Shown: positions 1-64,000 of the stretch, in pieces
Numbering within the stretch: position 1 is the stretch's first letter
How the letters are laid out: the number at the start of each line of letters is the position of its first letter
Virus record (IMG/VR): IMGVR_UViG_3300022824_000016
Coordinates: 14,588 to 78,587 of that record
From: a virus
Lineage: Duplodnaviria; Caudoviricetes
Reading direction: 5' to 3' (one strand)
Length of the DNA stretch: 64,000 nt
The notes under the pieces: model-generated
Databases searched by the model: none
The model's input: the letters and a program-made list of their open reading frames with translations, nothing else
What the model was told of the DNA's origin: nothing
Made by a program: the position numbers and the translations under genes

Positions 1-555
1 CATCAGCCCGCACTTTTGGCCACAAATAGCCAATGCCCATTACGCTGGCATACTGCAAAACTTTGAGAATCTGAAAAGGAAAATCCGATTCCAAATAAAC
101 GCACTTTGAAACCTTGGTTAGCATTTCCGCAAATTGTTTATAAGCTGGTATGTCCGATCCATAGCCAGCAATTTCCCGAACTTCTGCCAGCGTCTCACAG
201 AATTTTCGAATGTCATATTTCAGTTCGTTGGTAACCAGTGTGGAGCGAGACTTATCCCTGAAAACAGCGTCAAAAATACGCATGTTCTGGCCCAACTCTT
301 TGTAACAAAGTTGTCCTTCAAGGAATCCTTCGCCTTCCTGAATCTGTTCTTCAACCCAACCGACACGTGTACTGCCGGAACTTTCGAATTTTGGTACTTG
401 CCATTGGGTTGTTTCAGGGTCCATGCGCGCATAGTAGGCAAATATAAGTTATTCGTCTACACCATTTTTATTAGCGCAGACTTTCCATGTTACATATACA
501 AAATATAAGTTTATCTATGTCGAGTTAGGTCCATAAATATACAAATTGAACTATA

Positions 556-945
556 TTAATGCCCTTTTTCATATCCTTCACTATGAAGATAACTAATTCG
601 GTTCATTTTGGTTTTGTCCGGTCGCTGATCATAGATTTCCAAATGTCGACGCAAGAATTCTCGATTTAGATTGTTTCTGGCATTGGCCATTTGATGAAGG
701 ATGTGATTGCGCAGATTAGAGCGGATCGGACCTTCAATCATTTCTCGCTGCTCATCTTCCATCTGAATTTTAATTGCTTCCTGTTTTCGCATGCGTTCTG
801 ACCACACTTCCGCATCATGCGCAGAGTTACAAACAATCTTCTCAAATCCATAAGGAGCTGGATAGCGCTCAGGAAGTCCCATACGGATCTCTCCGGTTGT
901 TCCGTCATACCAGTAAACTATTTTTGTGCTTAGTTGAGAATTCAA
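556..945 (-). CDS. Hypothetical phage protein downstream of terL
   Basis: 129-aa ORF overlapping the terL stop by 4 nt, same strand. Confidence 0.6.
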   Translation of the reverse strand: MNSQLSTKIVYWYDGTTGEIRMGLPERYPAPYGFEKIVCNSAHDAEVWSERMRKQEAIKIQMEDEQREMIEGPIRSNLRNHILHQMANARNNLNREFLRRHLEIYDQRPDKTKMNRISYLHSEGYEKGH

Positions 946-3900
946 TTCATTCCTCCAACAGAAACCTTATTCACAGAGCATGATTTCAAAACCAACGGCG
1001 GCATTTTTTCCTGTGGCAAAGCGTACCGCTTTTGCGCTCGGTCCGCAAGAATATCAAAATCATGTGCAGTAAAAAACGATTGTGCGGCGGCGCGTACACG
1101 ATCATCATGCTGCCCGCTTCGATGTTCCATCTTGGATATTCTTCCAGCCGCCGCATGGCGTTCCAGAGTTTTCAATTCCTCAATCAACCATTTTGATGAC
1201 GGTCGATACCAGCCACCATTAACAGCTTCCGTAAAGCGTGTCATCAGAATAGGCACACTCCATACGTTAGAAAACCATCCTTGTTTTTTTCCTGAATCGT
1301 CTTTGATCTTTTTGCTGTCATAACGCCGTGGAACATGGTGCCAATGGAATCCCATCAGCTTGAGTTGATGCTGGCATGTATCACCAGGACGTCCAATTTG
1401 TTCCACGCAAAATTTTACGCCGCGTGAATCCTGTGTATTCTCTCCATACCAGGCTGCCATGCAAGCCGCGAATCCCACGATCTGCGCAGAGTTGATCCGG
1501 TTCGATGTCAGTTCGGCAACCTGATAATCGAATTCATCGCCAAATCGATTCCGTGTCATTGATACGCAGGTTCTGTCTTCATCTTCTTTGCCAAGTCCAT
1601 CAGCCGTATCGATTCCGCAACTGTAGCTATAACCGGCTTTGGGTTCTTCGTACACCAGAAACTTGTCAAAGGTCTCCGTCTCAATTTCTTCGTTAACCGG
1701 CAAAAGTGGAATCAGCACCCACTTGTATTGCTGACCGCGATCTGAATTCCAGAGAATCCGTATACGGTCTTTATCATAATCAATGATCGATTCGTCCGGC
1801 TCAAAACCATCATCGATGGAATCGCCGGTAATCGCATAAGCTTGAACCGGTTTCTTTCTTTCTTTTGTATCGCCTTCCACTTCATAAACATGGTTCTCAA
1901 TTTCCTGAATTGTTTCAAGATCAAAAACGCTGTCGTGGACTCCCGTTAAAGCTTCAAAGTCATCGGCTGCCATCTGAGCCAACCAGATTTTTTGGGTGTG
2001 GTTCTTGCAAGCCTGAAGATAATTGAACTCCCAAAACCATTGCTGTTCAATCGGCATCCTCCAGTCTGCACCCACTACATTAGCCAGATAGGGAGTATTG
2101 CGAATGTAGAGTTCGCAACGCTGCACGTGCTTCCGCGTTACCTCCTGCCGCTTTCTCATAAAATCGGCAGGCACAGGAAATTTACGCACCCAGTCTGGCT
2201 CCGGATACAGATCCGGAACCATAGCCCAGGGAATAAATACCGGGCAAAGCCGGGACTGTCCTTTCGGCCAATCAGCTTTTGCCGACCGCCATGTATTTGC
2301 CAACCAGCCAGTATTGCCTCCTCCAGTTCCTTCAAAAACCATGAACAGGTTGCGCGACGAGTGGGTGGCACGCAGCAGACCTTCCTCAATTACCTTTTCC
2401 GGTTTGGGAATATCAGCGAGTTCCGACACATGAATACAGTTATGGACAGAACACTGCAATGTGGTGAAAGAATGCGCGGCATCATTTATTTCCACGTCGT
2501 AGAACGATTCGCTAAATCCTTCATCAACTTTTTCGATCTTCACATCAATTGCTGAACCATCTTCGTTGTAATGCCAGTGACGAGCTTTTTCGTGGGAGGG
2601 AATATGTTCAAAATTGAGGGCCATTCGATAGCGATAGCCACACATCCCCACCATTACAAGTTTCCAGGTTTCGCGCTTTTTACCACCCCATGGTGATTGC
2701 ATAGCTGCCTGGTGGTAGATCGATGCCCATCCGAAACCCAGTGAAGCCACCAAATCGCGCATCTGAAGCGTGATGGCTTCGCAGATACAGGGAGCAATGA
2801 CGTGATTGGAGTTTTTTTCGCAGTGGCCATCGCCATCGAGATAGCCCTTCAAGAGATAAAGGCAAAAATCGCGGCCTGCTGTCCAAATCCAATCTGGTAC
2901 ATGCTTGTCGTACTTACGACCAAAGTTTTCTGCCAACCAACGGGCCAACCATGCACAGGAAATGCAAACCTGTGAACCGTTTTCACCGTGATTCTTTGTG
3001 TGTATGTATTGGTCTTCGCCTAGCACTGCTTTGATTGCTGTTTCAGTTCGTATAGCCTCACGACGATGCACGGTGAAAGTTACTTCCGACAAATATGGCT
3101 TTTTGTTGAGTTTTCCTATTCCGCTTTCATGGCATGATCCTTCAGCAAGATAAAGCCCGGCAAGGTAGGCAACTACCGGCGAATACGTCAGTTCAAATTC
3201 AATCGCATGCGCTGCATCGATCTTTCCGCGCAGCATTTTTTGTAATGGTTCCCCATCGTTTTCAGCGCGGATTTCGCGGACTGGATAACGTACAAAATCG
3301 CCTACGCCTAAATCTTCTGCTTCGCACCAACCATCAGGAGTCCAGATGCGATGGTCGAGCGTTGATTCAAGCGGCTGATAGCATCCCCATAGCTTGAGTA
3401 TCCGTGTCGGTTCACCATGACGCGAAGTTTTGAAGGAACACTTTACTGCTGCCAATCGACCATCATGGGTCAAAACCCGGTCGCCAAGCGCAAGATCCTC
3501 AATGGCTTTTACACCACCATTAGCAACGCGTACAGGTGTACCCGGTACCAGGCAGGTCGGTGTCCAACCTTGTGCAATGCCGGTGGCCTGCATACCAGAC
3601 TGAATCGAAAGGACCGAACCATTGTCGTAGGCACCCTTCGGCAAGCGCCGCGGCACCAACCACCAGGGACAACGATTATAAGCCGTGTCCAAAATGCGAC
3701 CGATCAATTCCGACTTATCGGATTGCACGGAAGCCATCACGGCCTGAGTATGCGGAACAAAGAGTAAACGATGAAGGAATTTAAGCGCAGTTTTTGTTGT
3801 GACGCCAACCTGTCGCGCCTTGAGAATCATCAGTTCGATGGAGACCTGTTTTTCGTCAAAGCCAGCAATAACTCCATCAAATATTTTCTGAGATAATCGA

Positions 3901-4208
3901 TTTTGGAATTTAAAGATCTGGCCTTTTTCGTCGCAGACCCAGGCATAGCGACTTTCAAAATAGCCGGAGTCCAGACCGCAAAGTGCTTGCTCGTTCTCGA
4001 TCCAGCGCCAGATTTCCTTTTGACGTTTCTGCGTGATGGGACGTTGCAACGTGACATAAGAGGACCGGGAGTTGCTCTCGATCTTAACCAGAGAATCAAT
4101 GTACTGCTTAAATTCCTGTACCTGTTCCAGTGAATGATAAACAGGCATCCAGCCTTCGAGGGCTGCGAATTCGTCCAGATTGCGTAATACAATCCGTTCG
4201 CTATACAT
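942..4208 (-). CDS. terL: Terminase large subunit, interrupted by an intein
   Basis: ATPase motif ELMILKARQVGVTT, Walker-B-like IHVSEL after the intein, C-terminal nuclease motifs (GIDTADG, HDDRV). Confidence 0.85.
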   Translation of the reverse strand: MYSERIVLRNLDEFAALEGWMPVYHSLEQVQEFKQYIDSLVKIESNSRSSYVTLQRPITQKRQKEIWRWIENEQALCGLDSGYFESRYAWVCDEKGQIFKFQNRLSQKIFDGVIAGFDEKQVSIELMILKARQVGVTTKTALKFLHRLLFVPHTQAVMASVQSDKSELIGRILDTAYNRCPWWLVPRRLPKGAYDNGSVLSIQSGMQATGIAQGWTPTCLVPGTPVRVANGGVKAIEDLALGDRVLTHDGRLAAVKCSFKTSRHGEPTRILKLWGCYQPLESTLDHRIWTPDGWCEAEDLGVGDFVRYPVREIRAENDGEPLQKMLRGKIDAAHAIEFELTYSPVVAYLAGLYLAEGSCHESGIGKLNKKPYLSEVTFTVHRREAIRTETAIKAVLGEDQYIHTKNHGENGSQVCISCAWLARWLAENFGRKYDKHVPDWIWTAGRDFCLYLLKGYLDGDGHCEKNSNHVIAPCICEAITLQMRDLVASLGFGWASIYHQAAMQSPWGGKKRETWKLVMVGMCGYRYRMALNFEHIPSHEKARHWHYNEDGSAIDVKIEKVDEGFSESFYDVEINDAAHSFTTLQCSVHNCIHVSELADIPKPEKVIEEGLLRATHSSRNLFMVFEGTGGGNTGWLANTWRSAKADWPKGQSRLCPVFIPWAMVPDLYPEPDWVRKFPVPADFMRKRQEVTRKHVQRCELYIRNTPYLANVVGADWRMPIEQQWFWEFNYLQACKNHTQKIWLAQMAADDFEALTGVHDSVFDLETIQEIENHVYEVEGDTKERKKPVQAYAITGDSIDDGFEPDESIIDYDKDRIRILWNSDRGQQYKWVLIPLLPVNEEIETETFDKFLVYEEPKAGYSYSCGIDTADGLGKEDEDRTCVSMTRNRFGDEFDYQVAELTSNRINSAQIVGFAACMAAWYGENTQDSRGVKFCVEQIGRPGDTCQHQLKLMGFHWHHVPRRYDSKKIKDDSGKKQGWFSNVWSVPILMTRFTEAVNGGWYRPSSKWLIEELKTLERHAAAGRISKMEHRSGQHDDRVRAAAQSFFTAHDFDILADRAQKRYALPQEKMPPLVLKSCSVNKVSVGGMN
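2439..3554 (-). mobile_element. Intein with LAGLIDADG homing endonuclease (372 aa) in terL
   Basis: Starts CLVPGTPV (Cys219), ends VHN with a +1 Cys; LAGLIDADG-like motifs YLAGLYLAEGS and LKGYLDGDG. Confidence 0.9.
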
Positions 4209-4518
4209 TGATCTCCGGTTCGAAGAACGTCAGAATCTATGCCTTCACGGCAGAAGTCTTTGCGGCCCGCTTGCCGAGCGTTTTGATTCGTGGCGTCATC
4301 TTCTTCAATTGAACGAGTTTGGTCGAGTAGATCTGTTTGCCCTTTTTGGTTCTTGCCATGGCTTTCCTCCCTGGAACTGACTGCAAAACAGAAATGGCCC
4401 AAGCCATTTCTGACTTGAGCCATTGCTGATTCCCTGAAGGGGGGCATGTGTCTCGACTGTTGCTTTACATCTATACCCAATCTTTTTTTGCGTCAAGTCT
4501 TAGTTATAAAGCAACAAA

Positions 4519-5355
4519 TCATTCGCAGAGATTGTAGACCGACATGCAGGAACGAACCGGGAACAGTGGAATCTGATCCTCATCGACACTTTCTATGTAG
4601 CGAAAAACATCTGCGCAAGTTGGAATGGGAACCGTACGGCCGTCTTTGGTGATAACGGATTTTGAACAGAAGCGCGATGGAATCTTGTCGGACCGAAACC
4701 ATGTTCGATAGTTTTCTGGATCGTTCGCAGCCTCGTTGGCATGGTTCTCCAAGTCAATCAAACGTGTTTTCAGCTCGGGAAAGAAGCTGATTGCACGTTT
4801 CAATTCTCCCAAACCGGTCATGATGCAAGGCCAACAGCCAACTCTCGTTGCTCCCATAAGATAAAGTGGATTTGGGCGGATATTGTACTTTTCCATCATA
4901 GCGAAACATTGTTCTGCAGACCAGTGCAGCAAAGGCCGCTTGATCCAGTAGCCACCTGCATCATTGAGCCATTCCGACTCGCTCAACTTAGATCTGGAAT
5001 AGGATTCATCGGCGCGAATGCCCTGATAACTGGTCACCTCGTCATCCAGAGATTTAAAATAACGATGCAGCGGAAAAACTTTCAATTCCTGAGTGCAAAA
5101 ACGCGAATGCACACCGGGAACCATTTTTCGGTCAACGACTAATTGTACAAAGCCATCGGAATACTTCTCGCTCTTAAGTGTGACAAGAGCGCCATCCAAA
5201 ACCGTCTGATTGATCTCTTCAACGTAGGCATAGGTAAGTGGATGTTCCCAACCCGTATCACAAAACACAGCCGTAAATTCCGACAGATTTTCCTTTGCCC
5301 AAAGAATCAGAGCCGTCGAATCTTTACCTCCGCTAAAGCAGACAATGTTTTTCAT
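4519..5355 (-). CDS. Phosphoadenosine phosphosulfate (PAPS) reductase family protein
   Basis: PP-loop FSGGKDS, DTGWE, GIRADES and RVGCWPC motifs. Confidence 0.85.
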   Translation of the reverse strand: MKNIVCFSGGKDSTALILWAKENLSEFTAVFCDTGWEHPLTYAYVEEINQTVLDGALVTLKSEKYSDGFVQLVVDRKMVPGVHSRFCTQELKVFPLHRYFKSLDDEVTSYQGIRADESYSRSKLSESEWLNDAGGYWIKRPLLHWSAEQCFAMMEKYNIRPNPLYLMGATRVGCWPCIMTGLGELKRAISFFPELKTRLIDLENHANEAANDPENYRTWFRSDKIPSRFCSKSVITKDGRTVPIPTCADVFRYIESVDEDQIPLFPVRSCMSVYNLCE

Positions 5356-5360
5356 TCAAA

Positions 5361-6218
5361 TTATTCCTTTAGCAGTCTCTGCCGAATTGGTACCAGTTTT
5401 TCCTGCATCGAACTTGCCATAGGGAAAAGATCATCCAGATCGTCATCCTCGCCAAAGACGGCATTTGTTTCCTGCTCTTCTTTTTCCCTGGTGCCAGCCG
5501 GACCAAAGACTGCTTTGCCAATAAATGTTGGTCCCTTCGGCGATGGCAGGAAGCCAAGCGCAGTATCAATGGCGTTTCTGTCCTTATCACCACCAGGCAA
5601 CTGACCGTAAGTAATGCGTGCTTTGGTGATCAGCGGATGAGAAGAGAGGGCAATCACTTTGACCATGCTTGCGGAAGCGGCTTGCATCGCAAACAGAATC
5701 GATCCGGTCAACTGCCGAATATCCAGTTTGGCAGCAATCGCCACAGCCTCCCAGGGAATTCTTTGCCGATCTCCCTCGGGAAGCGAGTCGTACTTTTTGA
5801 GGAATGCCGCAATCACTTCATCCTGCGCCGAAAAACGCATTGCATTAAGAACGCCTTTCAAACCACCCTCAGCATTTTTGAAAAGCGGTGTGATCTGAGG
5901 AGCTTCCGCAACTTTTTCAGGCTTGATCTTCAGACGCTTCAATGCTTCCGCTACCCGATTCTCTTTCTTCAGCGGTCTCGGAACCTGTTTAACGTCCGAG
6001 GAATTCTTTTTCCCTGATTCCGATCCATTCTTCAATCGGTTCGTCGCTTGCACCCTGTTCTTCGCGGATGAGGTCTTCTTCGGTTGGAACACGAGTGACA
6101 ATCGCTTCCCGTCTTTTTGCTGGTTCAGGCCACTGTTTGGCGAATTGTCTTTTTTGCGTGTCATCGATACCTGCCAGTGCTTCTGCAATCTGTTCAAATG
6201 CTGCCACGAGTCGTTCAT
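5361..6218 (-). CDS. Hypothetical protein, possible terminase small subunit; true start probably near 5990
   Basis: Position upstream of terL; helical, basic N-part; the 5' end overlaps another credible ORF. Confidence 0.4.
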   Translation of the reverse strand: MNDSWQHLNRLQKHWQVSMTRKKDNSPNSGLNQQKDGKRLSLVFQPKKTSSAKNRVQATNRLKNGSESGKKNSSDVKQVPRPLKKENRVAEALKRLKIKPEKVAEAPQITPLFKNAEGGLKGVLNAMRFSAQDEVIAAFLKKYDSLPEGDRQRIPWEAVAIAAKLDIRQLTGSILFAMQAASASMVKVIALSSHPLITKARITYGQLPGGDKDRNAIDTALGFLPSPKGPTFIGKAVFGPAGTREKEEQETNAVFGEDDDLDDLFPMASSMQEKLVPIRQRLLKE

Positions 6219-6234
6219 CCAATTCTGTCGTCAT
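5989..6234 (-). CDS. Hypothetical protein
   Basis: 81-aa ORF coupled to the upstream ORF (4-nt overlap). Confidence 0.55.
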   Translation of the reverse strand: MTTELDERLVAAFEQIAEALAGIDDTQKRQFAKQWPEPAKRREAIVTRVPTEEDLIREEQGASDEPIEEWIGIREKEFLGR

Positions 6235-6560
6235 GGAAGATTCTCCTGTTCAACGCAAGGTTCCTCAATCCATTCAGCGTTTCCTTTAAACATCTGAATA
6301 TATTGTTTTCTGGTTTCATCGTCAGCATTTGTAATATACGGAAGCGCAGGATCATTCAACATGCCATCAAGCCGTACACGAAATATTTTTGGCGTAGCTA
6401 TTGATCCAACATCGGCATGAACCTCAAACATCTGCCCATCGCTTCTTAGCGCACGCAGATACTGCACTTCAAAGTGTTCTTCAGTTCCGGATTCGTCAAT
6501 GACGCGCACACCGGAAACCGGCTTCATCCATTGCGTCCTCAACCAGTGCAGTTTATTCAT
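6231..6560 (-). CDS. Hypothetical protein
   Basis: 109-aa ORF in the leftward operon. Confidence 0.55.
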   Translation of the reverse strand: MNKLHWLRTQWMKPVSGVRVIDESGTEEHFEVQYLRALRSDGQMFEVHADVGSIATPKIFRVRLDGMLNDPALPYITNADDETRKQYIQMFKGNAEWIEEPCVEQENLP

Positions 6561-6990
6561 TGCGCTTTCTCAACGATTCAGCGGCTTCCAGCTGAGTTCA
6601 TCAGGATCACTTCGGTGACGGCACCACTCACAATCTTCAATTCACCCGAGGTCCCGCCTGATGTGAATGTACGGATTTCTGTTTCAAAAGGCAGTTCAAG
6701 AGTCAGATTTGACTTCTTGGACGCTGTTTTCATCGGGTTGCTGCAGTCTTTGTGTTCGCAACAATACCATGGAGCAAACCAGCCTACCTTAACGCTGTGC
6801 CATTTATGTGCTCTGAGAATGCGTTTGTGACACAAGCAGCAGATGCGATGCGGATCGCGCGGTGGATTGAAGATCCTGGTGAAACGCTCCAACCATGTCA
6901 ACTTCTTTCGCTTCATGTTGAACCTTCTCCGCGCGCCGCCGCGCATCTTCCCGGAGGCAAATCCGGAACCTTATCAAGCCAACTGCATTG

Positions 6991-7431
6991 TCAGGCTATT
7001 TCCAATTCGTCTGGCTTTCCGGATTCAGCCACAACCGTTCGCCTGGCGTAATGCCGTTTCTTGACGACGATCTTTCCTTCATCATCCTTGGTCAGTGTCG
7101 GCACATCCTGCCCGCTGCGCTCACGCACTGCGTTCAGCCGCGTCTCCAGAGGAATTTCAACACGCGCATCCACCACGGTTTCCTTCACCGCATCTTCACC
7201 CAGCGCAGAAAAATCGGCTTTTGCCGGCGCACCCACAATGATCTTTGTCTTTACCTGCGCCAGATCCAGCCCGCGCAGATTCAGATGTACTTCAACCCAG
7301 CCATCGTAGCCACCAGGATAAGCATCCGATCCCCGCAAATTGCAATCCCCGCGAAGTTTACTATCCGTCTGGTCCAGCACATCGTTGATGATCTCTTCTC
7401 CCGTCAATCCTTCCACGTAATCGTCTTCCAC
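6991..7431 (-). CDS. Hypothetical protein
   Basis: 146-aa ORF with an AAAGG RBS. Confidence 0.6.
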   Translation of the reverse strand: MEDDYVEGLTGEEIINDVLDQTDSKLRGDCNLRGSDAYPGGYDGWVEVHLNLRGLDLAQVKTKIIVGAPAKADFSALGEDAVKETVVDARVEIPLETRLNAVRERSGQDVPTLTKDDEGKIVVKKRHYARRTVVAESGKPDELEIA

Positions 7432-7451
7432 CCTATACCGCCTTTCCTGAT

Positions 7452-7685
7452 TTAAGCTGCCCTCTCCCGGTCATACTTCGCCTTCAACGCCTGAAACTTC
7501 CTCAACGTCTCCGGCCACGGACTTACCTTCCCTGCCTCAATCTGCTGAACCGTCCTGCGACTCAACTCCAGCACCTGAGCCAGCCTTACCTGCGTGAACA
7601 GATTCTTCCTGCGAAACTCCACCCACTCGTGGCGCCGCTGCACACGCTCCTTCAAATCTTCTTCGCTCGGCTTCGGTCTCGGCAT
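7452..7685 (-). CDS. XRE-family helix-turn-helix regulator
   Basis: FTQVRLAQVLELSRRTVQQIEAGKVSP HTH pattern; ATG at 7685 with a GAGG RBS. Confidence 0.8.
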   Translation of the reverse strand: MPRPKPSEEDLKERVQRRHEWVEFRRKNLFTQVRLAQVLELSRRTVQQIEAGKVSPWPETLRKFQALKAKYDRERAA

Positions 7686-7719
7686 ACCGCCCTCACTGCT
7701 TCCTAACTTCCATCTAATT

Positions 7720-7922
7720 CTGCGCCCTGTCAAGACCATTTTTTCTCTATCACCTGCTAACTCAAAAGTTCCACATGGAACCTCTGCGCCCCACGAAATC
7801 CGCCCCTCTACACCTACAATCCTTTCCTAACTCTGCGCCTTGATAACTCTGCGCTAAGTCTGCGCTTCTTTCGTTTTTCCCACCAAAATTTTTTAGTAGA
7901 ATAGTCTGCGCCCAAACTGCGC
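7720..7922. repeat. Seven CTGCGC direct repeats
   Basis: CTGCGC at 7720, 7784, 7833, 7849, 7860, 7906 and 7917. Confidence 0.7.
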
Positions 7923-8425
7923 CCTGACCCCTCACCTACAAAATATTTTTCAGAACTCAAAGGCGTCATAGGCATCGCCACCCCCCCGGGGGGCCTGACA
8001 ACTCAAAACGCGACAATATGGCCCGCTTATGCGCGAATCAGAGACAATGCCGCAACCACCGCGCACCCACCGTTTGGTGTAGTTGCTGTAGAGGGATTCA
8101 AACGCGCATCATATATATAGAGATACAAGCCGCACACACGAAACTATACACAAACATATACGGAATTCCTCACTATTGCCTCCAGCACGCCGCGCACAGC
8201 CTCTGTATACATGCGCCTGCTCTGTGCATCTACGCGTGCACTGCGCAGCGCTCACGCGCCTGCAGGGCAGGTTTGAACGCTGTTCTGCGCTCTCTTTTGA
8301 TAGGCGGCCAGGAATTTCGTTCCAGCGTCGAAAAGGTTTCATTTCATGCGGATGTTTTGCGGCGTTGTGTGTGCACAATTGGGGTGTGTTTGTATTTTGA
8401 GATTGGAGTTTGTTGTGCGGGTGAA

Positions 8426-8665
8426 TATCAGGTTTTGGTGATAATTGCAGGGAAAGTGGGTTTGTGTTGTTGGTGGAGAGTGAATGTATATAGCGTATAG
8501 AGGGATTGTATTAGGCTGACGGTTTTCGACGGGTGCCGGTGAAGCGGGCAGCTTCGGGCATAAGTGAATGTGCAAAGCAGAGCAAGCGTTTTGTTTTGGT
8601 CTGTGTGTGTGTTTGGGATGCAGTTGTTGAGTGATTATCACGTTTTGGTGATATTTACAGGAAAG
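8426..8665. repeat. Imperfect ~210-bp-spaced duplication, each copy with TATCA-N8-TGATA
   Basis: TATCAGGTTTTGGTGATAATTGCAGGGAAAG (8426) versus TATCACGTTTTGGTGATATTTACAGGAAAG (8636). Confidence 0.65.
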
Positions 8666-8784
8666 GTACGAAAGAGGTTTTTTGTGGTGGAGTTGTAATA
8701 CAGAGAGAGTGTGTATATAGGTAGAGAGTTGTATGAAGGGGCGCGGTTTTCGGCACCTGTCGGCAGTCCGGATTCTGGATTCTG

Positions 8785-9018
8785 CTAGTCTTTCGGCGGT
8801 TTGCACATATAGCATTTACAGCCCGGCGCATGAGCTGGGCGCGTATAGTTGGCGGTTTCCGGCAGGCGTGGTGCGGTCTGGTGGTGGTCTTTGGGCGAGA
8901 GTCCACGCTCTATTAAGATGATGGCGGTTTTGTGAACGGTTTCGCCCTGCTTTTTTGCATACGCTTCCAGCGCATCATAAAGCGCATCGGTTAACCGGGC
9001 GGAAAGCATTTTAGACAT
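8785..9018 (-). CDS. Ribbon-helix-helix (CopG/Arc-like) regulator
   Basis: MLSARLTDALYDALEAYAKKQGETVHKTAIILIERGL beta-alpha-alpha pattern. Confidence 0.65.
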   Translation of the reverse strand: MSKMLSARLTDALYDALEAYAKKQGETVHKTAIILIERGLSPKDHHQTAPRLPETANYTRPAHAPGCKCYMCKPPKD

Positions 9019-9088
9019 AGAGCAACTGTATTATAGTGCGCGGTTTTCGGCACAAAAAAACAGCCCGCCGGATCTGGACGGGCTGGGG

Positions 9089-9105
9089 AGTCCAGATTCT
9101 GGACT
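9089..9105. promoter_or_regulatory. 17-bp palindrome AGTCCAGATTCTGGACT (representative of at least 8 copies)
   Basis: Related copies at 8765, 12288, 14155, 17647, 21486, 32577 and 56882. Confidence 0.7.
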
Positions 9106-9107
9106 GC

Positions 9108-9338
9108 CTAACTCTTCAGACTTTTTCGCGCGCGCCAGTATGGCCCATCATCATACAATTCCCAACCTACCGGGAGCACAGCTGCGCATTCTTTCAGGTT
9201 AGGGGACGGTCCTACGGCTTCTTTCGTGCGTGGATCCATCGCAACAAAAGAAAGATTACCGTCGCCTGGTGCATATGAATGAATGATTGCGGTGCGGTCC
9301 CCATCCTCATCCCTACGGTCAATAATCGGGCGCGTCAT
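9108..9338 (-). CDS. Hypothetical protein
   Basis: 76-aa ORF with a GAGG RBS. Confidence 0.5.
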   Translation of the reverse strand: MTRPIIDRRDEDGDRTAIIHSYAPGDGNLSFVAMDPRTKEAVGPSPNLKECAAVLPVGWELYDDGPYWRARKSLKS

Positions 9339-9890
9339 GATTCCTCAATTCTGCCGGATTACCGGCGATTTTCTGTAAATATCAGGAAAACCCGATATTT
9401 ACTTACACTTTCCACTATACCGGTCCACCCTTCCGAAACTACGCACCTTAGTGCGTTTATTTATTGTTCACTTTAACGCGTTTTTATGTTGACACTATGG
9501 TGAAGAAAGGCGCAAAGTAAAGAAGTAATGCGGCATGGTTGAGCGCTTCACCGCTCACAGCCCGGAAAGGATCAAAATGAAAATTTTCCTCTTTGCACAG
9601 CCGTTACCTATTGAGCCAGTCAGACAGCCTATCGGACCGCATTTTGATTATGTGAATCAGGCATGGACGATGAACGGGCGATATATCGCCTGTGAGCATC
9701 CCGGCAAATGCAACTGCTACGGCACTCGGCACGCGGGCGAACTCGCACCGATTGAAAATCTGCCCACCGCTAACGATTGACGGGGTTTTTCCCGTCCACC
9801 AGATAAAACGGTGCTGGTGCTGAATAAGCGCGACTCAGCGAAGTCTAAGCGCGAAACGGGAACATAGTTCCGAGAATCAGGGGATTCAGA

Positions 9891-10838
9891 ATGAACACAT
9901 TCGCACACAATTTTTCTATCGGCGCGGCAATCAATCCCGGAGTAGCTCTCCGCCAGCAAACCCCGCTTACTCTTGATGCACTCCGCCACTTTGCGCCGTC
10001 TGCTTTCGCTACGGCTGCCCACGAATCGCGTTCTATGCGCTATACCTATATCCCTACTTCCGATATTATCGCCGGACTCATGCGTGAAGGATTTAAGCCA
10101 TTCAAAGCCACTCAAGGCCGCTGCAGGATTGCAGGCAAAGCTGATTTTACAAAGCATTTGATTCGCTTTCGCCATCCAGATTCTTTCAACGCGATTCAAC
10201 GTGTAGGCGATTCCGTGCCGGAAGTGGTTTTAGTGAACAGCCACGACGGCACAAGCGCATACAAACTTTCGGCCGGCTTGTTTCGGCTGGTTTGCTCGAA
10301 TGGCCTTATGGTTTCAGATAGCACCGTTCCTATGCTTTCCGTTCAGCACAAAGGGAACATAGTCGATGAAGTTATCGAAGGATCTTTTCAGATTGTTCAA
10401 CAGTCAGAAAAGGCACTTGCGCGCGCCGATGAATGGAATCAGCTCCAGCTTACGGTAGGCGAGCAGATGGCCTTTGCCGATGCAGCCCGCGAACTGCGCT
10501 TTGCGGACGTGGAAGGCACGATAAAAACGCCGATCACCGCTGAACAGCTTTTGCGCCCACGCCGTGAAGCCGATGCAGAAGGAATTATTGACTATCGCAA
10601 ACCAGCCGCACCTAAACCGGACCTTTGGCACACCATGAATGTGGTTCAGGAAAACGTCATTCGTGGCGGTTTGCATGGTACTTTGCGCGGAATTGATCCC
10701 AACACAAAACAGCGCACCTTTCGCCGCGTAACCACACGGGAAGTAAAAGGCATTGACCAGGACGTGAAATTGAATCGCGCTCTCTGGATGCTAGCGGAAC
10801 GTATGGCGGAACTGAAGGACGCGACCGTAGCAGCCTAG
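9891..10838 (+). CDS. DUF932/DUF945 family protein
   Basis: APSAFA...RYTYIPT..I...L.REGF, KHLIRFR, NSHDGTSAYKLSAGLFRLVCSNGL and LNRALW motifs. Confidence 0.85.
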   Translation: MNTFAHNFSIGAAINPGVALRQQTPLTLDALRHFAPSAFATAAHESRSMRYTYIPTSDIIAGLMREGFKPFKATQGRCRIAGKADFTKHLIRFRHPDSFNAIQRVGDSVPEVVLVNSHDGTSAYKLSAGLFRLVCSNGLMVSDSTVPMLSVQHKGNIVDEVIEGSFQIVQQSEKALARADEWNQLQLTVGEQMAFADAARELRFADVEGTIKTPITAEQLLRPRREADAEGIIDYRKPAAPKPDLWHTMNVVQENVIRGGLHGTLRGIDPNTKQRTFRRVTTREVKGIDQDVKLNRALWMLAERMAELKDATVAA

Positions 10839-10846
10839 TTTCTTCC

Positions 10847-10883
10847 AAGTGAACGGGCGGAAACTCTCCGCCCGTTCACTTTT
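10847..10883 (+). terminator. Rho-independent terminator
   Basis: AAGTGAACGGGCGG/CCGCCCGTTCACTT stem followed by T-run. Confidence 0.8.
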
Positions 10884-11197
10884 CCGATGCGCAACCAATG
10901 GGAGAAAAAATGACTATTGACGGAATCATTCAACATTACAGTATGCCCGGGTATGAGCCGTTATCTGTGGAAGAACTTTTTGCGTCCTACGGTAAAAAGT
11001 GGACAAAAGACAACTGGCAAATTGAAAGATTCACAGAACTTTTTGCAATTTGCCATGATGGAATTATCCGCCCGCGCCGCTTGCGATTGACTGATTCAAG
11101 TTTGGTAATTGATACATCGGTGCGCAGTTTCTGAGGTTTTTAACCGGCGTAATGCTCGCCCATTGCAACTACTTTTCACACATCGGGAGTAACGAAA

Positions 11198-11668
11198 ATG
11201 CAAAGCAGCGATATGATTACCGATTTTATTCTCCGCAAAGATTCTTACGTCACACCAGAGGGAACCTTTACGGATTACGAAAAGGCGCGTACAGCTTGCC
11301 CTGGTCAGAATTTAGACCAGTATCACCGCATAAAAATGTCAACAGTTCATTCTTTGTTGAAAGCGATAAATGCGCAATTTGGCGCGCTGGCTGAAGAATA
11401 CAGCTTTAGCCTGGATTTTAATCTGGTGGGTGAGTCTGGCCTTAAAGCAAAACCCGGCGTTTCTCCGTCTCTCATCCCTCAAGACTTCCACGAATTGATA
11501 GCCTATGCCGTTGAAGGCGGTTCAGAAGGCTATTACGTCCATATCTGCGCTTTGTTGCCCAATGGCCATTTTATGCCTTTCGGCATTGCCAAAACATGGA
11601 ATCCCGATAGCGCCTATGAGCTCGCAAAACAGGCGTCCCGTTTCCTCGCTGCAGCACGCTGGAATTAG
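11198..11668 (+). CDS. Hypothetical early protein
   Basis: 156-aa ORF with a GGAG RBS. Confidence 0.5.
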   Translation: MQSSDMITDFILRKDSYVTPEGTFTDYEKARTACPGQNLDQYHRIKMSTVHSLLKAINAQFGALAEEYSFSLDFNLVGESGLKAKPGVSPSLIPQDFHELIAYAVEGGSEGYYVHICALLPNGHFMPFGIAKTWNPDSAYELAKQASRFLAAARWN

Positions 11669-11693
11669 GATATGCCCGCCCGTGGGCTGATAC

Positions 11694-12110
11694 GTGGGCA
11701 AGGAAAAAACAATGATTGATTTTAGCTCTGAAGGAATTTTGCGGGAAGCAAAACACCGCGCGCGCCCAATCAATGAGGCGATTCTAGCGGAACGCATGAA
11801 AGCGTATGACGCGATTAAAGGGCCACGCGTGGGCGATTGGGTAGACACTCCGGTAGGTCGGTTTCGCATTGCCCACCATTGGGGGGATTCTGTTCAGCTT
11901 TCATCTTATGCCGGTGACCACAACGGCATTTATCTGTCTGTGGGTTCCGCGTCCTACAGCGGCGGGCTGGATTCCCCGATTCCGATAGGCCGGATCATGC
12001 CCACGGAAGAAACGCGCACGGCCACGGTTTGGTTTTTCAGCGAAAACTATGTCTGTGCCCACAATGCTGTTTACCTGAAAACGGATTTTCGCGTTTTTCG
12101 TTTGGCGTAA
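11694..12110 (+). CDS. Hypothetical protein of a type seen in mobile-element leading regions
   Basis: 138-aa ORF with GPRVGDWV and SASYSGGLD motifs. Confidence 0.55.
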   Translation: MGKEKTMIDFSSEGILREAKHRARPINEAILAERMKAYDAIKGPRVGDWVDTPVGRFRIAHHWGDSVQLSSYAGDHNGIYLSVGSASYSGGLDSPIPIGRIMPTEETRTATVWFFSENYVCAHNAVYLKTDFRVFRLA

Positions 12111-12360
12111 TCAACAGAAGAAAGGGGGATTCATGCACATCTTATTCACTATCGCTTTGCTTTTTGTGGCGGGGGCTTTGCTGGCATATGCAAAACGGCA
12201 TCTTTCCCGCCTGCTCTATATCATTCTGTGGTTTTTTGCCTCAGCCCTAACAATCACGGCAGGCTGGATCTTTGCATTTTGAAATTGAGTCCGGATTCCG
12301 GACTGCACCAGGTAACTGCACATTCAACCGGCGAAATGCGCCAGACGGTGAGGAAAAACA

Positions 12361-12819
12361 ATGTCTGCATTCATGGTAAGCAAAGGACAGATAGACGCAA
12401 TTATTGCAGTGGTCGCATGCGGCCCGGCACACTCCGAAAAAGATGCGCAGCTATGGGCAGATTCTATGCGCTGGGCTGGCATTTTGACAAAAACACAGAA
12501 TCCGCTCGGAGAGCTGGGCGAGATATTCATCCGCGAAAATCTGGCGAGCATTAACGCGCGCTATCCGAATACAGTCGGCAAGCCTGAGCATGTTCCCGGC
12601 CCGTGTGAGCCTTACTGGTTGGCACCTTATGTCTATCACCAGCCGTCGCGCATTCCTTCCGTGGTTGAAGCACTAAAACTCATTGACTGCTATGAGTATC
12701 AATCTTGTGAGCATGACGGCTGGAAAACTTCGCAGGCAAAGCGACTTTGCGAAAAACTACGCGGGAATCTCATTACCGCGTTGCCTGGCTATGAATCTGC
12801 AAAGTGGTCAATTGACTAG
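12361..12819 (+). CDS. Hypothetical early protein
   Basis: 152-aa ORF with a GAGG RBS; ENLASINARY and CYEYQSCEH motifs. Confidence 0.65.
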   Translation: MSAFMVSKGQIDAIIAVVACGPAHSEKDAQLWADSMRWAGILTKTQNPLGELGEIFIRENLASINARYPNTVGKPEHVPGPCEPYWLAPYVYHQPSRIPSVVEALKLIDCYEYQSCEHDGWKTSQAKRLCEKLRGNLITALPGYESAKWSID

Positions 12820-12870
12820 CCTTGTGATAGCGGTAACTGGAGTCCGATATTATTAAGGCGCAGAGTATCA

Positions 12871-13125
12871 ATGACAGAGGAAACGAGAATGTACACGACT
12901 TTTGAAGATGAGCGCGCGGTATACGTCCACCGTAACGGTGAGGCACTGGTAACGGCGACAATCAACGGCAAGCGCGCATATGTTGCCGCGGTAAAAGACG
13001 GATTACGAACCGATTACCCAATTGACTACGGTACCGGGCAAATTGGCTGGGATAATCCGGAGTGGTTCACAGAGGGATTCAAGAGCAAGGCACGCAAGGC
13101 CATTCTAGCAGGAAAGGGGCTTTAG
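12871..13125 (+). CDS. Hypothetical protein
   Basis: 84-aa ORF in a co-oriented run. Confidence 0.5.
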   Translation: MTEETRMYTTFEDERAVYVHRNGEALVTATINGKRAYVAAVKDGLRTDYPIDYGTGQIGWDNPEWFTEGFKSKARKAILAGKGL

Positions 13126-13395
13126 ATGGAACATATCCGGGCAATAGTGAATCAAGTGGGAATTGCAATGGAATTGCATGAGCACACCGATAAGCCGGTC
13201 ATGCTTAATTTGATCAGCTATCGGGAATTAGGCGCATATCGGGCAGAACTGGCAAAGTCGAATCCAGATATGCAGCACGCGACGATTGGGCAGTTGGCCG
13301 TTATGTACGCTAACCGGAGCTATCAGAACATTACTATCAGCCAATTGCCATGGACGTATAACGCAAGCTCGGACACCTACGAACGCGGGCGGTAA
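13126..13395 (+). CDS. Hypothetical protein
   Basis: Abuts the previous stop codon. Confidence 0.5.
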   Translation: MEHIRAIVNQVGIAMELHEHTDKPVMLNLISYRELGAYRAELAKSNPDMQHATIGQLAVMYANRSYQNITISQLPWTYNASSDTYERGR

Positions 13396-13459
13396 ACCTT
13401 GCATCCGCACGTGGGTCTGTACGCAGGCAAGAATCCACAAGGCACACGGGGGAAACACA

Positions 13460-13837
13460 ATGAACTTTGTAACGCCAATGACCAAAGAACAGGCACAGGC
13501 GTATCAGGATGAGTTACGGGCAGAGCTGGCGCACTTGCTTTTGATTGAAACACCGATCAGATATGAAAGCGAACGTATTTACCAGATTCGGCGTTATTTC
13601 AAAGAGCTGGGCAAGGAATGTGAATCTGCGCGTAAAACGAAAATCGTTGCTCAGTTTGGGCCGGAGTACACCTTTGTATCTGATAGCCAAGATACAGCGC
13701 CGATCAAGGCGGATATAGCGGGCGCGAAAGACTATGACGCGTTTTTCGTGCTTCTTGGAGACGGCGAGTATACGGAAGTTTGGGGTATGGCTGGAATTGT
13801 GCCTTTCCGCTCGAAGCTTGTAACACGGCTGCTTTAA
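13460..13837 (+). CDS. Hypothetical protein
   Basis: ATG at 13460 with a GGGGG RBS, inside track ORF 13286-13837. Confidence 0.5.
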   Translation: MNFVTPMTKEQAQAYQDELRAELAHLLLIETPIRYESERIYQIRRYFKELGKECESARKTKIVAQFGPEYTFVSDSQDTAPIKADIAGAKDYDAFFVLLGDGEYTEVWGMAGIVPFRSKLVTRLL

Positions 13838-13910
13838 CTGCCGCATCCGCGAGTTTTTACTAACCCTTCGCCCGCCCGCGGGCATAGAGTACGCGGGCAA
13901 GGATTGAATC

Positions 13911-14147
13911 ATGCTAAACACTGAAACCAACACGCACGCCATGGAAACGCGGATTTTGAAAGCAGTAAATGGAAAGCTGGTCAATCCGGCGCGCCGTTAC
14001 GTGGAATTTCGTACCTTTTTTGAGCATGGCCAATGGTGGATTGAACATTTGCCAAGCGGCGCGCAGTGGTCTGTCTGCGATGCGTCCGGCCCGAGCTGCC
14101 CGGATGGATTCGACTTCGAGCAAGTGACGCAGGGCGACGAAGAATAG
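13911..14147 (+). CDS. Hypothetical protein
   Basis: 78-aa ORF after a GC hairpin. Confidence 0.5.
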   Translation: MLNTETNTHAMETRILKAVNGKLVNPARRYVEFRTFFEHGQWWIEHLPSGAQWSVCDASGPSCPDGFDFEQVTQGDEE

Positions 14148-14229
14148 CCATCTTAGTCCAGAATCCGGACTTTGATAGGTGACCAACGTTTTTCCAACTA
14201 TCCGGAAATTCCGGAGAATTGAGAACTTC

Positions 14230-14466
14230 ATGAAATTCACACTTGAAATTGAATTGGGCGACGACGCAATGAGAACTCCGTGGGACGTGGCAGTCGCGCT
14301 TTCGTCCGCTGTGATGGCACTGCAAGACAACAGCCGCAACCTCGCAGACGGCGAGAATGGAATACTGCGCGACTTCTACGGAAACACCGTGGGCGGCTGG
14401 GGAGTAAAGTGTGATCTTTGCGCCGCATCCAACGCTGAAAAACAAAAAAGTAAACAGTCTGCTTAG
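14230..14466 (+). CDS. Hypothetical protein, paralog A (MKFTLEIELG family)
   Basis: N-terminus MKFTLEIELGDDAM is near-identical to the next gene. Confidence 0.65.
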   Translation: MKFTLEIELGDDAMRTPWDVAVALSSAVMALQDNSRNLADGENGILRDFYGNTVGGWGVKCDLCAASNAEKQKSKQSA

Positions 14467-14534
14467 TCCAACTTTCTTTGATAGGTGACCAATTTTTTTA
14501 ACCGGGCCGACAATTCGGCAGAACTGAGAACACC

Positions 14535-14855
14535 ATGAAATTTACGCTCGAAATTGAATTGGGCAATGACGCCATGCAAAACGGAACCGATGTGATCAAG
14601 GCAATTCAGGAAAGTCTGAAGGGTGAAGAAAGTCTGCCTTTGGACGCGGGTACTGCGGGACGACTTTGGGACGAAAACGGCAACCTTGCAGGCAGCTGGA
14701 AAGTAATAGAAGATGCGCCAACGCTGCCTGTATCTGTCGTGGCTTCTGTACTCCCGGCTGAAACACCGCATCCTTTTGATGACCACGACACCATGGGATT
14801 CTGCTCTGTTTGTGGCCGGAGAAAGTATGATCCGGACGCGAATCACATCGAATAA
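14535..14855 (+). CDS. Hypothetical protein, paralog B (MKFTLEIELG family)
   Basis: N-terminus MKFTLEIELGNDAM. Confidence 0.65.
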   Translation: MKFTLEIELGNDAMQNGTDVIKAIQESLKGEESLPLDAGTAGRLWDENGNLAGSWKVIEDAPTLPVSVVASVLPAETPHPFDDHDTMGFCSVCGRRKYDPDANHIE

Positions 14856-14934
14856 CTGGGCAACTGGTAAGGATTCCTTACCAGTTCAATCGCAACCAGC
14901 AACAGCCGCATATCGGCAGAATCGAGTATTGATC

Positions 14935-15258
14935 ATGGCACAGGAACCGAAACAAATTATTCCTATCCCCGCATTGAACATTGAAGAAGGCGCGGCACAG
15001 CTAACACTTACCACGGAAAAGTATTTTAACGGTCAGATTGTTTCCGCCGCACACATCTATTTTGCGAAAAATGGCATGATCACCTTTGAACTAGCTGGCG
15101 ACTTCAGGAAGGTGCTTTTGCGCACCCGTGAACGCGCCACACAAAAGGCACTCGACACACAGCACGCGAACACCTTTACCCCCGAAGTCATCGAAGCGCT
15201 AAAAGCTGAAGCACTCGCTTTCTACGCTGAAAAGCGGAAAAGTAAACAGTCTGCTTAA
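14935..15258 (+). CDS. Hypothetical protein
   Basis: Ends KSKQSA*, like 14230-14466. Confidence 0.55.
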   Translation: MAQEPKQIIPIPALNIEEGAAQLTLTTEKYFNGQIVSAAHIYFAKNGMITFELAGDFRKVLLRTRERATQKALDTQHANTFTPEVIEALKAEALAFYAEKRKSKQSA

Positions 15259-15331
15259 TCTATCACTCTCTTTGATAGGTGACCAAATTTTTAGAACCCA
15301 AAGTACATACAGGCCATGGAGGGCCATCCCA

Positions 15332-15886
15332 ATGAATCCAATTCAGTCCCATCCCGGCAGCTATTGGCATAGCAATGACGCAGCTGATATCTGGCTCAAC
15401 ACTTTCGCAGCAGAAAAGCCCGAGACCATCAAAGTATTCGATTCCGGTGCATCGGAAAGCTCTTCCGGTCTGGTAACAATTCCGCTTGTATCACTACGAT
15501 TCATTAGTGCGGGGATCTTCGGAGAAGGCCGTCCCTGCAGTTTCAACTCAAAATCAAAATGGACAGGTGACTCTCACCGCTATGGCGTCTACTTCTTTGA
15601 AGAAGATCCAAACAAACAGCACCCGGTGATCCTTGAGACGCATGGCGGCGGAACACAAGGCGTTATGTTTCCATCCTATACCACAGATTTATGGAGCGTG
15701 ATTGCAGTCGGACTTTTGCCTGAGCAGCTCTGGGATATGTGTCACAACATCATGCAGTATGGCGCCAATATGCAAAGAGCTACAGAAAAACGCATTCATT
15801 CCGCCTTTGTTGAAGACCGACTGATTAAGCGGCGGCGTCATGGAAATGTCTATGTAGAAACCAAACCAGTCGAGCCGCTCCTTTGA
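15332..15886 (+). CDS. Hypothetical protein
   Basis: ATG at 15332 with a GGAGG RBS. Confidence 0.55.
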   Translation: MNPIQSHPGSYWHSNDAADIWLNTFAAEKPETIKVFDSGASESSSGLVTIPLVSLRFISAGIFGEGRPCSFNSKSKWTGDSHRYGVYFFEEDPNKQHPVILETHGGGTQGVMFPSYTTDLWSVIAVGLLPEQLWDMCHNIMQYGANMQRATEKRIHSAFVEDRLIKRRRHGNVYVETKPVEPLL

Positions 15887-15971
15887 TAGAGGACCAAATT
15901 TTTGTCCCCTAACCAAAAAACTCAAACGCAATTCTAACCGGCGCACTGCGCCAGAAAGCAGCGTCAACATC

Positions 15972-16979
15972 ATGGCTACTCTTGCCACTTCCTTCGATGA
16001 AACCGCAGTGCCCTCTATCTCCAAAACTGCCCAGCGCTTCCGCACCTGGGCTGACGCCCTGCAGCCAAAGATCGACCACGCAGGACGACCAATGACGCTG
16101 AATTCCACGCCCAAGCGGAATAAGGAATACCAGTCTCGGCTGCATGATTGCCGCAATCTGGAGCGCACACAGCGGGCATTGCTCACTCTCGCTGACGCCC
16201 ACGAAAACGGAACGATTCTTCCCGAGCTGGCCGGATTTACAAAGAAAAATGAAATTGAACGGATGGTACATAAGGGAATCGACTGCGGCAAAGGCGGTTA
16301 TTATTCTGTGATTGAATCAGACGACTATTCCGACACTTCCGAATCGGCACGGCTCCTGCAGTCTATGATTGACGGCAATTCCACCGAGCGCATCGAACGC
16401 GAACGACTGCGCAAAATCAGCGAACTCGAAGCCGAAATCCAACTATCCAATATTCCTGGATACTTCCCCACGCCTGCGCCCGTAATTGAAATCATGTTGC
16501 GCCGTGCACGGTTGAGCCGACTTAGCAAGGGAATGCGCATTCTGGAACCGGAAGCAGGCAGCGGACATATTGCCGATGCGATCCACGCCGCTTACCCTGA
16601 GTTGGAATTGGAAGTCATCGAGCCGGTTTTGCGGTTGCGCAAGATCCTGCAACTCAAGGGTTACAAGTTGGTCGGAGACGATTTTCTTCAGGTTTCTACC
16701 GCCGAACTCGGAACCTATAACCGGATCATCATGAATCCGCCCTTTGAGCGGCAGCAAGATCTGGACCACATCCGCAAGGCATACTCTTTGCTCGCGCCTA
16801 GCGGCGCTTTGATTTCCGTTCTGAGCCCCAGCTTTGAATTCCGCAACGACCGCAAGAGCACGGAGTTTCGCGCATGGTTGCAATCGCTCAATGCCCAATG
16901 GGAAGAACTTCCGGATGGTTCTTTCAAGGCCAGCGGTACCGGCGTTTCCACGCGGTTGCTAGTGATTGAGCGCTACTAG
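15972..16979 (+). CDS. Amino (N6-adenine-type) DNA methyltransferase
   Basis: Motif I ILEPEAGSG and motif IV IMNPPF. Confidence 0.85.
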   Translation: MATLATSFDETAVPSISKTAQRFRTWADALQPKIDHAGRPMTLNSTPKRNKEYQSRLHDCRNLERTQRALLTLADAHENGTILPELAGFTKKNEIERMVHKGIDCGKGGYYSVIESDDYSDTSESARLLQSMIDGNSTERIERERLRKISELEAEIQLSNIPGYFPTPAPVIEIMLRRARLSRLSKGMRILEPEAGSGHIADAIHAAYPELELEVIEPVLRLRKILQLKGYKLVGDDFLQVSTAELGTYNRIIMNPPFERQQDLDHIRKAYSLLAPSGALISVLSPSFEFRNDRKSTEFRAWLQSLNAQWEELPDGSFKASGTGVSTRLLVIERY

Positions 16980-18009
16980 AAAGATCTTTTGATAGAGCAA
17001 CCACAAATTCAAAGACAGCGGGAAAAAGGAATAAGCCCATGAGCTATGCGCAGATGATGAAGTGGCACCGCACCCACCGCAAGGGAACTCGTCAGCCGGT
17101 TCTGATGTCGACCGGCTCCGGATTCTGGCCCGCTCACAGTTGGCTGGAAAACACTTTTGCGCCTTACGTCGAACAGTGCAAAGCGGCAGACATTGAACCG
17201 ATGGAATGCCAAGCCTATTACAACGCCACACTGAGCGGAGGAATCGGCGATCCACGGTTCGCTGATGATTGACAATCATTCACACTTTGGTGTTTTCCTG
17301 CTATTGACGCCGAGGTGCGAACAAGCGCATTCTTTCAAGAGATCTATTTGATAGAGGGTCAATGGATCTTAAACCATTTTGAAAAACTGGCCCGGCGTTC
17401 CGGGCACACCGAGGCAACCATGAACGCAGCACAGACATACCGGCCACAGCTCCTGATTGATTTGCCGCCGATGGCTGAAAATGCGATCTGGCGCGCTATC
17501 GATCCGCGCGACCGGCACCGCATTGATTGCGACCACATTGGCACGTGCGGAGAACAAGCTATTTGGGCAACTCAGCACGGCAGACTGTACGTCTGCAACT
17601 ATCACCGCTTTGTCTACGAGGTTCAGCGCGCCGTCGAAGCGCTGAAAGTCCAGGATCCGGACTGCGATCAGGATCTCGAACCGGATGATTCGGTACTGGC
17701 ATAAGAGAAATCAGGATGGCCAACGAACGCACAAAACTCCGGCACAAGCCGCTTCCGGCGCTAACGCTGCGCTGTGAATGGTGCAAACGACTTTTTGCGT
17801 GGAAGCCAGGCTGTACCACGCAAGCCATGTTTTTTGTACGCCGCACCTGCTCCAGGTATTGCCGCAGCAGATTGCGCAGCTGGGAACTGGCACATCCATC
17901 ATCGGCTACAATTCTTCTTTGATAGAAGACCAGAAATGCAGTGCTGTTTGGCCTTTTTTTCAATGAGTTTTTGTCGAACTTTTACTTTTCAGATTAAAGG
18001 GAGTCGTGC

Positions 18010-18324
18010 GTGATCGAAGAAATTGTTAAAAAGGTTTATCACTGCACCTGCGATCATGCCGACTGCCGACATGTATGGGATGCCTGGGAAATACCAAAAC
18101 GGTGCGCCAAATGCAAAAGACATACCTGGAACCGTCCAGACCGTCGACACGAATCTCTAGCCAATACGGCGGAGCATAATTGGATACGTTTAAAACAATG
18201 CACAGTCTGTCACGGTACCGAGTGGATCAAGGATGCACAAGGAAAATCAGTTTGTGCTCATTGTGCCGCCGATATAACATCCACCAGGGAGAAAAAGAAA
18301 ACACCAGCAAAGATCCGCAAATGA
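18010..18324 (+). CDS. Small zinc-binding protein
   Basis: Several CxxC pairs. Confidence 0.55.
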   Translation: MIEEIVKKVYHCTCDHADCRHVWDAWEIPKRCAKCKRHTWNRPDRRHESLANTAEHNWIRLKQCTVCHGTEWIKDAQGKSVCAHCAADITSTREKKKTPAKIRK

Positions 18325-18340
18325 AGGGGGTGCTCTTTCG

Positions 18341-18649
18341 ATGACGCATATTTTTTCATTGCGTGCTGCATGGAAATATCGGGGCGCAGCTCCGTATGTG
18401 CCGGGATGCGAGTGGTACACATGGGGCAATTGCAATGTCTTTGTAGGTCTGGAGCAGGTTGGCTGGCACCTGAGTATCAGCACTCCCAATCGCAATCCCA
18501 CGTGGGAAGAGATCAAGCAGGCGCGTTATGATCTGCTTCCTCATGACGTGACCATGGCCCTGATTTTGCCGCCCACTGCAGAATATGTGAACATTCATGA
18601 GTTCTGCTTCCATCTTTACCAAATATCAAATGAGGAGTTACAGCAATGA
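18341..18649 (+). CDS. Conserved phage hypothetical protein
   Basis: WHLSIS...RNPTWEEIK...LPP..EYVNIHEFCFHL motif common in phages. Confidence 0.7.
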   Translation: MTHIFSLRAAWKYRGAAPYVPGCEWYTWGNCNVFVGLEQVGWHLSISTPNRNPTWEEIKQARYDLLPHDVTMALILPPTAEYVNIHEFCFHLYQISNEELQQ

Positions 18650-19389
18650 TTCATCGTGGCCGCATTCCTGGCTGGCATTGCGTCTGCAACCTCTGCGGAT
18701 ACAAGTGGGATTCTATTGCCAAAGATCCACCTGAAGCCTGCGCGAATCACACCTGCCACTCCCGCGAATGGAATGGCAAAAAGATACATGCTCCCAGACT
18801 GACCATTGAACTGCCGAAGCCGAGAAAAGTGCGACACTCTGCATTCGATTGAGAACATGTGAATCGAAAAACATTTAAGATGCGCCTCAAATGCGCTTTG
18901 CGGCTTTTTAATGTTTTTGGACATAGAATAGTGGCATGAAAAAACCGCCCAAAAAGTCCAGCACGCATCGCGTTCCTGATTCCGACACGGAGCCCGACTG
19001 GACCGGAAAATGCGCTGTCTGCGGCGCATCACCAATCGTTCCGGCAACCGGTCTGTGCGGACCCTGCACATGGGGAGAAGCAGACACCGCGGACGGTAAT
19101 TGGTAAACCCGATGAACACGAGGTACACCTCTATGGATCTGCAAATGATTTTGATAAATGTGCTGAGCGCGTTTGTGTGGTGCATGGTTTTGCTGGTGGT
19201 CGGCCTCTGTGCACTTGCTGGTGTTTCTTTGTGCGGCGTACTGAAAACGATTTTTCGCAAAAAGCCAATGCGATAACTCTGTTTATTAAAGTTTAAAACG
19301 TTTATTACTCGACAAAACAAACTAGTTTGTATAATATAAAAATAAACATACTTTTGCTGCGCACAAGCGGCGAGAAATCGAGGAAAAAA

Positions 19390-19893
19390 ATGCCTGGAAT
19401 TTTGCAATTGACACTACCCAGAGAAGAGCCAAAACGGGGCCGCGGTCGTCCGCGCACGCCTCCCGAAGTCATCGCTGAACGGCAGCGCCTTGCAGCCCAG
19501 CAGCAAACTGCACAAATCACCAACCCGGTGGATCAGGCGCGTGCCGTCTTCCGTTCCGGCAATCGGCTTTCTGCCCTGGTTGGGCTGATAATGGGTGGAT
19601 TCGTTCCTCTCGCCTGCTACACGCTGATTCACCTGGAAGTTAGCACCCGTCCCACATTGTGGGTGCTAGTGGCCGGTGGACTGGTATATAGTGCTCTCAA
19701 CATGTTCAGTTGGATGCAGAGACTGTTCGGGAACTGGTGGATGCCGTTAGGATGGGTTGTACTGCTCGAAGGCAGCATGACGGCCAGCAAAATTGCGTGG
19801 CTTAGCCTTACCGGTCTGGCGATTTTGATGATTTTGGATGGCGTAACGACAGCCATTACTATCACTCTCCAGAAACCGAGGGAAGAACAATGA
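19390..19893 (+). CDS. Membrane protein with an AT-hook-like N-terminus
   Basis: PKRGRGRPR followed by about four hydrophobic segments. Confidence 0.6.
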   Translation: MPGILQLTLPREEPKRGRGRPRTPPEVIAERQRLAAQQQTAQITNPVDQARAVFRSGNRLSALVGLIMGGFVPLACYTLIHLEVSTRPTLWVLVAGGLVYSALNMFSWMQRLFGNWWMPLGWVVLLEGSMTASKIAWLSLTGLAILMILDGVTTAITITLQKPREEQ

Positions 19894-19947
19894 TTAACTG
19901 GACCTCTTTGGCAATTGGCGTTGTTATCGGTATTGACCTGACTTCCC

Positions 19948-20388
19948 TTGGAATCAGCCTTTGGAATCTTTGCTACAGGCCCATCAGGCGCACTAATGAG
20001 CCGGTTATCACACATAAATGCCGCGAATGCGGAAAAATTACTGGACACGGGGGAAATAATGATTGTAGCTAGTGTCAATAAGGCGTCGACCAAAAACGGC
20101 AATAACCTATTGCTGTTGATTTTGGAACCTGCAAATCTGGAGAAGTTAAAACTTGGGCAACCGATCATAAAAAACCTTAACCAGTTTTTTCCTCAGTTGC
20201 CCGAAAAAGTCGATTTGATGCTTGCCTACACGCCAGATGCTGAATGGCTTTCTGAACAACTTGCGAACAACAAAAATCTGGTTGATTCCCTTTCCAACAG
20301 TTTGGAACGCCCTGAAGTTTTGATCCGTCCTTACCATGAAGCAGAAGATTTGACTCAACATCAAAAAATAGAGGGAGAAGAAGCATGA
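19948..20388 (+). CDS. Hypothetical protein (start uncertain)
   Basis: Track ORF coupled to the next gene. Confidence 0.45.
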   Translation: MESAFGIFATGPSGALMSRLSHINAANAEKLLDTGEIMIVASVNKASTKNGNNLLLLILEPANLEKLKLGQPIIKNLNQFFPQLPEKVDLMLAYTPDAEWLSEQLANNKNLVDSLSNSLERPEVLIRPYHEAEDLTQHQKIEGEEA

Positions 20389-20633
20389 CCGAAACCTGGG
20401 ATTTCGTCATATTGGTGACTATGATTTTTGTTAGCATTCTGCTCAACTATTGCCAATTCAGCATGCTTGAAAAGCTCCACAAAGAAAGCGAATCGCGTAG
20501 TGACCAGATGAATACGGAATTAACAGCGCGCATTGACCGCATAAATTTTGAACTACACACACGGCTGGACCAGCAGTAATCGAAACGGCATTAAAATTGA
20601 GATACTGGAAAAGAAACCAGTGGATGATACATC

Positions 20634-21113
20634 ATGGCCCACATCTACAACTTTGCCGAATTCCAGGTTGATCGTAAGTCGGATACTCATGGCTGGACTA
20701 TTTCCATGGGTGGCATGGGCGGCAAATCGGATTGCCCGCATCTCCGTCTGCTTTTTGATGAAAACGGTCATACGGTTGAGTGCAAAGACTGTGGCAAAGA
20801 GGTCAGCGCATGGTGGGCATTTATGTCGATTATGGAACGTTTCCAGCACGAATGGGACAAGCTGAAATCCGCACAGGCCATTCTGGAAAAGGCCGAAGCG
20901 CGTGTACTGACTCACAAAGCAGCAATCATTGTGGAAGATGCCTGGCGGCGCCACAAATACGTTCCCACTTGCCCGCACTGCAACAAACCCATTTTTCCAA
21001 TCGATAAATTTGGTCTTAGCTGTATCAGCCGTGAGTACGCGGAAGCCAATGCAAAACCAATGAAATTGAAAGCTAATTTGGAATTAGTACAGACTGCAGA
21101 ACCGGATAAATAA
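20634..21113 (+). CDS. Zinc-ribbon-containing hypothetical protein
   Basis: CKDC and CPHC pairs. Confidence 0.55.
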   Translation: MAHIYNFAEFQVDRKSDTHGWTISMGGMGGKSDCPHLRLLFDENGHTVECKDCGKEVSAWWAFMSIMERFQHEWDKLKSAQAILEKAEARVLTHKAAIIVEDAWRRHKYVPTCPHCNKPIFPIDKFGLSCISREYAEANAKPMKLKANLELVQTAEPDK

Positions 21114-21121
21114 ACCGCATC

Positions 21122-21466
21122 TCAAATACGATGTACGTAGACTCTGATTCCTTTTTTGGTAGCGTAGTCGATCATGTGCTTTGTACCATGGCTTTTGCCG
21201 TCCCACAACGCAATCAATGCTTCAGCATAATCTCCCATCTGTTTATTGCGAACGAATGCCGCATGCGGCCGACCGTATCTTTTCCTGTCGGGAGGAAAGA
21301 GTTTGATGGGGATATTGTTGATTTCTGCCCATTGCTCTCCTAGTGTGTCTACACCTGCCGCATGTCCGGAGACGACTTCGGTGATCTCAAATTCCGATTC
21401 GTGAATCGCGACATCAAGTGCGTCCATGTCGGTAATCGATCGGCTACCAGCGAGAATAACTTTCAT
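21122..21466 (-). CDS. SLOG-family (DUF2493/YspA-like) protein
   Basis: MKVILAGSR, VSGHAAGVDTLGE, RNKQM and WDGKSHGT motifs. Confidence 0.85.
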   Translation of the reverse strand: MKVILAGSRSITDMDALDVAIHESEFEITEVVSGHAAGVDTLGEQWAEINNIPIKLFPPDRKRYGRPHAAFVRNKQMGDYAEALIALWDGKSHGTKHMIDYATKKGIRVYVHRI

Positions 21467-21564
21467 TTTACGTCCTCATGGGAACAGTCCAGAATCCGGA
21501 CTTTTTCAATTATAATTGCGGGCGTGAAAAAAACAGTGTATATTCCCTCTGCTGGAGGAAATCC

Positions 21565-22326
21565 ATGGCAAAGCTGCATGAACTGTTGGCCGTGCTGAGC
21601 AACCTGAGCGGCCAGGCTACCAAAAAGCGCACAGACCTGAAGACGACTTTTGACAAAAAGCGGCATCTCTTTGAGGAAACGCGCAAGACATTTACGTCCA
21701 ATGATGAGCAGGAAAAACCACAGGTTGAAGAGCAGAAGGATATTCAGTCGACTGTGATCGGTGAAATCTCCTGGATCAGACCCGCTCTGGCAAAGGCGCT
21801 GGATGTGGCTTACCAGATAGACGTTGCCAATACTGAGGCCAAAGCTGATGTGGTAACGGAAGATGGCGATATTTTGCTGAAAGAAGTACCAGCAACCACA
21901 TTGCTGCAGCTGGAAAAGCGCGTGGCTGAATGGAAGGATTTGATTCAGGCCATTCCTACCCTTGATCCAGCGAAGGGCTTTCAGCCGGATGAAGCGCGAG
22001 GAAAAGGCTATTACAAAGCACGCGATGTGACGAAGCCACGCACAAAGAAGGTACCAGACGTGATTACGCTGGCACCGGCTACCAAAGAGCATCCGGCTCA
22101 GACTCAGTTGATTTCGGTGGATAAGCCAGTTGGCACGATTTTGGAGCAGGAATGGAGTTCTCTGATTACGCCTGCAATCAAATCAGATCTACTGGATCGC
22201 GTGGAAACATTGCTGCGCGCTGTGTCCAAGGCTCGTTCCAAGGCCAATGACCATGCGGTTGACACGCACGACAAAAAGATTGGGGCGGAGTTGCTGGACT
22301 TTGTTTTTCAGCCGCTCGGTTCCTAA
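21565..22326 (+). CDS. Conserved coiled-coil phage protein directly upstream of the ncRNA cluster
   Basis: ATG at 21565 with GGAGGA RBS; upstream TATAAT adjacent to a palindrome copy at 21486. Confidence 0.75.
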   Translation: MAKLHELLAVLSNLSGQATKKRTDLKTTFDKKRHLFEETRKTFTSNDEQEKPQVEEQKDIQSTVIGEISWIRPALAKALDVAYQIDVANTEAKADVVTEDGDILLKEVPATTLLQLEKRVAEWKDLIQAIPTLDPAKGFQPDEARGKGYYKARDVTKPRTKKVPDVITLAPATKEHPAQTQLISVDKPVGTILEQEWSSLITPAIKSDLLDRVETLLRAVSKARSKANDHAVDTHDKKIGAELLDFVFQPLGS

Positions 22327-22329
22327 AAG

Positions 22330-22426
22330 TTTGGGTGGGGCCGAAAGGTCCGATCCAGGCTCAGACTCAGACTTGTACGCAGACTCAACTCCGGCATCTG
22401 AAAGCCGGATCAGACTTTCACCCAAA
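22330..22426 (+). ncRNA. Candidate Y-RNA-like ncRNA
   Basis: Ends pair (TTTGGGTG/CACCCAAA); GCCGAAAG and GGTCCGA on the 5' strand; four CAGACT; internal TCCGGC/GCCGGA hairpin. Confidence 0.5.
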
Positions 22427-22592
22427 GGTTTATCGCAGTAAACGATAGCGAACCGGGCGAAACTTACGAACGGAAGGCGCGGGTTCGAATCCCGCAGGGC
22501 GCCCCAAAAAAATATGCGCCCTTGGCTCAGGGGTAGAGCGTCTGCATCAGATTAAAAGTTTCGGGCTGGTAAGCAAGGCGTGCTGCACAACC
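22427..22592 (+). ncRNA. Circularly permuted tRNA mimic (YrlA-like)
   Basis: T arm (22479-95), then acceptor strands AGGGCGC/GCGCCCT joined by a loop, then D arm (22525-39); closed by CGAAACTT/AAGTTTCG. Confidence 0.7.
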
Positions 22593-22665
22593 AATCGACT
22601 AGCTCAGTTGGTAGAGCGTCTGACTTGTAATCAGAATGTCGCCGGTTCAAATCCGGTGTCGATAT
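22593..22665 (+). tRNA. tRNA-Thr(UGU)-like, 1-72 mismatch, no encoded CCA
   Basis: Cloverleaf with anticodon arm TCTGA CTTGTAA TCAGA. Confidence 0.7.
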
Positions 22666-22670
22666 TCGTA

Positions 22671-22707
22671 GGGCCGTCCGCGCGGAAGCGGGCGGCCCAT
22701 TAATTTT
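22671..22707 (+). terminator. GC-rich hairpin terminator after the ncRNA cluster
   Basis: GGGCCGTCCG/CGGGCGGCCC stem followed by an AT/T run. Confidence 0.6.
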
Positions 22708-22788
22708 GGATCATGTTTTTGCATTGAAAATGCCTGCACCTGTGCGGCAGCGCTATAATTACGCACGTGACAAACACAGAGGCATGAC

Positions 22789-22881
22789 ATGTCAGGTGTA
22801 AACGTAAAAGACGTTACCGGATTTTTTATGCTTCTGCTGTTTTTTGTTTTGGCGATGCTTTCCAGGAATAAGCGAAATTAA
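22789..22881 (+). CDS. 30-aa hydrophobic peptide MSGVNVKDVTGFFMLLLFFVLAMLSRNKRN
   Basis: AGAGG RBS 6 nt upstream; one TM segment and a basic tail; below the ORF-track cutoff. Confidence 0.45.
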   Translation: MSGVNVKDVTGFFMLLLFFVLAMLSRNKRN

Positions 22882-22985
22882 GCCGTTCCAGAAAAGTGGA
22901 CAGCTTTTCAATTGTGGCATTTAGATGTGTTATTTTAATTGCGCGCATCGCATAAAATCAATAAACTGTTTGCGAGGAGTTTGCG

Positions 22986-25247
22986 ATGATTCAACACTTA
23001 ACCTACGATGACACCTATGTTTATGTGCATGCCGCTGATACGTCGCTGAAAACCACCAAAGCCTTTACGCATGGCACGATTGTTTTTGATATAACATCGC
23101 GCACGGTGGTTTTTGGAAATCTGGACGCCGTGGAGATTCCAAAAGGTCTCATTCTTGAAGCAGGCAAAACGCTCACCTTTCAACTGGTGGGGTCCAACGG
23201 CAAATTGCGCCCGCAGACTCGCTCCGGCGCATTGCTGGGGAATGAGAAACATCCGGAGCTGCTGCGTGTGTCTGGCATGGCAAAGACACCACGCCGATTT
23301 GCCGCTGAAGACGGTTGGGGAAATGCAATCTATAAATTCCGCGCCTACTTTACACATCCCGGAATTGACATGACCTCCGACGGACAGTTCAAAAAATTTG
23401 AAGATCTTCCTGAGTGGCTCAGAGGCTGTATTGAAAGACAAAAAGCGTTATGGAACCGGCTGGCGTGGCTTTGCCGCGATGCGCGGAGAAAATGCTCTCC
23501 GGTTTTGCCTGAGCAGATCGCAGAGTTTGTGGCGAATACAATCCTGCCAGAGATCGATGCTTTCAATCTAACGCGGAGCAGAGACAAAACCAAAGAAAAA
23601 ATGCGGCACCCAGCTAAACTCAAAATAGCAGCACCCGGCGTGGACGGGTTGTGGAGTTTTGTTGGCGAACTGCGCGGGCGGATCGAAAAAAAACTCCCGG
23701 TACCAGATGGGCTGCTCGAAAAGGTGGTGGAATATGCCGAACAGTTTAAACCAGACTATACGCCACTGAATGAGTTTATGCGCGACTTTACAGAGATTGC
23801 TGAAAAAGAGGCTGTGGCATTGGGACTGAAACGCTTTGAGATCCGGCCTACTGTGAGCGCCTTCAAAGCAGTTCTGGACCGACGTAAAACTACCGCAGCT
23901 TCCTGGTCAGAAGGCTGGCCATTGATCAAATATCCTGACGGCCCCAAAGCTGGCAATTGGGGGATACATTATTACTTCAACAAGGCGGGTGTAGGTTCAG
24001 AACTTTTTGAAAACGGCCAAAATATACCGGGCATATGTGCAGGTCCGGCTTTTCAGCCTGCGCAGGGGGGCAGAGGAAAAGACACCATCTCTTTCTTCCA
24101 GCCTTTCGGCAAAATATCTGTTGTTGGCACAGTGACAAAACGAGCCCTACGTCCAGTAGTGATTTCGATTCCTGCAGAGAAAGGAGAGCGATGGGATTTT
24201 CATTTTTCGATCATGGAACACCGCGCTTTGCCGCTTAACTCTCACATCAAGGAATGGAAACTGATCTATCAGGATGGCAAACTTTGGCTGTGTCTGGTAG
24301 TTGAATTGCAGCGTCCAATTCCCAAAAAGGACTCACTTGCGGCGGGTTTGGAAATTGGCTGGCGGAGAACGGAAGAAGGTATCCGTTTTGCCACGCTTTA
24401 CGAACCGACAACGAAAAGCATCTGTGAAGCAACAATCAACTTTCAGCGATCTCCCAAAGATCACAAAGATCGTGTCCCGTTTCGCATTGACTTGGGTCCC
24501 ACACGATGGGAGAAACGTCATATCACTGAATTGCTTCCAGATTGGAAACCGAAAGATGCAATTCCCAATGTGATTGAAATACGAATGGTTTTAGCCGCAC
24601 GCTGTGATTATCTGAAAGATACAGCCAAAATTCGGCTGCGCAAGCATCTGGGCGAAAATACGCCGCCATGGCTGGAGAAAGCCGGAAGCAACGGTTTGCA
24701 CAGGCTGGCGCAGGAATTTATGGAAGACACTACCGTTCAAACCATTGTGAACGAATGGGAGGCAAATAATCGGCGAATTGCAAAATTGTCTGCTTTTTAT
24801 TTTGCTCAAACAACCGAGCGTTTGGAATACGCTCAACTGCAGGTAGCACACGATATTTGCAAGCATCTGCAAGCGAAAGGCATGGGACGGTTGATTTTGG
24901 AAGAAAATTTTCTGTCCAAAATTGCGCAACGGCACGACAATGAAGATCCCGAAAGTCTGAAGCGGTCGCAAAAGTATCGGCAGTTTGCAGCTCCAGGTAA
25001 ATTTGTTTCTGCAGTAAAGATGATCGCAATGAAGTATGGAATCGCAATAGAGAGTCGCGAGAACATTAACCTCACACGTATATGTCATTACTGCGATCAT
25101 CTGAATCCGTCCACCGAAGCAGAAACACTTATCTGTGAAGGGTGCGGACGGGAGATCAAGCAGGACCACAACACGGCCATTAATCTCGTGCGCTTTGAAG
25201 ATCTTGAACTGGCGGAAAAAGCACTGCACGCCGGAAGCAAAAAATAG
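22986..25247 (+). CDS. cas12m: Type V CRISPR effector, Cas12m (V-M/V-U1)-like, with an N-terminal extension
   Basis: HRALP; RuvC-I GLEIGWRRTEEG (E456); RuvC-II RLILEE (E639); AAPG; CxxC...CxxC zinc ribbon (700-720); RuvC-III QDHNTAINL (D727); abuts cas4. Confidence 0.8.
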   Translation: MIQHLTYDDTYVYVHAADTSLKTTKAFTHGTIVFDITSRTVVFGNLDAVEIPKGLILEAGKTLTFQLVGSNGKLRPQTRSGALLGNEKHPELLRVSGMAKTPRRFAAEDGWGNAIYKFRAYFTHPGIDMTSDGQFKKFEDLPEWLRGCIERQKALWNRLAWLCRDARRKCSPVLPEQIAEFVANTILPEIDAFNLTRSRDKTKEKMRHPAKLKIAAPGVDGLWSFVGELRGRIEKKLPVPDGLLEKVVEYAEQFKPDYTPLNEFMRDFTEIAEKEAVALGLKRFEIRPTVSAFKAVLDRRKTTAASWSEGWPLIKYPDGPKAGNWGIHYYFNKAGVGSELFENGQNIPGICAGPAFQPAQGGRGKDTISFFQPFGKISVVGTVTKRALRPVVISIPAEKGERWDFHFSIMEHRALPLNSHIKEWKLIYQDGKLWLCLVVELQRPIPKKDSLAAGLEIGWRRTEEGIRFATLYEPTTKSICEATINFQRSPKDHKDRVPFRIDLGPTRWEKRHITELLPDWKPKDAIPNVIEIRMVLAARCDYLKDTAKIRLRKHLGENTPPWLEKAGSNGLHRLAQEFMEDTTVQTIVNEWEANNRRIAKLSAFYFAQTTERLEYAQLQVAHDICKHLQAKGMGRLILEENFLSKIAQRHDNEDPESLKRSQKYRQFAAPGKFVSAVKMIAMKYGIAIESRENINLTRICHYCDHLNPSTEAETLICEGCGREIKQDHNTAINLVRFEDLELAEKALHAGSKK

Positions 25248-25883
25248 ATGGAGGACGATGATTTCATTTTGATCTCTGCGCTACAGCACTATAGCTATTG
25301 CCAGCGTCAGTGTGCATTGATTCACGCAGAACAGAGTTTTGCGGATAACGTGCACACGGCGCGAGGCAACGCGGATCATAGATTCGTCGATCTGGAAGGT
25401 TATGAATCACATGCAGATGTGCATATCGAACGAGCACTTCCTCTGGTTTGTGAGAAGATCGGTTTGCGTGGAAAAGCCGATATTGTCGAATTTTTCTCTG
25501 ACGGTTCAGCCTATCCCGTCGAGTACAAACATGGTGTGCGTCGCCCGCAGAATCATGACGACATACAACTGGTTGCCCAAGCTCTCTGCCTTGAAGAGAT
25601 GACTGGCCATGTTGTACCGTTTGGTGCAATTTATCACATCGGTAGCCGTCGAAGACGCGAAGTAAAGATCACAGATGAATTACGCCAACAGGTGGTTGAC
25701 ATAACTCAGACAATTCGGGAAATGCTGCAATCAGAAAAGATGCCACCTGCCCCCAACGATGCTCGTTGTACTGAATGCTCACTGATTGAAATCTGTCAAC
25801 CGCAAATGCTTGCAGAACAAGTGAAACGGCAGACTTTGCGCAAAAATTTGTTCAGCGTGGAGGATGATTGCAGATCCTGTTAA
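25248..25883 (+). CDS. cas4: CRISPR-associated exonuclease Cas4 (I-C-like)
   Basis: ISALQHYSYCQRQ, GKADIVE, PVEYKHG, QLVAQALCLEEM and C-terminal CxxCxxxxxC. Confidence 0.95.
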   Translation: MEDDDFILISALQHYSYCQRQCALIHAEQSFADNVHTARGNADHRFVDLEGYESHADVHIERALPLVCEKIGLRGKADIVEFFSDGSAYPVEYKHGVRRPQNHDDIQLVAQALCLEEMTGHVVPFGAIYHIGSRRRREVKITDELRQQVVDITQTIREMLQSEKMPPAPNDARCTECSLIEICQPQMLAEQVKRQTLRKNLFSVEDDCRSC

Positions 25884-26899
25884 ATACTCTTTATCTAACT
25901 CTGCCCGGCTATCTGCATTTAGATAACGATACCTTGCGTTTTGATGTGGAGCGAATTACCCGTTTGCGAGTGCCACTACATCACATTGGAGGCGTTGTCT
26001 GCTTTGGCGACGTGCTGGTTTCGCCTGCGGTAATGGGACGGTTAGCCGGAGAAGGAAAGTCGTTGGTATTTCTTGATCGGAATGGACGCTTTAAGGCTCG
26101 TCTTGAAGGACCAGTCAACGGCAATATTTTGCTACGTAAAGCACAGTTTGCGCATGCTGATTCGCCAATGTTTGTCTTGGCACATGCCAAAGCCTGCATA
26201 GCGGGTAAACTGAAAAACAGCCGTTGCGTGCTCTTGCGTAGTGCACGCGATGCTGGCGAAGAAAGCGATGCCGAACGACTGCGTGAAGTTACGAAATCCA
26301 TTGCTGTCAATTTGCGCTCTCTGGAGTCGGCACCAACGCTCGATGTTGTACGCGGTCTAGAGGGTGAGTCGGCTCGCTGTTATTTTGCGGTGTTTTCTTG
26401 TTTAATTCACAGGGAGCAACGTGCAGCGTTTACGTTGGATGGCCGGAGTCGCCGTCCACCACGGGATCGGATGAACGCATTGCTTTCCTTTCTCTACAGC
26501 ATGGTGATGAACGATTGCCGCAGTGCGCTCGAATCTGTTGGACTTGATCCGCAACTTGGTTATCTTCATACTGTGCGTCCTGGACGTGCATCATTGGCTC
26601 TTGATCTGATGGAAGAGTTTCGTTCCGTTATCGCAGATCGGCTAGCGGTTACTTTGGTCAATCGTAAACAAATCCAAGCAAATGATTTTGAAGAACGACC
26701 AGGTGGCATGGTGCAGTTACGGGATGCTGCACGCAAGACGCTGGTTCTTGCTTTTCAGGAACGCAAGCGAGATCTTACTTCCCATCCATTGCTTGATCAA
26801 AAGTTAACCATAGGATTACTACCTCAGATTCAAGCGCGACTATTGGCCCGTGTTATTCGTGGTGAAGTCGAGGACTATCTTCCTTATTTGGAGGGTTAG
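25868..26899 (+). CDS. cas1: CRISPR-associated integrase Cas1 (I-C-like)
   Basis: [43 protein letters not shown] and [10 protein letters not shown] motifs. Confidence 0.97.
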
Positions 26900-26901
26900 C
26901 T

Positions 26902-27192
26902 GTGCTTATTTTGGTGTGTTATGACGTAGCGACGGATACCCCACAAGGTCGAAGACGCTTGCACCGAGTGGCTAAAACTTGTGAGGCTGTTGGCCAGCGA
27001 GTACAGCGGTCAGTTTTTGAATGCCATGTAAACCAAATAGAATATGAGAAATTGGAACGGAAGCTGCTGGATGAAATTGATCCTTTGGAAGATTGCTTGC
27101 GCTTTTATCGGTTGACCGAACCGTTCAACCAACATTTGAAGGAATACGGTAAATTCAAGGCATTCGATTTTGATGGACCATTGATTGTGTGA
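26902..27192 (+). CDS. cas2: CRISPR-associated Cas2 (I-C-like)
   Basis: LILVCYDV...[10 protein letters not shown]...[11 protein letters not shown]...D.LRFY. Confidence 0.97.
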
Positions 27193-27377
27193 ACCTGTTT
27201 CCACGAACCAGAAGTGACAGACAAAAGGCGGGAGGTTCGCGGAACGCGGAAGTTTCCTGTTTTCAAGGAGATAAGTATGACATACCAATTTTGTGATTAT
27301 GGAAAAGATGTGGAAAAGACGAGGTTCGCGATTTCCACAGGACAAACCATTGATGCTATTATGTTTTTAGTGCCGAA
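27193..27377 (+). promoter_or_regulatory. CRISPR leader
   Basis: Non-coding gap between cas2 and repeat 1; GAGGTTCGCG twice (27232, 27321), a pattern I associate with I-C leaders. Confidence 0.7.
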
Positions 27378-28131
27378 GGCACAATGAACATAAAGTGCAT
27401 CGCACAGATGCAACATGCCCTGATTCAGCACTTCAACGCCCACAACCTATCGGCACAATGAACATAAAGTGCATCGCACAGATGCAACAGAGAAAGCTAC
27501 AGTTCGATCAACGATGCTAGATCGGCACAATGAACATAAAGTGCATCGCACAGATGCAACTGTGAGGCTCGCTGGCTCACGGCCCTTCGTGATAGGCACA
27601 ATGAACATAAAGTGCATCGCACAGATGCAACTCAGCAGCGTGCGTCTGGAGCGGCAACAATACCGGGGCACAATGAACATAAAGTGCATCGCACAGATGC
27701 AACTTATCCGCTGCTGTGCCAACAATACTACCCGACTGGGCACAATGAACATAAAGTGCATCGCACAGATGCAACGTAATCTGTCTGCTCCTGAACAGCA
27801 CTATTTCGCGGCACAATGAACATAAAGTGCATCGCACAGATGCAACCAGAACTACTGGTGAGTTCACTGCCCATTGATCTTGGCACAATGAACATAAAGT
27901 GCATCGCACAGATGCAACCAGAACTACTGGTGAGTTCACTGCCCATTGATCTTGGCACAATGAACATAAAGTGCATCGCACAGATGCAACTGATAGCGTG
28001 CGCCGCCCTGCATCGCAGGTCCGCGGCACAATGAACATAAAGTGCATCGCACAGATGCAACTGAATACCATTCCAACGTTGTTGCGTGATCCAAGGCACA
28101 ATGAACATAAAGTGCATCGCACAGATGCAAC
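27378..28131 (+). CRISPR. Main CRISPR array: 11 identical 37-nt repeats, 10 spacers of 33-37 nt
   Basis: Repeat GGCACAATGAACATAAAGTGCATCGCACAGATGCAAC; TGCATC/GATGCA hairpin at the 3' end; spacers 7 and 8 identical. Confidence 0.99.
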
Positions 28132-28310
28132 CCTCTGAAAAACACGGTTCCGTTGTTTGATGGGAATTTATAGAATTACCAATATATTTTCTTACAGAAA
28201 GTTCAATAGAGAATTTTGAATTCATCAAATAAAAAAGATTTTCTCTGAATTTTTGAACATTAAAAAATCTACGTGAAAAAAATGCCATCGTGATCGCATC
28301 CATTGTCTAC

Positions 28311-28505
28311 TTATGCCACCTTCTTTGGACGACCCCCGTGATATTCCGAACGCGGATGGCTTTTTGCGGCCAATTTTGAGAAATAATCCGTGCCTTTTTG
28401 GCGCACCAGCTTTTCCCCGGCAATTCTCGCAATTTTCGAGTAAAAAAGCGGATCAGCTTTGGTAAGCTTTTTCTTTTTTTCAATTGGATTTGTCTTTTTC
28501 TTCAT
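28311..28505 (-). CDS. Small basic KGG/GsiB-like protein
   Basis: FYSKIARIAGEKLVRQKGTDYFSKLAAK resembles KGG repeats. Confidence 0.5.
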   Translation of the reverse strand: MKKKTNPIEKKKKLTKADPLFYSKIARIAGEKLVRQKGTDYFSKLAAKSHPRSEYHGGRPKKVA

Positions 28506-28616
28506 GCGCGCAGCATAAGACAAATTCAGTTTGGCGTCTACACCAATTTTTACCGTAGACAAAAATTAAAAATCAGAATATTCGTGAAAATACCGAGGAC
28601 CGCAAAGGAGGCGGTC

Positions 28617-29747
28617 ATGCCTGAAGAAACCGTCGTGAATCCTGAACTTTTAATCGCCGGGGTCCCAAAACTACATCATTCCGCCGAGTTCAAAAATATC
28701 TACGCTGCCTTTATTCAGGCGCAGGCGGAATTTACATCCGTGCCAAAAAATAAAACGGCGACAATTCGCAACCAGAAGACAGGCAACGTTTACACCTACA
28801 AATATGCCGATCTGGCCGATGTTTTGGCTATGGCTTTGCCGGTGCTGACCAGACATGATCTGGGCCTCTTACAGCCACATCTTCGGGTGGATGGTCGGTT
28901 GCGGGTTTGCACGCGGTTGATTCACTCCACTGGCGAATGGCTGATGTCGGATGGTGTGGCGATTCTGGAGTCTGGCAGCCCACAGGAGTTTGGCACCGAT
29001 TCAACCTATTACCGTCGTTATGATGCCTGCACATTTCTAGGCATTGTGGCAGACGAAGACATTGACGCACAGAAAAACGCTGAGATTCGGCAATCCACAC
29101 CATCAGTGCGCCAACCTGCAGCCGTTGCTAAACCTGCCACCGGTCCAAAGCTGCAGCCAAAAACTGAACCTTCTCCTGAACCAACTTTGGTTGCCAGCAA
29201 ATCAGAGCAGTTGGTTTCTGAGGAAGCCGATAAGCACCTCACTGAACGTGAAGATCTGATTCTCAAGCTGAAAACTTTGGTCATAGACAACAAAGAACTG
29301 GGCAAGCGGGCTGCAGCGATGTTTCCTCAGCACCGCAGCACCAAAACTTTGATGGTCGCAGACTTGCAACGGCTTTATGAAACCCTGCAAAGCGAAAAGG
29401 AATATCGGGAATCGCTTACGGAAATAGTGAATCCGGCGCCATTTGTTGCTTCAGTGCCACCGACACACAAGGAAACGGCTGATATTGCCACCATGTTTGC
29501 CGAAGGCAAGCTGACCACGGCAAGCAGGATTACAGGCCCGACAATCGGCAAAGGGTTGGCACAGCGGCTGCACAAATTGATTGCCATTCACAAGATTCAT
29601 ACCGAAGAGGAGTTATTGGAAGACTATTTGAAGCCGATGGGTCTGGAACATGCTTCGGACCTGCCACGGGATCTCTACGCATCGTTATGCGACTGGGCAG
29701 AAGGAAAATTGCAGGAAGGAACTTCAAATGGAGAAAATGGCGAATAA
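28617..29747 (+). CDS. ERF-family ssDNA annealing protein
   Basis: AQAEF..VPKNK, YKYADLADV and STYYRRY...LGIVADEDID motifs. Confidence 0.85.
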   Translation: MPEETVVNPELLIAGVPKLHHSAEFKNIYAAFIQAQAEFTSVPKNKTATIRNQKTGNVYTYKYADLADVLAMALPVLTRHDLGLLQPHLRVDGRLRVCTRLIHSTGEWLMSDGVAILESGSPQEFGTDSTYYRRYDACTFLGIVADEDIDAQKNAEIRQSTPSVRQPAAVAKPATGPKLQPKTEPSPEPTLVASKSEQLVSEEADKHLTEREDLILKLKTLVIDNKELGKRAAAMFPQHRSTKTLMVADLQRLYETLQSEKEYRESLTEIVNPAPFVASVPPTHKETADIATMFAEGKLTTASRITGPTIGKGLAQRLHKLIAIHKIHTEEELLEDYLKPMGLEHASDLPRDLYASLCDWAEGKLQEGTSNGENGE

Positions 29748-29973
29748 GGTACCAGAGATGCCGTTAGAACCCGTGGCACACAGCAGTCATGTGGCAGCCA
29801 CCGGTTATGACGAGGATACGGCGCGCATGGTGGTGGAGTATCTGGACGGGAGTTTTTATCGCTGGGAAGGGATTCCGGCTTCCGTTTATTCTGCGATGCG
29901 CGCTGTACAAAGCGTGGGAAAATATTTGCGCACAGTGGAAAAACAATTTGGAAAAGGAATTTGCATGAAATGA
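29728..29973 (+). CDS. KTSC domain protein
   Basis: SSHVAATGYD...VEY.DGSFY.WEGIP..VY..M..QSVGKY. Confidence 0.85.
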   Translation: MEKMANKVPEMPLEPVAHSSHVAATGYDEDTARMVVEYLDGSFYRWEGIPASVYSAMRAVQSVGKYLRTVEKQFGKGICMK

Positions 29974-30301
29974 ATTATTATTTCTCCGTTGTTAAAAAAA
30001 ATACCGGGGAGATGTCTAATGCGAATGTTGGATCAATCCGCAGCTTTTCCGAAGAAAACAAACATCGATCAATATATGCCACTGATCGATGCAGCGCTTG
30101 CAGCCACTCTTGGAGCTGACAAACTACCAAAGGCGGTGCTGGAGGATTACGCTACCGTCGAATTAGCCACAAAGGCGGCCAAAACGATCCGCTATTACGT
30201 TCAACAAAGAAAGATCGACTTATGTGTCGTGCGTCCAAAAGAGTCGAAAACTGTTGCGGTATACAAAGGAAAAACGCAGCGCAGACAGAGGCGAAGCGAA
30301 A

Positions 30302-30985
30302 ATGAACCAAACGCCACAACCAATCAGCCCGCGCCATCCGAATCCCCACAGGCTTAAAATCTCTGGTGGCTGGTTTGAGCCGGACGGACACGTCTATCGT
30401 GACGCTCAGGGAAATCGGGTTCTGAGCGTCACGCAGATCTTTCAGATGCTGGGTTTGGTGAATTATGACGATGTCAGTCCGGATGTTTTGGAACACAAGT
30501 CAGAGGTTGGCATTGCTGTACACAAAGCAGTTGAATTGCTGTTACAGGGTTTGCTGGATTGGGATACAGTCGATGAAGCAGCAATGGCTTACGTAGTAGG
30601 AGCGGAGATACAGTTTCGCAACATGGCTTTTGAATTGGCCGAATGTGAACAACAGGGCATTTTAGAAACTCACGGCATGAAGGTTGGCTACCAGTACGAC
30701 CAGCGTGGATGGATTCTGTATAACGGGCGCAAGAGGCCGGTAATTGTGGATTTAAAGACTGCCGTGCAGGAAAGTGATACATGGGCATTGCAGACGGCAG
30801 CGTATGCGCTGGCTGCGCCCGGATTGAAGGATGGAGAACATTATCTGCGGGTAGTTTTGCATTTGCAGAAAGACGGTCGGGTCAAGCCGCTCTATTATGA
30901 AGATCCGCAGGATGAACGCACTTTTTTGTATATGGCGTATTGTGCTCAGTGGAAACAAAATCACGGATATAAACTTGCCGCGTAA
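30302..30985 (+). CDS. PD-(D/E)XK exonuclease-like protein
   Basis: LSVTQI, G.AVH, VDLKT and LQTAAY motifs. Confidence 0.75.
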   Translation: MNQTPQPISPRHPNPHRLKISGGWFEPDGHVYRDAQGNRVLSVTQIFQMLGLVNYDDVSPDVLEHKSEVGIAVHKAVELLLQGLLDWDTVDEAAMAYVVGAEIQFRNMAFELAECEQQGILETHGMKVGYQYDQRGWILYNGRKRPVIVDLKTAVQESDTWALQTAAYALAAPGLKDGEHYLRVVLHLQKDGRVKPLYYEDPQDERTFLYMAYCAQWKQNHGYKLAA

Positions 30986-30996
30986 AGGAGAATGCC

Positions 30997-31476
30997 GTGA
31001 AAATTGTTTTTCTCGACTTCGATGGGCCAATTATTCCGGTTCAGTCGCATGTACATAATCGCAGTGTTAAAGAAAAAGCGTGGCCTCCTTGCGTAAAAGC
31101 GCTGAATCGAATTACGGATTCAACCGGAGCCAAAATTGTTGTAACCAGTTCATGGCGTGATACCTCCGCAAAAAATCTTTTTTATGGTCAGGCAATAAAA
31201 ATCGTGCAAACACTTTTGAAACAGTGGGGTGTCACTGGAGAAGTTTTGGGACAAATACCGTATTGCATAGAAATTCAAGGAAATTACGCAATTGAAGCGC
31301 CAAGGGGTCAGGAAATAGCCTCTTTTCTAAAAATATGCGATAACGTAGAATCATTTGTCATTCTGGATGATGATGACGACATGGAGGATTTAAGGGAATT
31401 TTTAATTCAGACACCGTTCGAAAAGGGGTTAACGGAGGCTGACGCTGATCGAGCGATCAGGATGTTATCGCAATAA
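30997..31476 (+). CDS. HAD-superfamily phosphatase (HAD_SAK_2-like)
   Basis: IVFLDFDG, IVVTSSWR, RGQEI and FVILDD motifs. Confidence 0.85.
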   Translation: MKIVFLDFDGPIIPVQSHVHNRSVKEKAWPPCVKALNRITDSTGAKIVVTSSWRDTSAKNLFYGQAIKIVQTLLKQWGVTGEVLGQIPYCIEIQGNYAIEAPRGQEIASFLKICDNVESFVILDDDDDMEDLREFLIQTPFEKGLTEADADRAIRMLSQ

Positions 31477-31513
31477 CCAAACAGCAGTAAACCGAGGAGA
31501 AAGCGATGAAGGC

Positions 31514-32206
31514 GTGGAGGATTTTGAATTTGAACCGGCTTCGGAATTAACAACTGATTTAGCGTTACGGGCTGAACCAACGTTGTTGTTGCCCAGCAAC
31601 TTTGACAGTCGCGTAGCAGCATTGCGCAAAGAAATCGACGTTATTCTGCGCCATGCAGAAACCTTCACTGAAATTACCAGTTTGGAGCAACGCGACCGCG
31701 GAATTGAAGCAGGACAGTTGCTTCAGGTAATGTCTAAAAACGTTGCTGAATTTTATAAACCCATCAAACAGGCTATTGACCAGTTAAAACAGCCCATTCT
31801 GGAAATGGAACACGTTGATGCGGACGCGTTGAAAACCGCCAAAGAGCGGTTGGCCATAGCAATTCAGGAGTTTGAAAACCGTCAGGCATTGATTGAAGCT
31901 GCCGCCATGGAGCAGGCACAGCTCGCAGCAGCTGCGGAAACTCCGGATGGAGAGTTGCCGTTGCCGGTGATTGTGCCCGCCGTCGTTCCGGCAAAGACGC
32001 GCGGCAAAGTCGAGACCGCAAAATGGCACGCAGAAGTCGTGGATTTGTTGAAGTTGGTGCAAGCAGTGGTTTCGGGCCAGGTACTAATTCAGGCCGTTCT
32101 GGCCAATCAAAAATATCTGGACAAGCGCGCCGATTCTGACCGGGAAGGAATGAACATTCCCGGCGTGGAAGCGCATGAAACGAAAAAAATTCATTTCAGA
32201 GTTTGA
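31514..32206 (+). CDS. Hypothetical phage protein
   Basis: 230-aa coiled-coil ORF ending NIPGVEA. Confidence 0.65.
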   Translation: MEDFEFEPASELTTDLALRAEPTLLLPSNFDSRVAALRKEIDVILRHAETFTEITSLEQRDRGIEAGQLLQVMSKNVAEFYKPIKQAIDQLKQPILEMEHVDADALKTAKERLAIAIQEFENRQALIEAAAMEQAQLAAAAETPDGELPLPVIVPAVVPAKTRGKVETAKWHAEVVDLLKLVQAVVSGQVLIQAVLANQKYLDKRADSDREGMNIPGVEAHETKKIHFRV

Positions 32207-32544
32207 GCAAGAGTAGAGGGGGGTTCATGAAAACTGCTGTTTGTTTTTTCCTGAGTATCGTTTGTTTGACCGCGCCTGTTTGGGCACAAACATCATCCCA
32301 AAATCCGCAGGACTTGCCGATTGCCGTTTCGGCACCGCAATCGTTGCAGACTCAGATTGATGGTGCCTGGAAAGATGTGCGGATCGCGCAATTGCAACTG
32401 ACCCTGATTGTGCAACAGGCTTTAGCGGGAATGGAAAAGGGTGCGTATTACGACTTTACCCAGCAGAAGTTTTTCCGTCCTGCGGAACCACCGAAAAGCA
32501 CTGTAAAAACGCCGAAAGGAGCAATTCCAGAGAAAAAGCAGTAA
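32203..32544 (+). CDS. Hypothetical secreted protein
   Basis: Signal-peptide-like N-terminus. Confidence 0.5.
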   Translation: MSKSRGGFMKTAVCFFLSIVCLTAPVWAQTSSQNPQDLPIAVSAPQSLQTQIDGAWKDVRIAQLQLTLIVQQALAGMEKGAYYDFTQQKFFRPAEPPKSTVKTPKGAIPEKKQ

Positions 32545-32680
32545 TTGAAACGGCAAGATTGATACATCATGCGGCCAGTCCAGATTCTGGACTGGCCGCA
32601 ACAGAAAATGGAACCTATAGAAAAAGCAGTCTTTTTTAATAGCTCTTGACACAAAAATGGATGCAAAGCAGGATGCAGAT

Positions 32681-32812
32681 GACGCATGTGCCTCGAACAT
32701 GCGTCTATTCGGTCGCGATGCGGAGTCGACCCCTCCAGTTGGTTGCGGCCAGCAAGTCGTGATGGGCTGGTTGGTCCTCGGTGCCGGCCCGTCGCGACGG
32801 GTTCACTCTTTT
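32681..32812 (+). ncRNA. Candidate structured ncRNA or leader
   Basis: Three hairpins (9 bp, multibranch, 15 bp) downstream of TTGACA-17-CAGGAT. Confidence 0.4.
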
Positions 32813-32864
32813 GGGACAAATTAGATTTCCACAACCTTTTTGATTTTTTGGGGAAAAATGTTGC

Positions 32865-32930
32865 GTTTCGGTTCAAAAAGGTCTACCTTAATTGCATCAG
32901 AACGAATAGAATGTTTCGGTTCAAAAAGGT
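32865..32930. repeat. 18-bp direct repeat GTTTCGGTTCAAAAAGGT x2
   Basis: Copies at 32865 and 32913; partial inverted copy near 32833. Confidence 0.8.
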
Positions 32931-32992
32931 TTATAAACGAGCAATTGGAATGGAATAAGTATTCTTGTGCATCCATAACCAAGGAGCAGAGG

Positions 32993-33271
32993 ATGAAATC
33001 CGTTGAAGCCGATCGTCCCTATGAACCGCTAATCAAATCGGAAAAAGCAGCCGAATTTTTGGGTTGTGCCCCCCTTACCGTGCGCCGGATGGCACGCGAT
33101 GGAAGGTTGCCTTCGATTCCCTTTCCGAGAGGAAATGGAAAATTTCAGCATCGTTTTCGCCTTTCAGAATTGCAGGCATACGTGGAGAGTCTGTCACAGT
33201 CATACAACAGGCCAACGTGTCAGGGAACAGACTTCGACGCGCAAAAGCGAAATGACAATCCGGGTGCCTGA
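32993..33271 (+). CDS. Excisionase-like (HTH_17) DNA-binding protein
   Basis: LIKSEKAAEFLGCAPLTVRRMARDGRLP; converges on the integrase. Confidence 0.75.
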   Translation: MKSVEADRPYEPLIKSEKAAEFLGCAPLTVRRMARDGRLPSIPFPRGNGKFQHRFRLSELQAYVESLSQSYNRPTCQGTDFDAQKRNDNPGA

Positions 33272-33328
33272 TTTTTGGTATGCAACGAGCGGCTGTCCAA
33301 CCGCACGATTTGTCGGACAGCCGCTTTT

Positions 33329-34618
33329 TCAGGCCACCAGGTGCACGTCATATTCGCTTTCATGACGACATTTGTCGATAAAGTCGGCCCAGTGCTGCAT
33401 CATTTTAGTGCGGGCAGCCAGATATTTTGCTTTGTTGTAGACGGCGGCAACCTCACCTTTGCCGATATGCGAAAGCTGCATCTCAACATGCGTTGGATCA
33501 AAGCCCTGCTCATTGAGATACGTAGACGCAATGTGCCTCCAGCCGTGTCCGGTCATGCGGCCTTTATAGCCCATCCGATCCAGTGCTTTGAGAATAGTAT
33601 TGTTGCTCATTATGCCCGTGCCACCGTTGTAATCAGGAAAAAGACGATCTGTATCGCCACTGACAGTTTGCAGACGTTTTAGTACGGCAAGAGCCTGTGA
33701 GGAGAGCGGCACAATATGTTCGCGCTTCATCTTCATGCGTTCTGCCGGGATAACCCAGAGATTCTGTTTCCAATCGATTTCTTCCCATCGGCCACCGATC
33801 AACTCCCCGGTACGAATAAAGGTCAGGCTGAGTAGTTCCATGGCCAGCCGGGTCAGAACGTTTCCGTTATAGTTGCGCATCTTTGCAAGCAGTTCCGGTA
33901 CATCACCGATGTCCAGATGGGCGAAGTTCTTTTGAACTACTCTGGACAGGATCTGGCCCGGCTCGATGCTGGCAGCTGGATTTGTGGCATTTTCATCAAG
34001 AAAGCCATTATTCAATCCCCAATCAAAGATCTGACGAATGATCTGCAGATTGCGGCGCGCAATATCGCGGGCACCGCGGGCATCCACAGCCTGAGAGAGA
34101 GCCACGATGTCCATGCGTTTGATCTCATCGGGACGTTTTTTGCCAATTTGAGCAATTACGTCGTTTTCCAGCCGGGCTTCAACATTGGCGGCGTATTTCC
34201 GGTTCTTATCGGCTTTCCACCAGGTAAACCATTTACGGACCAGATACTCGAAACAGTCCGTAGCGGTTTTCTCTTCCTCGGCGCACTCCGCTTTTTTCAC
34301 TTCTTTGGCTTCTTTACGCACAGCCATGGGATCGACGCCTGTGGCCAGAAGAGCCCGAGCTTTGGCATGGCACACACGTGCTTCCGCCAGGGAAACATCG
34401 GGATACTTGCCCAATGCCATTTGTTTTTCTTTTCCTTCAAAACGATAGCGCCAACGCCAGAGTTTTCCACCAGTTGGTGCAACTAACAGATAAAGTCCTC
34501 CTCTATCAGCGAGGTAGTATGGCTTTGATTCTGGCATGGATTTTTGGCATTTCAGATTGGTTAATTCGGCTGAAAGCTTCGATGAATTGCTTGATGTTTT
34601 TTCTTTCAAAGTTTGCAT
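33329..34618 (-). CDS. int: P4-family tyrosine integrase
   Basis: Arm domain (DRGGLYLLV...WRWRYRF.GKE...LG.YP.VSL.EAR); catalytic R (IRTGEL), HGWRH, LSH and VYN. Confidence 0.92.
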   Translation of the reverse strand: MQTLKEKTSSNSSKLSAELTNLKCQKSMPESKPYYLADRGGLYLLVAPTGGKLWRWRYRFEGKEKQMALGKYPDVSLAEARVCHAKARALLATGVDPMAVRKEAKEVKKAECAEEEKTATDCFEYLVRKWFTWWKADKNRKYAANVEARLENDVIAQIGKKRPDEIKRMDIVALSQAVDARGARDIARRNLQIIRQIFDWGLNNGFLDENATNPAASIEPGQILSRVVQKNFAHLDIGDVPELLAKMRNYNGNVLTRLAMELLSLTFIRTGELIGGRWEEIDWKQNLWVIPAERMKMKREHIVPLSSQALAVLKRLQTVSGDTDRLFPDYNGGTGIMSNNTILKALDRMGYKGRMTGHGWRHIASTYLNEQGFDPTHVEMQLSHIGKGEVAAVYNKAKYLAARTKMMQHWADFIDKCRHESEYDVHLVA

Positions 34619-34625
34619 GTTTTCC

Positions 34626-35225
34626 TCATTTTCCTGTTTCTTTGCGAATGGTTTTCAAATCAATACCCAAAGCAAGCAGTTCTTGTATTTGCTTTTCAAA
34701 AGCAGCCCGATTTAAAACCGACAGATTATGGGTCAGATTTTTAAAAGCCAAATTGCTTTCGGCCAATATTTTATGGGCCATGTTTTCGAAATTGCGGCTG
34801 CTTGTAACCAACAATTCGTTCATCAACTTTTCGTAAGCTCGACTACTTGAATTGAGTAATTGAGATGCCAGTTTTTCTTGTGCCAGCATCGCAGCAGCCA
34901 AAATGGATATTTTCTTTTCTTCGCGAAATTCCGCTCTCTTTCTCAATTTTTCAGATTTTCTTTTGGCTATGGGATCAACACCCGTGGCCAGAAGAGTCCG
35001 TGCTTTGGCATGAAGTACGCGTGCTTCCATCAAAGAAATATTGGGATATTTGCCCAACGCCATGAGTTTTTCTTTTTCTTCAAAACGGTAGCGCCATTGC
35101 CAGTGTTTGCTTCCTCTCGGTGTTATCAACAAACACAAACCATGCCCGTCGGTAAGGCGATAGAGCTTCAGACGAGGAGATGCTCTTTGGCAAATCAGAT
35201 CGGAAAGTCTGTTTGTAGCCTTCAT
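34626..35225 (-). CDS. Stand-alone integrase arm-binding domain with an unrelated helical C-terminus
   Basis: N-terminal ~95 aa closely paralogous to the integrase arm domain; no catalytic domain. Confidence 0.8.
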   Translation of the reverse strand: MKATNRLSDLICQRASPRLKLYRLTDGHGLCLLITPRGSKHWQWRYRFEEKEKLMALGKYPNISLMEARVLHAKARTLLATGVDPIAKRKSEKLRKRAEFREEKKISILAAAMLAQEKLASQLLNSSSRAYEKLMNELLVTSSRNFENMAHKILAESNLAFKNLTHNLSVLNRAAFEKQIQELLALGIDLKTIRKETGK

Positions 35226-35484
35226 GTTTCCCCTATTCCGTACATATTTTTCTTCCCAAAAATATGTACGGAATAATTCCGTACACGCATCGTACTTTAT
35301 CTCAAAAAATGTACGTAGTAAATAGCTGCTTCCGGAAAAGTCTCTTAGGGCATTATCGTGTCAGATGAACGAATTTTGGGAGAGGATTGGCATTAAATCG
35401 TTGATTTTAAAGGATAGAAAAGCAGGAAAGAAGTAGAGACACGTCGAGTAATGTTTAGGTAAGTTTAGGTTGAAAAAAGGGAAA

Positions 35485-35503
35485 TGGCTGCCCCCCAGGG
35501 ATT
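35485..35503 (-). other. attP-like core: 3' end of a tRNA (Gln-like)
   Basis: Minus strand AATCCCTGGGGGGCAGCCA = T-stem, acceptor strand, G and CCA; IHF-consensus site at 35394-35406; between int and alpA. Confidence 0.7.
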
Positions 35504-35687
35504 ATGATGTATATGAAAAACAAGGAGTTATATGCGTTTTCCAGAGAAATATCCACAAATATATACATACCCCTAAAAAACACTGCCATCAAAATTCGTT
35601 CAAATAATTCATTTCAAACGTTTCTCGACTTCTCTTCGTTATCTTTCAAAATCGCTTGCAGACAACCAAAAAGCATGGATAATCACT

Positions 35688-35921
35688 ATGGAGTTTGCTA
35701 TGACGAAAACAAGCAAATCAATGGATACAACCTCCTTTCCCCAGATCCTGCGTAAGAAGCAGGTGCTCTCGATGGTGGGGCTGAGTGCCAGCACTGTTTA
35801 CGTGCTGCAGAAGGCCGGAAAGTTTCCCCTTCCCATCAAATTGAGCCAGCGCGCAACCGGATGGTTGGACAGCGATATTACGCGTTGGCTGGCCGACAGA
35901 GCCGCTGAGAGAGCCGCCTAA
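35688..35921 (+). CDS. alpA: AlpA-family regulator / recombination directionality factor
   Basis: ILRKKQVLSMVGLSASTVY...G.FP.PIKL..RATGW. Confidence 0.88.
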   Translation: MEFAMTKTSKSMDTTSFPQILRKKQVLSMVGLSASTVYVLQKAGKFPLPIKLSQRATGWLDSDITRWLADRAAERAA

Positions 35922-36022
35922 AAAGCTCCCACAACCAGTACCTTTTTCAATTTACCCCATGGCCCCTTCAACGGGTCAAAGGGACGTTTCGCGTTTTTTC
36001 AGGATTCAGTCGACGGAGAAAG

Positions 36023-37726
36023 ATGCGTGCCTACTATAACGATTCTGATCCCTTCAAATGCGAAGTGATTAGAGAAGCAATTAAGGCAGGTGCCATCGCA
36101 CCAGGGGACGTGGATGAACGGAGTATTGCCGATGTCGAGCCAGTTGACCTTATGGGATACATCCAATGTCACTTCTTTGGAGGCGGCGAATTTTGGTCTC
36201 TCGCCCTGCGACAGGCTGGATGGCCAGACGACCGCGAAGTTTGGACAGGGAGTTGTCCCTGTCCGAGTTTTTCCGCAGCGGGCAAAGGACAAGGGTTTGC
36301 AGACCCTCGTCACCTCTGGCCTCATTGGGCACAACTCATCCGCGAGTGCCACCCTTCAACAATTTTTGGAGAACAGGTTAGTGCAGCGATTGGACATGGG
36401 TGGCTCGACCTTATTCAAACTGACTTGGAAGCACAAGACTACGCCGTTGGGAAGGCAGTATTTGGAGCGTGCAGCGTCGGCGCTCCGCACATCCGGCAAA
36501 GACTTTACTTCGTGGCCAACTCCTTGCGCGGAGCAAGCCAACGGAGAACCAGAAGCATTTTTGGAGCGGAAGCGACGAGCGGTGATGCGGGGAGTGCAGA
36601 TGGGCGTTGCACTGACCGACCTGAATATGGTGGCGAAACTGAGTTCGTGGCGCAGTCCCAATGCACGACTGAATGGGGGCGGGGACTATTCAGACCCGGA
36701 GAAAGCAGCGAAGCGACTGGAACAAGGACATCAGTTGAATCTCAGCGAAGAGGTGTTGATATCGGCATGGCCGACACCGCAGACGCACGACGACAAGCTG
36801 CGAGGCAACACGGAAGCGGACCATCATTTTTTCCCGCACGATCTGAGCAATGCGGCAACTCTATCCAGTTGGCCGACACCATCGGCAACCGAGAGGAGCG
36901 GTCAGGGACCGTTGAACTCGTCACTGATGCAGGATGCTCGTTTGGCATCGTGGAGCACACCACGGAACGAGGATGCGGAATCGGCGGGGATGCGACACAG
37001 CCGGGGAACGGCGGATACGCTGACGGCGCAAAGTTCGCTTGCAGCGTGGTCCAGTCCATCCGCACGGGATTGGAAGGATACAGCGGAAATGGCGACGACC
37101 GGAACCAATCCGGACGGGTCGGAGAGATCACGACTGGACCAGTTGCCGAGGCAAGCGAACCTGGCGGGCTGGCCAACTCCGATGGCGGGAAGTCCGGCGA
37201 CAGAGAACTACAACGAAGCGGGCAACAACGACAGCAGCCGGAAGACGGTGGAACTGTGTGGATGGGCATCTCCGAAAGTAAACGACGACAATCTGGATCG
37301 GCGCGGCGCAGAGGCGACGAAGAAGGAATGGAATCGCGAGAACGCGAGCCGCAGCAGCCTACCTCTGGAAGTGAAGATGCTGGCTGCGTGGCCGACACCA
37401 AATTGTCCGAATGGTGGCAGGGTGCAGTCGGACGAAGTGACTATGACCCAGCGCAAGACGGATGGAACGAAAGCACAAGCGGCGCTGGAGAACGTAGCAC
37501 GATTGAGCGGTCCGGTCCGGTTAACGGCTGGTGGGCAGGTGCTGACTGGATCGGATGCCGGGATGGAAAGTTCCGGCCAGTTAGACGGGGCTCATTCCCT
37601 TTGGCTCCAAGGTATCCCGGAAGAGTGGCGGAACTTCGTCTCGCAGGCGACGCAATCTGTATCCCTGCAGCGCAGACATTCATCAAAGCGTTCATCGAAA
37701 TCACCGAGGCAAAACGAGGCAAATGA
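36023..37726 (+). CDS. C5-cytosine DNA methyltransferase, alpha-like chain
   Basis: Motifs I (HFFGGG, degenerate), IV (GSCPC), VI (GEQV), VIII (APHIRQR) and X-like (RVAELRLAGDAI). Confidence 0.8.
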   Translation: MRAYYNDSDPFKCEVIREAIKAGAIAPGDVDERSIADVEPVDLMGYIQCHFFGGGEFWSLALRQAGWPDDREVWTGSCPCPSFSAAGKGQGFADPRHLWPHWAQLIRECHPSTIFGEQVSAAIGHGWLDLIQTDLEAQDYAVGKAVFGACSVGAPHIRQRLYFVANSLRGASQRRTRSIFGAEATSGDAGSADGRCTDRPEYGGETEFVAQSQCTTEWGRGLFRPGESSEATGTRTSVESQRRGVDIGMADTADARRQAARQHGSGPSFFPARSEQCGNSIQLADTIGNREERSGTVELVTDAGCSFGIVEHTTERGCGIGGDATQPGNGGYADGAKFACSVVQSIRTGLEGYSGNGDDRNQSGRVGEITTGPVAEASEPGGLANSDGGKSGDRELQRSGQQRQQPEDGGTVWMGISESKRRQSGSARRRGDEEGMESREREPQQPTSGSEDAGCVADTKLSEWWQGAVGRSDYDPAQDGWNESTSGAGERSTIERSGPVNGWWAGADWIGCRDGKFRPVRRGSFPLAPRYPGRVAELRLAGDAICIPAAQTFIKAFIEITEAKRGK

Positions 37727-37733
37727 AAGTTAA
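36090..37733 (+). CDS. Overlapping-frame beta-like chain of the C5 methyltransferase
   Basis: 547-codon open frame inside the alpha gene; nine W-x-[TS]-P modules; motif-IX-like GQLDGAHSLWLQGIPEEW. Confidence 0.65.
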   Translation: MPSHQGTWMNGVLPMSSQLTLWDTSNVTSLEAANFGLSPCDRLDGQTTAKFGQGVVPVRVFPQRAKDKGLQTLVTSGLIGHNSSASATLQQFLENRLVQRLDMGGSTLFKLTWKHKTTPLGRQYLERAASALRTSGKDFTSWPTPCAEQANGEPEAFLERKRRAVMRGVQMGVALTDLNMVAKLSSWRSPNARLNGGGDYSDPEKAAKRLEQGHQLNLSEEVLISAWPTPQTHDDKLRGNTEADHHFFPHDLSNAATLSSWPTPSATERSGQGPLNSSLMQDARLASWSTPRNEDAESAGMRHSRGTADTLTAQSSLAAWSSPSARDWKDTAEMATTGTNPDGSERSRLDQLPRQANLAGWPTPMAGSPATENYNEAGNNDSSRKTVELCGWASPKVNDDNLDRRGAEATKKEWNRENASRSSLPLEVKMLAAWPTPNCPNGGRVQSDEVTMTQRKTDGTKAQAALENVARLSGPVRLTAGGQVLTGSDAGMESSGQLDGAHSLWLQGIPEEWRNFVSQATQSVSLQRRHSSKRSSKSPRQNEANES

Positions 37734-38914
37734 TGGAATCCAAGGTCGATATTTGGATGCCGCTGGCAATCGGAGATTACCTGGCGGATACATCCCATTT
37801 GGACACGACCCAGCATGGCGCTTATCTGCTGCTGCTGATGCACTATTGGCGCAAAGGCCCGTTGCCCAACGATGCGGAACAGCTCGCCAATATCTGTCGA
37901 CTAAGCGCAGAAGCATGGGCAATTAATTCTCGAACCATTCTGCCTTTTTTCAAGATTGAAGAGGACGGCATGTTGCACCAGAAACGACAAGACGCTGAAA
38001 GAGAAAAAGCCCTTAACCAGAAGCGGCGCGGCGTGGCCGGTGCGCAAGGAAAATGGTGTACGAATGGACAGGAAGAGAAGATGAAGCGGTCGCAACGACT
38101 AGCCGAAGCTCGTAAAAAAGGAACTCACACGGCTGCGGAATGGGAACTCTTGCAGACGTTTTGCAGGCATCAATGTGTTCGTTGCCAGGCATCTGACGGT
38201 GACTTAGTGAAAGATCACATCGTGCCTATTTATCAGGGTGGGTCGGACTCGATTGACAACATTCAGCCCCTATGCCGTAACTGCAACGCGAGCAAGGGTC
38301 CAGAGACCATCGATTACCGTCCAAATGGCTGGCAAAATGCCTGCAAAATGCCTACGGAAATGCCTACAAACGTCTGGACATTACCATTACCGTCACAATT
38401 ACCTTCACCAATACCTTCACCAAAAGAAAAAGAACTGCCGGAAATCGCAAAAAACGCGATTTCCTCGTCGAACGGCAAGCCGTTGGACGACAGTCCGGAT
38501 TTCCAACTTACAAACGATTTTGAATTTGAAGAATCTACCACTCAAACCAACCCCAGGAAAAAAACAAAGCCGGAACTGGACAAGGCCGTACGCGAAGTCT
38601 TCGCCTACTACCTCGACGTGATGAATCTTAATCCTTCCACCTACACCCTGACACCGAAGCGCCGTCAAAAGGGATTCAGTCGGCTTTCAGAAGCGCTGCG
38701 CATTTCTCATGGCGATCTGAACAATGCCGTGGAGTTGATGAAGGGAGCAGTCGACGAGTTGGCAACTTCAGACTGGCACATGGGCCGCGACGAACGCACC
38801 AACGGTAAGCGCTATTGCGATTGGGAAAATCATCTTTTCCGTAATACCGAGCAATTTGAAAAATGGCTTCAGCAGGCGCAGGACGCTGCTGCGAGGGAGG
38901 TCAAACATGTTTGA
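37733..38914 (+). CDS. Replication initiator-like protein: YdaU/DUF1376 domain plus internal HNH
   Basis: WMPLAIGDYLADTSHL...HGAYLLLLMHYW; CVRC...DHIVP..GG....NIQPLCRNCN. Confidence 0.8.
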   Translation: MESKVDIWMPLAIGDYLADTSHLDTTQHGAYLLLLMHYWRKGPLPNDAEQLANICRLSAEAWAINSRTILPFFKIEEDGMLHQKRQDAEREKALNQKRRGVAGAQGKWCTNGQEEKMKRSQRLAEARKKGTHTAAEWELLQTFCRHQCVRCQASDGDLVKDHIVPIYQGGSDSIDNIQPLCRNCNASKGPETIDYRPNGWQNACKMPTEMPTNVWTLPLPSQLPSPIPSPKEKELPEIAKNAISSSNGKPLDDSPDFQLTNDFEFEESTTQTNPRKKTKPELDKAVREVFAYYLDVMNLNPSTYTLTPKRRQKGFSRLSEALRISHGDLNNAVELMKGAVDELATSDWHMGRDERTNGKRYCDWENHLFRNTEQFEKWLQQAQDAAAREVKHV

Positions 38915-39287
38915 AGTTCTTGTCCGAATGAATGCTTTGGAACTGAAACTCTTTCGCAGGGCTTTGGCCAAAGCGGCAGACGATGGATTACTGGAACCAA
39001 CAGTTGCCGTACGGCGGATCTGCGAACTGGATGTATTGCGATGGGAAGCGGAAGAGGCAACGAACCAACCATCTGAATTGCCGTTGAAGCGGAGAGTGGC
39101 ATGAATCGACAAAGACCGGTTTACGTGAGGCGTTATGGACTGAGCAAAGGACAGTCAAAGCATATTTTTTCTAACACCAGATTGCTGGATCAACTTGCTG
39201 CCTGCAAAAGCGAAGAGGCACGGAGATTATTGTTGGGCGTTTCAATAAAGACGAATCACGAAGCTGAGCAGAAAGAGAAAATGGCGC

Positions 39288-41033
39288 ATGTCTGAGTTCA
39301 AACCTACTTTCGATCAGGCTTATGCCTACTATGCCTATCGGCTACCGATGGAGCGGTTGCCAAAGCGGGACAGCGTCAATGCGCATTGCCCATTTCACAA
39401 AGACGAGAATCCGTCGCTGAGTCTGAATCTGGCCAAAGGGATTTGGAACTGCCATTCCTGTAACGCGTCGGGAGGAATGCTGGACTTTGAACGAAAGATG
39501 ATGGCCACGGATGTGGAAACGTCCTGGGCGCAGATATATCGCATCACCGGCATGGAACCTCCCAAAATCACGCACAAGCTGGTGAAGGTCTATGACTACA
39601 CGGACGTGACTGGAAAACTGCTCTACCAGAAGCTGCGCTACGAACCCAAGGATTTCAACCAACGGCAACCGGATGGCAAGGGTGGTTGGTGGTACAACCT
39701 CAACGGCGTGAAAAAGGTGCTTTACCGCTTACCGGAGGTGGTGACATCAAAACTCTGCTTTTGTACTGAAGGCGAAAAAGACTGTGACAATTTGCGCAAT
39801 GCGCTAACTGTAGCCGGCATTAAGGACTTTGCAGTAACGACCACCTTTGACGGCGCAGGACATTGGAAACCGGAGTATGCGCCCTATTTTACAGGGCGGA
39901 TGGTAGTGGTGATTCCCGACAACGATGCCAAAGGCAAAGCACATGCACAAACCATTGCAGCCAGCGTGAAGCCGTTTGCAGAAAGAGTGAAATTGGTTGA
40001 ACTGCCAGGATTGCCAGAAAAGGGCGATGTCTCGGATTGGCTGGAAGAATCTGTTATCGGAGCGGCAGATCAATCTATCAGCGAGATTTTACAGACTCGA
40101 ATCAAAGAGTTGTTTTCCTTAATAAAGGCCACGCCTTTGTGGTTACCAGAACAAAGCGAGCATGTGCTACTCGAAGAGATGCGCGATTTTTTGGATCGAG
40201 CTCCGGAAGAGATTGACTGGCTTGTCGAAGGATTGATTCCGGTGCGGACGCGCGGCTTGATGGTGGCAGACGGCAAAGTCGGGAAATCGCCATTGAGCCT
40301 TGATCTGGCACTGGCGCTGGCATCGGGTTCGTCATGGCTGGGCCACGTAGTGCCCAAACGGCGGCGCGTGGCAGTGATTAGCCGTGAGGATGCGCCACAG
40401 GAGACTGCTCGGCGTCTGAAGTTGCTTTCAGCCGGAACGGCGGCGCGCGCCGAATACAACTGGGGCCAGATCTGGCTAAACACCATGGACCAGAGTCCGC
40501 TGTTTCATTTAGACAACTTCGAACACGTAGACCCGCTAATCAAAGAACTGCAGATGGAGCAGTTCGATCTGGTCATTTTTGATGTGCTACGCAATTTGCA
40601 CTCCGGTGACGAAAACGATAACACGGTGATGGCGGCAGTGATGGCAGCGCTGACGCAAATTCAGGTAGAGGCGCGATGTGGAGTATTGCTGTTACACCAC
40701 ATCAGCAAAGCACAAAGCACAAACGTCTTTCGCGATGCGCGCGGAGCCGGCGCGATTCATGGTTGGACGGAATGGGGCGTGGGATTGACGGTAGTGGACG
40801 AAACAGTACCACGGCGTCAATGGGTGCGCAAGGTGGAATTTGAGCTGAAGTATGCTTGTCCAGCTGATCCGGTGCATTTCATGATTGTGGGCGATGAGAC
40901 AGCGTTGCGCATTGAACTGACTGAATCGGAAGAAAAACCAACTATGACACCACGACGCAGCAAAGTACGAGAGATTGCGAATCGAGATTTTCCGCCACAT
41001 TGGACGGAAAAAACAGAAAGAGAAGAAGCATGA
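39288..41033 (+). CDS. Primase-helicase (CHC2 zinc finger, TOPRIM, RepA/AAA_25 helicase)
   Basis: CPFHKDENPSL...CHSC, EGEKD, PDND..G, Walker A GKVGKS and LLHH. Confidence 0.88.
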   Translation: MSEFKPTFDQAYAYYAYRLPMERLPKRDSVNAHCPFHKDENPSLSLNLAKGIWNCHSCNASGGMLDFERKMMATDVETSWAQIYRITGMEPPKITHKLVKVYDYTDVTGKLLYQKLRYEPKDFNQRQPDGKGGWWYNLNGVKKVLYRLPEVVTSKLCFCTEGEKDCDNLRNALTVAGIKDFAVTTTFDGAGHWKPEYAPYFTGRMVVVIPDNDAKGKAHAQTIAASVKPFAERVKLVELPGLPEKGDVSDWLEESVIGAADQSISEILQTRIKELFSLIKATPLWLPEQSEHVLLEEMRDFLDRAPEEIDWLVEGLIPVRTRGLMVADGKVGKSPLSLDLALALASGSSWLGHVVPKRRRVAVISREDAPQETARRLKLLSAGTAARAEYNWGQIWLNTMDQSPLFHLDNFEHVDPLIKELQMEQFDLVIFDVLRNLHSGDENDNTVMAAVMAALTQIQVEARCGVLLLHHISKAQSTNVFRDARGAGAIHGWTEWGVGLTVVDETVPRRQWVRKVEFELKYACPADPVHFMIVGDETALRIELTESEEKPTMTPRRSKVREIANRDFPPHWTEKTEREEA

Positions 41034-41449
41034 AAGAACTGACAAAGGATGTTTCAGTCGAAGCTGCGGAATTAAACGCAGCGCGGGAACATGTGGCCTA
41101 TTGGCAACGGGAGTTGCGTTTGGATCATCTGGATATTGACGTGGAACTGATGCCTCGTGATGAAGATGGCAATCTGGCGTTGTCACTGATCGCTCCGCTG
41201 CATCACCGGCAACGGTTGCGAATACGGCATCCCGAAAATCGAAAGCCCTCGGAATTGCGCGATATGCGGCAGGATCTGGAAACGGCGATTGTACACGAAT
41301 TGCTGCATACAAAAGAAATTCCCTGGCGCGACCATCCATCGGTGCAGAAAGTGCTGGATGAAGACACATGGTTGAAGCACCTGCATGAGGATTCAATTGA
41401 TGCGATTGCAGAAGCTCTGGTACGGGCACGGCGCGGTGAGCGCAGATAG
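41030..41449 (+). CDS. HExxH zincin-like protein
   Basis: IVHELLH motif. Confidence 0.55.
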   Translation: MKELTKDVSVEAAELNAAREHVAYWQRELRLDHLDIDVELMPRDEDGNLALSLIAPLHHRQRLRIRHPENRKPSELRDMRQDLETAIVHELLHTKEIPWRDHPSVQKVLDEDTWLKHLHEDSIDAIAEALVRARRGERR

Positions 41450-41679
41450 GAAGAAACGATGAGGGGAATCAACATCTTTGCTGGCTTTATTCAATGTTGT
41501 GTGAGGTATCCGATTTGGTTTTTTCTTGTTTACACGGTTCTTACCACGATTCATCCGGACCGCCTGATTTGGTTTCTTTTTTGGGTTTATGTGTCATTGG
41601 GGATACTGACCACGTTGGTTCAAGGAGTGATCGAAGTAATTGAAAAGAACGACACCAAAAAGTAAACGCAGGAGACAGC

Positions 41680-44211
41680 ATGTATCAGATTTTGGAGGGT
41701 GATGTGACTGAACAACTAAAGACGCTGGAGAATGCGTCAGTGGACGCCATTGTCACGGATCCTCCGTATGGATTGGAATTCATGGGCAAAGACTGGGATG
41801 CTCCGTGGAAGACCGATCATAGACAGGGATTTTACGGTACCATGCAGATTTCTGACAGCCCATTTGGACGTAGTAAGGTCCGCACCGGAAATGGCGCAAG
41901 TTACGGTGCGGATGCGCACATCATGCAGGCGCTGCAGGACTGGCATTTCCACTGGGCCAGTGAAGCTCTACGTGTGTTGAAGCCGGGTGGTTATCTACTG
42001 GCTTTTGGTGGCAGTCGTACTTATCACCGCTTGGCTTGCGCTGTTGAGGATGCGGGATTCGAAATCCGTGACCAGATTATGTGGATCTACGGATGCCTTG
42101 ATGAGCAGACTGAACTTGTGGCCGAAAGCGGCGTAAAGCCATACCATAAAGCCAGAATAGGAGAGCGCATATTGTGCTACGATCTTGAGAACGGCAAGTA
42201 TTCTTACCAGCCGATTCTGGAGATTGTCGAGTATGACTACTGCGATACCGCCTATCGTCTTATCGGAGATTTTGGGGAGCAAGTTGTTTCCAGAAACCAT
42301 CGTTGCATTGTTGAACAAAACGGAAAAGAAGTATTCCAAGTTGCCGAAACGCTCGGGACCGAAGCGCGTGTACCCATTCTGGAAGGTTTGCCAGAGTTGC
42401 AGCAAGCCCTTTCCGACCTTCAATCGAACACAAGCGGCGCGAAAGAAATCATGCAGCCCGAAGTGTTCCAAGGCGCTGATTGGGAAAGCGAACAGCAGAG
42501 CGACGCCACTAGAGCAAAGGAAAGGGGAGGTAATTACCTGCGTGGTTTGCCGAGCCAAGAAGTGGGTTCCGTCTGCATGGTTGAAGAAAGTAAAGAAGCC
42601 AACATGCAGCCGCAAGTGCAATGGCGTTCTCAGGGGCGCGGAGTGGAAGAAACATGCGCACGAGGGACGGATGCACTGGACGTCGGAGTCGGAGTCGGCG
42701 ATGAAGGTACGGATGACAGGCGAGAGCAATCCGGGGTGGAAGGGCGGGCTAACCTACCGGAAACGCAAGGGCGCTTATGCGGATCAGTCAATCAAGTACG
42801 TCCGCTGTCCGCTGGAATTCCAGAGCATGGCGCGGAAAGACGGCTATGTTATGGAACATCGACTGGTGGTGGCAAAGGCGATAGGACGGCCATTGTTGCG
42901 AGTGGAAGTGGTTCATCATCGGAACCGTCGTGCGGTGGACAACGAACCGACAAATCTGATGCTGTTTGCCACCAATGCGGATCACAAGGCGTACGAGCAT
43001 GGCGCGGACATCAAACCGTTGTGGTGCGGGTTTTGCCATTCCACTATGTCGGAAAAGTCTGGTGCTTGCATGTGCCGACGGGAGCCTTTGTCGCTGTCCG
43101 TAATGGCGTAGCTTTTCCTACCGGAAATAGCGGTTTTCCAAAGTCGCTGGATGTAAGCAAGGCAATTGACAAAACGGCTGGTGCCGAACGGGTGATTGTT
43201 GGCTCAAAGAAAGATTTGCCGGGATACTCACTGAAGCCAGATAAGGGACGTGGTGTTTATTCCCCAGATGGACGAAGCAGTGAAATAGAGTGTGCAATTA
43301 CAGCACCAGCGACCGACGCTGCAAAGCAGTGGGCTGGCTGGGGTACAGCGTTGAAGCCGGCGCATGAACCAATAGTTGTTGCGCGTAAGCCGTTGATCGG
43401 TACCGTGGCGGCAAATGTTTTGAAGTACGGAACCGGAGCACTGAACATCGATGCGTGCCGCGTGGGTGAGTTTGTCAATACAACTCCAAGTGGTGTGGAC
43501 CGGCGCAATCAAACATTGGCCAATATGGGATATCGGCCCAACGCGTATCAGGTTGGACAATCAGAATTGAGCGGGGCCATTGGCCGCTGGCCTGCCAATG
43601 TAATTCACGATGGCAGCGAAGAAGTGCTTGCAGTTTTTCCTGACGCACCTGGAGCGCTGGGGGTGGTTACCGGCGAGGAACCGAGTTCTCCCACTCAGGA
43701 TATTTACGGAAACTTCAAAAAGCGCGCTACCTCCAATCCGCGCGATGGGGAGCCGAGTGCCCAGCGCCGCTACGCAACCAAAGGCGCAACCAACTTCGCA
43801 GCGTTGCCGGGCGAACGTCGGATCGATTCGGGTTCTGCTGCGCGGTTTTTCTATTGTGCGAAAAGTAGCCGCCAAGAACGCAACACGGGCTGCGAAAATC
43901 TTGGCAAAAAACCACTGCTTTGGTCTTTAGGTACCCAATCGCCGGGAACTTTTCAGGCGAAAGGTACCGACCACAGTGCGCAGAATTTCCATCCGACGGT
44001 CAAACCTATTGCTTTAATGGCTTATCTCTGTCGATTGGTAACGCCGCCGCAAGGGACCGTACTGGATCTGTTTATGGGTTCGGGATCGACGGGCATCGCG
44101 GCATTGCGCGAGAAATTCAATTTTATCGGTATCGAAGTAAACCCGGAATACGTGGAGATTGCGCGGCGGCGCATTGAAGCGGATGCGCCGTTATTCAACA
44201 AGGAGGGGTGA
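41680..44211 (+). CDS. N4/N6 DNA methyltransferase (beta class) with an intein
   Basis: VTDPPY, LKPGG, ALKPAHEPI, GRWPAN, RFFYCAK, HPTVKP and LDLFMGSGST motifs. Confidence 0.92.
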   Translation: MYQILEGDVTEQLKTLENASVDAIVTDPPYGLEFMGKDWDAPWKTDHRQGFYGTMQISDSPFGRSKVRTGNGASYGADAHIMQALQDWHFHWASEALRVLKPGGYLLAFGGSRTYHRLACAVEDAGFEIRDQIMWIYGCLDEQTELVAESGVKPYHKARIGERILCYDLENGKYSYQPILEIVEYDYCDTAYRLIGDFGEQVVSRNHRCIVEQNGKEVFQVAETLGTEARVPILEGLPELQQALSDLQSNTSGAKEIMQPEVFQGADWESEQQSDATRAKERGGNYLRGLPSQEVGSVCMVEESKEANMQPQVQWRSQGRGVEETCARGTDALDVGVGVGDEGTDDRREQSGVEGRANLPETQGRLCGSVNQVRPLSAGIPEHGAERRLCYGTSTGGGKGDRTAIVASGSGSSSEPSCGGQRTDKSDAVCHQCGSQGVRAWRGHQTVVVRVLPFHYVGKVWCLHVPTGAFVAVRNGVAFPTGNSGFPKSLDVSKAIDKTAGAERVIVGSKKDLPGYSLKPDKGRGVYSPDGRSSEIECAITAPATDAAKQWAGWGTALKPAHEPIVVARKPLIGTVAANVLKYGTGALNIDACRVGEFVNTTPSGVDRRNQTLANMGYRPNAYQVGQSELSGAIGRWPANVIHDGSEEVLAVFPDAPGALGVVTGEEPSSPTQDIYGNFKKRATSNPRDGEPSAQRRYATKGATNFAALPGERRIDSGSAARFFYCAKSSRQERNTGCENLGKKPLLWSLGTQSPGTFQAKGTDHSAQNFHPTVKPIALMAYLCRLVTPPQGTVLDLFMGSGSTGIAALREKFNFIGIEVNPEYVEIARRRIEADAPLFNKEG
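42094..43128 (+). mobile_element. Intein (345 aa) in the methyltransferase
   Basis: Starts CLDEQTE (Cys139); block-B-like SRNHR; ends VWCLHVPTGAFVAVRNG...TGN with a +1 Ser. Confidence 0.88.
42185..43111 (+). CDS. HNH homing endonuclease in the +1 frame inside the intein
   Basis: CxxC zinc pairs, GESNPGWKGG, YVMEHRLV..K.IGR.L...EVVHHRN...DN...NL. Confidence 0.8.
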   Translation: MRTASILTSRFWRLSSMTTAIPPIVLSEILGSKLFPETIVALLNKTEKKYSKLPKRSGPKRVYPFWKVCQSCSKPFPTFNRTQAARKKSCSPKCSKALIGKANSRATPLEQRKGEVITCVVCRAKKWVPSAWLKKVKKPTCSRKCNGVLRGAEWKKHAHEGRMHWTSESESAMKVRMTGESNPGWKGGLTYRKRKGAYADQSIKYVRCPLEFQSMARKDGYVMEHRLVVAKAIGRPLLRVEVVHHRNRRAVDNEPTNLMLFATNADHKAYEHGADIKPLWCGFCHSTMSEKSGACMCRREPLSLSVMA

Positions 44212-44250
44212 TGTGTCTGAAACGAGAGATGAAAAGAAAGGAGGATCGAG

Positions 44251-45018
44251 ATGCTGATTGACGATTTGGTAAAACCGGTGAAACAGGAACGAAGCGATCT
44301 GGATGAACGTCTGTTGCAGGCGGATCGAAATATTTCAGAAGCTTGGATAGGGTTGACCAAACGGTCGATGCTGATTGGTTGGGAAGGTGCTTTCATCAAG
44401 CGCTACAACGGGTGGGAGCGCTTGGGCTACATGGATGAAAAGCACTATCGGGCTGACAAAGGCATTGGCCGTTCGACCTGGTACAAGATGGTTGGGCTGG
44501 CAGAACACTTTCCCAATGTGAGCAAAGAACAGTTTCTTGCCATGTCAATCGAAAACGCCGAGCAACTGGCAGTAGTGCCACTGGAAGCACGAGAGAATCC
44601 AGCATTGCTATCGGCAGCGGCCACAAAAACAGCGCGGGAATTTGAGAACGATTTGGTATCTGACACGGCGGAGCGCGAGAACAAGCCGGTGAGCGAAGTC
44701 TTTGTCACCATGAAATGGCGTATCAGGCAGGCGCAGCGCGAAGTGATCGAGCGTGGATTGGAAGACTGGCAGCATGAGCACGGCATCGACGATCCCGGCT
44801 ACGCGTTGGAGTTGATGATTGCTGAGGTGCACGACCGACCGACGCTGGTTGGTTTTATGACCGAATCCATTCCGCGACTGAGTCGAGCAGTAATGGCGGC
44901 TGAAAGCCAGGAGGATCTGGAAGATCTACGCAAGCTGTTTGCCAGGCACATTCAGGAGATGGGTGAAATCCTGAAGATGTGTTGCGGAGAATTTAATGCC
45001 GAGCAAGAAGCGGCTTAA
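44251..45018 (+). CDS. Hypothetical protein
   Basis: 255-aa ORF with a GGAGG RBS. Confidence 0.65.
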   Translation: MLIDDLVKPVKQERSDLDERLLQADRNISEAWIGLTKRSMLIGWEGAFIKRYNGWERLGYMDEKHYRADKGIGRSTWYKMVGLAEHFPNVSKEQFLAMSIENAEQLAVVPLEARENPALLSAAATKTAREFENDLVSDTAERENKPVSEVFVTMKWRIRQAQREVIERGLEDWQHEHGIDDPGYALELMIAEVHDRPTLVGFMTESIPRLSRAVMAAESQEDLEDLRKLFARHIQEMGEILKMCCGEFNAEQEAA

Positions 45019-45436
45019 CGATGTCGCCGTCCTGCATCTCCCACTGCCGGTGGGAACGAATCGAAAGCAATTCCGGTTCGCAGGGACGGATTACGTCCCA
45101 CGGAAGTGAAGTCGACTGACGTGGGTTTGGCTCGGGGAGTCTGGTCCTATAAGCACGCTGGATTCCCCGCTTTTTTAAGGATTTTTGAGATGGTTTTTCC
45201 AGCAAACCCAAATGTTTTACGGTCGACCGGATATCGGTTTTTGGAGCTTGGAACATGTGATGGGTGCAACGCGATCGTGGAATGGTGGCGAACGCCAAAA
45301 AAGCGTCAGATACCGATCAATCCAATGCCTGCGGAAACGTCGCCAGCACAGCCTCATTGGGCGATCTGCCCGGTAGTAATGCGGTGCAAACAAAAAACGG
45401 TTGTGAACAAAAACTGAGGAGGAAAGCGATGCGGAG

Positions 45437-45814
45437 ATGTTGGAAAGGTCGAAACAAAAAAACAATTCTGCAGTCCGAAAACTTAAAGACGGCAGAGAAA
45501 TTTGCAATCTGCTGACCAAAGAAGGACGCGATGAATACATGCGGCGCATCCGCACGATGTGGGAGCGGCAGGGACGGCGGTGCTGTCTGGAAGGCTGGAT
45601 CAAAGAGTGTCCAGGAGCTTTGAAAATCAGCGATGCAACTTTTGAGCACCAGGATGGGCGGGGCATGGACGCCGGGCACCGCGACGACAGGATCGAGAAA
45701 CCCGATCCAAAGACGGGCGAGATGAGGCCCTATAACGGAGCGGCGCACGCATGGTGCAACAGCAGAAAGTTGTCGAAACGGATGGACTACACGAACTTTT
45801 ACGAGGTGCCGTAG
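45437..45814 (+). CDS. HNH-like (NinG/Rap-type) endonuclease
   Basis: RCC...C...TFEH...AAHAWCN pattern. Confidence 0.5.
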   Translation: MLERSKQKNNSAVRKLKDGREICNLLTKEGRDEYMRRIRTMWERQGRRCCLEGWIKECPGALKISDATFEHQDGRGMDAGHRDDRIEKPDPKTGEMRPYNGAAHAWCNSRKLSKRMDYTNFYEVP

Positions 45815-45979
45815 TGACAATGCAAAAAGTTTACACATGCAACATTTGCGGCACTGATCGCAAAAATGCCAACCATTGGTTTGTGGTCGGCACATCACTA
45901 CCGGAAAGGTTTATGGCGCAAAACGCAGAACAACCAACGCAATCAACCTCCCGCTGCGGCGGAGAAATGAGAGAAGACA

Positions 45980-46522
45980 ATGAATCGCAGATTCTTCCTG
46001 AAGACTTCAATTCCAACAGGCGTCATGGTAGCGGGAGCACCTTCTCTGTTAACCATGGAGGGATGTGATTCGGCTACGCTGAAAAGTTATCTTAACACCG
46101 TTTTGGATGCTGCCGAAAAAATTTTAGCATTGAGCAGTTCTACCGAATCCTGGTACACCACTCTGACCAAAGCTATTGCGGCATTGAAGGCTACTGAATC
46201 GAGCTGGAGCGGCAGCACGGCGGTGGCTGCAATAATCAGCGCCCTCGACACACTGGAAGCGGTGTTGGCAGTGATTCCACTGACCTCTGGCTATTCAGTC
46301 CTGATTGATTTGCTGGTATCAGTAATCGACACGATTCTGACTACTTTCGTTTCGGCAACAGCACCAGCGGCGATTCCTAAAGCGATGGCTATGGCTAATG
46401 CGCACCGCGGTCGTATACCGCTGAAGAAGCCACACCTTTTTCAGAGCAAAGTCGGTGCTTTTAAGCAGCAATGGAATGAGCTGGTATCTGCCAACCCCGA
46501 TTTGGCAAAAGCAAAACTGTAA
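45980..46522 (+). CDS. Tat-signal lipoprotein-like protein
   Basis: MNRRFFLK twin-arginine motif; lipobox-like MEGC. Confidence 0.6.
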   Translation: MNRRFFLKTSIPTGVMVAGAPSLLTMEGCDSATLKSYLNTVLDAAEKILALSSSTESWYTTLTKAIAALKATESSWSGSTAVAAIISALDTLEAVLAVIPLTSGYSVLIDLLVSVIDTILTTFVSATAPAAIPKAMAMANAHRGRIPLKKPHLFQSKVGAFKQQWNELVSANPDLAKAKL

Positions 46523-46540
46523 TTTCGATGGGAGCAGAAA

Positions 46541-47278
46541 ATGCATTGTCTGGGCAGAAAGGCAGTAAAAACTGATACGCGCACGCTGCGTTTGGCAAAA
46601 TATCTCACCCCAACCCTTCCCTCTCCGCCACCGGCAGTGGACTGGACAAAGGGAATCACGTCGTTTGGCGAAATGCTCAACAATCAGATTGGAGACTGCA
46701 CGATTGCCGGGTTGGGACATGCAATACAAATATGGAGCGCAAACACCAGCACGGAAGTTACTCTTTCCGACACAATCATCCAAAGCGCCTACGAGGATTG
46801 GTGCGGTTATGATCCAAACGATCCAGATACAGATCAGGGAGGAATCGAACTAGATGTTTTGGCCGATTGGCGCAAAAATGGTCTGGGCGGTCACAAACTT
46901 TTGGCTTTTGCTGATTCCAGCGTGGCGAACCTAACCGAAGTGCGCACCGCCATCGACTTGTTTGGGGGCGTCTATATCGGACTGAATTTGCCGATTTCGG
47001 CGCAAACGCAGGAAGTATGGGATGACATTGATTCAAAAGACGAAAATGACAACCTGGCGGGTTCGTGGGGAGGCCATGCGGTTTTTGTGCCAGCTTACGA
47101 TACCAGCAGTTTTACCTGCATCACCTGGGGCACTCTCAAAAAAATGACAACAGCTTTTTGGTTGACGTATTGCGATGAAGCTCATGCGCTGCTATCGCCG
47201 GACTGGATAGCACAGACTGAGCAACCCGGACGCTTTGATCTGGCGACTTTGCAGACGGATCTGGCTCTTATTCACTAG
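46541..47278 (+). CDS. Papain-like cysteine hydrolase
   Basis: NQIGDCTIAG and SWGGHAV catalytic-like motifs; ITWG. Confidence 0.6.
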   Translation: MHCLGRKAVKTDTRTLRLAKYLTPTLPSPPPAVDWTKGITSFGEMLNNQIGDCTIAGLGHAIQIWSANTSTEVTLSDTIIQSAYEDWCGYDPNDPDTDQGGIELDVLADWRKNGLGGHKLLAFADSSVANLTEVRTAIDLFGGVYIGLNLPISAQTQEVWDDIDSKDENDNLAGSWGGHAVFVPAYDTSSFTCITWGTLKKMTTAFWLTYCDEAHALLSPDWIAQTEQPGRFDLATLQTDLALIH

Positions 47279-47299
47279 GTTTAAGCAATAATATAAACC

Positions 47300-47343
47300 A
47301 AAGTGCGGCGCTTGTCGAGTCAAACGCCGCACTTGTTTTTTTT
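47300..47343 (+). terminator. Rho-independent terminator
   Basis: AAGTGCGGCG/CGCCGCACTT stem followed by T8. Confidence 0.8.
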
Positions 47344-47402
47344 GAGTGGCTAAACGAAACAGGCTTGTTAAAATGACACAGTAAACAAAGAAGGAGGAAA
47401 AA

Positions 47403-47810
47403 ATGCAGTGTCCTATTCACAAGGTTGAAATGGTTTGCCCGGTTTGTGTGGGATCAATGGGAGGCAAACGCGGCGGGAAATCCCGCACGGAAACCAAGCA
47501 GAAGGCTGCGCGGAAGAATATCCAGAAAGCACGTGAAGTGCACATCGAAAAGGCACAACAAAGAAAGGCATTGGTTCTGCCACAGGAAAAAATTGACCGG
47601 AAAACGATTTGGGGTATAGATGATTGCCGCACTTATTTTTCAAGGTATCCCAGAAGAAATGTTAAAGCAAGCGATCTAATTGCCGCTGCTTCCCCCACAA
47701 AAAAAGCCAGTGCCCGCCTCTATGCAAGACAACGGCTACACATGCTGGCACAACGCGGCGAGATTGTACAGATCAGCCGAGGGATCTATCACAAGGCTGA
47801 AACGCACTAA
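47403..47810 (+). CDS. Small basic DNA-binding-like protein
   Basis: CPxH/CPxC, GGKRGGK segment and a C-terminal wHTH-like end. Confidence 0.5.
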   Translation: MQCPIHKVEMVCPVCVGSMGGKRGGKSRTETKQKAARKNIQKAREVHIEKAQQRKALVLPQEKIDRKTIWGIDDCRTYFSRYPRRNVKASDLIAAASPTKKASARLYARQRLHMLAQRGEIVQISRGIYHKAETH

Positions 47811-47893
47811 AAGCAAAAAAATTACGATGCGCGCAAATTTTTGTGGACAAATGGCTCCTTTTCTCTTAAATTGGTGGCCAAGTCGAATCCTTT

Positions 47894-49204
47894 TTGAACC
47901 GAGGACTTATGCGAAATACAACAATGATGGAGAAGCTTGCAGCTGTCTTTCCAGTGAGAAAAGAAGAACCAGAAGAAATACTGTTAGACTCTATAACACT
48001 TCCTGTTCCGGTCGAAGAGGAAGTCCCTCCTGCGCCCGAACCCTCAGCAAAACCAACAATTTCGGTTACAAAAGCAAAGAGCACGGTCACAAAAGCAAAG
48101 AAGAAAAAAGTTACACCCGCAAAGAAATCATCTTCCAAAGCAAAAAAAGTTACGACCCAGGTAGAAACCACAGACACTGTGACAATCAGGATTGTAGACA
48201 CTACAAACGTAGACACGAATGAGAGCTTAGGGCCGCGCTATATTCCTAATCCCAAACTGAAAAATCCATTTTCCGTTCATGTCTATCCGGTTCTTGCTCC
48301 GGGACAGAATGATGATCCATATGCCGAAGAGCCGGAAACGCCCGTTTTACCGCTTGAAACAAAGCAGTCTGGTACGGAAGCGGTATCCGGGAAAGTGGAA
48401 GATGCACAGACCCAAGAACCAGTCGTTTTACAAAATGCTCCCTTAGTGGTTGAAACATCTCAACCAGAATCGACTTTGCAGATTGTTGAGGAACTAAAGG
48501 AAGAGTCCACTATGAATGCGACCCAGGCCGTTATTGTTTCTCCTGAATCGGCAGAGAAAATCTCGCTGGTACCCCAACTAAAGTCAGATCTTCCCGTCGA
48601 GATCAAAGATTCCCCCAAACCGGAGGAAAAACCTGCTGTAGTTGTATCTTCATCGTCGAATCTTGAGTGGCTGAATAAACCCACACCTTTTAAAGACCAT
48701 CTGAAAGGGATGGTGGAAAACCTGAGCGATGCCAAAAACAATATCGCGTTCACTCTGGAACAATTGCGAGCACGGCAAAAAAAGCTGGAAAGCGAACTGT
48801 TTGAAGTACAATTTTTGATCGAGCAGCAAAAAGACAATCTGCGACAACTCGACGACACAATCTCTGCCTGTGCCCTTGTCGCAGAACAAAGCGCGAGCAT
48901 ACCACCAGGACTGCTTACTTCTGTTACGGCTCATAAAACACACGCTAAAACAGAGGATTATACCAACGGAAAAATCAAACATCGAGGTCTGGATGATCCA
49001 ACTGCGTGCCACCAGGGGGATATTGTGAAGTTTTTTGCGATGCATCCGAATTCAGACTGGACATCTTCAACAATCCTCGAAGAGTTGCCGGAGATCAAGC
49101 GAGAACACGCAAAAAAATATTTGAACGTATTGCTTCCGACGATGTATAAGGGCGGTAAAATTCAGCGGGTAGGTATCGGCATCTATCGAGCACTGGAAAG
49201 TTAA
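47894..49204 (+). CDS. Hypothetical protein, low-complexity N-part and coiled coil
   Basis: 436-aa ORF. Confidence 0.6.
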   Translation: MNRGLMRNTTMMEKLAAVFPVRKEEPEEILLDSITLPVPVEEEVPPAPEPSAKPTISVTKAKSTVTKAKKKKVTPAKKSSSKAKKVTTQVETTDTVTIRIVDTTNVDTNESLGPRYIPNPKLKNPFSVHVYPVLAPGQNDDPYAEEPETPVLPLETKQSGTEAVSGKVEDAQTQEPVVLQNAPLVVETSQPESTLQIVEELKEESTMNATQAVIVSPESAEKISLVPQLKSDLPVEIKDSPKPEEKPAVVVSSSSNLEWLNKPTPFKDHLKGMVENLSDAKNNIAFTLEQLRARQKKLESELFEVQFLIEQQKDNLRQLDDTISACALVAEQSASIPPGLLTSVTAHKTHAKTEDYTNGKIKHRGLDDPTACHQGDIVKFFAMHPNSDWTSSTILEELPEIKREHAKKYLNVLLPTMYKGGKIQRVGIGIYRALES

Positions 49205-49222
49205 TTTGAAGGGAAGAAAGAG

Positions 49223-49630
49223 ATGGAAGATGAATCCGAATCACTGTGGATTGGGACGTATATTTTGGATGATCAGGGAAATGCTCATCCGGAATATGAT
49301 ATTTTGACATGGGCAAAATGGATGGAAAAATCTGGTCGACCGTTAGTCTGCACTGAATTTGCGTGGGGAAGAGTCTCGACGGTCTTTCTTGGCCTGAATC
49401 ACAATTTTTTTCCAATGAAAAACCCTTTGAATTACAAACCGATCCTATGGGAGACCATGGTTTTTGGCGGCCCACTGGATATGGCGCAAACGCGCTACAC
49501 GTCGCAGGAAGAGGCATTCGCGGGCCATAAAGCGATGGTGGAGAGATGCATTGAAGAACAACAAAATCCGGAAGACAAAGTTTATCTGGAGAGAATGACA
49601 AAAATAGCAAAGCTGATGGAAGATCAATGA
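49223..49630 (+). CDS. Conserved phage hypothetical protein
   Basis: VSTVFLGLNH...WETMVFGG...RY...EEA.AGH motif. Confidence 0.65.
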   Translation: MEDESESLWIGTYILDDQGNAHPEYDILTWAKWMEKSGRPLVCTEFAWGRVSTVFLGLNHNFFPMKNPLNYKPILWETMVFGGPLDMAQTRYTSQEEAFAGHKAMVERCIEEQQNPEDKVYLERMTKIAKLMEDQ

Positions 49631-49643
49631 ACAACGAGGTACT

Positions 49644-50348
49644 TTATTCTTCCCTGCGATGTCGAAATGATTGCGTTAGATCAAAGCCCGCCTTCAAAAT
49701 CTTTTGCCGATTTGTGACCTCAACAGGCGGTTGTTGATCTGGAGCACTGTTCAGAGTATTGCCGACGAAATAGGCCAGATCCTGATACATCCGACTGGGC
49801 GGAATCAACGTTGGCATTCCAACTGTCTGCAAGATCGGGCATTGCCCAGCAATAGTGATACAGGTATTCGATGATTTCCATAAGCCGCAGGCTTCACGCA
49901 CAACAAAGACGGGTGCTTGAATCTGCCTCGATAGATCAACCAAAAAGGGCTGTTCGATTCCATAAGGAAACGAGTGCCTGGCCCAATACCTACGTTTCTT
50001 TTTTGTAATCTCTGCTGTTTCTTCTGGCGATTGCACTTTGAAATTGTTGACATTGGTAAAACGGGAACGGTACATTCCCATTCCCGGCTGAGTCATCCGA
50101 TATAGCTTTGCAGCCACTACCAAAAAAACAGTTTGCGTTTCCTGTTGATCGCGGCAAAACATGCTCGTCAAATCGCGCAGCGGAGAATCGCCCTCTATCT
50201 CAATTTGAAGGTTGGATTCGTTGATCTTATTTCCGTTATTTTTTTGTGGAACTAGACGCTTGCGAACGTAGACTATGCGCGGATCGCCGCCGCCAAACTG
50301 ATTGGCCACAAAGTCGCAGTAATCTTTGAACGGAGATTGAATAACCAC
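49644..50348 (-). CDS. Conserved phage hypothetical protein
   Basis: MVIQSPFKDYCD N-terminus; AGFDL..SFR C-terminus. Confidence 0.65.
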   Translation of the reverse strand: MVIQSPFKDYCDFVANQFGGGDPRIVYVRKRLVPQKNNGNKINESNLQIEIEGDSPLRDLTSMFCRDQQETQTVFLVVAAKLYRMTQPGMGMYRSRFTNVNNFKVQSPEETAEITKKKRRYWARHSFPYGIEQPFLVDLSRQIQAPVFVVREACGLWKSSNTCITIAGQCPILQTVGMPTLIPPSRMYQDLAYFVGNTLNSAPDQQPPVEVTNRQKILKAGFDLTQSFRHRREE

Positions 50349-50414
50349 GATGTTCCTCGATTGTTTTTTGCCGCCTTTGATAAGGTAAACAAAAATAACT
50401 GCCGAATGTCATAC

Positions 50415-50876
50415 ATTGCATCTCTGCGATGCACTCTATGTTCATTGTGCCTTTGAATCAGCCGGAGTGATGGCACTCAAGCATGTTGCATCTGTGCGAT
50501 GCACTTTTGGTTCAGTGTGCCTGCGCTAAACGCCGCGATGGCTGTCATCAAATGGTTGCATCTGCCCGATGCACTGTATGTTCTTTATGCCAAGAAACTG
50601 GGACAGAGAACATGTCTTGGAGGAAATGTTGCATCTGTCCGATGCACTGTAAGTTCATTGTGCCCGATGCCAATCGGTAAGCGTGCAGCCAGCAAGGGGT
50701 TGCATCTATGCGATGCACTTTTGTTCATTGTGCCTCGTTCCGTGATGTGATATGGCGGCACGCACTTCGTTGCATCTATGCGATGCACTTTATGTTCATT
50801 GTGCCGGGGCTACCAATGGCGAATGCGCTTAGTGACGTGGTTGCATCTATGTGATGCACTCTTGATTCAGTAGGCT
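50415..50876 (-). CRISPR. Satellite array 1: 7 degenerate repeats, 6 spacers (33-36 nt)
   Basis: Repeats at 50415, 50485, 50555, 50628, 50699, 50769 and 50840, all variants of the main repeat in reverse orientation. Confidence 0.95.
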
Positions 50877-50914
50877 GGACGACACAAAATGATTCTATCA
50901 CCGATCAAAGACTG

Positions 50915-51469
50915 TCAGGCAACAGAAGATTCGGCTGTATAGGTACCAGCGATGAGCGCTTTGGCGATTATACCGCTGGAATCGGGCCACGCAGCGCGGG
51001 AAGCCAGACCACTCCGATAGCTGGCACGCACAGGATTCTGTTTGATCCATGCATCGTAGGTTGCGTATTGTTGTAGCCGCATTTGAAAGAGCAAAACTTC
51101 CTCTTCCACGGCGTTTACGGCGGCAAGCGTTGCTGGGCCAAAATTTCTGTCAACTACAAGAGAAGCACCTGTTTTGACCAACGCTTTTTGCAGATTTCCG
51201 ATGCCAGTAGGCGTGCCCTGATTGACACAATCGTCTAAAATTTTGGTGGCTACATTTTGATTGGTGATTTGATTGTAAATCGAGTTCCAAAAATACTTCT
51301 GATAAAGCATTGTGGCTTCTTCGGCAGTGACGGGGAGCGAGATACCCAGTTGCACACATTCCGCCGTCGACCAACCGTAACGGGTAAAACCACCTGGATC
51401 GGCACGTAAGGTTCCCGCTTTACCTTCGTGTTGTAGAACAACTGGAATTGCCAAAGAAAAATCAGCCAC
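50915..51469 (-). CDS. GH108 lysozyme (endolysin) with a peptidoglycan-binding domain
   Basis: HEG...DPGGFTRYG catalytic motif; D..VNQG; FGPATLAA. Confidence 0.88.
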   Translation of the reverse strand: MADFSLAIPVVLQHEGKAGTLRADPGGFTRYGWSTAECVQLGISLPVTAEEATMLYQKYFWNSIYNQITNQNVATKILDDCVNQGTPTGIGNLQKALVKTGASLVVDRNFGPATLAAVNAVEEEVLLFQMRLQQYATYDAWIKQNPVRASYRSGLASRAAWPDSSGIIAKALIAGTYTAESSVA

Positions 51470-52052
51470 GGGCTACCCCCAGACTCATCGCAAGTGCGCT
51501 AAGACGCTTGTTCAGATCTTTTTGTCGCAAATATTTACCAAGGTTCCGCAGCACAAGCTGACGACCAACCGGGCCGCAGCGATCTATAAAAAAGATGCCG
51601 TTTAGATGATCGATTTCGTGCTGCACAATGCGTGCTATAGCACCTTTGTATATGCGTTCTATACCAGCATCGGGATCTTCAAGCGTGCCGAACCTGATCT
51701 GTACAATCTCGCTGCGCCAAACTCGTGCATTATTTTTGCCAACTGGAGGAAGACTGAAACAGCCTTCTGCACTTAACAGATCGCGACCACCGAGGTTCAT
51801 TATTTTCGGGTTGACGAGAACTTCAAAATGGCCGGGAACAGTAGCAGCAATAGCCAGCTGCACAAAAATGCCGAGTTGTGGCGCCGCCAAGCCCAGACCG
51901 TCGTGGCGCTGACAATACCGAGTCATGATGCTGAGCAGCTCCGTGATTTCTGACGAAACAGGTTTCACAATCCGCCGACAGGGCTTGCCAACAAGATCGG
52001 ACCGGTAAAACAACAACTCAGGTAGAGTAGACACGGAATGACCTCTGCACAC
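51462..52052 (-). CDS. def: Peptide deformylase
   Basis: GLAAPQLG, EGCFS and QHEIDHLNG motifs. Confidence 0.92.
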   Translation of the reverse strand: MCRGHSVSTLPELLFYRSDLVGKPCRRIVKPVSSEITELLSIMTRYCQRHDGLGLAAPQLGIFVQLAIAATVPGHFEVLVNPKIMNLGGRDLLSAEGCFSLPPVGKNNARVWRSEIVQIRFGTLEDPDAGIERIYKGAIARIVQHEIDHLNGIFFIDRCGPVGRQLVLRNLGKYLRQKDLNKRLSALAMSLGVARG

Positions 52053-52130
52053 GGACTAAATTGCATAATACATGCGTCCGTTTGAGAGGTCGTTATGTGT
52101 TTTGATCAGTCGCAAAAGGTTAAATATGAA

Positions 52131-52541
52131 TTAGCAAAAATCGTTCCAATCGTCGTTTTCGGAAGAACGTTTTGCAGATGCCGATTGGTTGGTGGATTGA
52201 TTGGGAGCAGAACCAGCCAGTACGAGTTCTTCGATTTTGACCTGAACTTGATATTTCTTTTCGCCGGAACGGGGATCTTCCCAGGAGTGCGTTTCGAATT
52301 TGCCCTCGACATAGAGCTTGCTGCCCTTTTGGACGTATTTCTCAATGACATCTGCAATACGTGCGTAGCCAACCAGCGTGTGCCATTCAGTTTTTTCTTT
52401 CCACTCACCGGATTTGTCTTTGTAACCATCACTTGTGGCCAGGGTAAGCGTAGCCACACTCACACCGCTGGGCAGTGCACGGATCTCAGGGTCTTTACCG
52501 ACATTGCCCAGCAGGATTACCTTGTTGATGCTTTTTGCCAT
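52131..52541 (-). CDS. ssb: Single-stranded DNA-binding protein
   Basis: SINKVILLGNVGKDPE...TEWH...KGSKLYVEG; acidic tail. Confidence 0.95.
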   Translation of the reverse strand: MAKSINKVILLGNVGKDPEIRALPSGVSVATLTLATSDGYKDKSGEWKEKTEWHTLVGYARIADVIEKYVQKGSKLYVEGKFETHSWEDPRSGEKKYQVQVKIEELVLAGSAPNQSTNQSASAKRSSENDDWNDFC

Positions 52542-52622
52542 AACGCTCCTCTGTCTGCTGTCTGCGGGCATCATAGCGCAAGTCGAGAAAAACCGCGATG
52601 GCAATCTATTGACTCAGATTTC

Positions 52623-52919
52623 ATTGTATTTGTCTGATGCGCTCTTGGGTCAGCGTGCCAAACGACAGTTCCGTTATGCAATCCTGGAATCGACGTTGCA
52701 CCTGCTCGGTGCACTCCTGGTTCAATGGGTAAATCAAAAAGATATTAATCGCCCGAAATTTTCAGTTGCATCTATCCGATGCACTGTTGAATCGGTGTGC
52801 GTGGCTTATTGAAAACAAACAGGCATCATTCTACGTTGTTGCATCTGTGCGATGCACTTTATGTTCATTGTGCCATCCTAGTCTTAATGTTCAGCGGAGC
52901 GGAGGTCCGTTGCATCTGT
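52623..52919 (-). CRISPR. Satellite array 2: 4 full repeats (1 perfect, 3 degenerate) plus 1 truncated, 4 spacers
   Basis: Repeats at 52623, 52695, 52765, 52838 (perfect) and 52909 (11 nt). Confidence 0.9.
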
Positions 52920-53244
52920 TCCTGGGAGTGCTCCATGCTCAATTGTCAAACCCACTGCTGCCGCTGCGAGCGCAATATCTTTGAGTCTGGTGTTTTCTTC
53001 TTCCAAAGATTGCAGTTGGGCAATTAAAGTGTCAATCATTTTTTTCTGTATAGCTATAAGTTTTGTGCACCAGTAATTGCGCCATATCACCGGCACAGCC
53101 AATAGCATTGCAATAGTAAAATCGGCAATGCACCATCCTCTGTGATGCAAAAGATAATTGATGGTAAAAAAATGCCGAGCGTGAAAAAAAGGATGCAATA
53201 AATTGCATCGAACAGGCTACGGAAAAATACATTGAGTTTATTGT

Positions 53245-53517
53245 TCACAGCCACACCTCTACGATGCAGGGATCATCGTTTGCAAAGCGCCCCATACAGT
53301 AAAGATTTTTAGGAACCTTTGCTTGTATTTCGGTTAAGGTCTTCGCAAAGGCTATCTTGTCGGTAGGAATCACCTTGGAACCGACAATATCCCAACGACG
53401 CAAAACGAACTTATCCGGATAGTCGCGTGGATGGTCGTAAATGACCCATTGTGACATCGTCAGATGAGGCGGTACAGCCAAGTCATTTTCCATCGGAGTA
53501 TCTACCCTGCTGCACAT
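53245..53517 (-). CDS. Hypothetical protein
   Basis: WVIYDHPRDYPDKFVLRRW...DDPCIVEVWL, a phage-type motif. Confidence 0.6.
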   Translation of the reverse strand: MCSRVDTPMENDLAVPPHLTMSQWVIYDHPRDYPDKFVLRRWDIVGSKVIPTDKIAFAKTLTEIQAKVPKNLYCMGRFANDDPCIVEVWL

Positions 53518-53627
53518 GGTACATAGCGATGTGCGCCGCTTGCCAGCGGCGGCGCAGATCCATGCGGTGCATGTCGACAGGTGGTCGCTCGTCGCAAAAG
53601 GGACAATCGGTCGGAATGCCCCAGCCC

Positions 53628-54317
53628 CTACCGGTTCGACGATAGCTGAAAATACTCAGCGCACCGACGGGCAAACTGGCGCGAAGGAAGGTCATTTTCA
53701 CTCGCAATTCTTTCGACAAGCCCCTCGATTTTTCCAACCGTATACGCGACGAACTCGGCTGTAATTCTCGAATCGAATTCTTCGGCTTGCGAAAAGGTAC
53801 GACGCTTTGAGTAGCCATTGATTTTCTCCTCGGTGGGTGTGGATACAACTAAAGCTTTTTGGGATAAATCGGGATGCACTTTTTGCATGTGGTTCGTCTT
53901 TCCTGCTTTGTTTTGCAGAACGCGTCCACAAATATCGCAACTAAAATTCGATTCTTTTTTGCCGGATTTTGGGAATTTCCGGGAGTAAACAGCGGTTTTA
54001 GAATTACCAACCACGTGATGAGACGCACGTCGATGGGATGCCCGACCACGCTTATCCTTGAAAGGCCCCCGTCCACATTCTGGACAAAATAAAGAATTCT
54101 CAGCAGCCGATAAAGGTGTGGGCGACGACACAGGAGGAAGAATGGTAGCTGAACCGTTTTCAACTGAGGGTGCCTCTGGTTGACTTCCAGCCCTGTCCTT
54201 GTTAGGAGTCTTACCCAGACCCAGCTCCTGATATTTTCCAGGATGTTTACTGCGCATGTGATTGCTCAGTGATACCACGTTTTTGATGTCGTCTTTGTCA
54301 CACAATGGGCATTTCAT
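53628..54317 (-). CDS. Protein with three C2H2 zinc fingers
   Basis: CPLC-x12-HMRSKH, CPEC-x13-HRRASH and CDIC-x12-HMQKVH. Confidence 0.75.
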   Translation of the reverse strand: MKCPLCDKDDIKNVVSLSNHMRSKHPGKYQELGLGKTPNKDRAGSQPEAPSVENGSATILPPVSSPTPLSAAENSLFCPECGRGPFKDKRGRASHRRASHHVVGNSKTAVYSRKFPKSGKKESNFSCDICGRVLQNKAGKTNHMQKVHPDLSQKALVVSTPTEEKINGYSKRRTFSQAEEFDSRITAEFVAYTVGKIEGLVERIASENDLPSRQFARRCAEYFQLSSNR

Positions 54318-54414
54318 CTTTTTCCCTCGAAAAATAAATTGCGAGCATACTATCGCAGTTGTGTCTTAAAAGCAAACAAAATCATAGAGTTCCCTCTCCG
54401 AAGCAACCCGGCTT

Positions 54415-54825
54415 CTAACGCTCGGATGCTTTCTGAGGTTCCGGAATCTCAAGACCACTGGTCAGATGGCTTTCGATCCACAATTCTCTGGAAATATCCA
54501 AAGAAGACAATGCCTCCTGTATGGTTTTTCCATCGGCAATGCAGCCCGGCAGTTCGGGATGCTTCGCAATCCAATAGCCCTCGGAATCGTATTGCAAATC
54601 AATACGGTAATTCTTTTCGGATTTGGTTTGTGTCTCTTCTGTCGTATCGGCAAATGCATCATGAACGCGAAAACGCACAATGATCTGCTTGCAATAAGCA
54701 CATTGGATCGAAAGCAACTCATCGGCCAGGACTGCCCATGTAGGCGCGCTGGGATGACAGCGCGAATGCACATACATCGGACCAGTATTGCCGCATCTTT
54801 TGCAATGAGACAATGCTCGTGTCAT
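54415..54825 (-). CDS. Zinc-binding domain fused to a HicB-like antitoxin domain
   Basis: C-terminal YWIAKHPELPGCIADGKTIQEALSSL...WIE...G.EIPEP. Confidence 0.75.
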   Translation of the reverse strand: MTRALSHCKRCGNTGPMYVHSRCHPSAPTWAVLADELLSIQCAYCKQIIVRFRVHDAFADTTEETQTKSEKNYRIDLQYDSEGYWIAKHPELPGCIADGKTIQEALSSLDISRELWIESHLTSGLEIPEPQKASER

Positions 54826-55202
54826 GGTTCGACTCTTCCTCTCAAATTCGCCGGTTCGTTTTTTCTGCGGCGCCGCCGACGAGGCGTTTTTTTGTTGCAG
54901 AACGAAGTTCCGATAAGGATAGAAGCTTCAGTTTTTTTGTCCTTCATAGCAGATCTGCAAACATTTTGAATTTTGGCCAATAGTGAAAAAGCTCGGGGAT
55001 TTTTAAGTGCCAACTCAACCAGTTCATCGTTAGAGATCTGTTGGAGCCGGTTTTCTTCGCAAAATCTGAGAACAGCGGAACAATAGATGCAAACTGTCAT
55101 AGTACCGACGTGCGAAGCGCAATCACCGATCAAATTGCCAGCAGCATCGAGAAGATGGCCGCAGGCAGGACAAGAAATCTCCGGGAGTCGGTATTCATCC
55201 AT
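54822..55202 (-). CDS. Zinc-binding hypothetical protein
   Basis: CPAC and CIYC pairs. Confidence 0.5.
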   Translation of the reverse strand: MDEYRLPEISCPACGHLLDAAGNLIGDCASHVGTMTVCIYCSAVLRFCEENRLQQISNDELVELALKNPRAFSLLAKIQNVCRSAMKDKKTEASILIGTSFCNKKTPRRRRRRKNEPANLRGRVEP

Positions 55203-55224
55203 CGTTTATCCTCGCAAACTTTTG

Positions 55225-55428
55225 CTACGGAAGCCTGTTTTCTACAAACTTGATCTTCAAATCGACGCCCAGCACTTTTGCAATTCGCTCCAGCGTGCGA
55301 ATGGCGCAAACGCGAGAACCTTCCAGACGGGAGATGGCTGATTGTCCGCATTGCAGCAGAGACGCCATCTCCTGCTGGGTGAGTCCCCGGCGCAGTCGTA
55401 GATCTCGAATTTGAGTACCCCAGTGCAT
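55225..55428 (-). CDS. XRE-family HTH regulator
   Basis: LRLRRGLTQQEMASLLQCGQSAISRLE. Confidence 0.85.
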   Translation of the reverse strand: MHWGTQIRDLRLRRGLTQQEMASLLQCGQSAISRLEGSRVCAIRTLERIAKVLGVDLKIKFVENRLP

Positions 55429-55904
55429 TCGTAAACAGGGTAGACCATTTTGAACCGTTGCAACAAAAAATATAGAATTTATGTGATATTTGTATCGAAT
55501 TTAATATCCAAATATCACATTTACCTCATAAAATTAATCAAGTCAGTGTCAAATCAGATTATTGTCCTCGTTTTTCAGTCGTTCATTTTTTTGGTTTTCT
55601 CAGGTTTTTTGCATTTTCTTTGCGTTTGTCCTGACCGCCGCTATTCCAGCGCCAGGTGCGGCAGCTTATGCATCGTTTTTTCAATGGCTTGTCTGGATCA
55701 AAGATCCACCGTGCATTACATAAATCGCAAATACAGATTTTTCCGTCCGTGATCATAGCCTCAATTTAAAACACTTTTCTAGTATTCGCAAAATTCATGT
55801 GTATTGCGGCTACCAATTAGGTATAATTTGCCTAATTGAAAAGTCCGCAAACCAATCCCAACAAGATCTCGAACGCGCTGGAGCGGATGAAGAGGAGTCA
55901 GGTA

Positions 55905-56558
55905 ATGCGAGCAGTGATTTATCTTCACGTCTTCAGGGGAGATGACGCACAACACACAGCCGATCAATTTGACCGGTTGTGTAATTATGTTAAGTCGCAA
56001 AAATGGCAACTGGTACACACCTACCGCGATGCACTCACAGGGAAAAGAAAGGATCGCACGGCCTACCAACAAATGCTTGCTGGGGCAGCCCGGCACAAAT
56101 TTGATGTACTGGTTTTTTGGTCGCTCGACCGACTTAGCCGTGAAGGTATTATGCCTACCATAACGCTATTGCAAAAACTCACTACATTGAATATCGGCTA
56201 TCGCAGTTTTACGGAACCCCATCTGGATTCCCTTGGTCCTCATCACGAGACTTTGATGGAACTATTAGCAACGCTGGGCAAGCAGGATAAAGTACGCTCA
56301 GAGAGCACTAGAATCGGTTTAAAACGGATGCGAGCAAACAATCAGCCTGGTCCGAAAGGTTTTTATGCTCCGGGACGACCACCAGTTCAGATTAACTTGA
56401 AAAAAGCAAAAAGGCTGCGCGCGGAAGGACTTTCGTATGAAAAAATCGCAAAACTATGCGGAACATCGAAAGCGACTCTCTATCGCCTTTTAAATCCCCT
56501 TGATGAAATCGCCCAGAAACAAAAAAAGGCAGCTTCTGAAAGAAACCACCTTTTATAA
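55905..56558 (+). CDS. Serine resolvase/invertase homolog lacking the catalytic serine
   Basis: YLHVFRG in place of YARVST; FDVLVFWSLDRLSR retained; C-terminal HTH. Confidence 0.8.
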   Translation: MRAVIYLHVFRGDDAQHTADQFDRLCNYVKSQKWQLVHTYRDALTGKRKDRTAYQQMLAGAARHKFDVLVFWSLDRLSREGIMPTITLLQKLTTLNIGYRSFTEPHLDSLGPHHETLMELLATLGKQDKVRSESTRIGLKRMRANNQPGPKGFYAPGRPPVQINLKKAKRLRAEGLSYEKIAKLCGTSKATLYRLLNPLDEIAQKQKKAASERNHLL

Positions 56559-56571
56559 AAACGAATTTGTG

Positions 56572-56823
56572 TTAGCTGGCTTTCTTTTCCAGCATCTCGA
56601 TTTTGGCGTCGTGGCGTCCAAGCGTTTGGTAAAACTGTGAGAGATCCGATTGTTGCCGATCAAGCCGTGCATTCAGATCAGATCCCATCCTGTCCATGCG
56701 ACCAGTCAGATCAGAATTCATTTTGTCCATACGTGACTCAAGAGAGCTGAAGCGATTATTATTGAACAACATACCAACAAAAACAGTCACAATCACAGCC
56801 GCAAAGCCGTAAACTTCGCTCAT
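56572..56823 (-). CDS. Small TM plus coiled-coil protein
   Basis: N-terminal hydrophobic helix followed by RMD repeats. Confidence 0.65.
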   Translation of the reverse strand: MSEVYGFAAVIVTVFVGMLFNNNRFSSLESRMDKMNSDLTGRMDRMGSDLNARLDRQQSDLSQFYQTLGRHDAKIEMLEKKAS

Positions 56824-57113
56824 AGGAACACTCCTATCTTATTTTACTCTATTCGTTTCATGCGCGCAATTTAATTCATGCAGTCCGGAATTCGGACTAT
56901 TGCGTTAATCCGAGTTTGGCAAATTCCCGTATCGTAAATTCTTTGCTTTCCGGACTCAGACTGGCCAGGAGCTTCCGTCGACATTCGGCCTCCCGTTCCT
57001 TTTTCCTGCGTACAAATTCTACATGGCGTTTTTCCATTTCAGCTTTTTTAGTTTTCTTTCCTCGATTCATCGCTTTCCCTCCTGCCGTATTACTATAGCA
57101 AAGGGCTTTTTCT

Positions 57114-57470
57114 TTGAGAAAAGAATTAAGTGATTTTCTAAATTCGCCGCGTAGAAATACCTGGTTGTCCACGCCAGAAATGGCGGTCTATTTGCGCAAA
57201 GGCAGACATTTGGGCAGTGACGGTCGCATCCATACTTTTTTAGATATTGCCAGCATTGAAGTGCAACCGGAATTTCGCGATCAAGGGTACTTCAAAGCAT
57301 TTCTGGCTCTCTGTCAGGAGATCATTCCCTATGACGGCATTCTGATTGAAAATGTTCTAAGCGAAATTCTGCATAATTATCTTCATCGCCTCGCGCAACG
57401 GGATCCTTGGTGGATTGAATTGGAATGGCATTTTCGCTGGGAAAACTTTGGCGGGGCAGCCAGGATTTGA
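57114..57470 (+). CDS. GNAT-like hypothetical protein
   Basis: IASIEVQPEFRDQGYF motif A. Confidence 0.55.
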   Translation: MRKELSDFLNSPRRNTWLSTPEMAVYLRKGRHLGSDGRIHTFLDIASIEVQPEFRDQGYFKAFLALCQEIIPYDGILIENVLSEILHNYLHRLAQRDPWWIELEWHFRWENFGGAARI

Positions 57471-57522
57471 ACCCGGAAATTCGGTTTTGGAGACCGACGG
57501 TTTTCCATTAGCCTACTCCCCC
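57449..57522 (-). tRNA. tRNA-Trp(CCA)
   Basis: Cloverleaf; anticodon arm TCGGT CTCCAAA ACCGA; G73 and CCA. Confidence 0.85.
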
Positions 57523-57532
57523 GCTTATCAAA

Positions 57533-57568
57533 GGACAAAAGCAAACCCCGGCATGGGCCGGGGTTTGC
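57533..57568 (-). terminator. Terminator of the HNH-TROVE operon
   Basis: 12-bp stem GCAAACCCCGGC/GCCGGGGTTTGC followed by TTTT on the minus strand. Confidence 0.75.
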
Positions 57569-57679
57569 ATATATTTCAACAGGTTAACCTTGAAGGAGCA
57601 TTACCTTTGTTTAAATCCACACACCACACACGGGAACGAGATGCGACGTTTTCAAAATACATCCATGTGTCTGGCCTTG

Positions 57680-57976
57680 TCAAGAAACAGCTGCTTCCAG
57701 TTCAGCTTTTTCTTTTTCCAATTCAGCCCGGCGCTCTGCCGGCGTCTTGAGGCTCTGCAATTGTGCCTCAATCTGCTTGCGCCGCGCCTGCCGCTTATCA
57801 TCAACCTTCGACGCTATCTCGCGCCGCAACAGTTTGAGTTGGGTATCAACGAATTCGGGTTCGTCTACTTTCTGCGCCTCATACTCCGCACGCAGAATTC
57901 TGCCAAATGCAGCCAGAGCAACCATGTCGTCCACATTCAGACGATCTTTATTAAAGTTCTGAAAATCACTCAGCAC
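57680..57976 (-). CDS. Coiled-coil protein coupled to the TROVE-like gene
   Basis: 98-aa ORF overlapping the upstream stop. Confidence 0.7.
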   Translation of the reverse strand: MLSDFQNFNKDRLNVDDMVALAAFGRILRAEYEAQKVDEPEFVDTQLKLLRREIASKVDDKRQARRKQIEAQLQSLKTPAERRAELEKEKAELEAAVS

Positions 57977-59463
57977 GCTACTGCCTCCTTTCCTACGCTT
58001 TCAAAAACGTCCTTCAACTTCAACAGCTTTGTGGCCATCACTTCGTCGCACAATGAATACCGATTGGTCCTCATAGTGCTGACAAGATTTGGCAGGGAAT
58101 AAAAATCAACGCTTTCGTCAATATCGAAAACCTGCATGTCGATACCGGCAGATTGCATCAAATGGGTAAACGCGTACGATTTGTTTCCACAGTGATACAG
58201 ATATACCGTCGGCTCTTTCCCCGCAAAGGCCGCATATTGCGGATACACATGATGGAAGAACGGTGTCGAGTTCTCTCCACCGTCAGAGACAATGGCAATT
58301 CCGTCGATCTCTTCTTTGGTCTCCAGCATCCGCTGTAATCCACAACCGATCGAGGTTCCTCCATTGGCACAAATGTACTGTGTTGCCTTCTGGATCGCGT
58401 CCAGTGGCGCTCCGGACACGTCAATGGTCTGCGGCTGGGTATCGAAGAAGACCAGCCACACCCTGCCCTTCACCATTTTGGCCAGGGTTCCTGCAATCCG
58501 CCTGGCAATTTCGATGGCCCGCGCCATCGAACCGGACTTATCGCCCAGCACCAGCCAGTTGCCTTCCACACCCATACTCAGCAACTGACGATCCTGCAAA
58601 CCGCGCAGCTTTTCCTTCAAGCCTTCATCGTCGATGGCTTCAGCTGCACGTGTCGTCTTCAACACGTTTTTTTTGCTCGATGCGGCCTTCTTCAGTGCCT
58701 CTTCAAAAGCTCCGCGCAATGCCGGATTGGTCTTCACACCCAGCTTCTCCAGCATTTTGGTGTTGGTCACCACTTCGGTCGGTGACATTTGCTGAATTAG
58801 CGCCAATACCACATTCGGATCCTTCATCTTTTCGCCCAGCGCACCGTTGGCCACAATAAATGGAATTCTGCGACTGATAATCTCGCTGGCCGCTCCCACC
58901 GGACTCATATCTTTCAGGTGTGTTACCACCTCAAAAACCGATCCAGTTGGCAATGGTGCTCTGGTCTTGTCCAGATGACGCCCATAAAGTACAACATTGA
59001 TGCGATCCTTTTCCGGTCGCGCGTGTGCCAAAGAATACAATTCCTTCAACACCTTGTGATGCTGCAGGGCCAGCCGGTCCCAATGCCGGTCATTTTCCTT
59101 TTCGCGCAGCCATGTCCTCACCAAATGGCGAACGGTGCCCATTCTGCTGGCGTTTCCAAAGGCTTCACGACCGGCAAAGCGAAATGCGCGCAACAGCTCC
59201 CGCGGTCCCAGCAGCGCCAAATGCGCCAGAGAGTTTTCCCTTAATTCCGGTGGAAACGCAGGTTCGGCCAGCGTGATTACCGGCAATGCAACCTTTGCAT
59301 CGCGTATTTGTCCGTTGATCCTGTCCCATGCAATCAGATGTGCCAGAAACTCGGGTTCCTGTTTGGCCGCCGTCATTCCAACCGCCAGATAATCCACAAG
59401 CTTGCCGTGCGGCGACTTCGACAACTGAGAAAGAATGTTGTTCTTTGTCAACCCGGTTTCCAT
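57970..59463 (-). CDS. Ro60/TROVE-like helical domain plus vWA domain protein
   Basis: MIDAS GDKSGSM, GGTS and VSDGGEN; N-terminal EPEFLAHLIAWDR...IRD helical repeats. Confidence 0.65.
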   Translation of the reverse strand: METGLTKNNILSQLSKSPHGKLVDYLAVGMTAAKQEPEFLAHLIAWDRINGQIRDAKVALPVITLAEPAFPPELRENSLAHLALLGPRELLRAFRFAGREAFGNASRMGTVRHLVRTWLREKENDRHWDRLALQHHKVLKELYSLAHARPEKDRINVVLYGRHLDKTRAPLPTGSVFEVVTHLKDMSPVGAASEIISRRIPFIVANGALGEKMKDPNVVLALIQQMSPTEVVTNTKMLEKLGVKTNPALRGAFEEALKKAASSKKNVLKTTRAAEAIDDEGLKEKLRGLQDRQLLSMGVEGNWLVLGDKSGSMARAIEIARRIAGTLAKMVKGRVWLVFFDTQPQTIDVSGAPLDAIQKATQYICANGGTSIGCGLQRMLETKEEIDGIAIVSDGGENSTPFFHHVYPQYAAFAGKEPTVYLYHCGNKSYAFTHLMQSAGIDMQVFDIDESVDFYSLPNLVSTMRTNRYSLCDEVMATKLLKLKDVFESVGKEAVAC

Positions 59464-59473
59464 GCCATCCTCC

Positions 59474-60043
59474 TTATGAGATTTTTCTCGCTTTCAGATA
59501 GTTCATAAAAAACTCGTAATCAAGCTTTTTCAGAGTGCACCAATCATTGGGATCCATCGCACCTTTGTCTTTGTTGCAACGACGGCAGCAACTCAAATAA
59601 TTGGAGGTATCATTTTTTCCGCCAATCTCCAGAGGAATGAAGTGATCAATCGTTAACTGCACGTCGCCCATTTGTCGACCGCAGTAGATGCACTTTAGTC
59701 CATCCGCCATCCACACTTTTTGCTGAACAGCGCCAGAGATCTCATAACGCACTTTGCGATGAAACACCTTTTCAAGCGAATCCTGAACAAGAATCTCCGG
59801 CTGATCGGAACGTTGCAGCCAGTCAGTCCACTCTTCTGGTGTCAGGCGAAAGACGGGGGCCACGATATTCGGACCCGATCCAATCAACGGATCCATGAAA
59901 CCGACGTTCGGCAACAATAAAACCGCCTGCGCTTTTTCGCCGCCGATCACCAGACCTTCAATTTTGAGAAGAGAGCCAACATCGCCCCAAAGAGCTGGCC
60001 GATGGCGCAGATCCAACTGATAGAACCTATCTCCGCTGGCCAT
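59474..60043 (-). CDS. HNH endonuclease
   Basis: CIYCG...TIDHFIPLEIGGKN...N...CCRRCNKDKG. Confidence 0.88.
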   Translation of the reverse strand: MASGDRFYQLDLRHRPALWGDVGSLLKIEGLVIGGEKAQAVLLLPNVGFMDPLIGSGPNIVAPVFRLTPEEWTDWLQRSDQPEILVQDSLEKVFHRKVRYEISGAVQQKVWMADGLKCIYCGRQMGDVQLTIDHFIPLEIGGKNDTSNYLSCCRRCNKDKGAMDPNDWCTLKKLDYEFFMNYLKARKIS

Positions 60044-60156
60044 TTTCTACCCTCGGTTATTTTTATAGCTGAAAGTCGTTTTTTACGATTTGGAAGCTGC
60101 CCTGGGGCTTCCGAAGAAGCCCCAATAACTGCTCAGCGAAAATCAACCAAATATGA

Positions 60157-60267
60157 TGGAGGGCATCGGATTCGAACCGATTTAGAGCACCCCGAAAGGT
60201 ACTCTTTTAGCCATGTAGCCGATTCAGGTAGCCATTGCTGGCAAGTCAGAAACGGTTTCTGCCCCCC
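60157..60267 (-). ncRNA. tRNA-like RNA with an Ala-type acceptor (G3:U70, A73) and aberrant core
   Basis: GGGGGGC/GCCCTCC-A; T arm ATCGG TTCGAAT CCGAT; long variable-arm hairpin; no normal D or anticodon arm. Confidence 0.55.
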
Positions 60268-60340
60268 AAAACTCAAAAGGCAAAAGTCGGTTTGCGTTCT
60301 GTGCGTGAAAGGCATGTAAGCAAACCAGTATCGCCTAAAC

Positions 60341-60460
60341 TGGCTGGGGGAGACGGGAGTTGAACCCGCTTGGCAGTCTCCATAGGACTGTGCATGTATA
60401 CGCTCACAGTAGCTGACTGAGCAGCAAGTCGCATGCGTTTCACGTTTTGCTACTCCCCCA
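60341..60460 (-). ncRNA. tRNA-like RNA with an 8-bp acceptor stem, G73-CCA and expanded anticodon arm
   Basis: TGGGGGAG/CTCCCCCA; class II D-arm; variable arm CAGTC/GACTG; T arm GCGGG TTCAACT CCCGT. Confidence 0.6.
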
Positions 60461-60497
60461 AAACTATTCCCCGCAAGTCGTTCGGCAATCCCTTTCG

Positions 60498-60570
60498 GGA
60501 TCAGGGTTGGAATCGAACCAACTACCCTCAGATTACAAATCTGATGCTCTACCAAATGAGCTACATGTAA
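60498..60570 (-). tRNA. tRNA-Thr(UGU)-like with a broken acceptor stem
   Basis: Intact D, anticodon (TCAGA TTTGTAA TCTGA) and T arms; acceptor strands do not pair. Confidence 0.55.
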
Positions 60571-60649
60571 GCCGCACAGTAACGAGGAAACTCAAACGCA
60601 ACGCAATTCAATATACACCTTTTTGAAATGCTGCCACAAAATTATTTTT

Positions 60650-61021
60650 TTACTTTTTCGACCAGTCAAATTCGTTGGAAAACATATCGTTGCCGCTTTC
60701 ATATTCTATTTTAAAATTCATCTCTTCCAGAATCGGCGGTATGATCTGCAGCAGCCCTGGAAGCTTCGGACATTGCATTCCTTTCACCCGTCCAAAAGCT
60801 TTACACAACCACGGCCGCACCGGATAAATCACGCATTGAAAGTTCATCTGATCGAGAAAGGCACAATCCGCCAGACGGCGTTTTTGTGCCGTTAGGCGCA
60901 CGCGTTCCGCTTCAGGTAATGTCGCAATAAAAACGCGAATTTTTTCCAACCTTGCGCAGGAAAGCGGAACCGGTCCGCAACAGCGTGCCTTGCAGGAAGA
61001 ACAAGGAAAGGAATCGCTCAA
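60650..61021 (-). CDS. YkgJ-like CxxCxxCC protein
   Basis: CSSCKARCC...CAFLD...C.IY.VRPWLC. Confidence 0.8.
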   Translation of the reverse strand: MSDSFPCSSCKARCCGPVPLSCARLEKIRVFIATLPEAERVRLTAQKRRLADCAFLDQMNFQCVIYPVRPWLCKAFGRVKGMQCPKLPGLLQIIPPILEEMNFKIEYESGNDMFSNEFDWSKK

Positions 61022-61148
61022 GAAGACACCTCAGTCTTCTTCTTCTTCAACTTCCGCGTCTTCGTCCTCTTCAAAAAAATCACATTCACAATCGTCAGCA
61101 TTGCATTTGCTGTTGCCCGGATAACCCGGATCGCCGCCATGCTCATCT

Positions 61149-61412
61149 TCACTGTGGCCACACAGACAAATCAACATTTTTTCTTCTCCTTAGAGTTTCC
61201 TCTTTGATTTTTTTGCTTCTTGAAGGATCCGTCACTTCCGGAAAGCCACGCTCCAATACCTGATTCAGATTAATGCCATGGAGCGCAATGTAATGGCGAG
61301 GCACAAGCCAGGTACGAATCCCAAAAGTAACCCGGATATTTTCACCCAGTTCATCCACCAGCCTCTGCATCATCCAAGGTTTGCCACATGCGCACATCGT
61401 CTCTTCGATCAT
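61149..61412 (-). CDS. Hypothetical protein
   Basis: 87-aa ORF in the leftward run. Confidence 0.45.
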   Translation of the reverse strand: MIEETMCACGKPWMMQRLVDELGENIRVTFGIRTWLVPRHYIALHGINLNQVLERGFPEVTDPSRSKKIKEETLRRRKNVDLSVWPQ

Positions 61413-61812
61413 GCGCGCAAATATACTACAAAAAACAGCCTTGTGAAAGGAATTTTTCGGGGTAAATTCTTCTTAATTGAGCGTTGAAATTTTCGCAAAA
61501 GCAGCCTTTGTACGCATTTTTTGCCATTCCCGTTGAAACTCGACAAAAATCCTGTCTTCCACATTCTTTGGAAGCATCACGCCATGCTCCATAAATCCGA
61601 CGAAGTCTATTTCGTTCGACATGTCAAAGCAGTCAAGACATAACAAGGACATTTTGTTTTTCTGTGCTTTGGCCACGCTGCCAGCCGTAGGCCAGATCGT
61701 GGCACCACATTGCGAGCAAACAGTTTTTTCGGCATTCGGCATCGGCACAGAGCCGCAGATAAGAACAATCGATTTCTCTTCACACATCTTTTTCCCATCC
61801 TTTCTACTTCCA

Positions 61813-62325
61813 TTACAGCACGGGGGCCGGTTTCGGTATCCATTCAAGTCCAAACATCTTTTTCAATTTCGCCAGCACTATCTTCCGACGCCGACCAGGT
61901 TTTCCATTCGACGTAATATTGGTTACGTAAAAAAACACGGCATAAAGAAGTTGCGCCAAAGCCTGCGGAAAATCAGTCCATTGATGCGGCATCTGAAAAA
62001 GAATAAGCCCGGCAATGAAACCAAATACTATCTGCAATACAATTCGAAACACCGCCTGGAGCTGATCTATTCGCGAACATTCCCTTACAAAGTCTGGACG
62101 CCGATGCAATATCCACATAAAGTAACCCACACTACCAACACAAACAAATTTGAGAGTGACAATGACAGAATTCCAGACCGGAGAGGGTATATATAGTAGT
62201 AAATAGAGCAGGATCATACCCTGCTCCGCACGTTTCTGGCTGATCGAAAACCATTCTTCCAGCCAGAGTAACAACGTTTTTAGTCGGCAAAAAATCCACT
62301 GATCATAACGAATGATCCAATTCAT
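61813..62325 (-). CDS. Membrane protein
   Basis: About four hydrophobic segments. Confidence 0.55.
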   Translation of the reverse strand: MNWIIRYDQWIFCRLKTLLLWLEEWFSISQKRAEQGMILLYLLLYIPSPVWNSVIVTLKFVCVGSVGYFMWILHRRPDFVRECSRIDQLQAVFRIVLQIVFGFIAGLILFQMPHQWTDFPQALAQLLYAVFFYVTNITSNGKPGRRRKIVLAKLKKMFGLEWIPKPAPVL

Positions 62326-62348
62326 GGGCGCAATTATAACGCGGAAAA

Positions 62349-62425
62349 TGGCGACTGTCTTTGGAATCGAACCAGACTCTCCGGATTTTCAGTCCGGTAC
62401 TTTTACCCAGTTGGCCTGGCGCATC
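62349..62425 (-). tRNA. Degenerate tRNA-Phe(GAA)
   Basis: Anticodon arm CCGGA CTGAAAA TCCGG, T loop and CCA present; acceptor and D stems poorly paired. Confidence 0.5.
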
Positions 62426-62434
62426 CAAACGCCT

Positions 62435-62773
62435 CTATTTCCTCTTCAGCCGCTGAAACCACTGCGGAGGCCATTTGCTGTATTCAAAAGCTTGGCGAGT
62501 CCCCTCCCAGAGCCCCTGAAGGACCTCCTGATGCGTCTGCCAGTCATGATTGCTCGGCAACATTAAAAATTGCGATCCATCGCGGTCCCAGGAGTAGGTT
62601 TCATTCCCGGCGCATTCGTATTTATGCGGTGTGAGAGCACTGTCGTAATCTGTCAGCGTCTTCAACCATTGATTCTGTTTTCGCCGCACATTGCGGCGCG
62701 CGATTGTTTTGTCCCTGCTTGCGCTTCTGCATACACAGATGGCGGAGTACGGACGCCGTATCGATCTGCTCAT
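62435..62773 (-). CDS. Conserved phage hypothetical protein
   Basis: MSRSIRRP...DK..ARR.VR N-terminus. Confidence 0.55.
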   Translation of the reverse strand: MSRSIRRPYSAICVCRSASRDKTIARRNVRRKQNQWLKTLTDYDSALTPHKYECAGNETYSWDRDGSQFLMLPSNHDWQTHQEVLQGLWEGTRQAFEYSKWPPQWFQRLKRK

Positions 62774-62825
62774 GTTTTGGTGATCCTTTAGTCACTTACA
62801 ACACGGCAAACCTCCTTCCAGGTTT

Positions 62826-62902
62826 TGGTGGAGCAGGAGAGAATCGAACTCTCGACCTCTGGAGTGCAAAACCAGCGCTCATCCCAACTGAGCTACGGCC
62901 CC
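62826..62902 (-). tRNA. tRNA-Ala(UGC)
   Basis: Cloverleaf with G3:U70, A73 and CCA. Confidence 0.88.
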
Positions 62903-62966
62903 ACTTCATTTATCCGTTTCTAAATTCCGGAGTGCAGGGCCGGGTTCGAACCTGCACACAAATCTT

Positions 62967-63042
62967 TGGAGCTGACGACAGGGATTGAACCTGCGACCCT
63001 CCGATTACAAATCGGAAGCTCTACCAGCTGAGCTACGTCAGC
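62967..63042 (-). tRNA. tRNA-Thr(UGU)
   Basis: Fully paired cloverleaf with CCA. Confidence 0.95.
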
Positions 63043-63318
63043 CAAATTTTTCACTTACCAGTCAAATTTGTCACTTCTGGTAAATTTGAACGGTGGTTTA
63101 AGTGCTGCAAAGATCGCTTTCATCTGCTCCACCGATTGGTCCGATTTACCCATGATGCGCATTGTGACCTTGCCTTCACGCCTGGGATCATGCTTTGTAT
63201 CAAAGTTGCGGAGCATCTGCATGAACTCCCGCGCATAATCGTCAGGGGAGCTGATTTCCAGAAAAACTTTCATGCGCAGGATTTTACCATGGAGGGAGGA
63301 ATGGGAATTTTATTTTTT

Positions 63319-63394
63319 TGGCTGGGAAGGCGGGATTCGAACCCACAACCCCTGCGTCCAAAGCGCAGTGCTCTGCCGGTTGAGCTACTTCCCA
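63319..63394 (-). tRNA. tRNA-Gln(UUG)
   Basis: Cloverleaf with U1-A72, G73 and CCA. Confidence 0.95.
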
Positions 63395-63620
63395 ATCGTT
63401 TTTGTTTCAAACAACTCTGCGCATAGTTCCGTTTTTGCGTTGAACCCAATGCTGGATCTCTAAAATCGATTTTCCCATCATCCATTTAAAAATCGGCGCG
63501 GTGTGTTGAACCCAATTATTTTTGCCGACTTCAATACCAGCACAGGCATAGCCAACATCGATCTGCCACAATTGCATTTTCTGATCCATCGATGCCTCGC
63601 TTATCACGGATTGGAAAAGT

Positions 63621-63931
63621 ATTGCATCTACCCGATGCACTTTTGGTTCATTGTGCCGCAATAAAGAAGTAATTGCTGCCTGCTGTAAGAGTTGCATCTA
63701 TGCGATGCACTGTCCATTCATTATGTTGCAAAGTAAGAGCGGCGAACCAGCGCCATGTAGTTGTTGCATCTATGCGATGCACTTTATGTTCATTGTGCCT
63801 GGGATTTCCTAGCATCATCGTGTTGGGCCTTACAGCGTTGCATCTATGCGATGCACTGTATGTTCTGTGTACCGTTCAACGCTAATCTCACGCTCCTTGA
63901 CATCAAGGGTTGCATCTGTGCGATGCACTTT
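63621..63931 (-). CRISPR. Satellite array 3: 5 degenerate repeats, 4 spacers (33-37 nt)
   Basis: Repeats at 63621, 63691, 63763, 63837 and 63909 (last keeps only 23 nt of the repeat). Confidence 0.93.
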
Positions 63932-64000
63932 CAGTACAGAAAGAAAAGATATTTCATGTTGTCCTTCCTTTAAATCAAGCAGCCACATTTTTAACTTCAT

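What the first reader, a model, noticed from the sequence alone, without database searches (positions are those of the whole stretch)
22427..22592. Circularly permuted tRNA mimic (T arm, closed acceptor stem, D arm)
Seen: GCGGG-TTCGAAT-CCCGC, then AGGGCGC-C-CCA-A6-TAT-GCGCCCT (perfect 7-bp acceptor joined by a loop containing CCA), then TG-GCTC-AGGGGTA-GAGC; CGGA/TCTG forms the anticodon-stem remnant, which continues into a long closing stem. Known: bacterial YrlA Y RNAs have this permuted tRNA-like module and partner Ro60/Rsr. Inference: a phage YrlA-like RNA whose partner may be the TROVE-vWA protein 35 kb away, or the co-transcribed upstream protein (21565-22326).
Basis: partly seen in the sequence, partly recalled or inferred. 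Interest (0 to 1): 0.75.

Follow-up and report, generated by a model that had tools for sequence, protein, structure and literature searches.

The report
Phage tRNA-mimic RNA beside DUF7873
The back-to-front tRNA look-alike is real, and it belongs to a folded RNA that follows one unstudied phage gene (DUF7873) in hundreds of phages and bacteria, so it more likely marks an undescribed RNA-protein pair than a classic Ro60/Y-RNA system.

Summary
At 22427-22592 (+) a long stem closes a circularly permuted tRNA shape: a 4-bp anticodon-like stem, T arm, 7-bp acceptor stem capped by C-CCA-A6-UAU, U8, and D arm.

It is domain 2 of a roughly 265-nt RNA (22330-22592). This RNA starts 3 nt after the DUF7873 gene (21565-22326) and runs straight into tRNA-Thr and a terminator.

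The gene-RNA pair is conserved:
- My covariance model finds the module just downstream of the gene in 68 of 68 viral loci and in 69 of 80 independent bacterial-genome loci.
- Covariation is overwhelming.
- No other neighbouring gene is conserved.

Domain 1 and the internal loop of domain 2 carry enriched U-N-A-G-R-C hexamers.

It resembles YrlA in architecture but fails YrlA membership. It scores 33 bits against a cut-off of 69, has no conserved Rsr-binding motif, and lies 35 kb from the Ro60 gene on the other strand. That Ro60 gene is a true Ro60 by fold, and it has its own tRNA-like RNA candidate beside it.

There is no sign of a tracrRNA role.

The most likely function is an RNA-protein particle with DUF7873, matured by RNase P. 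This is inferred, not shown.

This scan has found the same system on other DNA many times.

The parts
21565..22326 (+). DUF7873 gene (253 aa from the ATG at 21565; the longer ORF from 21478 is probably not used)
   Evidence: Pfam PF25283, E 8.7e-67. Relatives are 240-260 aa and start at this Met. The AF2 model has pLDDT 85.8 and no fold match.
22330..22426 (+). RNA domain 1. An outer stem (UUUGGGUG with CACCCAAA) encloses a GNRA-capped hairpin, a second hairpin and four CAGACU hexamers (22362, 22368, 22380, 22411). In many relatives this position holds a first permuted tRNA-like module.
   Evidence: Fold. The homologous domains and their hexamer rows are listed. Hexamers are enriched 17- to 31-fold.
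22427..22592 (+). RNA domain 2, which is the finding: a long closing stem around a circularly permuted tRNA-shaped core
   Evidence: Rfam YrlA scores 33.3 bits, below its cut-off. Model R1 scores 91.5 bits, but the window is in the seed.
22459..22465 (+). 5' strand of the inner closing helix (GAAACUU), pairing with 22556-22562
   Evidence: Compensatory changes in close relatives: GAAACC/GGUUUU, GAGCC/GGCUC, GGAAUC/GGUUCC, GAGACU/AGUUUC.
22471..22474 (+). 3' strand of the 4-bp anticodon-like stem (CGGA), followed by a 4-nt variable region AGGC with C48
   Evidence: Pairs with 22541-22544. This helix was not used for selection and covaries. C at the last variable position in 48 of 52 sequences.
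22479..22495 (+). T arm (GCGGG, UUCGAAU, CCCGC)
22496..22522 (+). Closed 7-bp acceptor stem: 3' strand 22496-22502, discriminator C 22503, CCA 22504-22506, linker A6-UAU 22507-22515, 5' strand 22516-22522. The predicted RNase P site lies between 22515 and 22516.
   Evidence: In the viral relatives, CCA follows a variable discriminator base: C in 52 of 52, C in 48 of 52, A in 49 of 52. U precedes the 5' strand in 33 of 52. The cleavage itself is inferred.
22523..22539 (+). U8-G9, then the D arm (GCUC, AGGGGUA, GAGC)
   Evidence: U8 is invariant in 52 of 52. D stem covariation is shown.
22541..22552 (+). 5' strand of the anticodon-like stem (UCUG), then C and AUCAGAU, one more copy of the U-N-A-R-R hexamer motif, on the 3' side of the internal loop
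   Evidence: Column counts give A35, U41, Y45, A37, R51, R44 of 52. The same motif is found in independent copies.
22556..22562 (+). 3' strand of the inner closing helix (AAGUUUC)
22593..22665 (+). tRNA-Thr (UGU) abutting the RNA. Its RNase P site would define the RNA's 3' end.
   Evidence: ARAGORN and Rfam, 63.9 bits. The same arrangement is present in L003/L020 and L021.
22671..22698 (+). Intrinsic-terminator-like hairpin that ends the unit
   Evidence: No terminator-like or sigma-70-like site lies between the gene and the RNA.
57970..59463 (-). Divergent Ro60/Rsr-fold protein (helical repeat ring plus vWA). It is context and a rival partner, not a demonstrated part of the system.
   Evidence: AF2 model with pLDDT 78.6. 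Foldseek matches 9kop, 9l5y (Thermus phage Ro60), 2nvo and 1yvp over about 500 columns, E 8e-10 to 1e-6.

Best explanation
The element is domain 2 of a roughly 265-nt structured non-coding RNA (22330-22592). The RNA is encoded directly after the DUF7873 gene and is most likely co-transcribed with it. It is one member of a very widespread gene-RNA cassette of phages and prophages.

Shown here:
- The RNA has a tRNA-shaped core in permuted order, with the tRNA tertiary-contact bases kept (U8, the D-loop GG, C48, the T loop).
- The core sits on a 4-bp anticodon-like stem, an asymmetric internal loop and a long closing helix.
- The RNA carries rows of U-N-A-G-R-C hexamers.
- Its position after DUF7873 is conserved while all other neighbours change.

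Inferred:
- DUF7873 binds the RNA, probably through the hexamer rows and the internal loop, forming an RNA-protein particle.
- The tRNA-shaped head is handled by tRNA enzymes. RNase P would cut between U22515 and G22516, and again at 22592/22593 in front of tRNA-Thr.
- Exonucleases would trim the upstream piece back to CCA22506.
- This would leave a two-piece, CCA-ended tRNA mimic held together by the acceptor, anticodon-like and closing helices.
- The particle would then act like Ro60/Y RNA, as a tether or decoy that presents a tRNA look-alike to a tRNA-binding factor of the host or the phage. Which factor that is remains unknown.
For: Structure. RNAalifold recovers the four helices, with compensatory changes at all 20 pairs. 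In 71 copies from bacterial genomes not used to build the model, 96.9% of cells pair and the covariation score is 0.904 against 0.212 in shuffles. The closing helix covaries in the close clade.

Linkage to DUF7873.
- Rfam-level hits follow the gene at 32-85% protein identity.
- R1 hits lie on the + strand within a few hundred bases downstream in 68 of 68 viral loci and 69 of 80 independent genome loci.
- All-against-all comparison of flanking ORFs finds no other conserved neighbour.
- The cassette is present in cultured phages: Gordonia Ronaldo, Ralstonia phiRSL1 and Klebsiella KpLz-2_45.
- The gap from stop codon to RNA is 3 nt, with no terminator between them and a terminator after tRNA-Thr.

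Processing. CCA follows a variable discriminator in 48-52 of 52 viral relatives, and U is preferred at -1. The published precedent is M. smegmatis YrlA, which has a 7-bp acceptor, is cut by RNase P in vitro, and is cleaved and CCA-added in vivo (PMC4201824).

Hexamers. AGGCTC occurs 37 times against 1.2 expected, and TCAGAC 19 against 1.0.
Against: - There are no transcript, binding or processing data of any kind.
- DUF7873 has no recognisable RNA-binding fold or any fold match, no fused forms and no family annotation.
- N-CCA is kept in only 21 of 71 copies in the broad bacterial set, and some clades have 3-5-bp closed acceptor stems. RNase P maturation to a CCA end therefore cannot be the family-wide rule.
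- Eleven of 80 genome loci gave no downstream hit.
- TROVE genes lie next to the cassette in three loci, so a link to Ro60 biology is not excluded.
- A later check recorded in this scan priced the claim 'protein binds the RNA and works without Ro60' at only 22 in 100.
Confidence: 0.5

Rival explanations
1. It is a Ro60-bound Y RNA (a YrlA relative). The phage's own Ro60-fold protein (57970-59463), or the host's Rsr, binds it, and DUF7873 is a bystander or a third subunit.
For: - The architecture matches, and the best Rfam match is YrlA.
- The phage does encode a Ro60-fold protein.
- The window itself contains GCCGAAAG and GGUCCGA at 22340-22353.
- TROVE genes lie within a few kb of the cassette in L180, L181 and L182.
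- 22 of 50 DUF7873-bearing genomes have a TROVE gene.
Against: - The score is 33.3 bits against a gathering score of 69.
- The putative Rsr motif is at chance level in the family (6 of 53, 3.9 expected). The GGUCCGA stretch is replaced by GGCUCGA, UGCCCAA, GGCCCGA or GGGUCAA in close relatives, where a GNRA hairpin covaries instead.
- Ro60 is 35 kb away on the other strand, whereas published YrlA genes lie within 4 kb on the same strand (PMC4201824).
- No TROVE hit is found in 5 near-complete viral records or in 3 complete cultured phages.
- In 301 Planctomycetota genomes, 18 have DUF7873, 20 have TROVE and 2 have both, against 1.2 expected.
- Where Ro60 is adjacent, it has its own separate tRNA-like RNA. 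The same appears true in this window.
Confidence: 0.15
2. It is a purely cis-acting 3' UTR element of the DUF7873 message. The tRNA-like fold recruits RNase P or blocks 3' exonucleases to set the mRNA's end and stability, and it has no function of its own.
For: It starts 3 nt after the stop codon with no promoter-like site of its own. It is always on the gene's strand and downstream. tRNA-like structures that direct RNase P cleavage of longer transcripts are established biology (from my own knowledge).
Against: A 260-400-nt RNA with two domains is far more than an end-forming signal needs. So are rows of conserved hexamers, preserved tRNA tertiary-contact bases and often two tRNA-like modules.
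Confidence: 0.15
3. It is a true circularly permuted tRNA gene, as in the red alga Cyanidioschyzon merolae. The transcript would be cut and rejoined in the anticodon region and opened at the acceptor to give a working tRNA.
For: The 3' half precedes the 5' half, there is a perfect 7-bp acceptor, and NCCA is encoded. After the anticodon-stem strand comes A-U-Y-A-R-R, which reads like U33 plus a Leu-type anticodon plus R37.
Against: - The anticodon-like stem has only 4 pairs, with a purine-purine mismatch at the fifth position.
- The junction is a 5-nt/11-nt internal loop, not a bulge-helix-bulge.
- The 'anticodon' is one more copy of a hexamer repeated many times elsewhere in the RNA.
- The body is class I, not Leu-like.
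- Distant relatives lose CCA and shorten the acceptor to 3-5 bp.
- Bacteria have no splicing endonuclease of the required kind (from my own knowledge).
Confidence: 0.05
4. It is an accessory RNA, such as a tracrRNA, of the Cas12m-like CRISPR system that starts 400 nt downstream.
For: It lies immediately upstream of cas12-cas4-cas1 and the array.
Against: The longest complementarity to the repeat is 8 nt, as in shuffled sequence. A terminator and a separate gap lie between it and cas12. The cassette occurs in hundreds of phages and bacteria with unrelated neighbours. No stray repeats flank it here.
Confidence: 0.03

Closest known systems
YrlA (Y RNA-like A; Rfam RF02553), partner of bacterial and phage Ro60/Rsr (Chen et al. 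2014, PMC4201824)
   Same: A circularly permuted tRNA-like domain (T arm, loop-capped acceptor-like stem, D arm) on a long stem formed by the RNA's two ends. It occurs in phages, and tRNA tertiary-contact bases are kept. The M. smegmatis form has a 7-bp acceptor that RNase P cuts.
   Different: - It scores below half of the family's gathering score.
- It has no conserved GNCGAAN0-1G motif.
- It is not next to rsr; its constant neighbour is DUF7873.
- CCA is encoded rather than added.
- It has hexamer-repeat rows and an extra 5' domain, and is about 265-400 nt long rather than about 110 nt.
Two-piece tmRNA from circularly permuted ssrA genes (alpha-proteobacteria, some cyanobacteria; recalled from my own knowledge)
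   Same: The gene order is T arm, acceptor 3' strand, CCA, a short intervening segment, then acceptor 5' strand. Maturation removes the segment and leaves two base-paired pieces.
   Different: ARAGORN calls no tmRNA here. There is no G3-U70 pair, no tag reading frame and no pseudoknots. A full D stem is present.
Circularly permuted tRNA genes of Cyanidioschyzon merolae and split tRNA genes of Nanoarchaeum (recalled from my own knowledge)
   Same: The 3' half is encoded before the 5' half, and the leader and trailer pair into a long helix.
   Different: There is no bulge-helix-bulge, no restorable anticodon arm and no known bacterial enzyme set for the rejoining. Relatives lose the features a working tRNA needs.
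TRAP- or HutP-type proteins that read rows of NAG triplets at fixed spacing (recalled from my own knowledge)
   Same: Rows of N-A-G triplets with 3-nt spacers (U-N-A-G-R-C, period 6) lie in single-stranded parts of the RNA. This is a pattern typical of sites for a repeated or oligomeric RNA-binding protein.
   Different: No TRAP or HutP relative is involved. The DUF7873 model (helices plus three beta-hairpins) matches neither fold. This is a resemblance of pattern only.

Membership tests
YrlA (Rfam RF02553) | Reaches the family's curated gathering score | tested here: not met
   33.3 bits against 69. It is absent from the gathering-threshold scan. Relatives score 25-33 bits.
YrlA (Rfam RF02553) | Permuted tRNA-like domain (T arm, capped acceptor-like stem, D arm) closed by a stem of the 5' and 3' ends | tested here: met
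YrlA (Rfam RF02553) | GNCGAAN0-1G motif near the 5' end (the proposed Rsr contact) | tested here: not met
   The window has GCCGAAAG at 22340-22347, but it sits in a GNRA hairpin loop 139 nt upstream of the T arm. Across the family the motif occurs in 6 of 53 sequences against 3.9 expected.
YrlA (Rfam RF02553) | Encoded within about 4 kb of the Ro60 gene, on the same strand | tested here: not met
   The Ro60-fold gene is at 57970-59463 on the minus strand, 35 kb away.
YrlA (Rfam RF02553) | Bound by Ro60/Rsr in cells | not testable with these tools
   This needs immunoprecipitation.
DUF7873-linked tRNA-mimic RNA (not in Rfam 15; recognised repeatedly in this scan) | Lies directly downstream of a DUF7873 gene on the same strand and ends at a terminator or tRNA | tested here: met
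   The same holds in 68 of 68 viral and 69 of 80 genome loci.
DUF7873-linked tRNA-mimic RNA (not in Rfam 15; recognised repeatedly in this scan) | Rows of U-N-A-G-R-C hexamers in domain 1 and in the internal loop of the tRNA-like domain | tested here: met
   CAGACU four times at 22362-22416, and AUCAGAU at 22546-22552. Family enrichment is 17- to 31-fold.
Circularly permuted tRNA gene | A complete anticodon arm that can be restored across a bulge-helix-bulge junction | tested here: not met
   The stem has 4 bp with a mismatch at the fifth pair, and the junction is a 5-nt/11-nt internal loop.
Two-piece tmRNA | tmRNA call with tag peptide; G3-U70 alanine identity pair | tested here: not met
   ARAGORN reports no tmRNA. 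The 3:70 pair is G-C or C-G in nearly all sequences.
tracrRNA of the adjacent type V system | An anti-repeat complementary to the CRISPR repeat | tested here: not met
   The longest match is 8 nt, equal to shuffled controls.
Ro60/TROVE (for the protein at 57970-59463) | TROVE sequence profile (PF05731) | tested here: not met
   No hit at E up to 10 in the whole record, no PDB sequence hit, and only a weak VWA_CoxE match.
Ro60/TROVE (for the protein at 57970-59463) | Helical-repeat ring followed by a vWA domain, matching solved Ro60 structures over the full length | tested here: met
   Foldseek probability 1.00, E 8e-10 to 1e-6, about 500 aligned columns against 9kop, 9l5y, 9nen, 2nvo and 1yvp.

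The most novel reading that the evidence does not exclude
DUF7873 and this RNA form a Ro60-independent particle, a second and much more widespread class of tRNA-mimic RNA-protein machine in phages. RNase P and exonucleases turn its tRNA-shaped head into a two-piece, CCA-ended molecule. This molecule is either charged like a tRNA or captures a tRNA-handling factor, for instance to blunt host defences that attack tRNA ends.
Probability: 0.3. Interest if true: 0.85.

Novelty: new variant of a known kind. Interest (0 to 1): 0.68.

Why it matters
tRNA-mimic Y RNAs are so far known only as partners of Ro60. Here the same RNA design is tied to a different, wholly uncharacterised protein. That protein has about 2,600 sequence clusters. 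It occurs in at least 581 bacterial species genomes across many phyla, in 437 viral contigs and in cultured phages of Klebsiella, Ralstonia, Gordonia, Rhizobium and Vibrio.

If the pair is a particle, it is one of the commonest unstudied RNA-protein systems of phages, and the cultured phages make it directly testable.

For annotation, the RNA is missing from Rfam 15, and at least one GenBank record calls a protein gene over it.

This window adds three useful points:
- a one-module form fused to a tRNA gene;
- a phage that carries both this cassette and a separate Ro60 gene with its own RNA candidate, which argues that the two systems are distinct;
- a position directly upstream of a phage CRISPR locus.

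Tried and rejected
- tracrRNA role: no anti-repeat beyond chance and no stray repeats near the cassette.
- Decayed tandem tRNA pair, the known false positive of YrlA searches: rejected because of the covarying closing helix and the conserved position.
- Leu anticodon reading of A-U-Y-A-R-R: rejected once the same hexamer proved to be repeated throughout domain 1.
- The GGUCCGA Ro60-type helix in domain 1: not conserved; a GNRA hairpin covaries there instead.
- Function of DUF7873: no hit in PHROGs, PADLOC, NCBIfam or PDB sequences. There was no fold match by Foldseek against PDB or BFVD, or by VIA-align (best Z 7.7, on helical hairpins only). The ESM Atlas returns only DUF7873 clusters. No longer fused forms were found, which is weak evidence. 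The profile search finds only uniform stand-alone proteins of 240-260 aa.
- Literature: no paper holds 'DUF7873', and none links permuted tRNAs with bacteriophages.
- Searching 12 cassette-bearing records with a profile of the window's Ro60-like protein found nothing. The tool warns that this blank is uninformative.
Wider gene context in the bacterial genomes was therefore read only for three regions fetched with the fetch from genomes.

Full report
**What is there.**
- T arm: GCGGG/UUCGAAU/CCCGC, 22479-22495.
- A perfect 7-bp acceptor stem whose two strands (22496-22502 and 22516-22522) are joined by C-CCA-A6-UAU.
- U8-G9, then the D arm GCUC/AGGGGUA/GAGC (22525-22539).
- CGGA (22471-22474) pairs with UCUG (22541-22544), where a tRNA would have its anticodon stem.
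- Beyond an internal loop (ACGAA on the 5' side, CAUCAGAUUAA on the 3' side), GAAACUU pairs with AAGUUUC, and further pairs run out to GGUU/AACC at the two ends.

ARAGORN does not call it. It does call a tRNA-Thr(UGU) that starts at the very next base, 22593. A strong terminator-like hairpin follows at 22671-22698. A strict search for T arm, closed 7-bp acceptor and D arm finds one such site in the whole window.

**Is it more than chance?** Folding energy alone is weak evidence (z -1.7). Relatives settle it. The upstream gene is a DUF7873 protein (PF25283, E 8.7e-67). I fetched viral contigs that encode its relatives. Rfam's YrlA model then hit a site 100-400 nt downstream of the gene in locus after locus, even at 32-37% protein identity. 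Reading those stretches showed one to three permuted tRNA-like modules in each.

An alignment of 54 modules gave an RNAalifold consensus of four helices, with compensatory changes at all 20 pairs. The T, acceptor and D helices had been used to pick the sequences. The 4-bp anticodon-like stem had not, and it covaries as well (CG 26, UA 7, GU 6, AU 4, GC 3 at its first pair).

I built a covariance model, R1, from 52 viral modules. I ran it on 80 bacterial-genome loci that had been fetched only through the protein.
- 69 of 80 loci have a hit at E of 1e-5 or better on the gene's strand, just downstream. Often there are two hits in tandem.
- On 71 of these independent copies, 96.9% of cells pair against 60.7% in shuffles.
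- The covariation score is 0.904 against 0.212, and no shuffle out of 500 reaches it. Sliding the partners by 1-3 columns drops the score to 0.18 or less.
- All 68 non-redundant viral loci have a strong hit in the same place.

**Anatomy of the whole RNA.** The finding is the second domain of a longer RNA that begins 3 nt after the DUF7873 stop codon.

Domain 1 (22330-22426) has an outer stem (UUUGGGUG with CACCCAAA), a GNRA-capped hairpin, a second hairpin and four copies of CAGACU. In relatives the same domain carries rows such as UCAGGC-UCAGGC-UUAGGU-UGAGGC. AGGCTC occurs 37 times against 1.2 expected, and TCAGAC 19 against 1.0. In many bacterial and some phage copies, domain 1 also holds a first permuted tRNA-like module, often with a Leu-type long D arm and a short capped acceptor. 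The window's clade has lost that module or never had it.

The stretch that follows the anticodon-like stem in domain 2 has the consensus A-U-Y-A-R-R-N-U. I first read this as U33 plus a leucine anticodon. It is better read as one or two further copies of the hexamer.

The tRNA tertiary-contact bases are kept: U8 in 52 of 52, the D-loop GG, C at the last variable position in 48 of 52, and the T loop.

In the viral relatives the acceptor cap begins with a variable discriminator followed by C (52 of 52), C (48 of 52), A (49 of 52). It usually ends in U just before the 5' strand (33 of 52).

In the broader bacterial set only 21 of 71 copies keep CCA. Some clades have 3-5-bp capped stems.

**Who is the partner?** An all-against-all comparison of every ORF within 1.5 kb in 160 loci finds only DUF7873 itself conserved. 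The gene and the RNA therefore travel as a two-part cassette.

DUF7873 is a large, uniform family:
- about 2,600 clusters at 50% identity, nearly all 240-260 aa;
- at least 581 species genomes from many phyla;
- 437 viral contigs;
- 75 cultured-phage records.

In Gordonia phage Ronaldo, Ralstonia phage phiRSL1 and Klebsiella phage KpLz-2_45 the RNA lies in an unannotated gap, or under small 'hypothetical protein' calls, just after the gene.

The protein's model is confident (pLDDT 85.8). It has long helices alternating with three beta-hairpins. The longest hairpin carries the invariant tip T-x-x-H-P-A-Q. Nothing in PDB or BFVD matches it. Binding of DUF7873 to the RNA is therefore an inference from linkage.

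**The Ro60 alternative.** Its model nevertheless matches solved Ro60/Rsr structures over the full length, with Foldseek E from 8e-10 to 1e-6, and the matches include a Thermus phage Ro60. So the phage does encode a divergent Ro60.

Several results argue against Ro60 as the regular partner:
- Canonical TROVE is found on 2 of 15 cassette-bearing viral records and on none of five that are at least 90% complete.
- It is found on none of the three complete cultured phages.
- In 301 Planctomycetota genomes, 18 carry DUF7873, 20 carry TROVE and 2 carry both, against 1.2 expected.
- The GNCGAAN0-1G motif that Chen et al. tie to Rsr binding is at chance level: 6 of 53 sequences, 3.9 expected.
- The window's GGUCCGA is not conserved in close relatives, where a GNRA hairpin covaries instead.

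On the other side, 22 of 50 cassette-bearing bacterial genomes have TROVE. In three loci a TROVE gene lies within a few kb. In two of them, L180 and L182, the Ro60 gene has its own separate R1- or YrlA-type RNA, and tRNA genes, beside it.

The window looks the same. About 1 kb upstream of the Ro60-fold gene, on its strand, lies a tRNA-like element with D, anticodon and T arms but no acceptor stem. A long stem of its flanks closes it. This is the layout described for Deinococcus Yrn1. The two systems thus seem related in style and sometimes co-resident, but distinct.

**CRISPR.** The cassette sits 400 nt upstream of a Cas12m-like gene, cas4, cas1 and an 11-repeat array. I found no anti-repeat, a terminator separates the units, and the cassette's neighbours differ everywhere else. 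I take the adjacency as incidental.

**How it most likely works.** The shown and inferred steps are set out under Best explanation. In short, the RNA is co-transcribed with the DUF7873 gene. The hexamer rows serve as the protein platform. The tRNA-shaped head is recognised by tRNA enzymes.

In this subfamily, RNase P would cut before G22516 and before tRNA-Thr, and the upstream piece would be trimmed to CCA. Three features are what a bacterial RNase P substrate needs (from my own knowledge): the encoded CCA directly after a 7-bp stem, the free choice of discriminator base, and the preferred U at -1. M. smegmatis YrlA is a published precedent.

CCA is not family-wide, so this maturation may be a subfamily trait. 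What the particle does afterwards is unknown. The candidates are tether, decoy or charged mimic.

**Standing.** This scan has recorded the same cassette many times on other DNA: 290 notes in at least 173 genomes. My analysis reached the same picture independently before I looked that up. A later check noted there priced the direct-binding claim low (22 in 100), and I keep my confidence moderate for that reason. I found no paper that names DUF7873 or describes this RNA.

Noticed in passing
window 60462-60612 (-): A tRNA-like element (Rfam tRNA model positions 7-64, 50.7 bits) has D, anticodon (UGU) and T arms but no acceptor stem. A long stem of its flanks closes it, and it has an extra GAAA-capped hairpin. 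It lies about 1 kb upstream of the Ro60-fold gene on the same strand, so it is a candidate Yrn1-type Y RNA for that protein. The fold z-score is -2.2.
   Followed up: partly
window 60345-60459 (-): A second odd tRNA-like gene: good acceptor, anticodon and T arms, but a 48-nt insertion where the D loop should be, and an AUG anticodon. A further lone T-arm-like hairpin lies at 60165-60181.
   Followed up: no
window 50415-50859 (-), 52765-52874 (-), 63638-63928 (-): Three further arrays of the same 37-nt CRISPR repeat family lie on the opposite strand from the cas genes, several with degenerate repeats. The phage therefore carries four arrays, not one.
   Followed up: partly
window 22593-22665 compared with L003 4038-4110: The tRNA fused to the RNA has anticodon UGU (Thr) here, but UCU (Arg) in an 85%-related phage. 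The anticodon switch sits in an otherwise closely similar gene. The window's copy also has an A1-A72 mismatch and no encoded CCA.
   Followed up: no
window 22338-22353: GCCGAAAG and GGUCCGA, which look like Ro60-binding motifs, sit in a hairpin (GGCC-GAAA-GGUC). That hairpin's stem covaries in relatives while the motif letters change (GGCUCGA, UGCCCAA, GGCCCGA, GGGUCAA). The Ro60-helix reading of domain 1 is therefore not supported by conservation.
   Followed up: yes
L183 3989-4198 (Gordonia phage Ronaldo, MH479925.1 gene 125): An annotated 'hypothetical protein' CDS overlaps the two tRNA-like modules found by R1 (3990-4087 and 4137-4263). It is probably a miscalled ORF over the RNA.
   Followed up: partly
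L182 5711-7921 (-) and L180 6809-7004 (-): In two Planctomycetota prophage-like regions, a Ro60 gene is preceded by its own permuted tRNA-like RNA and a cluster of up to about ten tRNA genes. A DUF7873 cassette lies a few kb away.
   Followed up: partly
L185 3858-3952 (Klebsiella phage KpLz-2_45): Module 1 of this jumbo phage's RNA has a Leu-type long D arm and an acceptor cap that begins A-CCA. This is the discriminator base that E. coli tRNA-Leu uses (from my own knowledge), which hints at mimicry of a particular tRNA.
   Followed up: no

What the first reader, a model, noticed from the sequence alone, without database searches (positions are those of the whole stretch)
23106..23219. Extra ~110-aa N-terminal domain on the Cas12, with an AbrB/MazE-like segment
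Seen: the ORF starts at 22986 behind a strong GAGGAG RBS, while the Cas12m-like sequence begins only near residue 112; the internal Met98 has no evident RBS. Residues 41-78 (VVFGNLDAVEIPKGLILEAGKTLTFQLVGSNGKLRPQ) follow the AbrB/MazE pattern GNS.AVRIP..L...L..G..V......GKL. Inference: a swapped-hairpin DNA-binding and dimerisation module fused to an RNA-guided binder could dimerise the effector, autoregulate the cas promoter, or bind a toxin. I know of no described Cas12m fusion like this.
Basis: inference. Interest (0 to 1): 0.78.

Follow-up and report, generated by a model that had tools for sequence, protein, structure and literature searches.

The report
Novel N-terminal domain on Cas12m-like effector

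Summary
The ORF 22986-25247 (753 aa) starts behind GAGGAG. Every solved Cas12m, Cas12f and TnpB structure aligns from its own residue 1 onto model residues 105-113. Residues 1 to about 108 are therefore a true add-on ahead of the first WED strand.

The add-on is translated and conserved:
- 102 near-full-length homologues (30-95% identity; Acidobacteriaceae MAGs, peat metagenomes, IMG/VR viral contigs) carry it from the same start.
- Its dN/dS is 0.19, against 0.125 for the rest of the protein.
- Met98 is Met in only 16 of 37 aligned homologues.

The domain occurs only at the N-terminus of this Cas12 family. It is basic (median pI 9.4), with conserved K22, K25, H29, R75, Q77, R79 and K88. In Cas12m2 the equivalent attachment point touches the crRNA scaffold and the first guide:target base pair.

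My best guess is an accessory nucleic-acid-binding module, possibly involved in pre-crRNA handling. This is a new variant of a known kind. The scan has not noted this domain on other DNA.

The parts
22974..22979 (+). Shine-Dalgarno GAGGAG, 6 nt before the start codon
   Evidence: Read directly. Most homologous loci have a purine-rich SD 5-9 nt before the aligned start.
22986..25247 (+). cas12 gene, a 753-aa Cas12m-like (V-U1/V-M-related) effector with RuvC triad E456-E639-D727
22986..23309 (+). N-terminal domain, residues 1-108: a globular alpha+beta part (1-96) plus a conserved linker (97-110, G-x-x-K/x-T-P-x-x-F..DGW)
   Evidence: AF2 full-length pLDDT about 90 over 1-90. Folded alone: pLDDT 84.7, pTM 0.73, with the same secondary structure. 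Conserved in 102 homologues. dN/dS 0.19.
23106..23219 (+).
   Evidence: The hairpin motif also gives weak repeated hits in PKD/Big_9 Ig-like repeat proteins, so it is a generic hairpin.
23316..23348 (+). First WED strand (residues 111-121, GW..YKFRAYF), equivalent to residues 1 to about 12 of Cas12m2, GoCas12m, Cas12f and TnpB
   Evidence: VIA-align model and chain ranges. This is the most conserved block of the protein (65% identity).
25248..25883 (+). cas4 (I-C-like)
   Evidence: PADLOC Cas4c E 4e-75.
25868..26899 (+). cas1 (I-C-like)
   Evidence: PADLOC Cas1c E 1e-142.
26902..27192 (+). cas2 (I-C-like)
   Evidence: PADLOC Cas2c E 6e-36.
27378..28131 (+). CRISPR array, 11 identical 37-nt repeats ending in the hairpin TGCATC-GCACA-GATGCA plus AC
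   Evidence: the repeat finder. The 3' hairpin half is shared across family arrays.

Best explanation
Residues 1 to about 108 form a genuine, translated N-terminal domain that defines a family of about 750-aa Cas12m-like effectors. These effectors are found in Acidobacteriaceae and their phages. The domain folds on its own into a compact alpha+beta unit of seven to eight strands and one helix, and it has no recognisable sequence or structural relative. A conserved linker of about 12 residues joins it to the first WED strand. In Cas12m2 that strand (Met4, His12) stacks on the first guide:target base pair and clamps the crRNA scaffold, next to the PAM duplex. The domain would therefore sit at the crRNA-handle/PAM-proximal corner of the complex. 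The most likely role is an added nucleic-acid-binding module. It would use the conserved basic and polar patch (K22, K25, T24, T28 and H29 on the helix; R75, Q77 and R79 on the hairpin; K88). Its target would be the 5' flank of the repeat hairpin (pre-crRNA or crRNA handle) or the PAM-proximal DNA, stabilising RNA-guided DNA binding. Shown: the domain exists, is conserved, is translated, sits where stated and has no AbrB kinship. Inferred: it binds nucleic acid, and which nucleic acid it binds.
Confidence: 0.42

Rival explanations
1. The domain is the missing pre-crRNA-processing site. Invariant H29, with K25 and R79, would form a metal-independent acid-base RNase centre. That centre would cut upstream of the repeat hairpin in cis, as the WED His/Lys sites of Cas12a and Cas12i do.
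For: The only invariant or near-invariant polar residues of the domain are His, Lys, Arg, Gln and Thr. In Cas12m2 the processing site is unknown: neither WED H269/R270 nor RuvC D485 is needed, and the crRNA 5' end projects into solvent near where an N-terminal add-on would sit (PMC10442227). The domain is retained in clades with a dead RuvC (H-Q-D).
Against: No RNase fold or family was detected. Canonical Cas12m processes its pre-crRNA without this domain, and MsCas12m needs Mg2+ (PMC11013384). The geometry of the residues is untested.
Confidence: 0.15
2. The domain is a protein-protein module. It could mediate homodimerisation of the effector or recruit a host or phage partner such as RNA polymerase, a chaperone-like enhancer or an anti-anti-CRISPR factor.
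Against: All these matches are below significance. The only neighbours tested (cas4, cas1, cas2) are absent next to the gene in most loci, where just a small CRISPR array follows it. The conserved surface residues are basic or polar rather than hydrophobic.
Confidence: 0.2
3. One reading: residues 41-78 are an AbrB/MazE-type swapped-hairpin module that dimerises the effector, binds the cas promoter or binds a toxin.
For: There is a local motif resemblance (IPxGLxLxxGxxLxFxL..G), and hhalign aligns residues 50-72 to AbrB profile positions 19-40.
Against: That alignment has probability 1.5% and P 0.035 over 22 columns, against 98.9% and 1.5e-17 for the control. No PF04014 hit appeared in 34 members or in the window's own N-terminal piece (residues 1-115) at E<=10. 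The model is a monomeric domain of about 95 residues in which these strands pair with strands 2-7, 12-16 and 32-35. There is no helix between P52 and G59. No AbrB, MazE or SpoVT chain is among the listed structural matches. The hairpin motif matches PKD/Ig repeats equally well.
Confidence: 0.03
4. The extension is not made: translation starts at Met98 and the upstream frame is open by chance or is a leader.
For: None beyond the existence of an in-frame ATG at 23277.
Against: Met98 is Met in only 16 of 37 homologues, while position 1 is a start codon in 36 of 37. An SD is present before residue 1 in most loci and absent before Met98. dN/dS is 0.19 with dS 0.85. The fold prediction is confident.
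Confidence: 0.02

Closest known systems
Cas12m (subtype V-M, formerly V-U1): MmCas12m2 (PDB 8hhl/8hio), GoCas12m (8pm4), UnCas12m4a (23vu)
   Different: This protein has 753 aa against 519-614. An extra domain of about 108 aa precedes the residue that is position 1 in the solved Cas12m structures, and the REC lobe carries about 45-65 further extra residues. Identity is only about 15%. The window and L043 carry a I-C-like cas4-cas1-cas2 module, whereas V-M is described as lacking adaptation genes. None of the family's motifs occurs in the held supplementary list of 134 Cas12m variants.
Enlarged viral-origin Cas12m candidates (623-999 aa) noted by the CHOOSER study (PMC11576732)
   Same: They are virus-borne, larger than prokaryotic Cas12m, and often have an intact D-E-D triad. 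This family occurs on IMG/VR contigs of 28-133 kb, and the window belongs to a 78.6-kb virus record.
   Different: That paper reports only the size increase. It has no occurrence of 'N-terminal' in its text and describes no domain. I could not check whether its candidates include this family, because no supplementary files are held.
AbrB/MazE/SpoVT swapped-hairpin domain (Pfam PF04014)
   Same: A short P-x(6-7)-G-x-x-L-x-F hairpin motif.
   Different: There is no profile similarity. The spacing differs, with no helix after the Pro. The predicted domain is monomeric and twice the size.
PUA-like/ASCH pseudo-barrels (e.g. PDB 3iuw; phage ASCH and DUF3850 proteins)
   Different: All scores are below significance (TM below 0.4, E above 0.03), and there is no sequence signal. 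This is a lead only.

Membership tests
Cas12m / subtype V-M (V-U1) effector | TnpB-derived WED-REC-RuvC-TNB(zinc finger) core that matches Cas12m profiles and structures best | tested here: met
Cas12m / subtype V-M (V-U1) effector | Compact size (about 520-615 aa) with the WED strand at the very N-terminus | tested here: not met
   753 aa. The WED strand starts at residue 111, and residues 1-108 are an added domain.
Cas12m / subtype V-M (V-U1) effector | CRISPR array downstream, crRNA-only guide, usually no adaptation genes | tested here: inconclusive
   The array is downstream in the window and in at least 18 related loci. tracrRNA was not tested. The window and L043 do carry cas4-cas1-cas2, unlike described V-M systems.
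Cas12m / subtype V-M (V-U1) effector | Interference by DNA binding without dsDNA cleavage | not testable with these tools
   The triad is E456-E639-D727 here, D-E-D in most relatives and H-Q-D in a distant clade. Activity needs biochemistry.
AbrB/MazE/SpoVT (PF04014) swapped-hairpin domain | Match to the family profile | tested here: not met
   No PF04014 hit at E<=10 for the window's own N-terminal piece (residues 1-115) or at E<=1 for 34 members. hhalign against a profile of 10 Acidobacteria AbrB/MazE domains gave probability 1.5% and P 0.035; the control gave 98.9%.
AbrB/MazE/SpoVT (PF04014) swapped-hairpin domain | Unit of about 45-50 residues (strand, strand, helix, strand, strand) forming an interdigitated beta-barrel dimer | tested here: inconclusive

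The most novel reading that the evidence does not exclude
The N-terminal domain is a new fold that supplies a function canonical Cas12m lacks in cis. The most interesting version is the long-sought pre-crRNA-processing centre: a His29/Lys25/Arg79 metal-independent RNase placed at the solvent-exposed 5' end of the crRNA. An alternative is a PUA-like reader that couples RNA-guided DNA binding to recognition of a nucleic-acid feature. Either would define a new type V subtype or variant borne largely by Acidobacteria phages.
Probability: 0.17. Interest if true: 0.75.

Novelty: new variant of a known kind. Interest (0 to 1): 0.5.

Why it matters
Cas12m proteins are used as compact DNA-binding platforms for base editing, epigenome editing and CRISPRi. 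How they mature their crRNA is still unresolved. Here a natural Cas12m-like lineage of more than 100 members has kept an extra, confidently folded, basic domain through all of its RuvC states. The domain sits exactly at the crRNA-handle/PAM corner. This shows a new way in which small Cas12 effectors grow by accreting domains. It also offers a testable candidate for an added RNA- or DNA-binding or RNA-processing function. In addition, the family is largely phage-borne. In two cases (the window and L043) it has captured a I-C-type adaptation module, which is unusual for V-M-like systems.

Tried and rejected
- AbrB/MazE kinship was rejected by Pfam on 34 members, by hhalign with a positive control and by model topology.
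- Start at Met98 was rejected.
- Internal duplication of the WED domain: hhalign of the domain against residues 109-753 and against WED-II gave probabilities of 0.2-0.5%.
- The weak Pfam DUF5834 hit (E 0.011-0.013) is seen in only 1 of 34 members and is taken as chance.
- The profile search of PDB sequences gave only TFG1 at E 0.014 over 45 residues, taken as chance.
- The ESM Atlas feature search gave scores of 0.79 or less, which is uninformative.
- Multi-stretch hits of the domain profile in PKD/Big_9/PAS repeat proteins are summed weak matches to a generic beta-hairpin (TLTFQLV..DG.L), not homology.
- Stand-alone domain genes: the short hits I checked lie on a 693-bp contig or about 200 nt from the end of a 3.6-kb contig, so they are most likely fragments. 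The N-terminally shortened family members start at scattered positions (residues 51-247) and look like miscalled or truncated genes, not natural forms lacking the domain.
- Literature searches found no description of this domain.
- Model coordinates and PAE were not available to me, so I could not examine the packing of the domain against WED/REC.

Full report
**1. What is at the coordinates**

The finding lies inside a 753-aa ORF, 22986-25247 on the plus strand. GAGGAG sits at 22974-22979, 6 nt ahead of the ATG.

The gene is followed by cas4 (25248-25883), cas1 (25868-26899) and cas2 (26902-27192). These are I-C-like by PADLOC. An array of 11 identical 37-nt repeats follows.

The window is part of a 78,587-bp virus record. 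It also encodes an integrase, an Erf recombinase, a primase-helicase and several methyltransferases.

**2. Identity of the effector**

Pfam and NCBIfam see only the TnpB/Cas12f TNB zinc finger, below their cut-offs. Other evidence places the protein nearest Cas12m:
- The best PDB sequence hits are Cas12m chains: UnCas12m4a at E 9e-7, plus Cas12m2 and GoCas12m.
- PADLOC's Cas12u1 (V-U1 = V-M) model matches residues 403-736 at E 2e-28.

The RuvC triad is E456-E639-D727. Relatives carry D-E-D, and a distant clade carries H-Q-D. This matches the graded RuvC decay described for Cas12m.

**3. The extension is real**

In every structural alignment, residue 1 of Cas12m, Cas12f or TnpB lands on model residues 105-113. 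The first WED strand is residues 111-121. A canonical Acidobacteria Cas12m from the Bigelyte list begins a few residues before the same GW..YKF strand.

A search of 5.8 billion proteins found 104 relatives, mostly 725-795 aa with about 100% coverage. Of the relatives collected from both protein searches, 102 align from residue 15 or earlier. The few shorter ones start at scattered points and look truncated.

The relatives come from Terracidiphilus and other Acidobacteriaceae MAGs, from peat and bog metagenomes, and from six IMG/VR viral contigs.

Evidence that the N-terminal 108 residues are translated and selected:
- They are conserved about as well as the rest of the protein: 47% against 50% overall, and 28% against 31% in the most distant clade.
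- Invariant residues are H29, P52, L67, G72, R79 and G97, and there is a TKAFTHG motif.
- Against the 82%-identical L008 gene, dN/dS is 0.19 for the domain and 0.125 for the rest, at dS of about 0.85.
- Position 1 is a start codon in 36 of 37 sequences, and most loci have an SD there.
- Met98 is Met in only 16 of 37 and has no SD.

Translation from 22986 is therefore well supported.

**4. The fold**

In the full-length model the first 90 residues have pLDDT of about 90. Folded alone from 34 N-terminal pieces, the domain gives pLDDT 84.7 and pTM 0.73 with the same elements: strands 2-7, 11-16, 32-35, 40-43, 62-68, 74-82 and 92-95, and helix 21-29. It is thus an autonomous alpha+beta domain of about 95 residues. 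A conserved linker joins it to the WED strand.

No solved or predicted viral structure matches it convincingly:
- Foldseek against the PDB gives nothing below E 0.14.
- BFVD gives a best E of 0.037.

**5. The AbrB/MazE hypothesis**

- Pfam finds no PF04014 match in the window's own N-terminal piece (residues 1-115) at E<=10, nor in any of 34 family members at E<=1.
- I took ten genuine AbrB/MazE domains from Acidobacteria genomes that also carry this Cas12 family. I built a profile from them and compared it with the domain profile.
Two halves of the AbrB set matched each other at 98.9% and 1.5e-17.
- In the model, residues 41-78 are strands and a hairpin of a larger monomeric sheet. The P52-G59 spacing leaves no room for the AbrB helix.
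- The hairpin motif TLTFQLV..DG.L also produces summed weak hits in PKD/Big_9 repeat proteins, which shows that it is generic.

The resemblance is therefore local and not evidence of kinship.

**6. Distribution of the domain**

A profile search of 1.84 billion representative proteins finds the domain only at the N-terminus of this Cas12 family or in short fragments. The two fragments I checked lie on a 693-bp contig and about 200 nt from the end of a 3.6-kb contig. There is no stand-alone or differently fused form. There is also no sign that the domain arose by duplication of the WED domain.

**7. How it most likely works**

In Cas12m2, Met4 stacks on the first guide:target base pair and His12 clamps a flipped-out base of the crRNA scaffold. 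The PAM duplex lies between WED and REC1. The crRNA 5' end points into solvent, and the pre-crRNA-processing site is unknown (PMC10442227).

A domain attached just before that strand therefore sits at the crRNA-handle/PAM-proximal corner. The domain is basic (median pI 9.4). Its conserved polar residues are K22, K25, T24, T28 and H29 on the helix, R75, Q77 and R79 on the hairpin, and K88. It is retained in clades with intact, altered and dead RuvC triads.

I therefore favour an accessory nucleic-acid-binding role, at confidence 0.42 for that mechanism. The rivals are:
- a cis pre-crRNA RNase (0.15);
- a protein-interaction or dimerisation module (0.20);
- AbrB (0.03);
- not translated (0.02).

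One point counts against sequence-specific reading of the repeat's 5' half: that half is degenerate in many small family arrays.

**8. Novelty**

I found no description of such a domain in the following sources:
- the Cas12m structural and biochemical papers;
- the TnpB/Cas12 survey;
- the 2025 CRISPR-Cas classification;
- the held supplementary list of 134 Cas12m variants.

The CHOOSER study noted that viral-origin Cas12m candidates are larger (623-999 aa), but it described no domain.

The protein fails the size and N-terminal architecture feature of canonical Cas12m while meeting the core-fold feature. I file it as a new variant of a known kind.

**9. Side observations**

- Many relatives carry an intact solitary repeat hairpin 15-45 nt upstream of the cas12 start. 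The window has only a decayed copy at 22943-22962. This could be an RNA-based autoregulatory site, and it is a more likely route to autoregulation than an AbrB domain.
- Upstream of the gene lie a tRNA-Thr and a sub-threshold YrlA-like match.
- Only the window and L043 carry the adaptation module.

Noticed in passing
window 22943-22962; L001, L012, L017, L021, L022, L027, L035, L039, L043, L070 (15-45 nt upstream of each cas12 start): A solitary hairpin like the 3' half of the family's CRISPR repeat (AGTGCATCG-N4-AGATGCAAC type) sits just upstream of the cas12 start in at least 10 of 32 loci. It shows locus-specific compensatory changes, for example TGCGTC..GACGCA in L017. The SD and start codon lie where a spacer would lie. 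The window and L008 have only a decayed copy (14 of 20 matches). This is a possible Cas12-binding site in the gene's own 5' UTR, giving CreR-like or translational autoregulation.
   Followed up: partly
window 24351-24353 (E456), 24900-24902 (E639), 25164-25166 (D727): The RuvC-I Asp is replaced by Glu (GLEIGWRR) in the window and its closest relatives (11 of the 37 aligned sequences). Most of the family has D-E-D, and a distant clade (P0100-P0106) has H-Q-D, resembling the H-Q triad reported for Cas12m clade 1.
   Followed up: partly
window 25248-27192; L043 7197-9144: A I-C-like cas4-cas1-cas2 module follows the effector only in the window and in L043 (a 130-kb contig with a 22-repeat array). 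All other related loci have only a small, often degenerate array. V-M systems are described as lacking adaptation genes.
   Followed up: partly
window 22459-22565 and 22593-22665: A tRNA-Thr(TGT) gene (Rfam 63.9 bits; ARAGORN) is preceded by a sub-threshold YrlA/Y-RNA-like match (33.3 bits against a gathering score of 69, E 2e-4). A terminator-like hairpin at 22671-22698 follows. All lie upstream of the cas operon.
   Followed up: partly
whole window; G000: The window is bases 14588-78587 of a 78.6-kb virus record. It encodes an integrase (33329-34618, minus strand), an Erf-like annealing protein, a primase-helicase and at least four DNA methyltransferase-like genes. Related cas12 genes lie on 55-133-kb IMG/VR contigs and on about 129-kb metagenome contigs, so the family looks largely phage- or MGE-borne in Acidobacteria.
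   Followed up: partly
window 27810-27953: Two adjacent spacers of the array are identical (duplicated repeat-spacer unit, 100% over 72 nt).
   Followed up: no

Follow-up and report, generated by a model that had tools for sequence, protein, structure and literature searches.

The 64,000-nucleotide stretch of viral DNA analysed here (the window) carries a DNA methylase gene that is probably interrupted at YG|SGFPKS by an intein, inside which a separate HNH homing-endonuclease gene is overprinted in the +1 frame. We infer the splicing of this intein, the internal initiation of the nuclease gene and its homing from the conservation of both frames, from structural models and from comparison with intein-less and intein-bearing relatives.

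The host gene (41680..44211, plus strand, as are all features below) is an unbroken ORF of 843 codons plus a stop, preceded by AGGAG, and encodes the precursor of an N6/N4 DNA methyltransferase. It matched Pfam PF01555 (E 8e-32), with the match divided between the N and C ends, and phrog_67 in PHROG (E 8e-69). The N-extein of 138 aa, ending in ...DQIMWIYG (41680..42093), is colinear, as far as its last residue, with methylases that lack the intein, and comparison with such methylases delimits a C-extein of 360 aa plus stop, starting with SGFPKSLD... (43129..44211). When the 80 nearest methylases were examined, the insert was absent from all 79 with a readable junction. The intein-less relatives most like the window read ...MWIYG|SGFPKSLD, which is the exact splice product and bears out the empty allele, ATCTACGGA/AGCGGTTTT, predicted by an earlier sequence-only reading of this DNA. 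The insert is therefore in frame at a conserved site of the host protein, missing in homologues and flanked by colinear exteins, and it breaks WxYG|SGFPKS, the most conserved motif of the region, rather than a variable loop.

The insert (42094..43128) comprises 345 codons in the methylase frame, from Cys1 (TGC at 42094) to Thr-Gly-Asn345 (AAT at 43128), followed by Ser+1. Cys1, the block-B His69 and Asn345 are invariant in an alignment of 53 sequences whose mean column identity is only about 35%, block B is of the TxxH type with Ser or Thr at position 66, and Ser+1 follows the insert in 62/62 loci. Thus, Cys/Ser1, the block-B Thr/Ser-x-x-His and the C-terminal Asn followed by Ser/Thr/Cys are all present. 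The penultimate His of block G is not found, and Gly344 is invariant in the family. A penultimate His is common but not universal among inteins; of those without it, some splice and some splice poorly. The HINT N-terminal lobe (42094..42423, residues 1-110, blocks A and B) and C-terminal lobe (43006..43128, residues 305-345, blocks F and G, ending in ...VWCLHVPTGAFVAVRNGVAFPTGN) were modelled by AF2 with pLDDT of 93-98 and 94-98, respectively, the former being beta-rich, and codon periodicity agrees with both assignments, as does the alignment for the C-terminal lobe. The family profile matched the AceL NrdHF intein (6zgq) among PDB sequences (E 4e-8), and the top Foldseek matches of the HINT model were all inteins or hedgehog HINT domains, with 6zgq as the best (E 4e-6), so that the two lobes together form a predicted HINT fold. 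A Pfam search of the frame-0 intein returned no intein model at E<=0.1, so the evidence for HINT comes from the family profile, the AF2 model and the motifs. Together with the exact extein junction, these features agree with the earlier observation of intact intein termini in the methylase frame, and they support the view that the insert is an intein of class-1 type, predicted to splice, within the conserved motif ...W-x-Y-G|S-G-F-P-K-S. Between the lobes, a stop-free read-through linker (42436..42996, residues 115-301) is predicted to be disordered and is unconserved in this frame. The middle of about 190 residues was modelled at a pLDDT of about 40 and matched no Pfam family, consistent with the earlier remark that it holds no nuclease motif. 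This linker is the passenger translation of the HNH gene.

The candidate HNH homing-endonuclease gene (42233..43111) lies in the +1 frame (frame 2) and encodes 292 aa from a conserved ATG. No stop interrupts the +1 frame between 42161, which lies 72 nt ahead of this ATG, and the TAG at 43109-43111; counted from its first TTG at 42185, the ORF (42185..43111) has 308 codons, and both frames are open over 927 nt, in line with the more than 900 nt noted in the sequence-only reading. The +1 product matched PHROG 10730 (E 9e-15). Its score against Pfam HNH_3 (PF13392), 17.6 bits, is under the gathering threshold of 24.8, and HNH_3 was found in 41/44 close relatives with a best E of 1.3e-11. The protein has two zinc ribbons, and the HNH alignment contains eight invariant Cys in two CxxC...CxxxC pairs. 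In the HNH motif H228, H229 and H251 are invariant, and conservation reaches at least 90% at H209 and N241. Family match and His/Asn/His motif residues together place the protein in HNH_3, and the zinc-finger pairs and HNH that the sequence-only reading had noticed in the +1 frame are thus corroborated. AF2 modelled the protein as folded over residues 1-270 with a mean pLDDT of 84 and a pTM of 0.46, like beads on a string, so the lack of a significant Foldseek match of the whole model to the PDB is expected. The HNH profile gave only weak zinc-ribbon matches among PDB sequences, and the HNH call consequently rests on the PHROG and Pfam matches. No second HNH copy was found in the window's own 78.6-kb provirus record.

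More than 130 IMG/VR contigs carry the element, as do genome contigs that span many bacterial phyla. The possibility that the +1 frame is disrupted in close homologues was checked, and the two-frame layout proved intact in 78 of the 80 loci retrieved via the HNH and in 76/78 retrieved via the HINT lobe. It is also kept in 11/15 genome contigs, three more being of a HINT-less type, and is present in a 484-kb uncultured phage and in an Azotobacter vinelandii prophage, whose allele lies at 3466-6048 of L082, from CP092752.2. More than 150 independent contigs, whose genomes range from AT-rich to GC-rich, have the same frame relation, and HNH proteins with as little as about 35% identity are still encoded out of frame. 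In the HNH-retrieved loci, the third frame is open for merely 1-195 codons.

We compared selection on the two frames by codon-position variability and per-frame conservation, which replaced the formal dN/dS that the sequence-only reading had proposed because the homologues are too diverged for it. The amino-acid conservation peak and third-position variability move from frame 0 to +1 and back to frame 0, with switches at ~42364 and ~42994. The +1 frame is the conserved frame between 42364 and 42993, whereas in the methylase frame purifying selection is evident at the codon level in the HINT lobes and conservation is absent from the ~190 codons between them. When the HNH codons of the window were shuffled synonymously, none of 2000 shuffles kept the methylase frame free of stops; 12.6 stops were expected and none is present, and at each of 62 loci at most 1/2000 shuffles was stop-free. 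Moreover, none of the 4778 HNH codons that precede AA, AG or GA at these 62 loci ends in T, compared with 26% of the 12278 other codons. These data indicate that methylase-frame stops are excluded through synonymous codon choice in the HNH frame. Judging from the alignments and shuffles, the open state of both frames is upheld by selection in well over 100 related sequences.

Ribosomes reading the methylase frame meet no stop codon across the insert, and we propose that the precursor would then splice, so that the linker is lost and YG-SGFPKS is rejoined. For its part, the HNH protein would be translated independently from the internal GGAG and ATG (42219/42233) and could cut intein-less methylase alleles near the insertion site, after which repair may copy intein and HNH together. 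The homing cycle predicts mini-intein derivatives with the HNH deleted, and four such loci were found (L236, L172, L214 and L206). As to origin, a free-standing HNH gene may have invaded, or replaced, the endonuclease slot of a pre-existing intein, in a register that would have been stop-free by chance or have become so later. Invasion or replacement by the HNH is the most likely history because a single HINT scaffold at this single site carries an in-frame LAGLIDADG in mycobacteriophages.

Alternatively, the HNH gene may be selfish and free-standing, with the intein linker serving it only as a safe harbour; it would then have another target, or a function for the phage, and would play no part in mobilising the intein. 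Consistent with this idea, the cassette changes its context: HINT-less ('bare') relatives of the HNH form stop-free inserts ~7-10 codons downstream in the same methylase family and occupy at least four places in the HNH tree, the 71% nucleotide identity between one bare copy (L078) and a HINT-embedded one (L066) is confined to a 426-nt cassette, and at L046 an antisense HNH copy splits the methylase, with no intein halves seen there. However, every HNH context found lies in the same methylase family, and the bare, antisense and HINT-embedded copies inspected are all within about 10 codons of YG|SGFPKS, and this clustering argues that the nuclease recognises that region. In addition, the element is patchily distributed, and intein and HNH identities covary and both exceed the extein identity; between the window and L002, for example, the intein lobes share 84% and 76% identity and the HNH 72%, whereas the exteins share only 46-47%. 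We therefore regard a nuclease that merely shelters in the linker as unlikely, and homing of intein and HNH together as the preferred reading.

It could also be that the HINT domain is inactive and that the methylase retains and tolerates all 345 residues of the insert as a loop, the fate suggested for the ShiLan domain discussed below. The penultimate Gly would fit such a loop, read-through loops seem to be tolerated in view of the HINT-less inserts just downstream, and the methylase is possibly dispensable, as argued in PMC11855218. Nevertheless, retention of Cys1, His69, Asn345 and Ser+1 at such low overall identity, purifying selection on the HINT lobes in the methylase frame and the interruption of the most conserved motif of the region all speak against it, and the LAGLIDADG allele at this site shares the TGN|S end. 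An unspliced insert is thus improbable, and a splicing intein accounts better for these residues.

For expression of the HNH, the sequence-only reading had left a choice between a separate protein and a frameshift product. GGAG, a candidate Shine-Dalgarno sequence (42219..42222), stands 10 nt ahead of the ATG, at the long end of the usual spacing. Of 56 distinct loci, 29 have an ATG at intein offset 139, and a GGAG-type motif often precedes it by 5-16 nt; most of the remaining loci have ATGs at offsets 82-103, with a few lacking an early ATG. An SD-like 4-mer precedes the conserved ATG in 16 of these 29 loci, versus 16% of background 12-nt windows. Programmed +1 ribosomal frameshifting would instead yield a fusion of N-extein, HINT-N and HNH. 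In its favour, the HNH ORF overlaps the HINT N-lobe, the +1 frame of the window is already open well before the ATG, and a promoter/terminator scan found no promoter-like site on the plus strand inside the gene, which implies that both products must derive from one mRNA. On the other hand, the conserved ATG is preceded at ten loci, by a distance of 3-15 nt, by a stop in the +1 frame (ORF start offsets 124-136; ATG 136-139), so that a shift out of the methylase frame would have hardly any space in which to occur; HNH homologues begin to resemble one another in amino-acid sequence at the ATG (residues 14-17 of the query, the TTG-started ORF); the upstream sequence is enriched in SD-like motifs; and a conserved slippery site was not identified. 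RNA folding near the HNH start was the same as in shuffles (z = 0). Of the two options, a separately made protein is accordingly the better supported by these sequence features and would be expected from internal initiation, while the frameshift option lost ground and appears quite improbable.

Another reading, in which an in-frame HNH intein decayed through two compensating frameshifts, or an assembly error arose, and the second frame is open by chance, could appeal to one database protein, P0001, a real frameshifted chimaera in which the HNH N-terminus is joined to the frame-0 read-through; it is contradicted by the conservation of the layout across independent contigs, by the shuffle test with its absolute avoidance of T, and by the well-folded HNH model, and is highly improbable. 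A search for in-frame (longer) HNH fusions gave P0001 as its sole longer match, and no in-frame relative was found. Removal of the insert as RNA, as a group I or group II intron with an HNH ORF, is scarcely credible even though phage group I introns often contain HNH genes, since an Rfam scan of 41500-44400 at E<=1 matched no intron or other RNA family, the host frame has no stops, and a HINT fold with its catalytic residues is encoded at the two ends of the insert.

Several known systems resemble this element in part. In actinobacteriophages, inteins with an endonuclease VII-like homing endonuclease in a separate frame, frame 3, have been described (bioRxiv 10.1101/2025.01.02.630785; Gosselin/Arsenault/Gogarten), and the authors inferred that a free-standing endonuclease gene had invaded the intein. 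The window shares with them a HINT domain in a stop-free host frame and an endonuclease ORF inside it on the same strand in another frame, but it differs in having an HNH_3 nuclease with two zinc ribbons, encoded in frame +1, and an N6/N4 methylase as the host. The ShiLan domain, or 'hidden HNH', of mycobacteriophage methylases (Genes 2025, PMC11855218; Genes 2023, PMC9957025) has no splicing domain, is thought to remain in the protein and has its HNH in frame 3 (PMC11855218). It likewise is a stop-free insert with an out-of-frame, zinc-finger-bearing HNH_3 in the N6/N4 methylase family and has a patchy, mobile distribution. In contrast, the window element has a full HINT domain, and site and frame differ; in Starcevich, the ShiLan domain lies further downstream, after ...VAVKPYG. 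A tblastn search with the window HNH did not retrieve the ShiLan HNH at E<=1e-5, and the HINT-less relatives of the window HNH connect the two kinds.

At the same site as the window intein, mycobacteriophage methylases carry an intein with an in-frame LAGLIDADG, for example Starcevich gp66 (PMC9957025). Its HINT lobes are homologous to those of the window (WLYG|CLTDDVEVLT ... GAFVARRHGLVFITGN|SGFPKSLDVSKAIDK) and its penultimate residue is also Gly, but its LAGLIDADG domain is canonical and in frame, so that one polypeptide splices and homes. In canonical HNH inteins, the HNH is inside the intein polypeptide (Dalgaard et al. 1997, as cited in bioRxiv 10.1101/2025.01.02.630785); the window family similarly combines HINT with an HNH-type homing nuclease, but no in-frame version of it was found. 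Fractured genes, in which a free-standing endonuclease gene lies between the halves of a split intein (Dassa et al. 2009, PMC2677866), also place the endonuclease as a separate gene between two intein lobes, but there the host is broken into two ORFs that are joined by trans splicing, whereas the host frame of the window reads through. The arrangement at L046 resembles a fractured gene, though without visible intein halves.

Layouts of this kind entered the literature in 2025, and what is new here is that a true intein contains an HNH in frame +1; it is not a new principle. The statement in the sequence-only reading that hidden HNHs occur rarely in phage methylase insertions matches PMC11855218, but the novelty it implied was too high, because out-of-frame intein endonucleases were already in the 2025 preprint. 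That preprint considered such integration extremely rare and expected non-homing secondary ORFs to decay fast or shift into frame (bioRxiv 10.1101/2025.01.02.630785). Contrary to this expectation of rarity and rapid decay, the size and age of the present family suggest that overprinted endonucleases can be stable. The element also gives unusually clear support to the view of intein origins in which splicing came first and the nuclease later, as a single methylase site is occupied by a HINT scaffold that bears an in-frame LAGLIDADG in some cases and an out-of-frame HNH gene in others, and the HNH cassette also occurs intein-free a few codons away. More broadly, and about as likely as not, the HNH gene with its stop-free -1 frame may be a portable 'frame-transparent' cassette that can occupy an intein slot, where its peptide would be spliced away, or a surface loop of the methylase, where the peptide would stay. 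It may have switched context several times, and the out-of-frame state may be a long-lived solution that uncouples nuclease dosage from host-protein synthesis rather than the brief step to an in-frame intein endonuclease that current models suppose. Gene callers mis-annotate loci of this kind. The cultured hosts of the element are A. vinelandii and Plastorhodobacter daqingensis, which offer routes to study splicing, internal initiation and homing. In the NCBI annotation, the A. vinelandii gene is split into an 'HNH endonuclease' and a truncated methylase.

The methylase-frame ORF (41680..44211, plus strand) is unbroken and encodes an 843-aa N6/N4 DNA methylase whose N- and C-terminal parts match PF01555 (E 8e-32) and phrog_67 (E 8e-69). 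Between ...MWIYG and SGFPKSLD... lies an insert of 345 codons (42094-43128, plus strand), which begins with Cys (TGC) and ends with Thr-Gly-Asn. Homologous inserts of 269-427 codons, all without stop codons, were present in 62 related loci, where each follows W-x-Y-G, starts with CL(S/D)(E/D)xTE.., ends with ...GAFVA(R/V)RNGxxFxTGN and precedes SGFPK. Alignment of 53 sequences showed that C1, Q63, V65, H69, R70, T343, G344 and N345 are invariant and that block B (TDQIVSRNHRC) and block F/G (VWCVxVPTGAFVARRNGKxFxTGN) are typical of inteins; the alignment profile matched the AceL NrdHF intein (6zgq, E 4e-8). The sole deviation from textbook inteins is the penultimate residue, which is Gly, not His. 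AlphaFold modelled residues 1-110 and 305-345 as all beta (pLDDT 94-98) and residues 115-301 without secondary structure (pLDDT ~40), and the Foldseek neighbours of the model were inteins and hedgehog HINT domains only. The product read in the methylase frame is therefore an intein whose central part is modelled as disordered.

One base on, the +1 frame is open from 42161 and contains an ORF of 308 codons from a TTG (42185-43111, plus strand), which matches PHROG 10730 (E 9e-15) and, weakly, Pfam HNH_3 (17.6 bits). HNH_3 was detected in 41 of 44 aligned family members. Their alignment has eight invariant Cys in two CxxC...CxxxC pairs; at the His/Asn motif positions it shows no variation for H228, H229 and H251 and at least 90% conservation for H209 and N241. 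The protein was modelled confidently from residue 1 to ~270 (mean pLDDT 84), with disorder only in the tail, where the HNH overlaps the HINT C-lobe. The +1-frame product is thus predicted to be a real, folded HNH protein. The sequence-only reading had described an HNH with zinc-finger pairs in this frame, which these family matches and Cys pairs bear out, and its coordinates and description of both the insert and the +1 ORF proved exact. The protein database contains 427 HNH relatives, mostly separate gene calls on short contigs, including one from Azotobacter vinelandii labelled 'HNH endonuclease' by NCBI.

Selection on the two overlapping frames, whose openness had been noted from the sequence, was supported by synonymous shuffling of codons in the HNH frame, which gave 12.6 expected methylase-frame stops in the window and no stop-free sequence in 2000 shuffles (P<=0.0005 in each of 62 loci). 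A stop can arise in the methylase frame only where an HNH codon has T as its last base and AA, AG or GA comes next. T was found at none of 4778 HNH codon positions before these dinucleotides and at 26% of the positions elsewhere (12278 positions), making visible the avoidance of stops through the lack of such codon endings. Both the conservation of each frame and the variability of codon positions change over at ~42364 and ~42994, frame 0 being the coding frame at both insert ends (third-position variability 0.60) and the +1 frame in the centre (variability of its third position 0.61). All three codon positions are constrained in 42232-42363, where the HNH N-terminus lies over block B. That both frames truly code and are selected is near certain.

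An IMG/VR search with the HNH returned 114 relatives, and 80 loci were fetched. In 78 of the 80, reading one base upstream of the HNH frame meets no stop over the entire HNH gene, and this upstream frame bears N-extein, HINT-N, HINT-C and C-extein matches; the third frame at HNH-found loci is open for 1-195 codons only. A search seeded by the HINT lobe, which is free of ascertainment through the HNH, placed the HNH in frame +1 in 76/78 loci. This two-frame layout extends to a 484-kb uncultured phage whose base composition is very different, to an A. vinelandii prophage, and to genome contigs among whose labels are Plastorhodobacter, CPR bacteria, Kiritimatiellae, Spirochaetes, Bacteroidetes, Chloroflexota and Gallionella.

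For production of the HNH, the sequence-only reading had offered a separate protein or a frameshift. Of 56 distinct loci, 29 have an ATG at intein offset 136-148 (position 42233 in the window), and 16 of these 29 also carry GGAG, GAGG, AGGA or AAGG 5-16 nt upstream of it (16% for random 12-nt windows). HNH protein similarity begins at the Met of this ATG, and in ten loci a +1-frame stop lies 3-15 nt before it; both points disfavour +1 frameshifting from the methylase frame, and the HNH is probably made by internal initiation on the methylase mRNA. Most remaining loci have ATGs at offsets 82-103, indicating that the start position varies within the family. No internal promoter-like site was found in the methylase gene, nor was a special RNA structure at the HNH start or an intron-like RNA. 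On good grounds we infer that the insert splices and that a separately translated HNH homes, which taken together is probable.

Among the best 80 IMG/VR methylases by similarity to the window C-extein (43-58% identity), the insert was absent from all 79 readable junctions. In those most like the window, the junction reads ...DAGFEIRDQIMWIYG/SGFPKSLD, identical to the predicted splice product and in agreement with the intein-less allele proposed from the sequence. For L002, which has the closest intein, identity is 84% and 76% over the HINT lobes and 72% over the HNH, but only 46-47% over the exteins. The intein/HNH element is mobile. Four small inteins of the same family (145-199 codons; L236, L172, L214 and L206, starting at 2029, 2501, 2501 and 2221) have lost the HNH or keep only the part overlapping the HINT N-lobe. 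In appearance these are mini-inteins left after nuclease loss, and such HNH-deleted derivatives are what the homing cycle predicts for after fixation.

Our literature search yielded two reports, both from 2025 and by a single group (PMC11855218 and 10.1101/2025.01.02.630785). The ShiLan domain is a stop-free insert in mycobacteriophage N6/N4 methylases with an HNH hidden in frame 3 and without a detectable splicing domain (PMC11855218). Actinophage inteins can carry the endonuclease in a separate frame or strand, an out-of-frame arrangement termed extremely rare; where the nuclease is out of frame on the same strand, it is endonuclease VII-like and lies in frame 3, and the non-canonical inteins are hosted by DNA polymerase, minor capsid, terminase and thymidylate synthase (10.1101/2025.01.02.630785). 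The window element shares the hidden methylase HNH with the ShiLan domain but is a true intein, and shares the out-of-frame nuclease with the preprint inteins but has an HNH in a methylase. It unites both published types, a combination on which the search found no paper. Because the out-of-frame arrangement was published in 2025, the element represents a variant, not a new principle; the observation of an intein with an overprinted HNH is itself confirmed, and the interpretation offered by the sequence-only reading is supported.

Gp66 of Mycobacterium phage Starcevich (L164, 403-3561) combines a LAGLIDADG intein at YG/SGFPKS and a ShiLan domain in one methylase gene, the latter further downstream (PMC9957025) with its hidden HNH in an ORF at 2349-2858 of L164 (HNH_3 E 9e-8). 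Its intein shares the site, homologous lobes and TGN/S end with that of the window, whereas its nuclease is an in-frame LAGLIDADG rather than an out-of-frame HNH. The HINT scaffold is thus a known allele, and only the nuclease module differs. Gp66 is immediately preceded by gp65, an annotated free-standing HNH gene.

HINT-less ('bare') copies of the HNH, with the YG-SGFPKS junction intact, occur in fourteen IMG/VR loci (L078 (2983-3477), L065, L073, L052, L057, L062, L064, L067, L070, L072, L074, L075, L077 and L081) and in Cupriavidus, Reyranella and Deinococcaceae contigs; bare-HNH loci also include L254, L255 and L257. Each lies in frame +1, inside an insert that lacks stops and extends from just after SGFPKSL to before GTALKPA; this layout is ShiLan-like but differs from the ShiLan domain in site and frame. 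In the HNH tree the bare copies are scattered among HINT-embedded ones, at four positions or more; because the tree came from a quick search, the count of context switches is approximate. The bare L078 and the HINT-embedded L066 share 71% nucleotide identity across 426 nt of the cassette and nowhere else. At L046 (1811-3949), the same HNH family is antisense and flanked by two broken methylase ORFs, the N part ending at 3557 and the C part restarting at 2875, directly before ...NYGSGFPKS. L046 showed no HINT lobes and may represent a methylase that is fractured or split, or else an intron. The scattered bare copies, the cassette-only identity and the antisense copy suggest that the HNH cassette moves among contexts at one target region.

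The intein-bearing methylase gene of the A. vinelandii prophage (CP092752.2) hosts two overprinted nuclease genes, the second being a hidden 138-aa ORF in frame +2 (L082:5343-5759; phrog_2340 'endonuclease', E 2e-12) that shows CxxC pairs as well as an HH..H motif and lies inside a further stop-free insert between ...ARFF and YCAKAS. NCBI annotates this locus as a separate HNH gene and a 402-aa methylase. The sole match resembling an in-frame HNH form, the JGI metagenome protein P0001 (607 aa), has the HNH start MTTAIPP... followed by the methylase read-through frame and C-extein, and is a frameshifted copy or a sequencing error. On Curtobacterium pusillum plasmid pCPAA3 (L253, 1769-3271), a more distant HNH relative occupies a 500-codon open frame that begins inside an uninterrupted methylase gene and extends beyond its 3' end, an arrangement unlike every other HNH context found.

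Follow-up and report, generated by a model that had tools for sequence, protein, structure and literature searches.

Satellite CRISPR Arrays Dispersed Through a Phage Genome as Probable Trans-Acting Guide Sets of One Cas12m-Like Effector

Introduction

Descriptions of phage-borne CRISPR systems usually feature a single cas locus and a single compact array. The stretch analyzed here (the window: 64,000 nt, positions 14,588 to 78,587 of IMG/VR record IMGVR_UViG_3300022824_000016) carries such a cas-adjacent (main) array, and the same repeat forms three satellite arrays (A, B, and C) embedded in other operons. It belongs to a temperate Acidobacteria phage from peat soil. A first-pass annotation, made from the sequence alone, had read the satellites as a distributed guide library, expressed from different promoters or infection stages, that supplies one effector in trans, and the question raised by this locus is whether they serve as guides, or are instead debris, structural elements, or decoys. 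The satellites are genuine CRISPR arrays that belong to the type V system encoded by the phage itself, and we consider it likely that they constitute inherited, trans-acting guide sets; they look like working guide sources.

Array Anatomy

Repeat finding, fuzzy search, and a covariance-model scan (both strands, filters off) agree on an identical set of 27 copies of the 37-nt repeat in the window, with no further match at E <1: 11 identical copies make up the main array and 16 diverged copies lie on the opposite strand (Table 1), which bears out the earlier claim of recurrence in reverse at three loci. The covariance model scores all 16 satellite repeats (E-values 1.5e-11 to 5e-3, the scored rows being themselves in the model) and the repeat at 52838 has exactly the main-array sequence, which places them in one family. 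All 16 read in the minus-strand sense, together with the neighboring minus-strand genes. Each satellite is a CRISPR array in having at least three direct repeats of 23-50 nt, a regular period (70-74 nt), and unique spacers (33-37 nt); both the spacing and the spacer length are those of the main array.

Table 1. Coordinates of arrays, cas genes, and neighboring features in the window.
Feature	Position	Strand	Description
Cas12m-like type V effector	22986-25247	+	753 aa, extra N-terminal region of ~110 aa
cas4	25248-25883	+	Pfam Cas_Cas4 (1.5e-24); PADLOC Cas4c
cas1	25868-26899	+	Pfam Cas_Cas1 (8e-93); PADLOC Cas1c
cas2	26902-27192	+	Pfam CRISPR_Cas2 (9e-23); PADLOC Cas2c
Main-array leader	27193-27377	+	Two GAGGTTCGCG boxes 89 nt apart (27232, 27321)
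Main array	27378-28131	+	11 identical 37-nt repeats, 10 spacers
Satellite A	50415-50876	-	7 repeats, 6 spacers
Satellite A repeat starts	50415, 50485, 50555, 50628, 50699, 50769, 50840	-	
Promoter-like site	50889-50918	-	CTGACA ... TGaTAGAAT, just upstream of satellite A
GH108 lysin	50915-51469	-	Pfam Glyco_hydro_108 and PG_binding_3
Peptide deformylase	51462-52052	-	Pfam Pep_deformylase (4.6e-26)
SSB	52131-52604	-	Pfam SSB (1.4e-30)
Satellite B	52623-52874	-	4 repeats, 3 AT-rich spacers; between 51-codon ORF and ssb
Satellite B repeat starts	52623, 52695, 52765, 52838	-	
Satellite B stub	52909-52925	-	11-14 nt resembling the repeat 3′ end
tRNA-Gln, Thr, Ala	62826-63394		
Satellite C	63621-63945	-	5 repeats, 4 spacers
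Satellite C repeat starts	63621, 63691, 63763, 63837, 63909	-	

The 13 satellite spacers are all unique, with none shared between satellites or with the main array (a difference already seen in the first pass), and the main array adds nine distinct spacers among its 10 (spacers 7 and 8 are identical), for 22 distinct spacers in the window. The counts of 14 satellite and 23 distinct spacers given previously are reached only by including a "spacer B1," which, together with the stub, sits within the 3′ end of the 51-codon ORF (52884-53039). The covariance model did not score the stub on either strand of the window, and it is probably not a working repeat; because it is unscored and inside this ORF, satellite B comprises four repeats and three spacers and ends at 52874. 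The extent proposed for satellite A holds unchanged, as do the five repeats of satellite C, the end of which is moved to 63945.

Pfam and tRNA annotation confirm the neighbors named at first reading (lysin, ssb, and tRNA cluster). Satellite A begins 38 nt past the lysin stop and ends 66 nt ahead of an ORF at 49644-50348; all of its handle stems are intact, and the 5′ half of its first repeat is eroded. Satellite C immediately precedes a small ORF, which runs from 63590 down to 63407, and the cluster of tRNA-Gln/Thr/Ala genes; the record stops 55 nt upstream of C, and the first repeat of C keeps the handle alone. Erosion of the first repeat, once ascribed to all three satellites, is thus found in A and C and not in B, where this repeat (52838) is a perfect canonical copy. 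The transcript-distal repeat does end CAAT in three of three satellites, versus none of the 13 other satellite repeats (Fisher p ~0.002). Satellite B is far more degraded than A and C, with 10-12 mismatches in three of four repeats (12 in the broken terminal one) and a spacer GC of 27-46%, and may be partly or mostly a relic.

These features bear on a first alternative, in which the satellites are pieces of a once larger array, scattered by rearrangement, unused, and eroding. The eroded first repeats of A and C, the mutated terminal repeats, the degradation and AT-rich spacers of B, the missing leader boxes, and the lack of targets found for window spacers are all compatible with such decay; the retained 33-37-nt spacing, in which the sole indel is one 1-nt deletion in a 5′ half, argues against it.

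Effector and Adaptation Genes

A single effector gene is present in the 78.6-kb record, and its product is Cas12m-like as judged by predicted fold and by profile. PADLOC assigns it to Cas12f (8e-29) and Cas12u1 (2.3e-28), and the best phmmer matches in the PDB are Cas12m4a (9e-7) and Cas12m2. For the AF2 model (pLDDT 82.6), the top four Foldseek matches are Cas12m2/Cas12m complexes (E 5.6e-20 to 4.8e-16; TM by target 0.51-0.57), with sequence identity to solved Cas12m at ~14%. The predicted RuvC triad is E456, E639, and D727, with Glu in place of Asp in RuvC-I; across the family, this column is D22/E11/H6/R1, and the triad columns are D/E/H/R, then E/Q, then D. Because the RuvC-I column varies within the family, activity is not readable from the sequence, and since D-E-D variants of Cas12m fail to cut (PMC11013384), the triad does not decide between cleavage and binding.

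Characterized Cas12m enzymes use a single 50-60-nt crRNA without a tracrRNA, process it themselves within the repeat, and bind DNA but do not cleave it, even when the triad is D-E-D (PMC11013384, PMC10442227). Fuzzy and covariance-model searches of both strands of the window located no tracrRNA-like anti-repeat outside the arrays, and the covarying hairpin predicted immediately 5′ of the spacer is consistent with a single crRNA. Downstream of the effector, the cas4-cas1-cas2 module (25248-27192, +) has its closest profiles in type I-C.

The presence of an effector in the phage itself also bears on whether the satellites could be RNA decoys (RNA anti-CRISPR) that titrate a host-encoded Cas12m-like effector. 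Host CRISPR systems are known targets of phage-borne repeat units and mini-arrays (PMC11656645), and homologous effectors occur on Acidobacteriaceae metagenome-assembled genome (MAG) contigs, although these loci may be prophages themselves. The phage, however, encodes an effector of its own whose repeat is exactly this one, the satellites carry full-length unique spacers, and all repeats detected in the window by the covariance model (both strands) lie in arrays, with none of the isolated, spacerless units that characterize RNA anti-CRISPRs. We regard decoys as highly improbable.

Selection on the Hairpin Handle

The 16 satellite repeats differ from the canonical repeat at 62/272 positions of the 5′ half (23%) and 20/80 of the loop (25%), versus 5/192 of the stem (2.6%; Fisher p = 2e-11). 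Two of the five stem changes are a compensating pair in the repeat at 52695-52731 (stem GCACC/GGTGC), and the other three fall in the dead terminal repeat of satellite B. In an alignment of 127 distinct repeats drawn from this phage and three related ones, 98.8% of cells are paired, a percentage inflated by the requirement that aligned rows have at least 5/6 stem pairs. The count of two-sided changes is not so inflated: 48 cells were observed versus 9.1 expected, a value matched in 0/500 shuffles; related arrays share ancestry, so the shuffle test overstates how independent these changes are. Covariation of the stem extends over the whole repeat family. RNAalifold independently recovers the same 6-bp hairpin, and the stem alleles include GCATC/GATGC, GCACT/AGTGC, GCGCT/AGCGC, GCACC/GGTGC, GGCTC/GAGTC, and GCATT/AATGC. 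By this comparison of repeats, the 3′ hairpin handle, the part of the repeat retained on a type V crRNA, is under purifying selection. Decay of unused fragments fits poorly with stem substitutions that are about nine times rarer than those of the 5′ half or loop, and with the compensation of one of them.

Related Phages and Spacer Targets

The repeat handle occurs at 46 loci on about 25 IMG/VR contigs. Five related IMG/VR phages (G001-G005) have four to six separate arrays apiece; these reach 23 repeats and vary in their loops, and the multi-array layout is kept although the proteins of these relatives are just 50-68% identical. In G003, an array (40032-41390) directly follows the lysin (39282-39812), and in G002 arrays (30870-33415) directly follow the deformylase (30338-30820); both are syntenic with satellite A, at a protein identity of 51-60%. 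The dispersed-array layout is common to the whole phage clade, and the comparison with related phages proposed in the first pass thereby recovered both the layout and the post-lysin position. Searches for cas4, cas1, and cas2 found none in G002, G003, seven MAG loci, or L076, with its 95% identical effector; this clade thus retains arrays in genomes where an adaptation module is not resident. The distal part of satellite A also recurs unchanged on DNA contigs of two other studies (lake water 2022, peat 2018). Neither the equivalent arrays at syntenic sites of relatives with 50-60% protein identity nor these identical units are expected of debris. Together, the selected and compensated handle, the single effector, and the conserved layout argue against decaying relics, which we consider unlikely, and for guides used in trans; the distributed-library proposal is to this extent supported, in part.

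The suggested search for spacer targets yielded no protospacer for any of the 22 window spacers. Against the 78.6-kb record, satellite spacers have only chance words of at most 11-12 contiguous nt, or 14/15 with one mismatch (E ~0.1-0.4). A spacer of the post-deformylase arrays of G002 matches an Acidobacteriaceae chromosome (31/34, 5′ TTC flank, E 1.2e-6 per genome), a match that appears guide-like in sequence.

Leaders, Promoters, and Array Maintenance

Two copies of the GAGGTTCGCG box lie in the main leader, and none lies near satellites A, B, or C in the window, as had been noticed. The main leader also contains a promoter-like site with a TG-extended -10 (27334-27362) and a 36-codon ORF (27277-27387) with its stop inside repeat 1, and a leader of the same type, with two boxes 89 nt apart, lies ahead of the post-lysin array in G001, G003, and G004. 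No strong promoter was found for the satellites: the site upstream of satellite A is a weak consensus match, and such sites occur in the region at chance level. A metatranscriptome run contains the region in contig form, and contigs of this kind are no evidence of transcription, RNA ends, or strand. Satellites A and B lie within one co-directional gene block, on either side of ssb, deformylase, and GH108 lysin (50915-52604, -).

This bracketing, and the 6-bp hairpin followed by a T-rich tail on the antisense strand of each repeat, raise the alternative that the repeats are mainly RNA or DNA structural elements (processing sites in the polycistronic ssb-def-lysin mRNA, stem-loops terminating antisense transcription, or stretches of homology used in cassette exchange between phages), with a guide role secondary or absent. 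Also in its favor are a BrnA-antitoxin-like gene between two array segments in G002 and satellite repeat variants that match main-array variants of sister phages, including the repeat at 50628, with a 5′ half identical to that of the L078 repeat. None of these roles, however, needs unique, constant-length CRISPR spacers; the hairpins are weak terminators; selection falls on exactly the crRNA handle, including its two 3′ bases; and array-to-array contig joints are expected from short-word assemblies at repeats and so do not demonstrate recombination. Purely or mainly structural elements are, in our estimation, quite unlikely.

The heterogeneous repeats, the missing two-box leader, and the same architecture in relatives without cas1 and cas2 indicate that Cas1-Cas2 probably does not routinely add spacers to the satellites. 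Recombination between phages appears to maintain them instead, and probably shuffles them; the fast-turnover array is the cas-adjacent one, whose repeats are homogeneous.

Proposed Mechanism and Significance

From the observed anatomy, hairpin selection, clade conservation, and effector family, we infer the following course of transcription, processing, loading, and DNA binding or cleavage for the satellites as trans-acting guide sets. They would be transcribed together with neighboring genes or from weak local promoters, and the single effector (22986-25247) would recognize the 3′ hairpin handle, UGCAUC-N5-GAUGCA-AC. It would then cleave the precursor inside the repeat with no need of a tracrRNA, as characterized Cas12m enzymes do, and the 33-37-nt spacers would be loaded onto it; the loaded effector may bind, and possibly cut, PAM-adjacent matching DNA.

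A more far-reaching proposal, which we offer tentatively as possible rather than likely, is that this clade of temperate Acidobacteriaceae phages carries a Cas12m-like, probably DNA-binding, programmable silencer, with several inherited guide arrays placed in separate transcription units for staged release and renewed by cassette exchange between phages rather than by Cas1-Cas2. If true, guide sets against host islands or rival elements would be released at set points of infection or lysogeny, and exchange between co-infecting phages would explain both the mixed hairpin alleles within an array and the frequent absence of adaptation genes.

Multi-array viral genomes and trans-acting orphan arrays are already known, and current concepts are not overturned. 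What this peat and freshwater phage clade adds is many arrays distributed through operons, mostly without adaptation genes, with selection on exactly a 20-nt handle. The satellites thereby display the minimal guide scaffold of an uncharacterized Cas12m-like effector of ~750 aa, including its tolerated loop and stem variants, which is directly useful for testing the enzyme. The clade is also a natural case for array maintenance and renewal without Cas1-Cas2, in which the supply of guides may be coupled to the transcription units of the phage.

Comparison With Known Systems

Multiple or orphan arrays served in trans by one cas locus are common in bacteria. The present case is similar in having several same-repeat arrays far from a single cas locus, so that the guides are presumably used in trans; it differs in that the arrays occupy short intergenic gaps inside phage operons, the repeats are heterogeneous with the handle alone conserved, and the layout is conserved through a phage clade, mostly without adaptation genes. 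Among array-bearing viral elements, about 11% have at least two arrays, with a maximum of six, in one survey (PMC12607003).

Viral mini-arrays that borrow host Cas proteins are likewise short and cas-distant, and may plausibly take part in conflicts among mobile elements, but have one or two spacers, host-identical repeats, and no viral effector (PMC11656645), whereas the satellites have three to six spacers each (arrays of relatives reach 23 repeats) and fit the effector locus of the virus itself, which lies in the same record. crlRNA mini-arrays share degenerate repeats with a conserved effector-binding part (bioRxiv 10.1101/2023.03.03.530964); unlike the satellites, they adjoin cas genes and show partial pairing with the promoter of a cas or toxin gene, whereas no satellite spacer matches the 78.6-kb record beyond chance words.

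A further close system is type V-M (Cas12m, formerly V-U1), found on plasmids and in some prophages. It differs in being more compact (~600 aa, versus 753 aa with an added N-terminal region here and 690-800 aa in family homologs), in its H-D-D triad (E-E-D here, D-E-D in many relatives), in having one adjacent array rather than several dispersed ones, and in usually having no adaptation module, whereas this genome has a full cas4-cas1-cas2. It is matched by the effector's best structural and profile hits, a repeat hairpin adjoining the spacer on its 5′ side, the lack of a tracrRNA-like anti-repeat, carriage by a mobile element, and, in most relatives here, the absence of adaptation genes that is typical of V-U1 (PMC11013384).

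Dispersed CRISPR Arrays in the Phage Genome

The source record (78,587 nt in IMG/VR, classed as a provirus, estimated to be ∼59% complete) ends where the window, its bases 14588-78587, ends. Repeat searches and a covariance model locate 27 copies of the 37-nt repeat within the window: identical copies in the main, cas-adjacent array, and 16 copies in three diverged clusters in the opposite orientation (satellites A, B, and C). The covariance model was trained on repeats of this phage and its relatives, and both strands were scanned with filters off; the same 27 sites were recovered, with no other site below E = 1. Since the window repeats were included in the model, the informative outcome is that no additional sites appeared, and the scan likewise found no solitary repeats or anti-repeat near cas12 in the window. 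Spacers measure 33–37 nt in all four arrays and none is shared within or between arrays, apart from the duplicate main spacers 7 and 8. The three reverse-orientation arrays of the main repeat, with spacers different from those of the main array, described in the first-pass annotation are thus confirmed, and the satellites are real.

CRISPR arrays and antisense terminator-like sites in the window
Feature	Position	Strand	Description
Main array	27378-28131	+	11 identical repeats
Satellite A	50415-50876	− (opposite to main)	7 diverged repeats
Satellite B	52623-52874	− (opposite to main)	4 repeats of the diverged clusters, 3 spacers
Satellite C	63621-63945	− (opposite to main)	5 diverged repeats
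Antisense terminator-like sites	27396-28129	−	terminator scan
Antisense terminator-like sites	50417-50858; 52840-52856; 63623-63855	+	terminator scan

Satellite B had been read as four repeats plus a stub. The four repeats hold; the stub (52909-52925) keeps only the last 11–14 nt of the repeat, receives no covariance-model score, and, like the so-called spacer B1, falls within the 3′-terminal part of a 51-codon ORF, so B begins instead with a perfect canonical (main-array) repeat, and its first repeat is not 5′-eroded as had been claimed. The record stops 55 nt upstream of array C (63946-64000); the repeats probably interrupted the assembly, which may therefore lack further arrays or genes upstream of C. 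A strong GGAAGGA ribosome-binding site precedes an 8-codon ORF that reads into the first, 5′-eroded repeat of C.

Gene Context, Leaders, and Promoters

Four genes lie upstream of the main array: the 753-aa effector (22986-25247), cas4, cas1, and cas2. Each satellite occupies a short space between genes of the minus strand. The distance from a GH108 lysin stop codon to the start of A is 38 nt, and 66 nt separate the end of A from the next ORF; B is flanked by the 51-codon ORF and ssb; and C immediately precedes a small ORF and a tRNA-Gln/Thr/Ala cluster. The stretch from B through ssb, deformylase, and lysin to A is a single block with one direction, and each satellite, read in the crRNA sense (with the repeat hairpin 3′-terminal, as in the main array), has the same orientation as the neighboring genes.

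In the main leader, two GAGGTTCGCG boxes are spaced by 89 nt, and a promoter-like site, whose −10 element is TG-extended, ends 16 nt before repeat 1. As the first-pass annotation had noted, the satellites lack this motif; the only promoter-like site near them is a modest one just upstream of A. The same two-box, 89-nt leader also precedes the post-lysin array in three related IMG/VR phages (G001, G003, and G004), so the leader-bearing array varies between phages.

A 36–38-codon ORF, behind a strong AAGGAGATAA ribosome-binding site and with its stop inside the first repeat, occurs in the leader of the main array (window 27214-27387), in the related locus L078 (∼8820-8940), and in the post-lysin array leader of G003 (L056, ∼19880-20020). 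It crosses the second GAGGTTCGCG box, which is translated R-F-A, and has no Pfam match; it may encode a leader peptide or may have arisen by coincidence from the conserved leader. A terminator scan of three regions returned 15, 9, and 22 sites where 5.4, 1.5, and 8.1 were expected, because each repeat, when read antisense to the crRNA, is a 6-bp hairpin followed by a T-rich tail; the arrays might dampen antisense transcription.

Selection on the Repeat Handle

Scoring the 16 satellite repeats for substitutions against the canonical repeat gave differences at 62 of 272 positions in the 5′ half (23%) and 20 of 80 in the 5-nt loop (25%), compared with 5 of 192 (2.6%) over the 12 stem positions (Fisher p = 2e-11, 5′ half vs. 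the non-loop part of the handle, i.e., of the 3′ hairpin portion kept on a type V crRNA). Repeat 52695-52731 accounts for two of the five stem substitutions, a T-to-C and an A-to-G that compensate each other (GCACC/GGTGC), and the dead terminal repeat of B for the remaining three. This pattern is what would be expected if the 20-nt crRNA-retained part were still in use and the rest of the repeat drifting. On the whole, the satellites are probably functional, their being relics is the less likely reading, and the case is weakest for B. In the last two bases of the repeat, the only substitutions are C-to-T in the three terminal repeats (3/3 vs. 0/13 of the others); a terminal CAAT fails in the relatives as a general rule.

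Stem alleles vary within and between phages, yet are always paired (GCATC/GATGC, GCACT/AGTGC, GCGCT/AGCGC, GCACC/GGTGC, GGCTC/GAGTC, and GCATT/AATGC). Of the stem cells in 127 distinct repeats (rows pre-filtered for at least 5/6 pairs), 98.8% are paired, and two-sided stem changes occupy 48 cells compared with 9.1 in shuffles, a value reached in 0 of 500 shuffles of these arrays, which share ancestry. RNAalifold on its own returned the same hairpin. Mutual information over all column pairs yielded stem pairs and lineage signal only, with no sign that the 5′ half takes part in a pseudoknot or another structural element.

Arrays in Related Phages

The handle pattern occurs at 46 loci on ∼25 IMG/VR contigs, several of which carry many separate loci. 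Five related records, retrieved whole, have 4–6 arrays each; these contain as many as 23 repeats, and their loops vary between repeats. In G003, an array (40032-41390) directly follows deformylase and lysin (lysin 39282-39812), and in G002, arrays (30870-33415) directly follow deformylase (30338-30820). Both match the position of satellite A, with proteins only 51–60% identical to those of the window. Another array in a relative adjoins a homolog of ORF 53245-53517, near but not exactly at the site of satellite B.

Several of these loci have features of their own. The cas12-adjacent array of G003 (L055, 12706-13987) mixes two hairpin alleles (GCACT/AGTGC and GCATC/GATGC), which suggests either recombination joining units of different origin or an effector tolerant of both. 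An irregular repeat cluster in G001 (L049, 5638-6262) has mixed stem alleles (GCGCT/AGCGC and GCGTC/GGCGC) and uneven spacing, and two of its units are parted by an identical 10-nt segment, ATGGATAGGT, in place of a normal spacer; unlike a standard CRISPR array, it could be a regulatory crRNA-like locus. In G002, two segments of the post-deformylase array flank a BrnA-antitoxin-like gene (L053, 11532-11810; Pfam PF14384, 1.2e-17), and homologous DNA occurs in several Acidobacteriaceae genomes.

Adaptation Genes and Array Turnover

The cas4-cas1-cas2 module is present in this phage and in L078 (effector 86% identical). It is absent from the related locus L076 (effector 95% identical), G002, and G003, and seven MAG loci lack it to a distance of 10 kb from the effector; the module is gained or lost on a short time scale. 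In L076 (1119-4503, compared with window 22986-28400), the effector is followed directly by the leader and an 8-repeat array, whose homogeneous repeats and spacers, every one different from those of the window, point to rapid turnover of the cas-adjacent array. One spacer is duplicated there, as in the main array of the window. The satellite repeat variants resemble main repeats of sister phages (e.g., the 5′ half of the repeat at 50628 is identical to that of L078). Together with this resemblance, the distribution of adaptation genes, the turnover in L076, and the placement of the leader suggest that the dispersed arrays are old and inherited, and from the resemblance we infer that they were probably reshuffled by recombination.

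Occurrence in Metagenomes and Metatranscriptomes

The stretch 49600-53300 was found in sequencing runs of ten studies (peat, lake, and fresh water), and the distal units of satellite A are unchanged in DNA contigs from two of the ten. Contigs from a peat metatranscriptome (run X16) are at least 99% identical over 30 of 30 bins of 44001-64000, as contigs with neither ends nor strand and with possible DNA carry-over; run X20 gave a few pieces, including 50225-50468, again carrying no transcript ends or strand. Such contigs were therefore counted neither for nor against transcription. One X16 contig joins 63762 to 50769 via an identical repeat. Array joints and "novel spacers" in runs X5, X11, and X16 were rejected as signs of recombination or acquisition, since their sides span only 21–37 nt and may stem from the main array, related phages, or assembly through repeats.

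The Effector and Its Probable Guide Biogenesis

Sequence profiles group the effector with Cas12f/V-U1; among proteins of solved structure, only Cas12m proteins are related to it by sequence. The best structural matches of its AlphaFold model (pLDDT 82.6) are Cas12m2 and Cas12m complexes (E 5.6e-20), above Cas12f and TnpB. Roughly 100 clusters of homologs, unnamed and 690–800 aa long, come from Terracidiphilus and Acidobacteriaceae MAGs and peat metagenomes. The RuvC positions are E456, E639, and D727; the RuvC-I column among 40 family members comprises D (22), E (11), H (6), and R (1), with Glu in the window (codon 24351-24353). The members with H are possibly also the six with Q at RuvC-II, in which case they would resemble the published H-Q-K clade of Cas12m.

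Cas12m uses a single 50–60-nt crRNA, with no tracrRNA and with Mg-dependent self-processing inside the repeat, and binds DNA in a PAM-dependent manner without cleavage, D-E-D variants included (PMC11013384, PMC10442227). By homology, guide biogenesis by the window effector would proceed in the same way, such that any handle-bearing transcript could supply guides in trans. Its sequence does not decide between binding alone and binding plus cutting.

Spacer Targets

Target searches combined sampled genomes and exact-match scans, and no protospacer for any window spacer was found in any collection searched. Within the 78.6-kb record and the 46 related loci, self-matches are limited to 11–14-nt chance words. 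The 251 spacers of six related genomes, compared with each other, are shared only between near-identical phages and show no cross-targeting. GenBank phages gave zero matches to arrays A, B, C, and main; exact 24-mers of spacers A2, B2, C3, C1, and M7 (named by array, M for main) are absent from IMG/VR, and 22-mers of C3 and A2 from JGI metagenome contigs. Searches of ∼390–400 sampled Acidobacteriaceae genomes with each array returned repeat matches and chance-level partial matches only. Rejected candidates include a single PLSDB plasmid match for arrays A and main (E 0.5, chance), partial matches of A5 in Acidobacteriaceae genomes (24/33 and 22/33), which have mismatches at the PAM-proximal end, and a 23/24 match of C3 in a lytic-transglycosylase-like gene, which has no T-rich flank and of which ∼0.35 are expected by chance. 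Within these samples and exact-match scans, no convincing target emerged for the window's arrays.

The sole convincing match belongs to a relative: a spacer of the post-deformylase array in G002 (L053, 13274-13307) matches an Acidobacteriaceae chromosome at 31 of 34 positions, with a 5′ TTC flank. The site (G072:C90; L080, 1501-1536; L085, 9932-10744) lies in a 270-aa ORF whose C-terminal part matches PHROG 16834 and whose partner is a 354-aa ORF; an integrase and an imuB-dnaE2 cassette are its neighbors, and PADLOC gave no matches at the locus. It may be a host island targeted by this phage group. On the basis of this one match, the predicted PAM is T-rich (TTN).

Comparison With Known Multi-Array Systems

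The core of the original proposal, a distributed guide library serving one effector, is supported by selection confined to the handle, by arrays throughout the clade, and by homology to Cas12m, least securely for B; the stage-specific expression that the proposal also includes is conjectural. Multi-array viral elements and orphan arrays are already known (PMC12607003); the present case is of value for the clade-wide conservation of dispersed arrays, for a guide scaffold delimited by selection on the handle alone, and for many arrays being kept where adaptation genes are missing.
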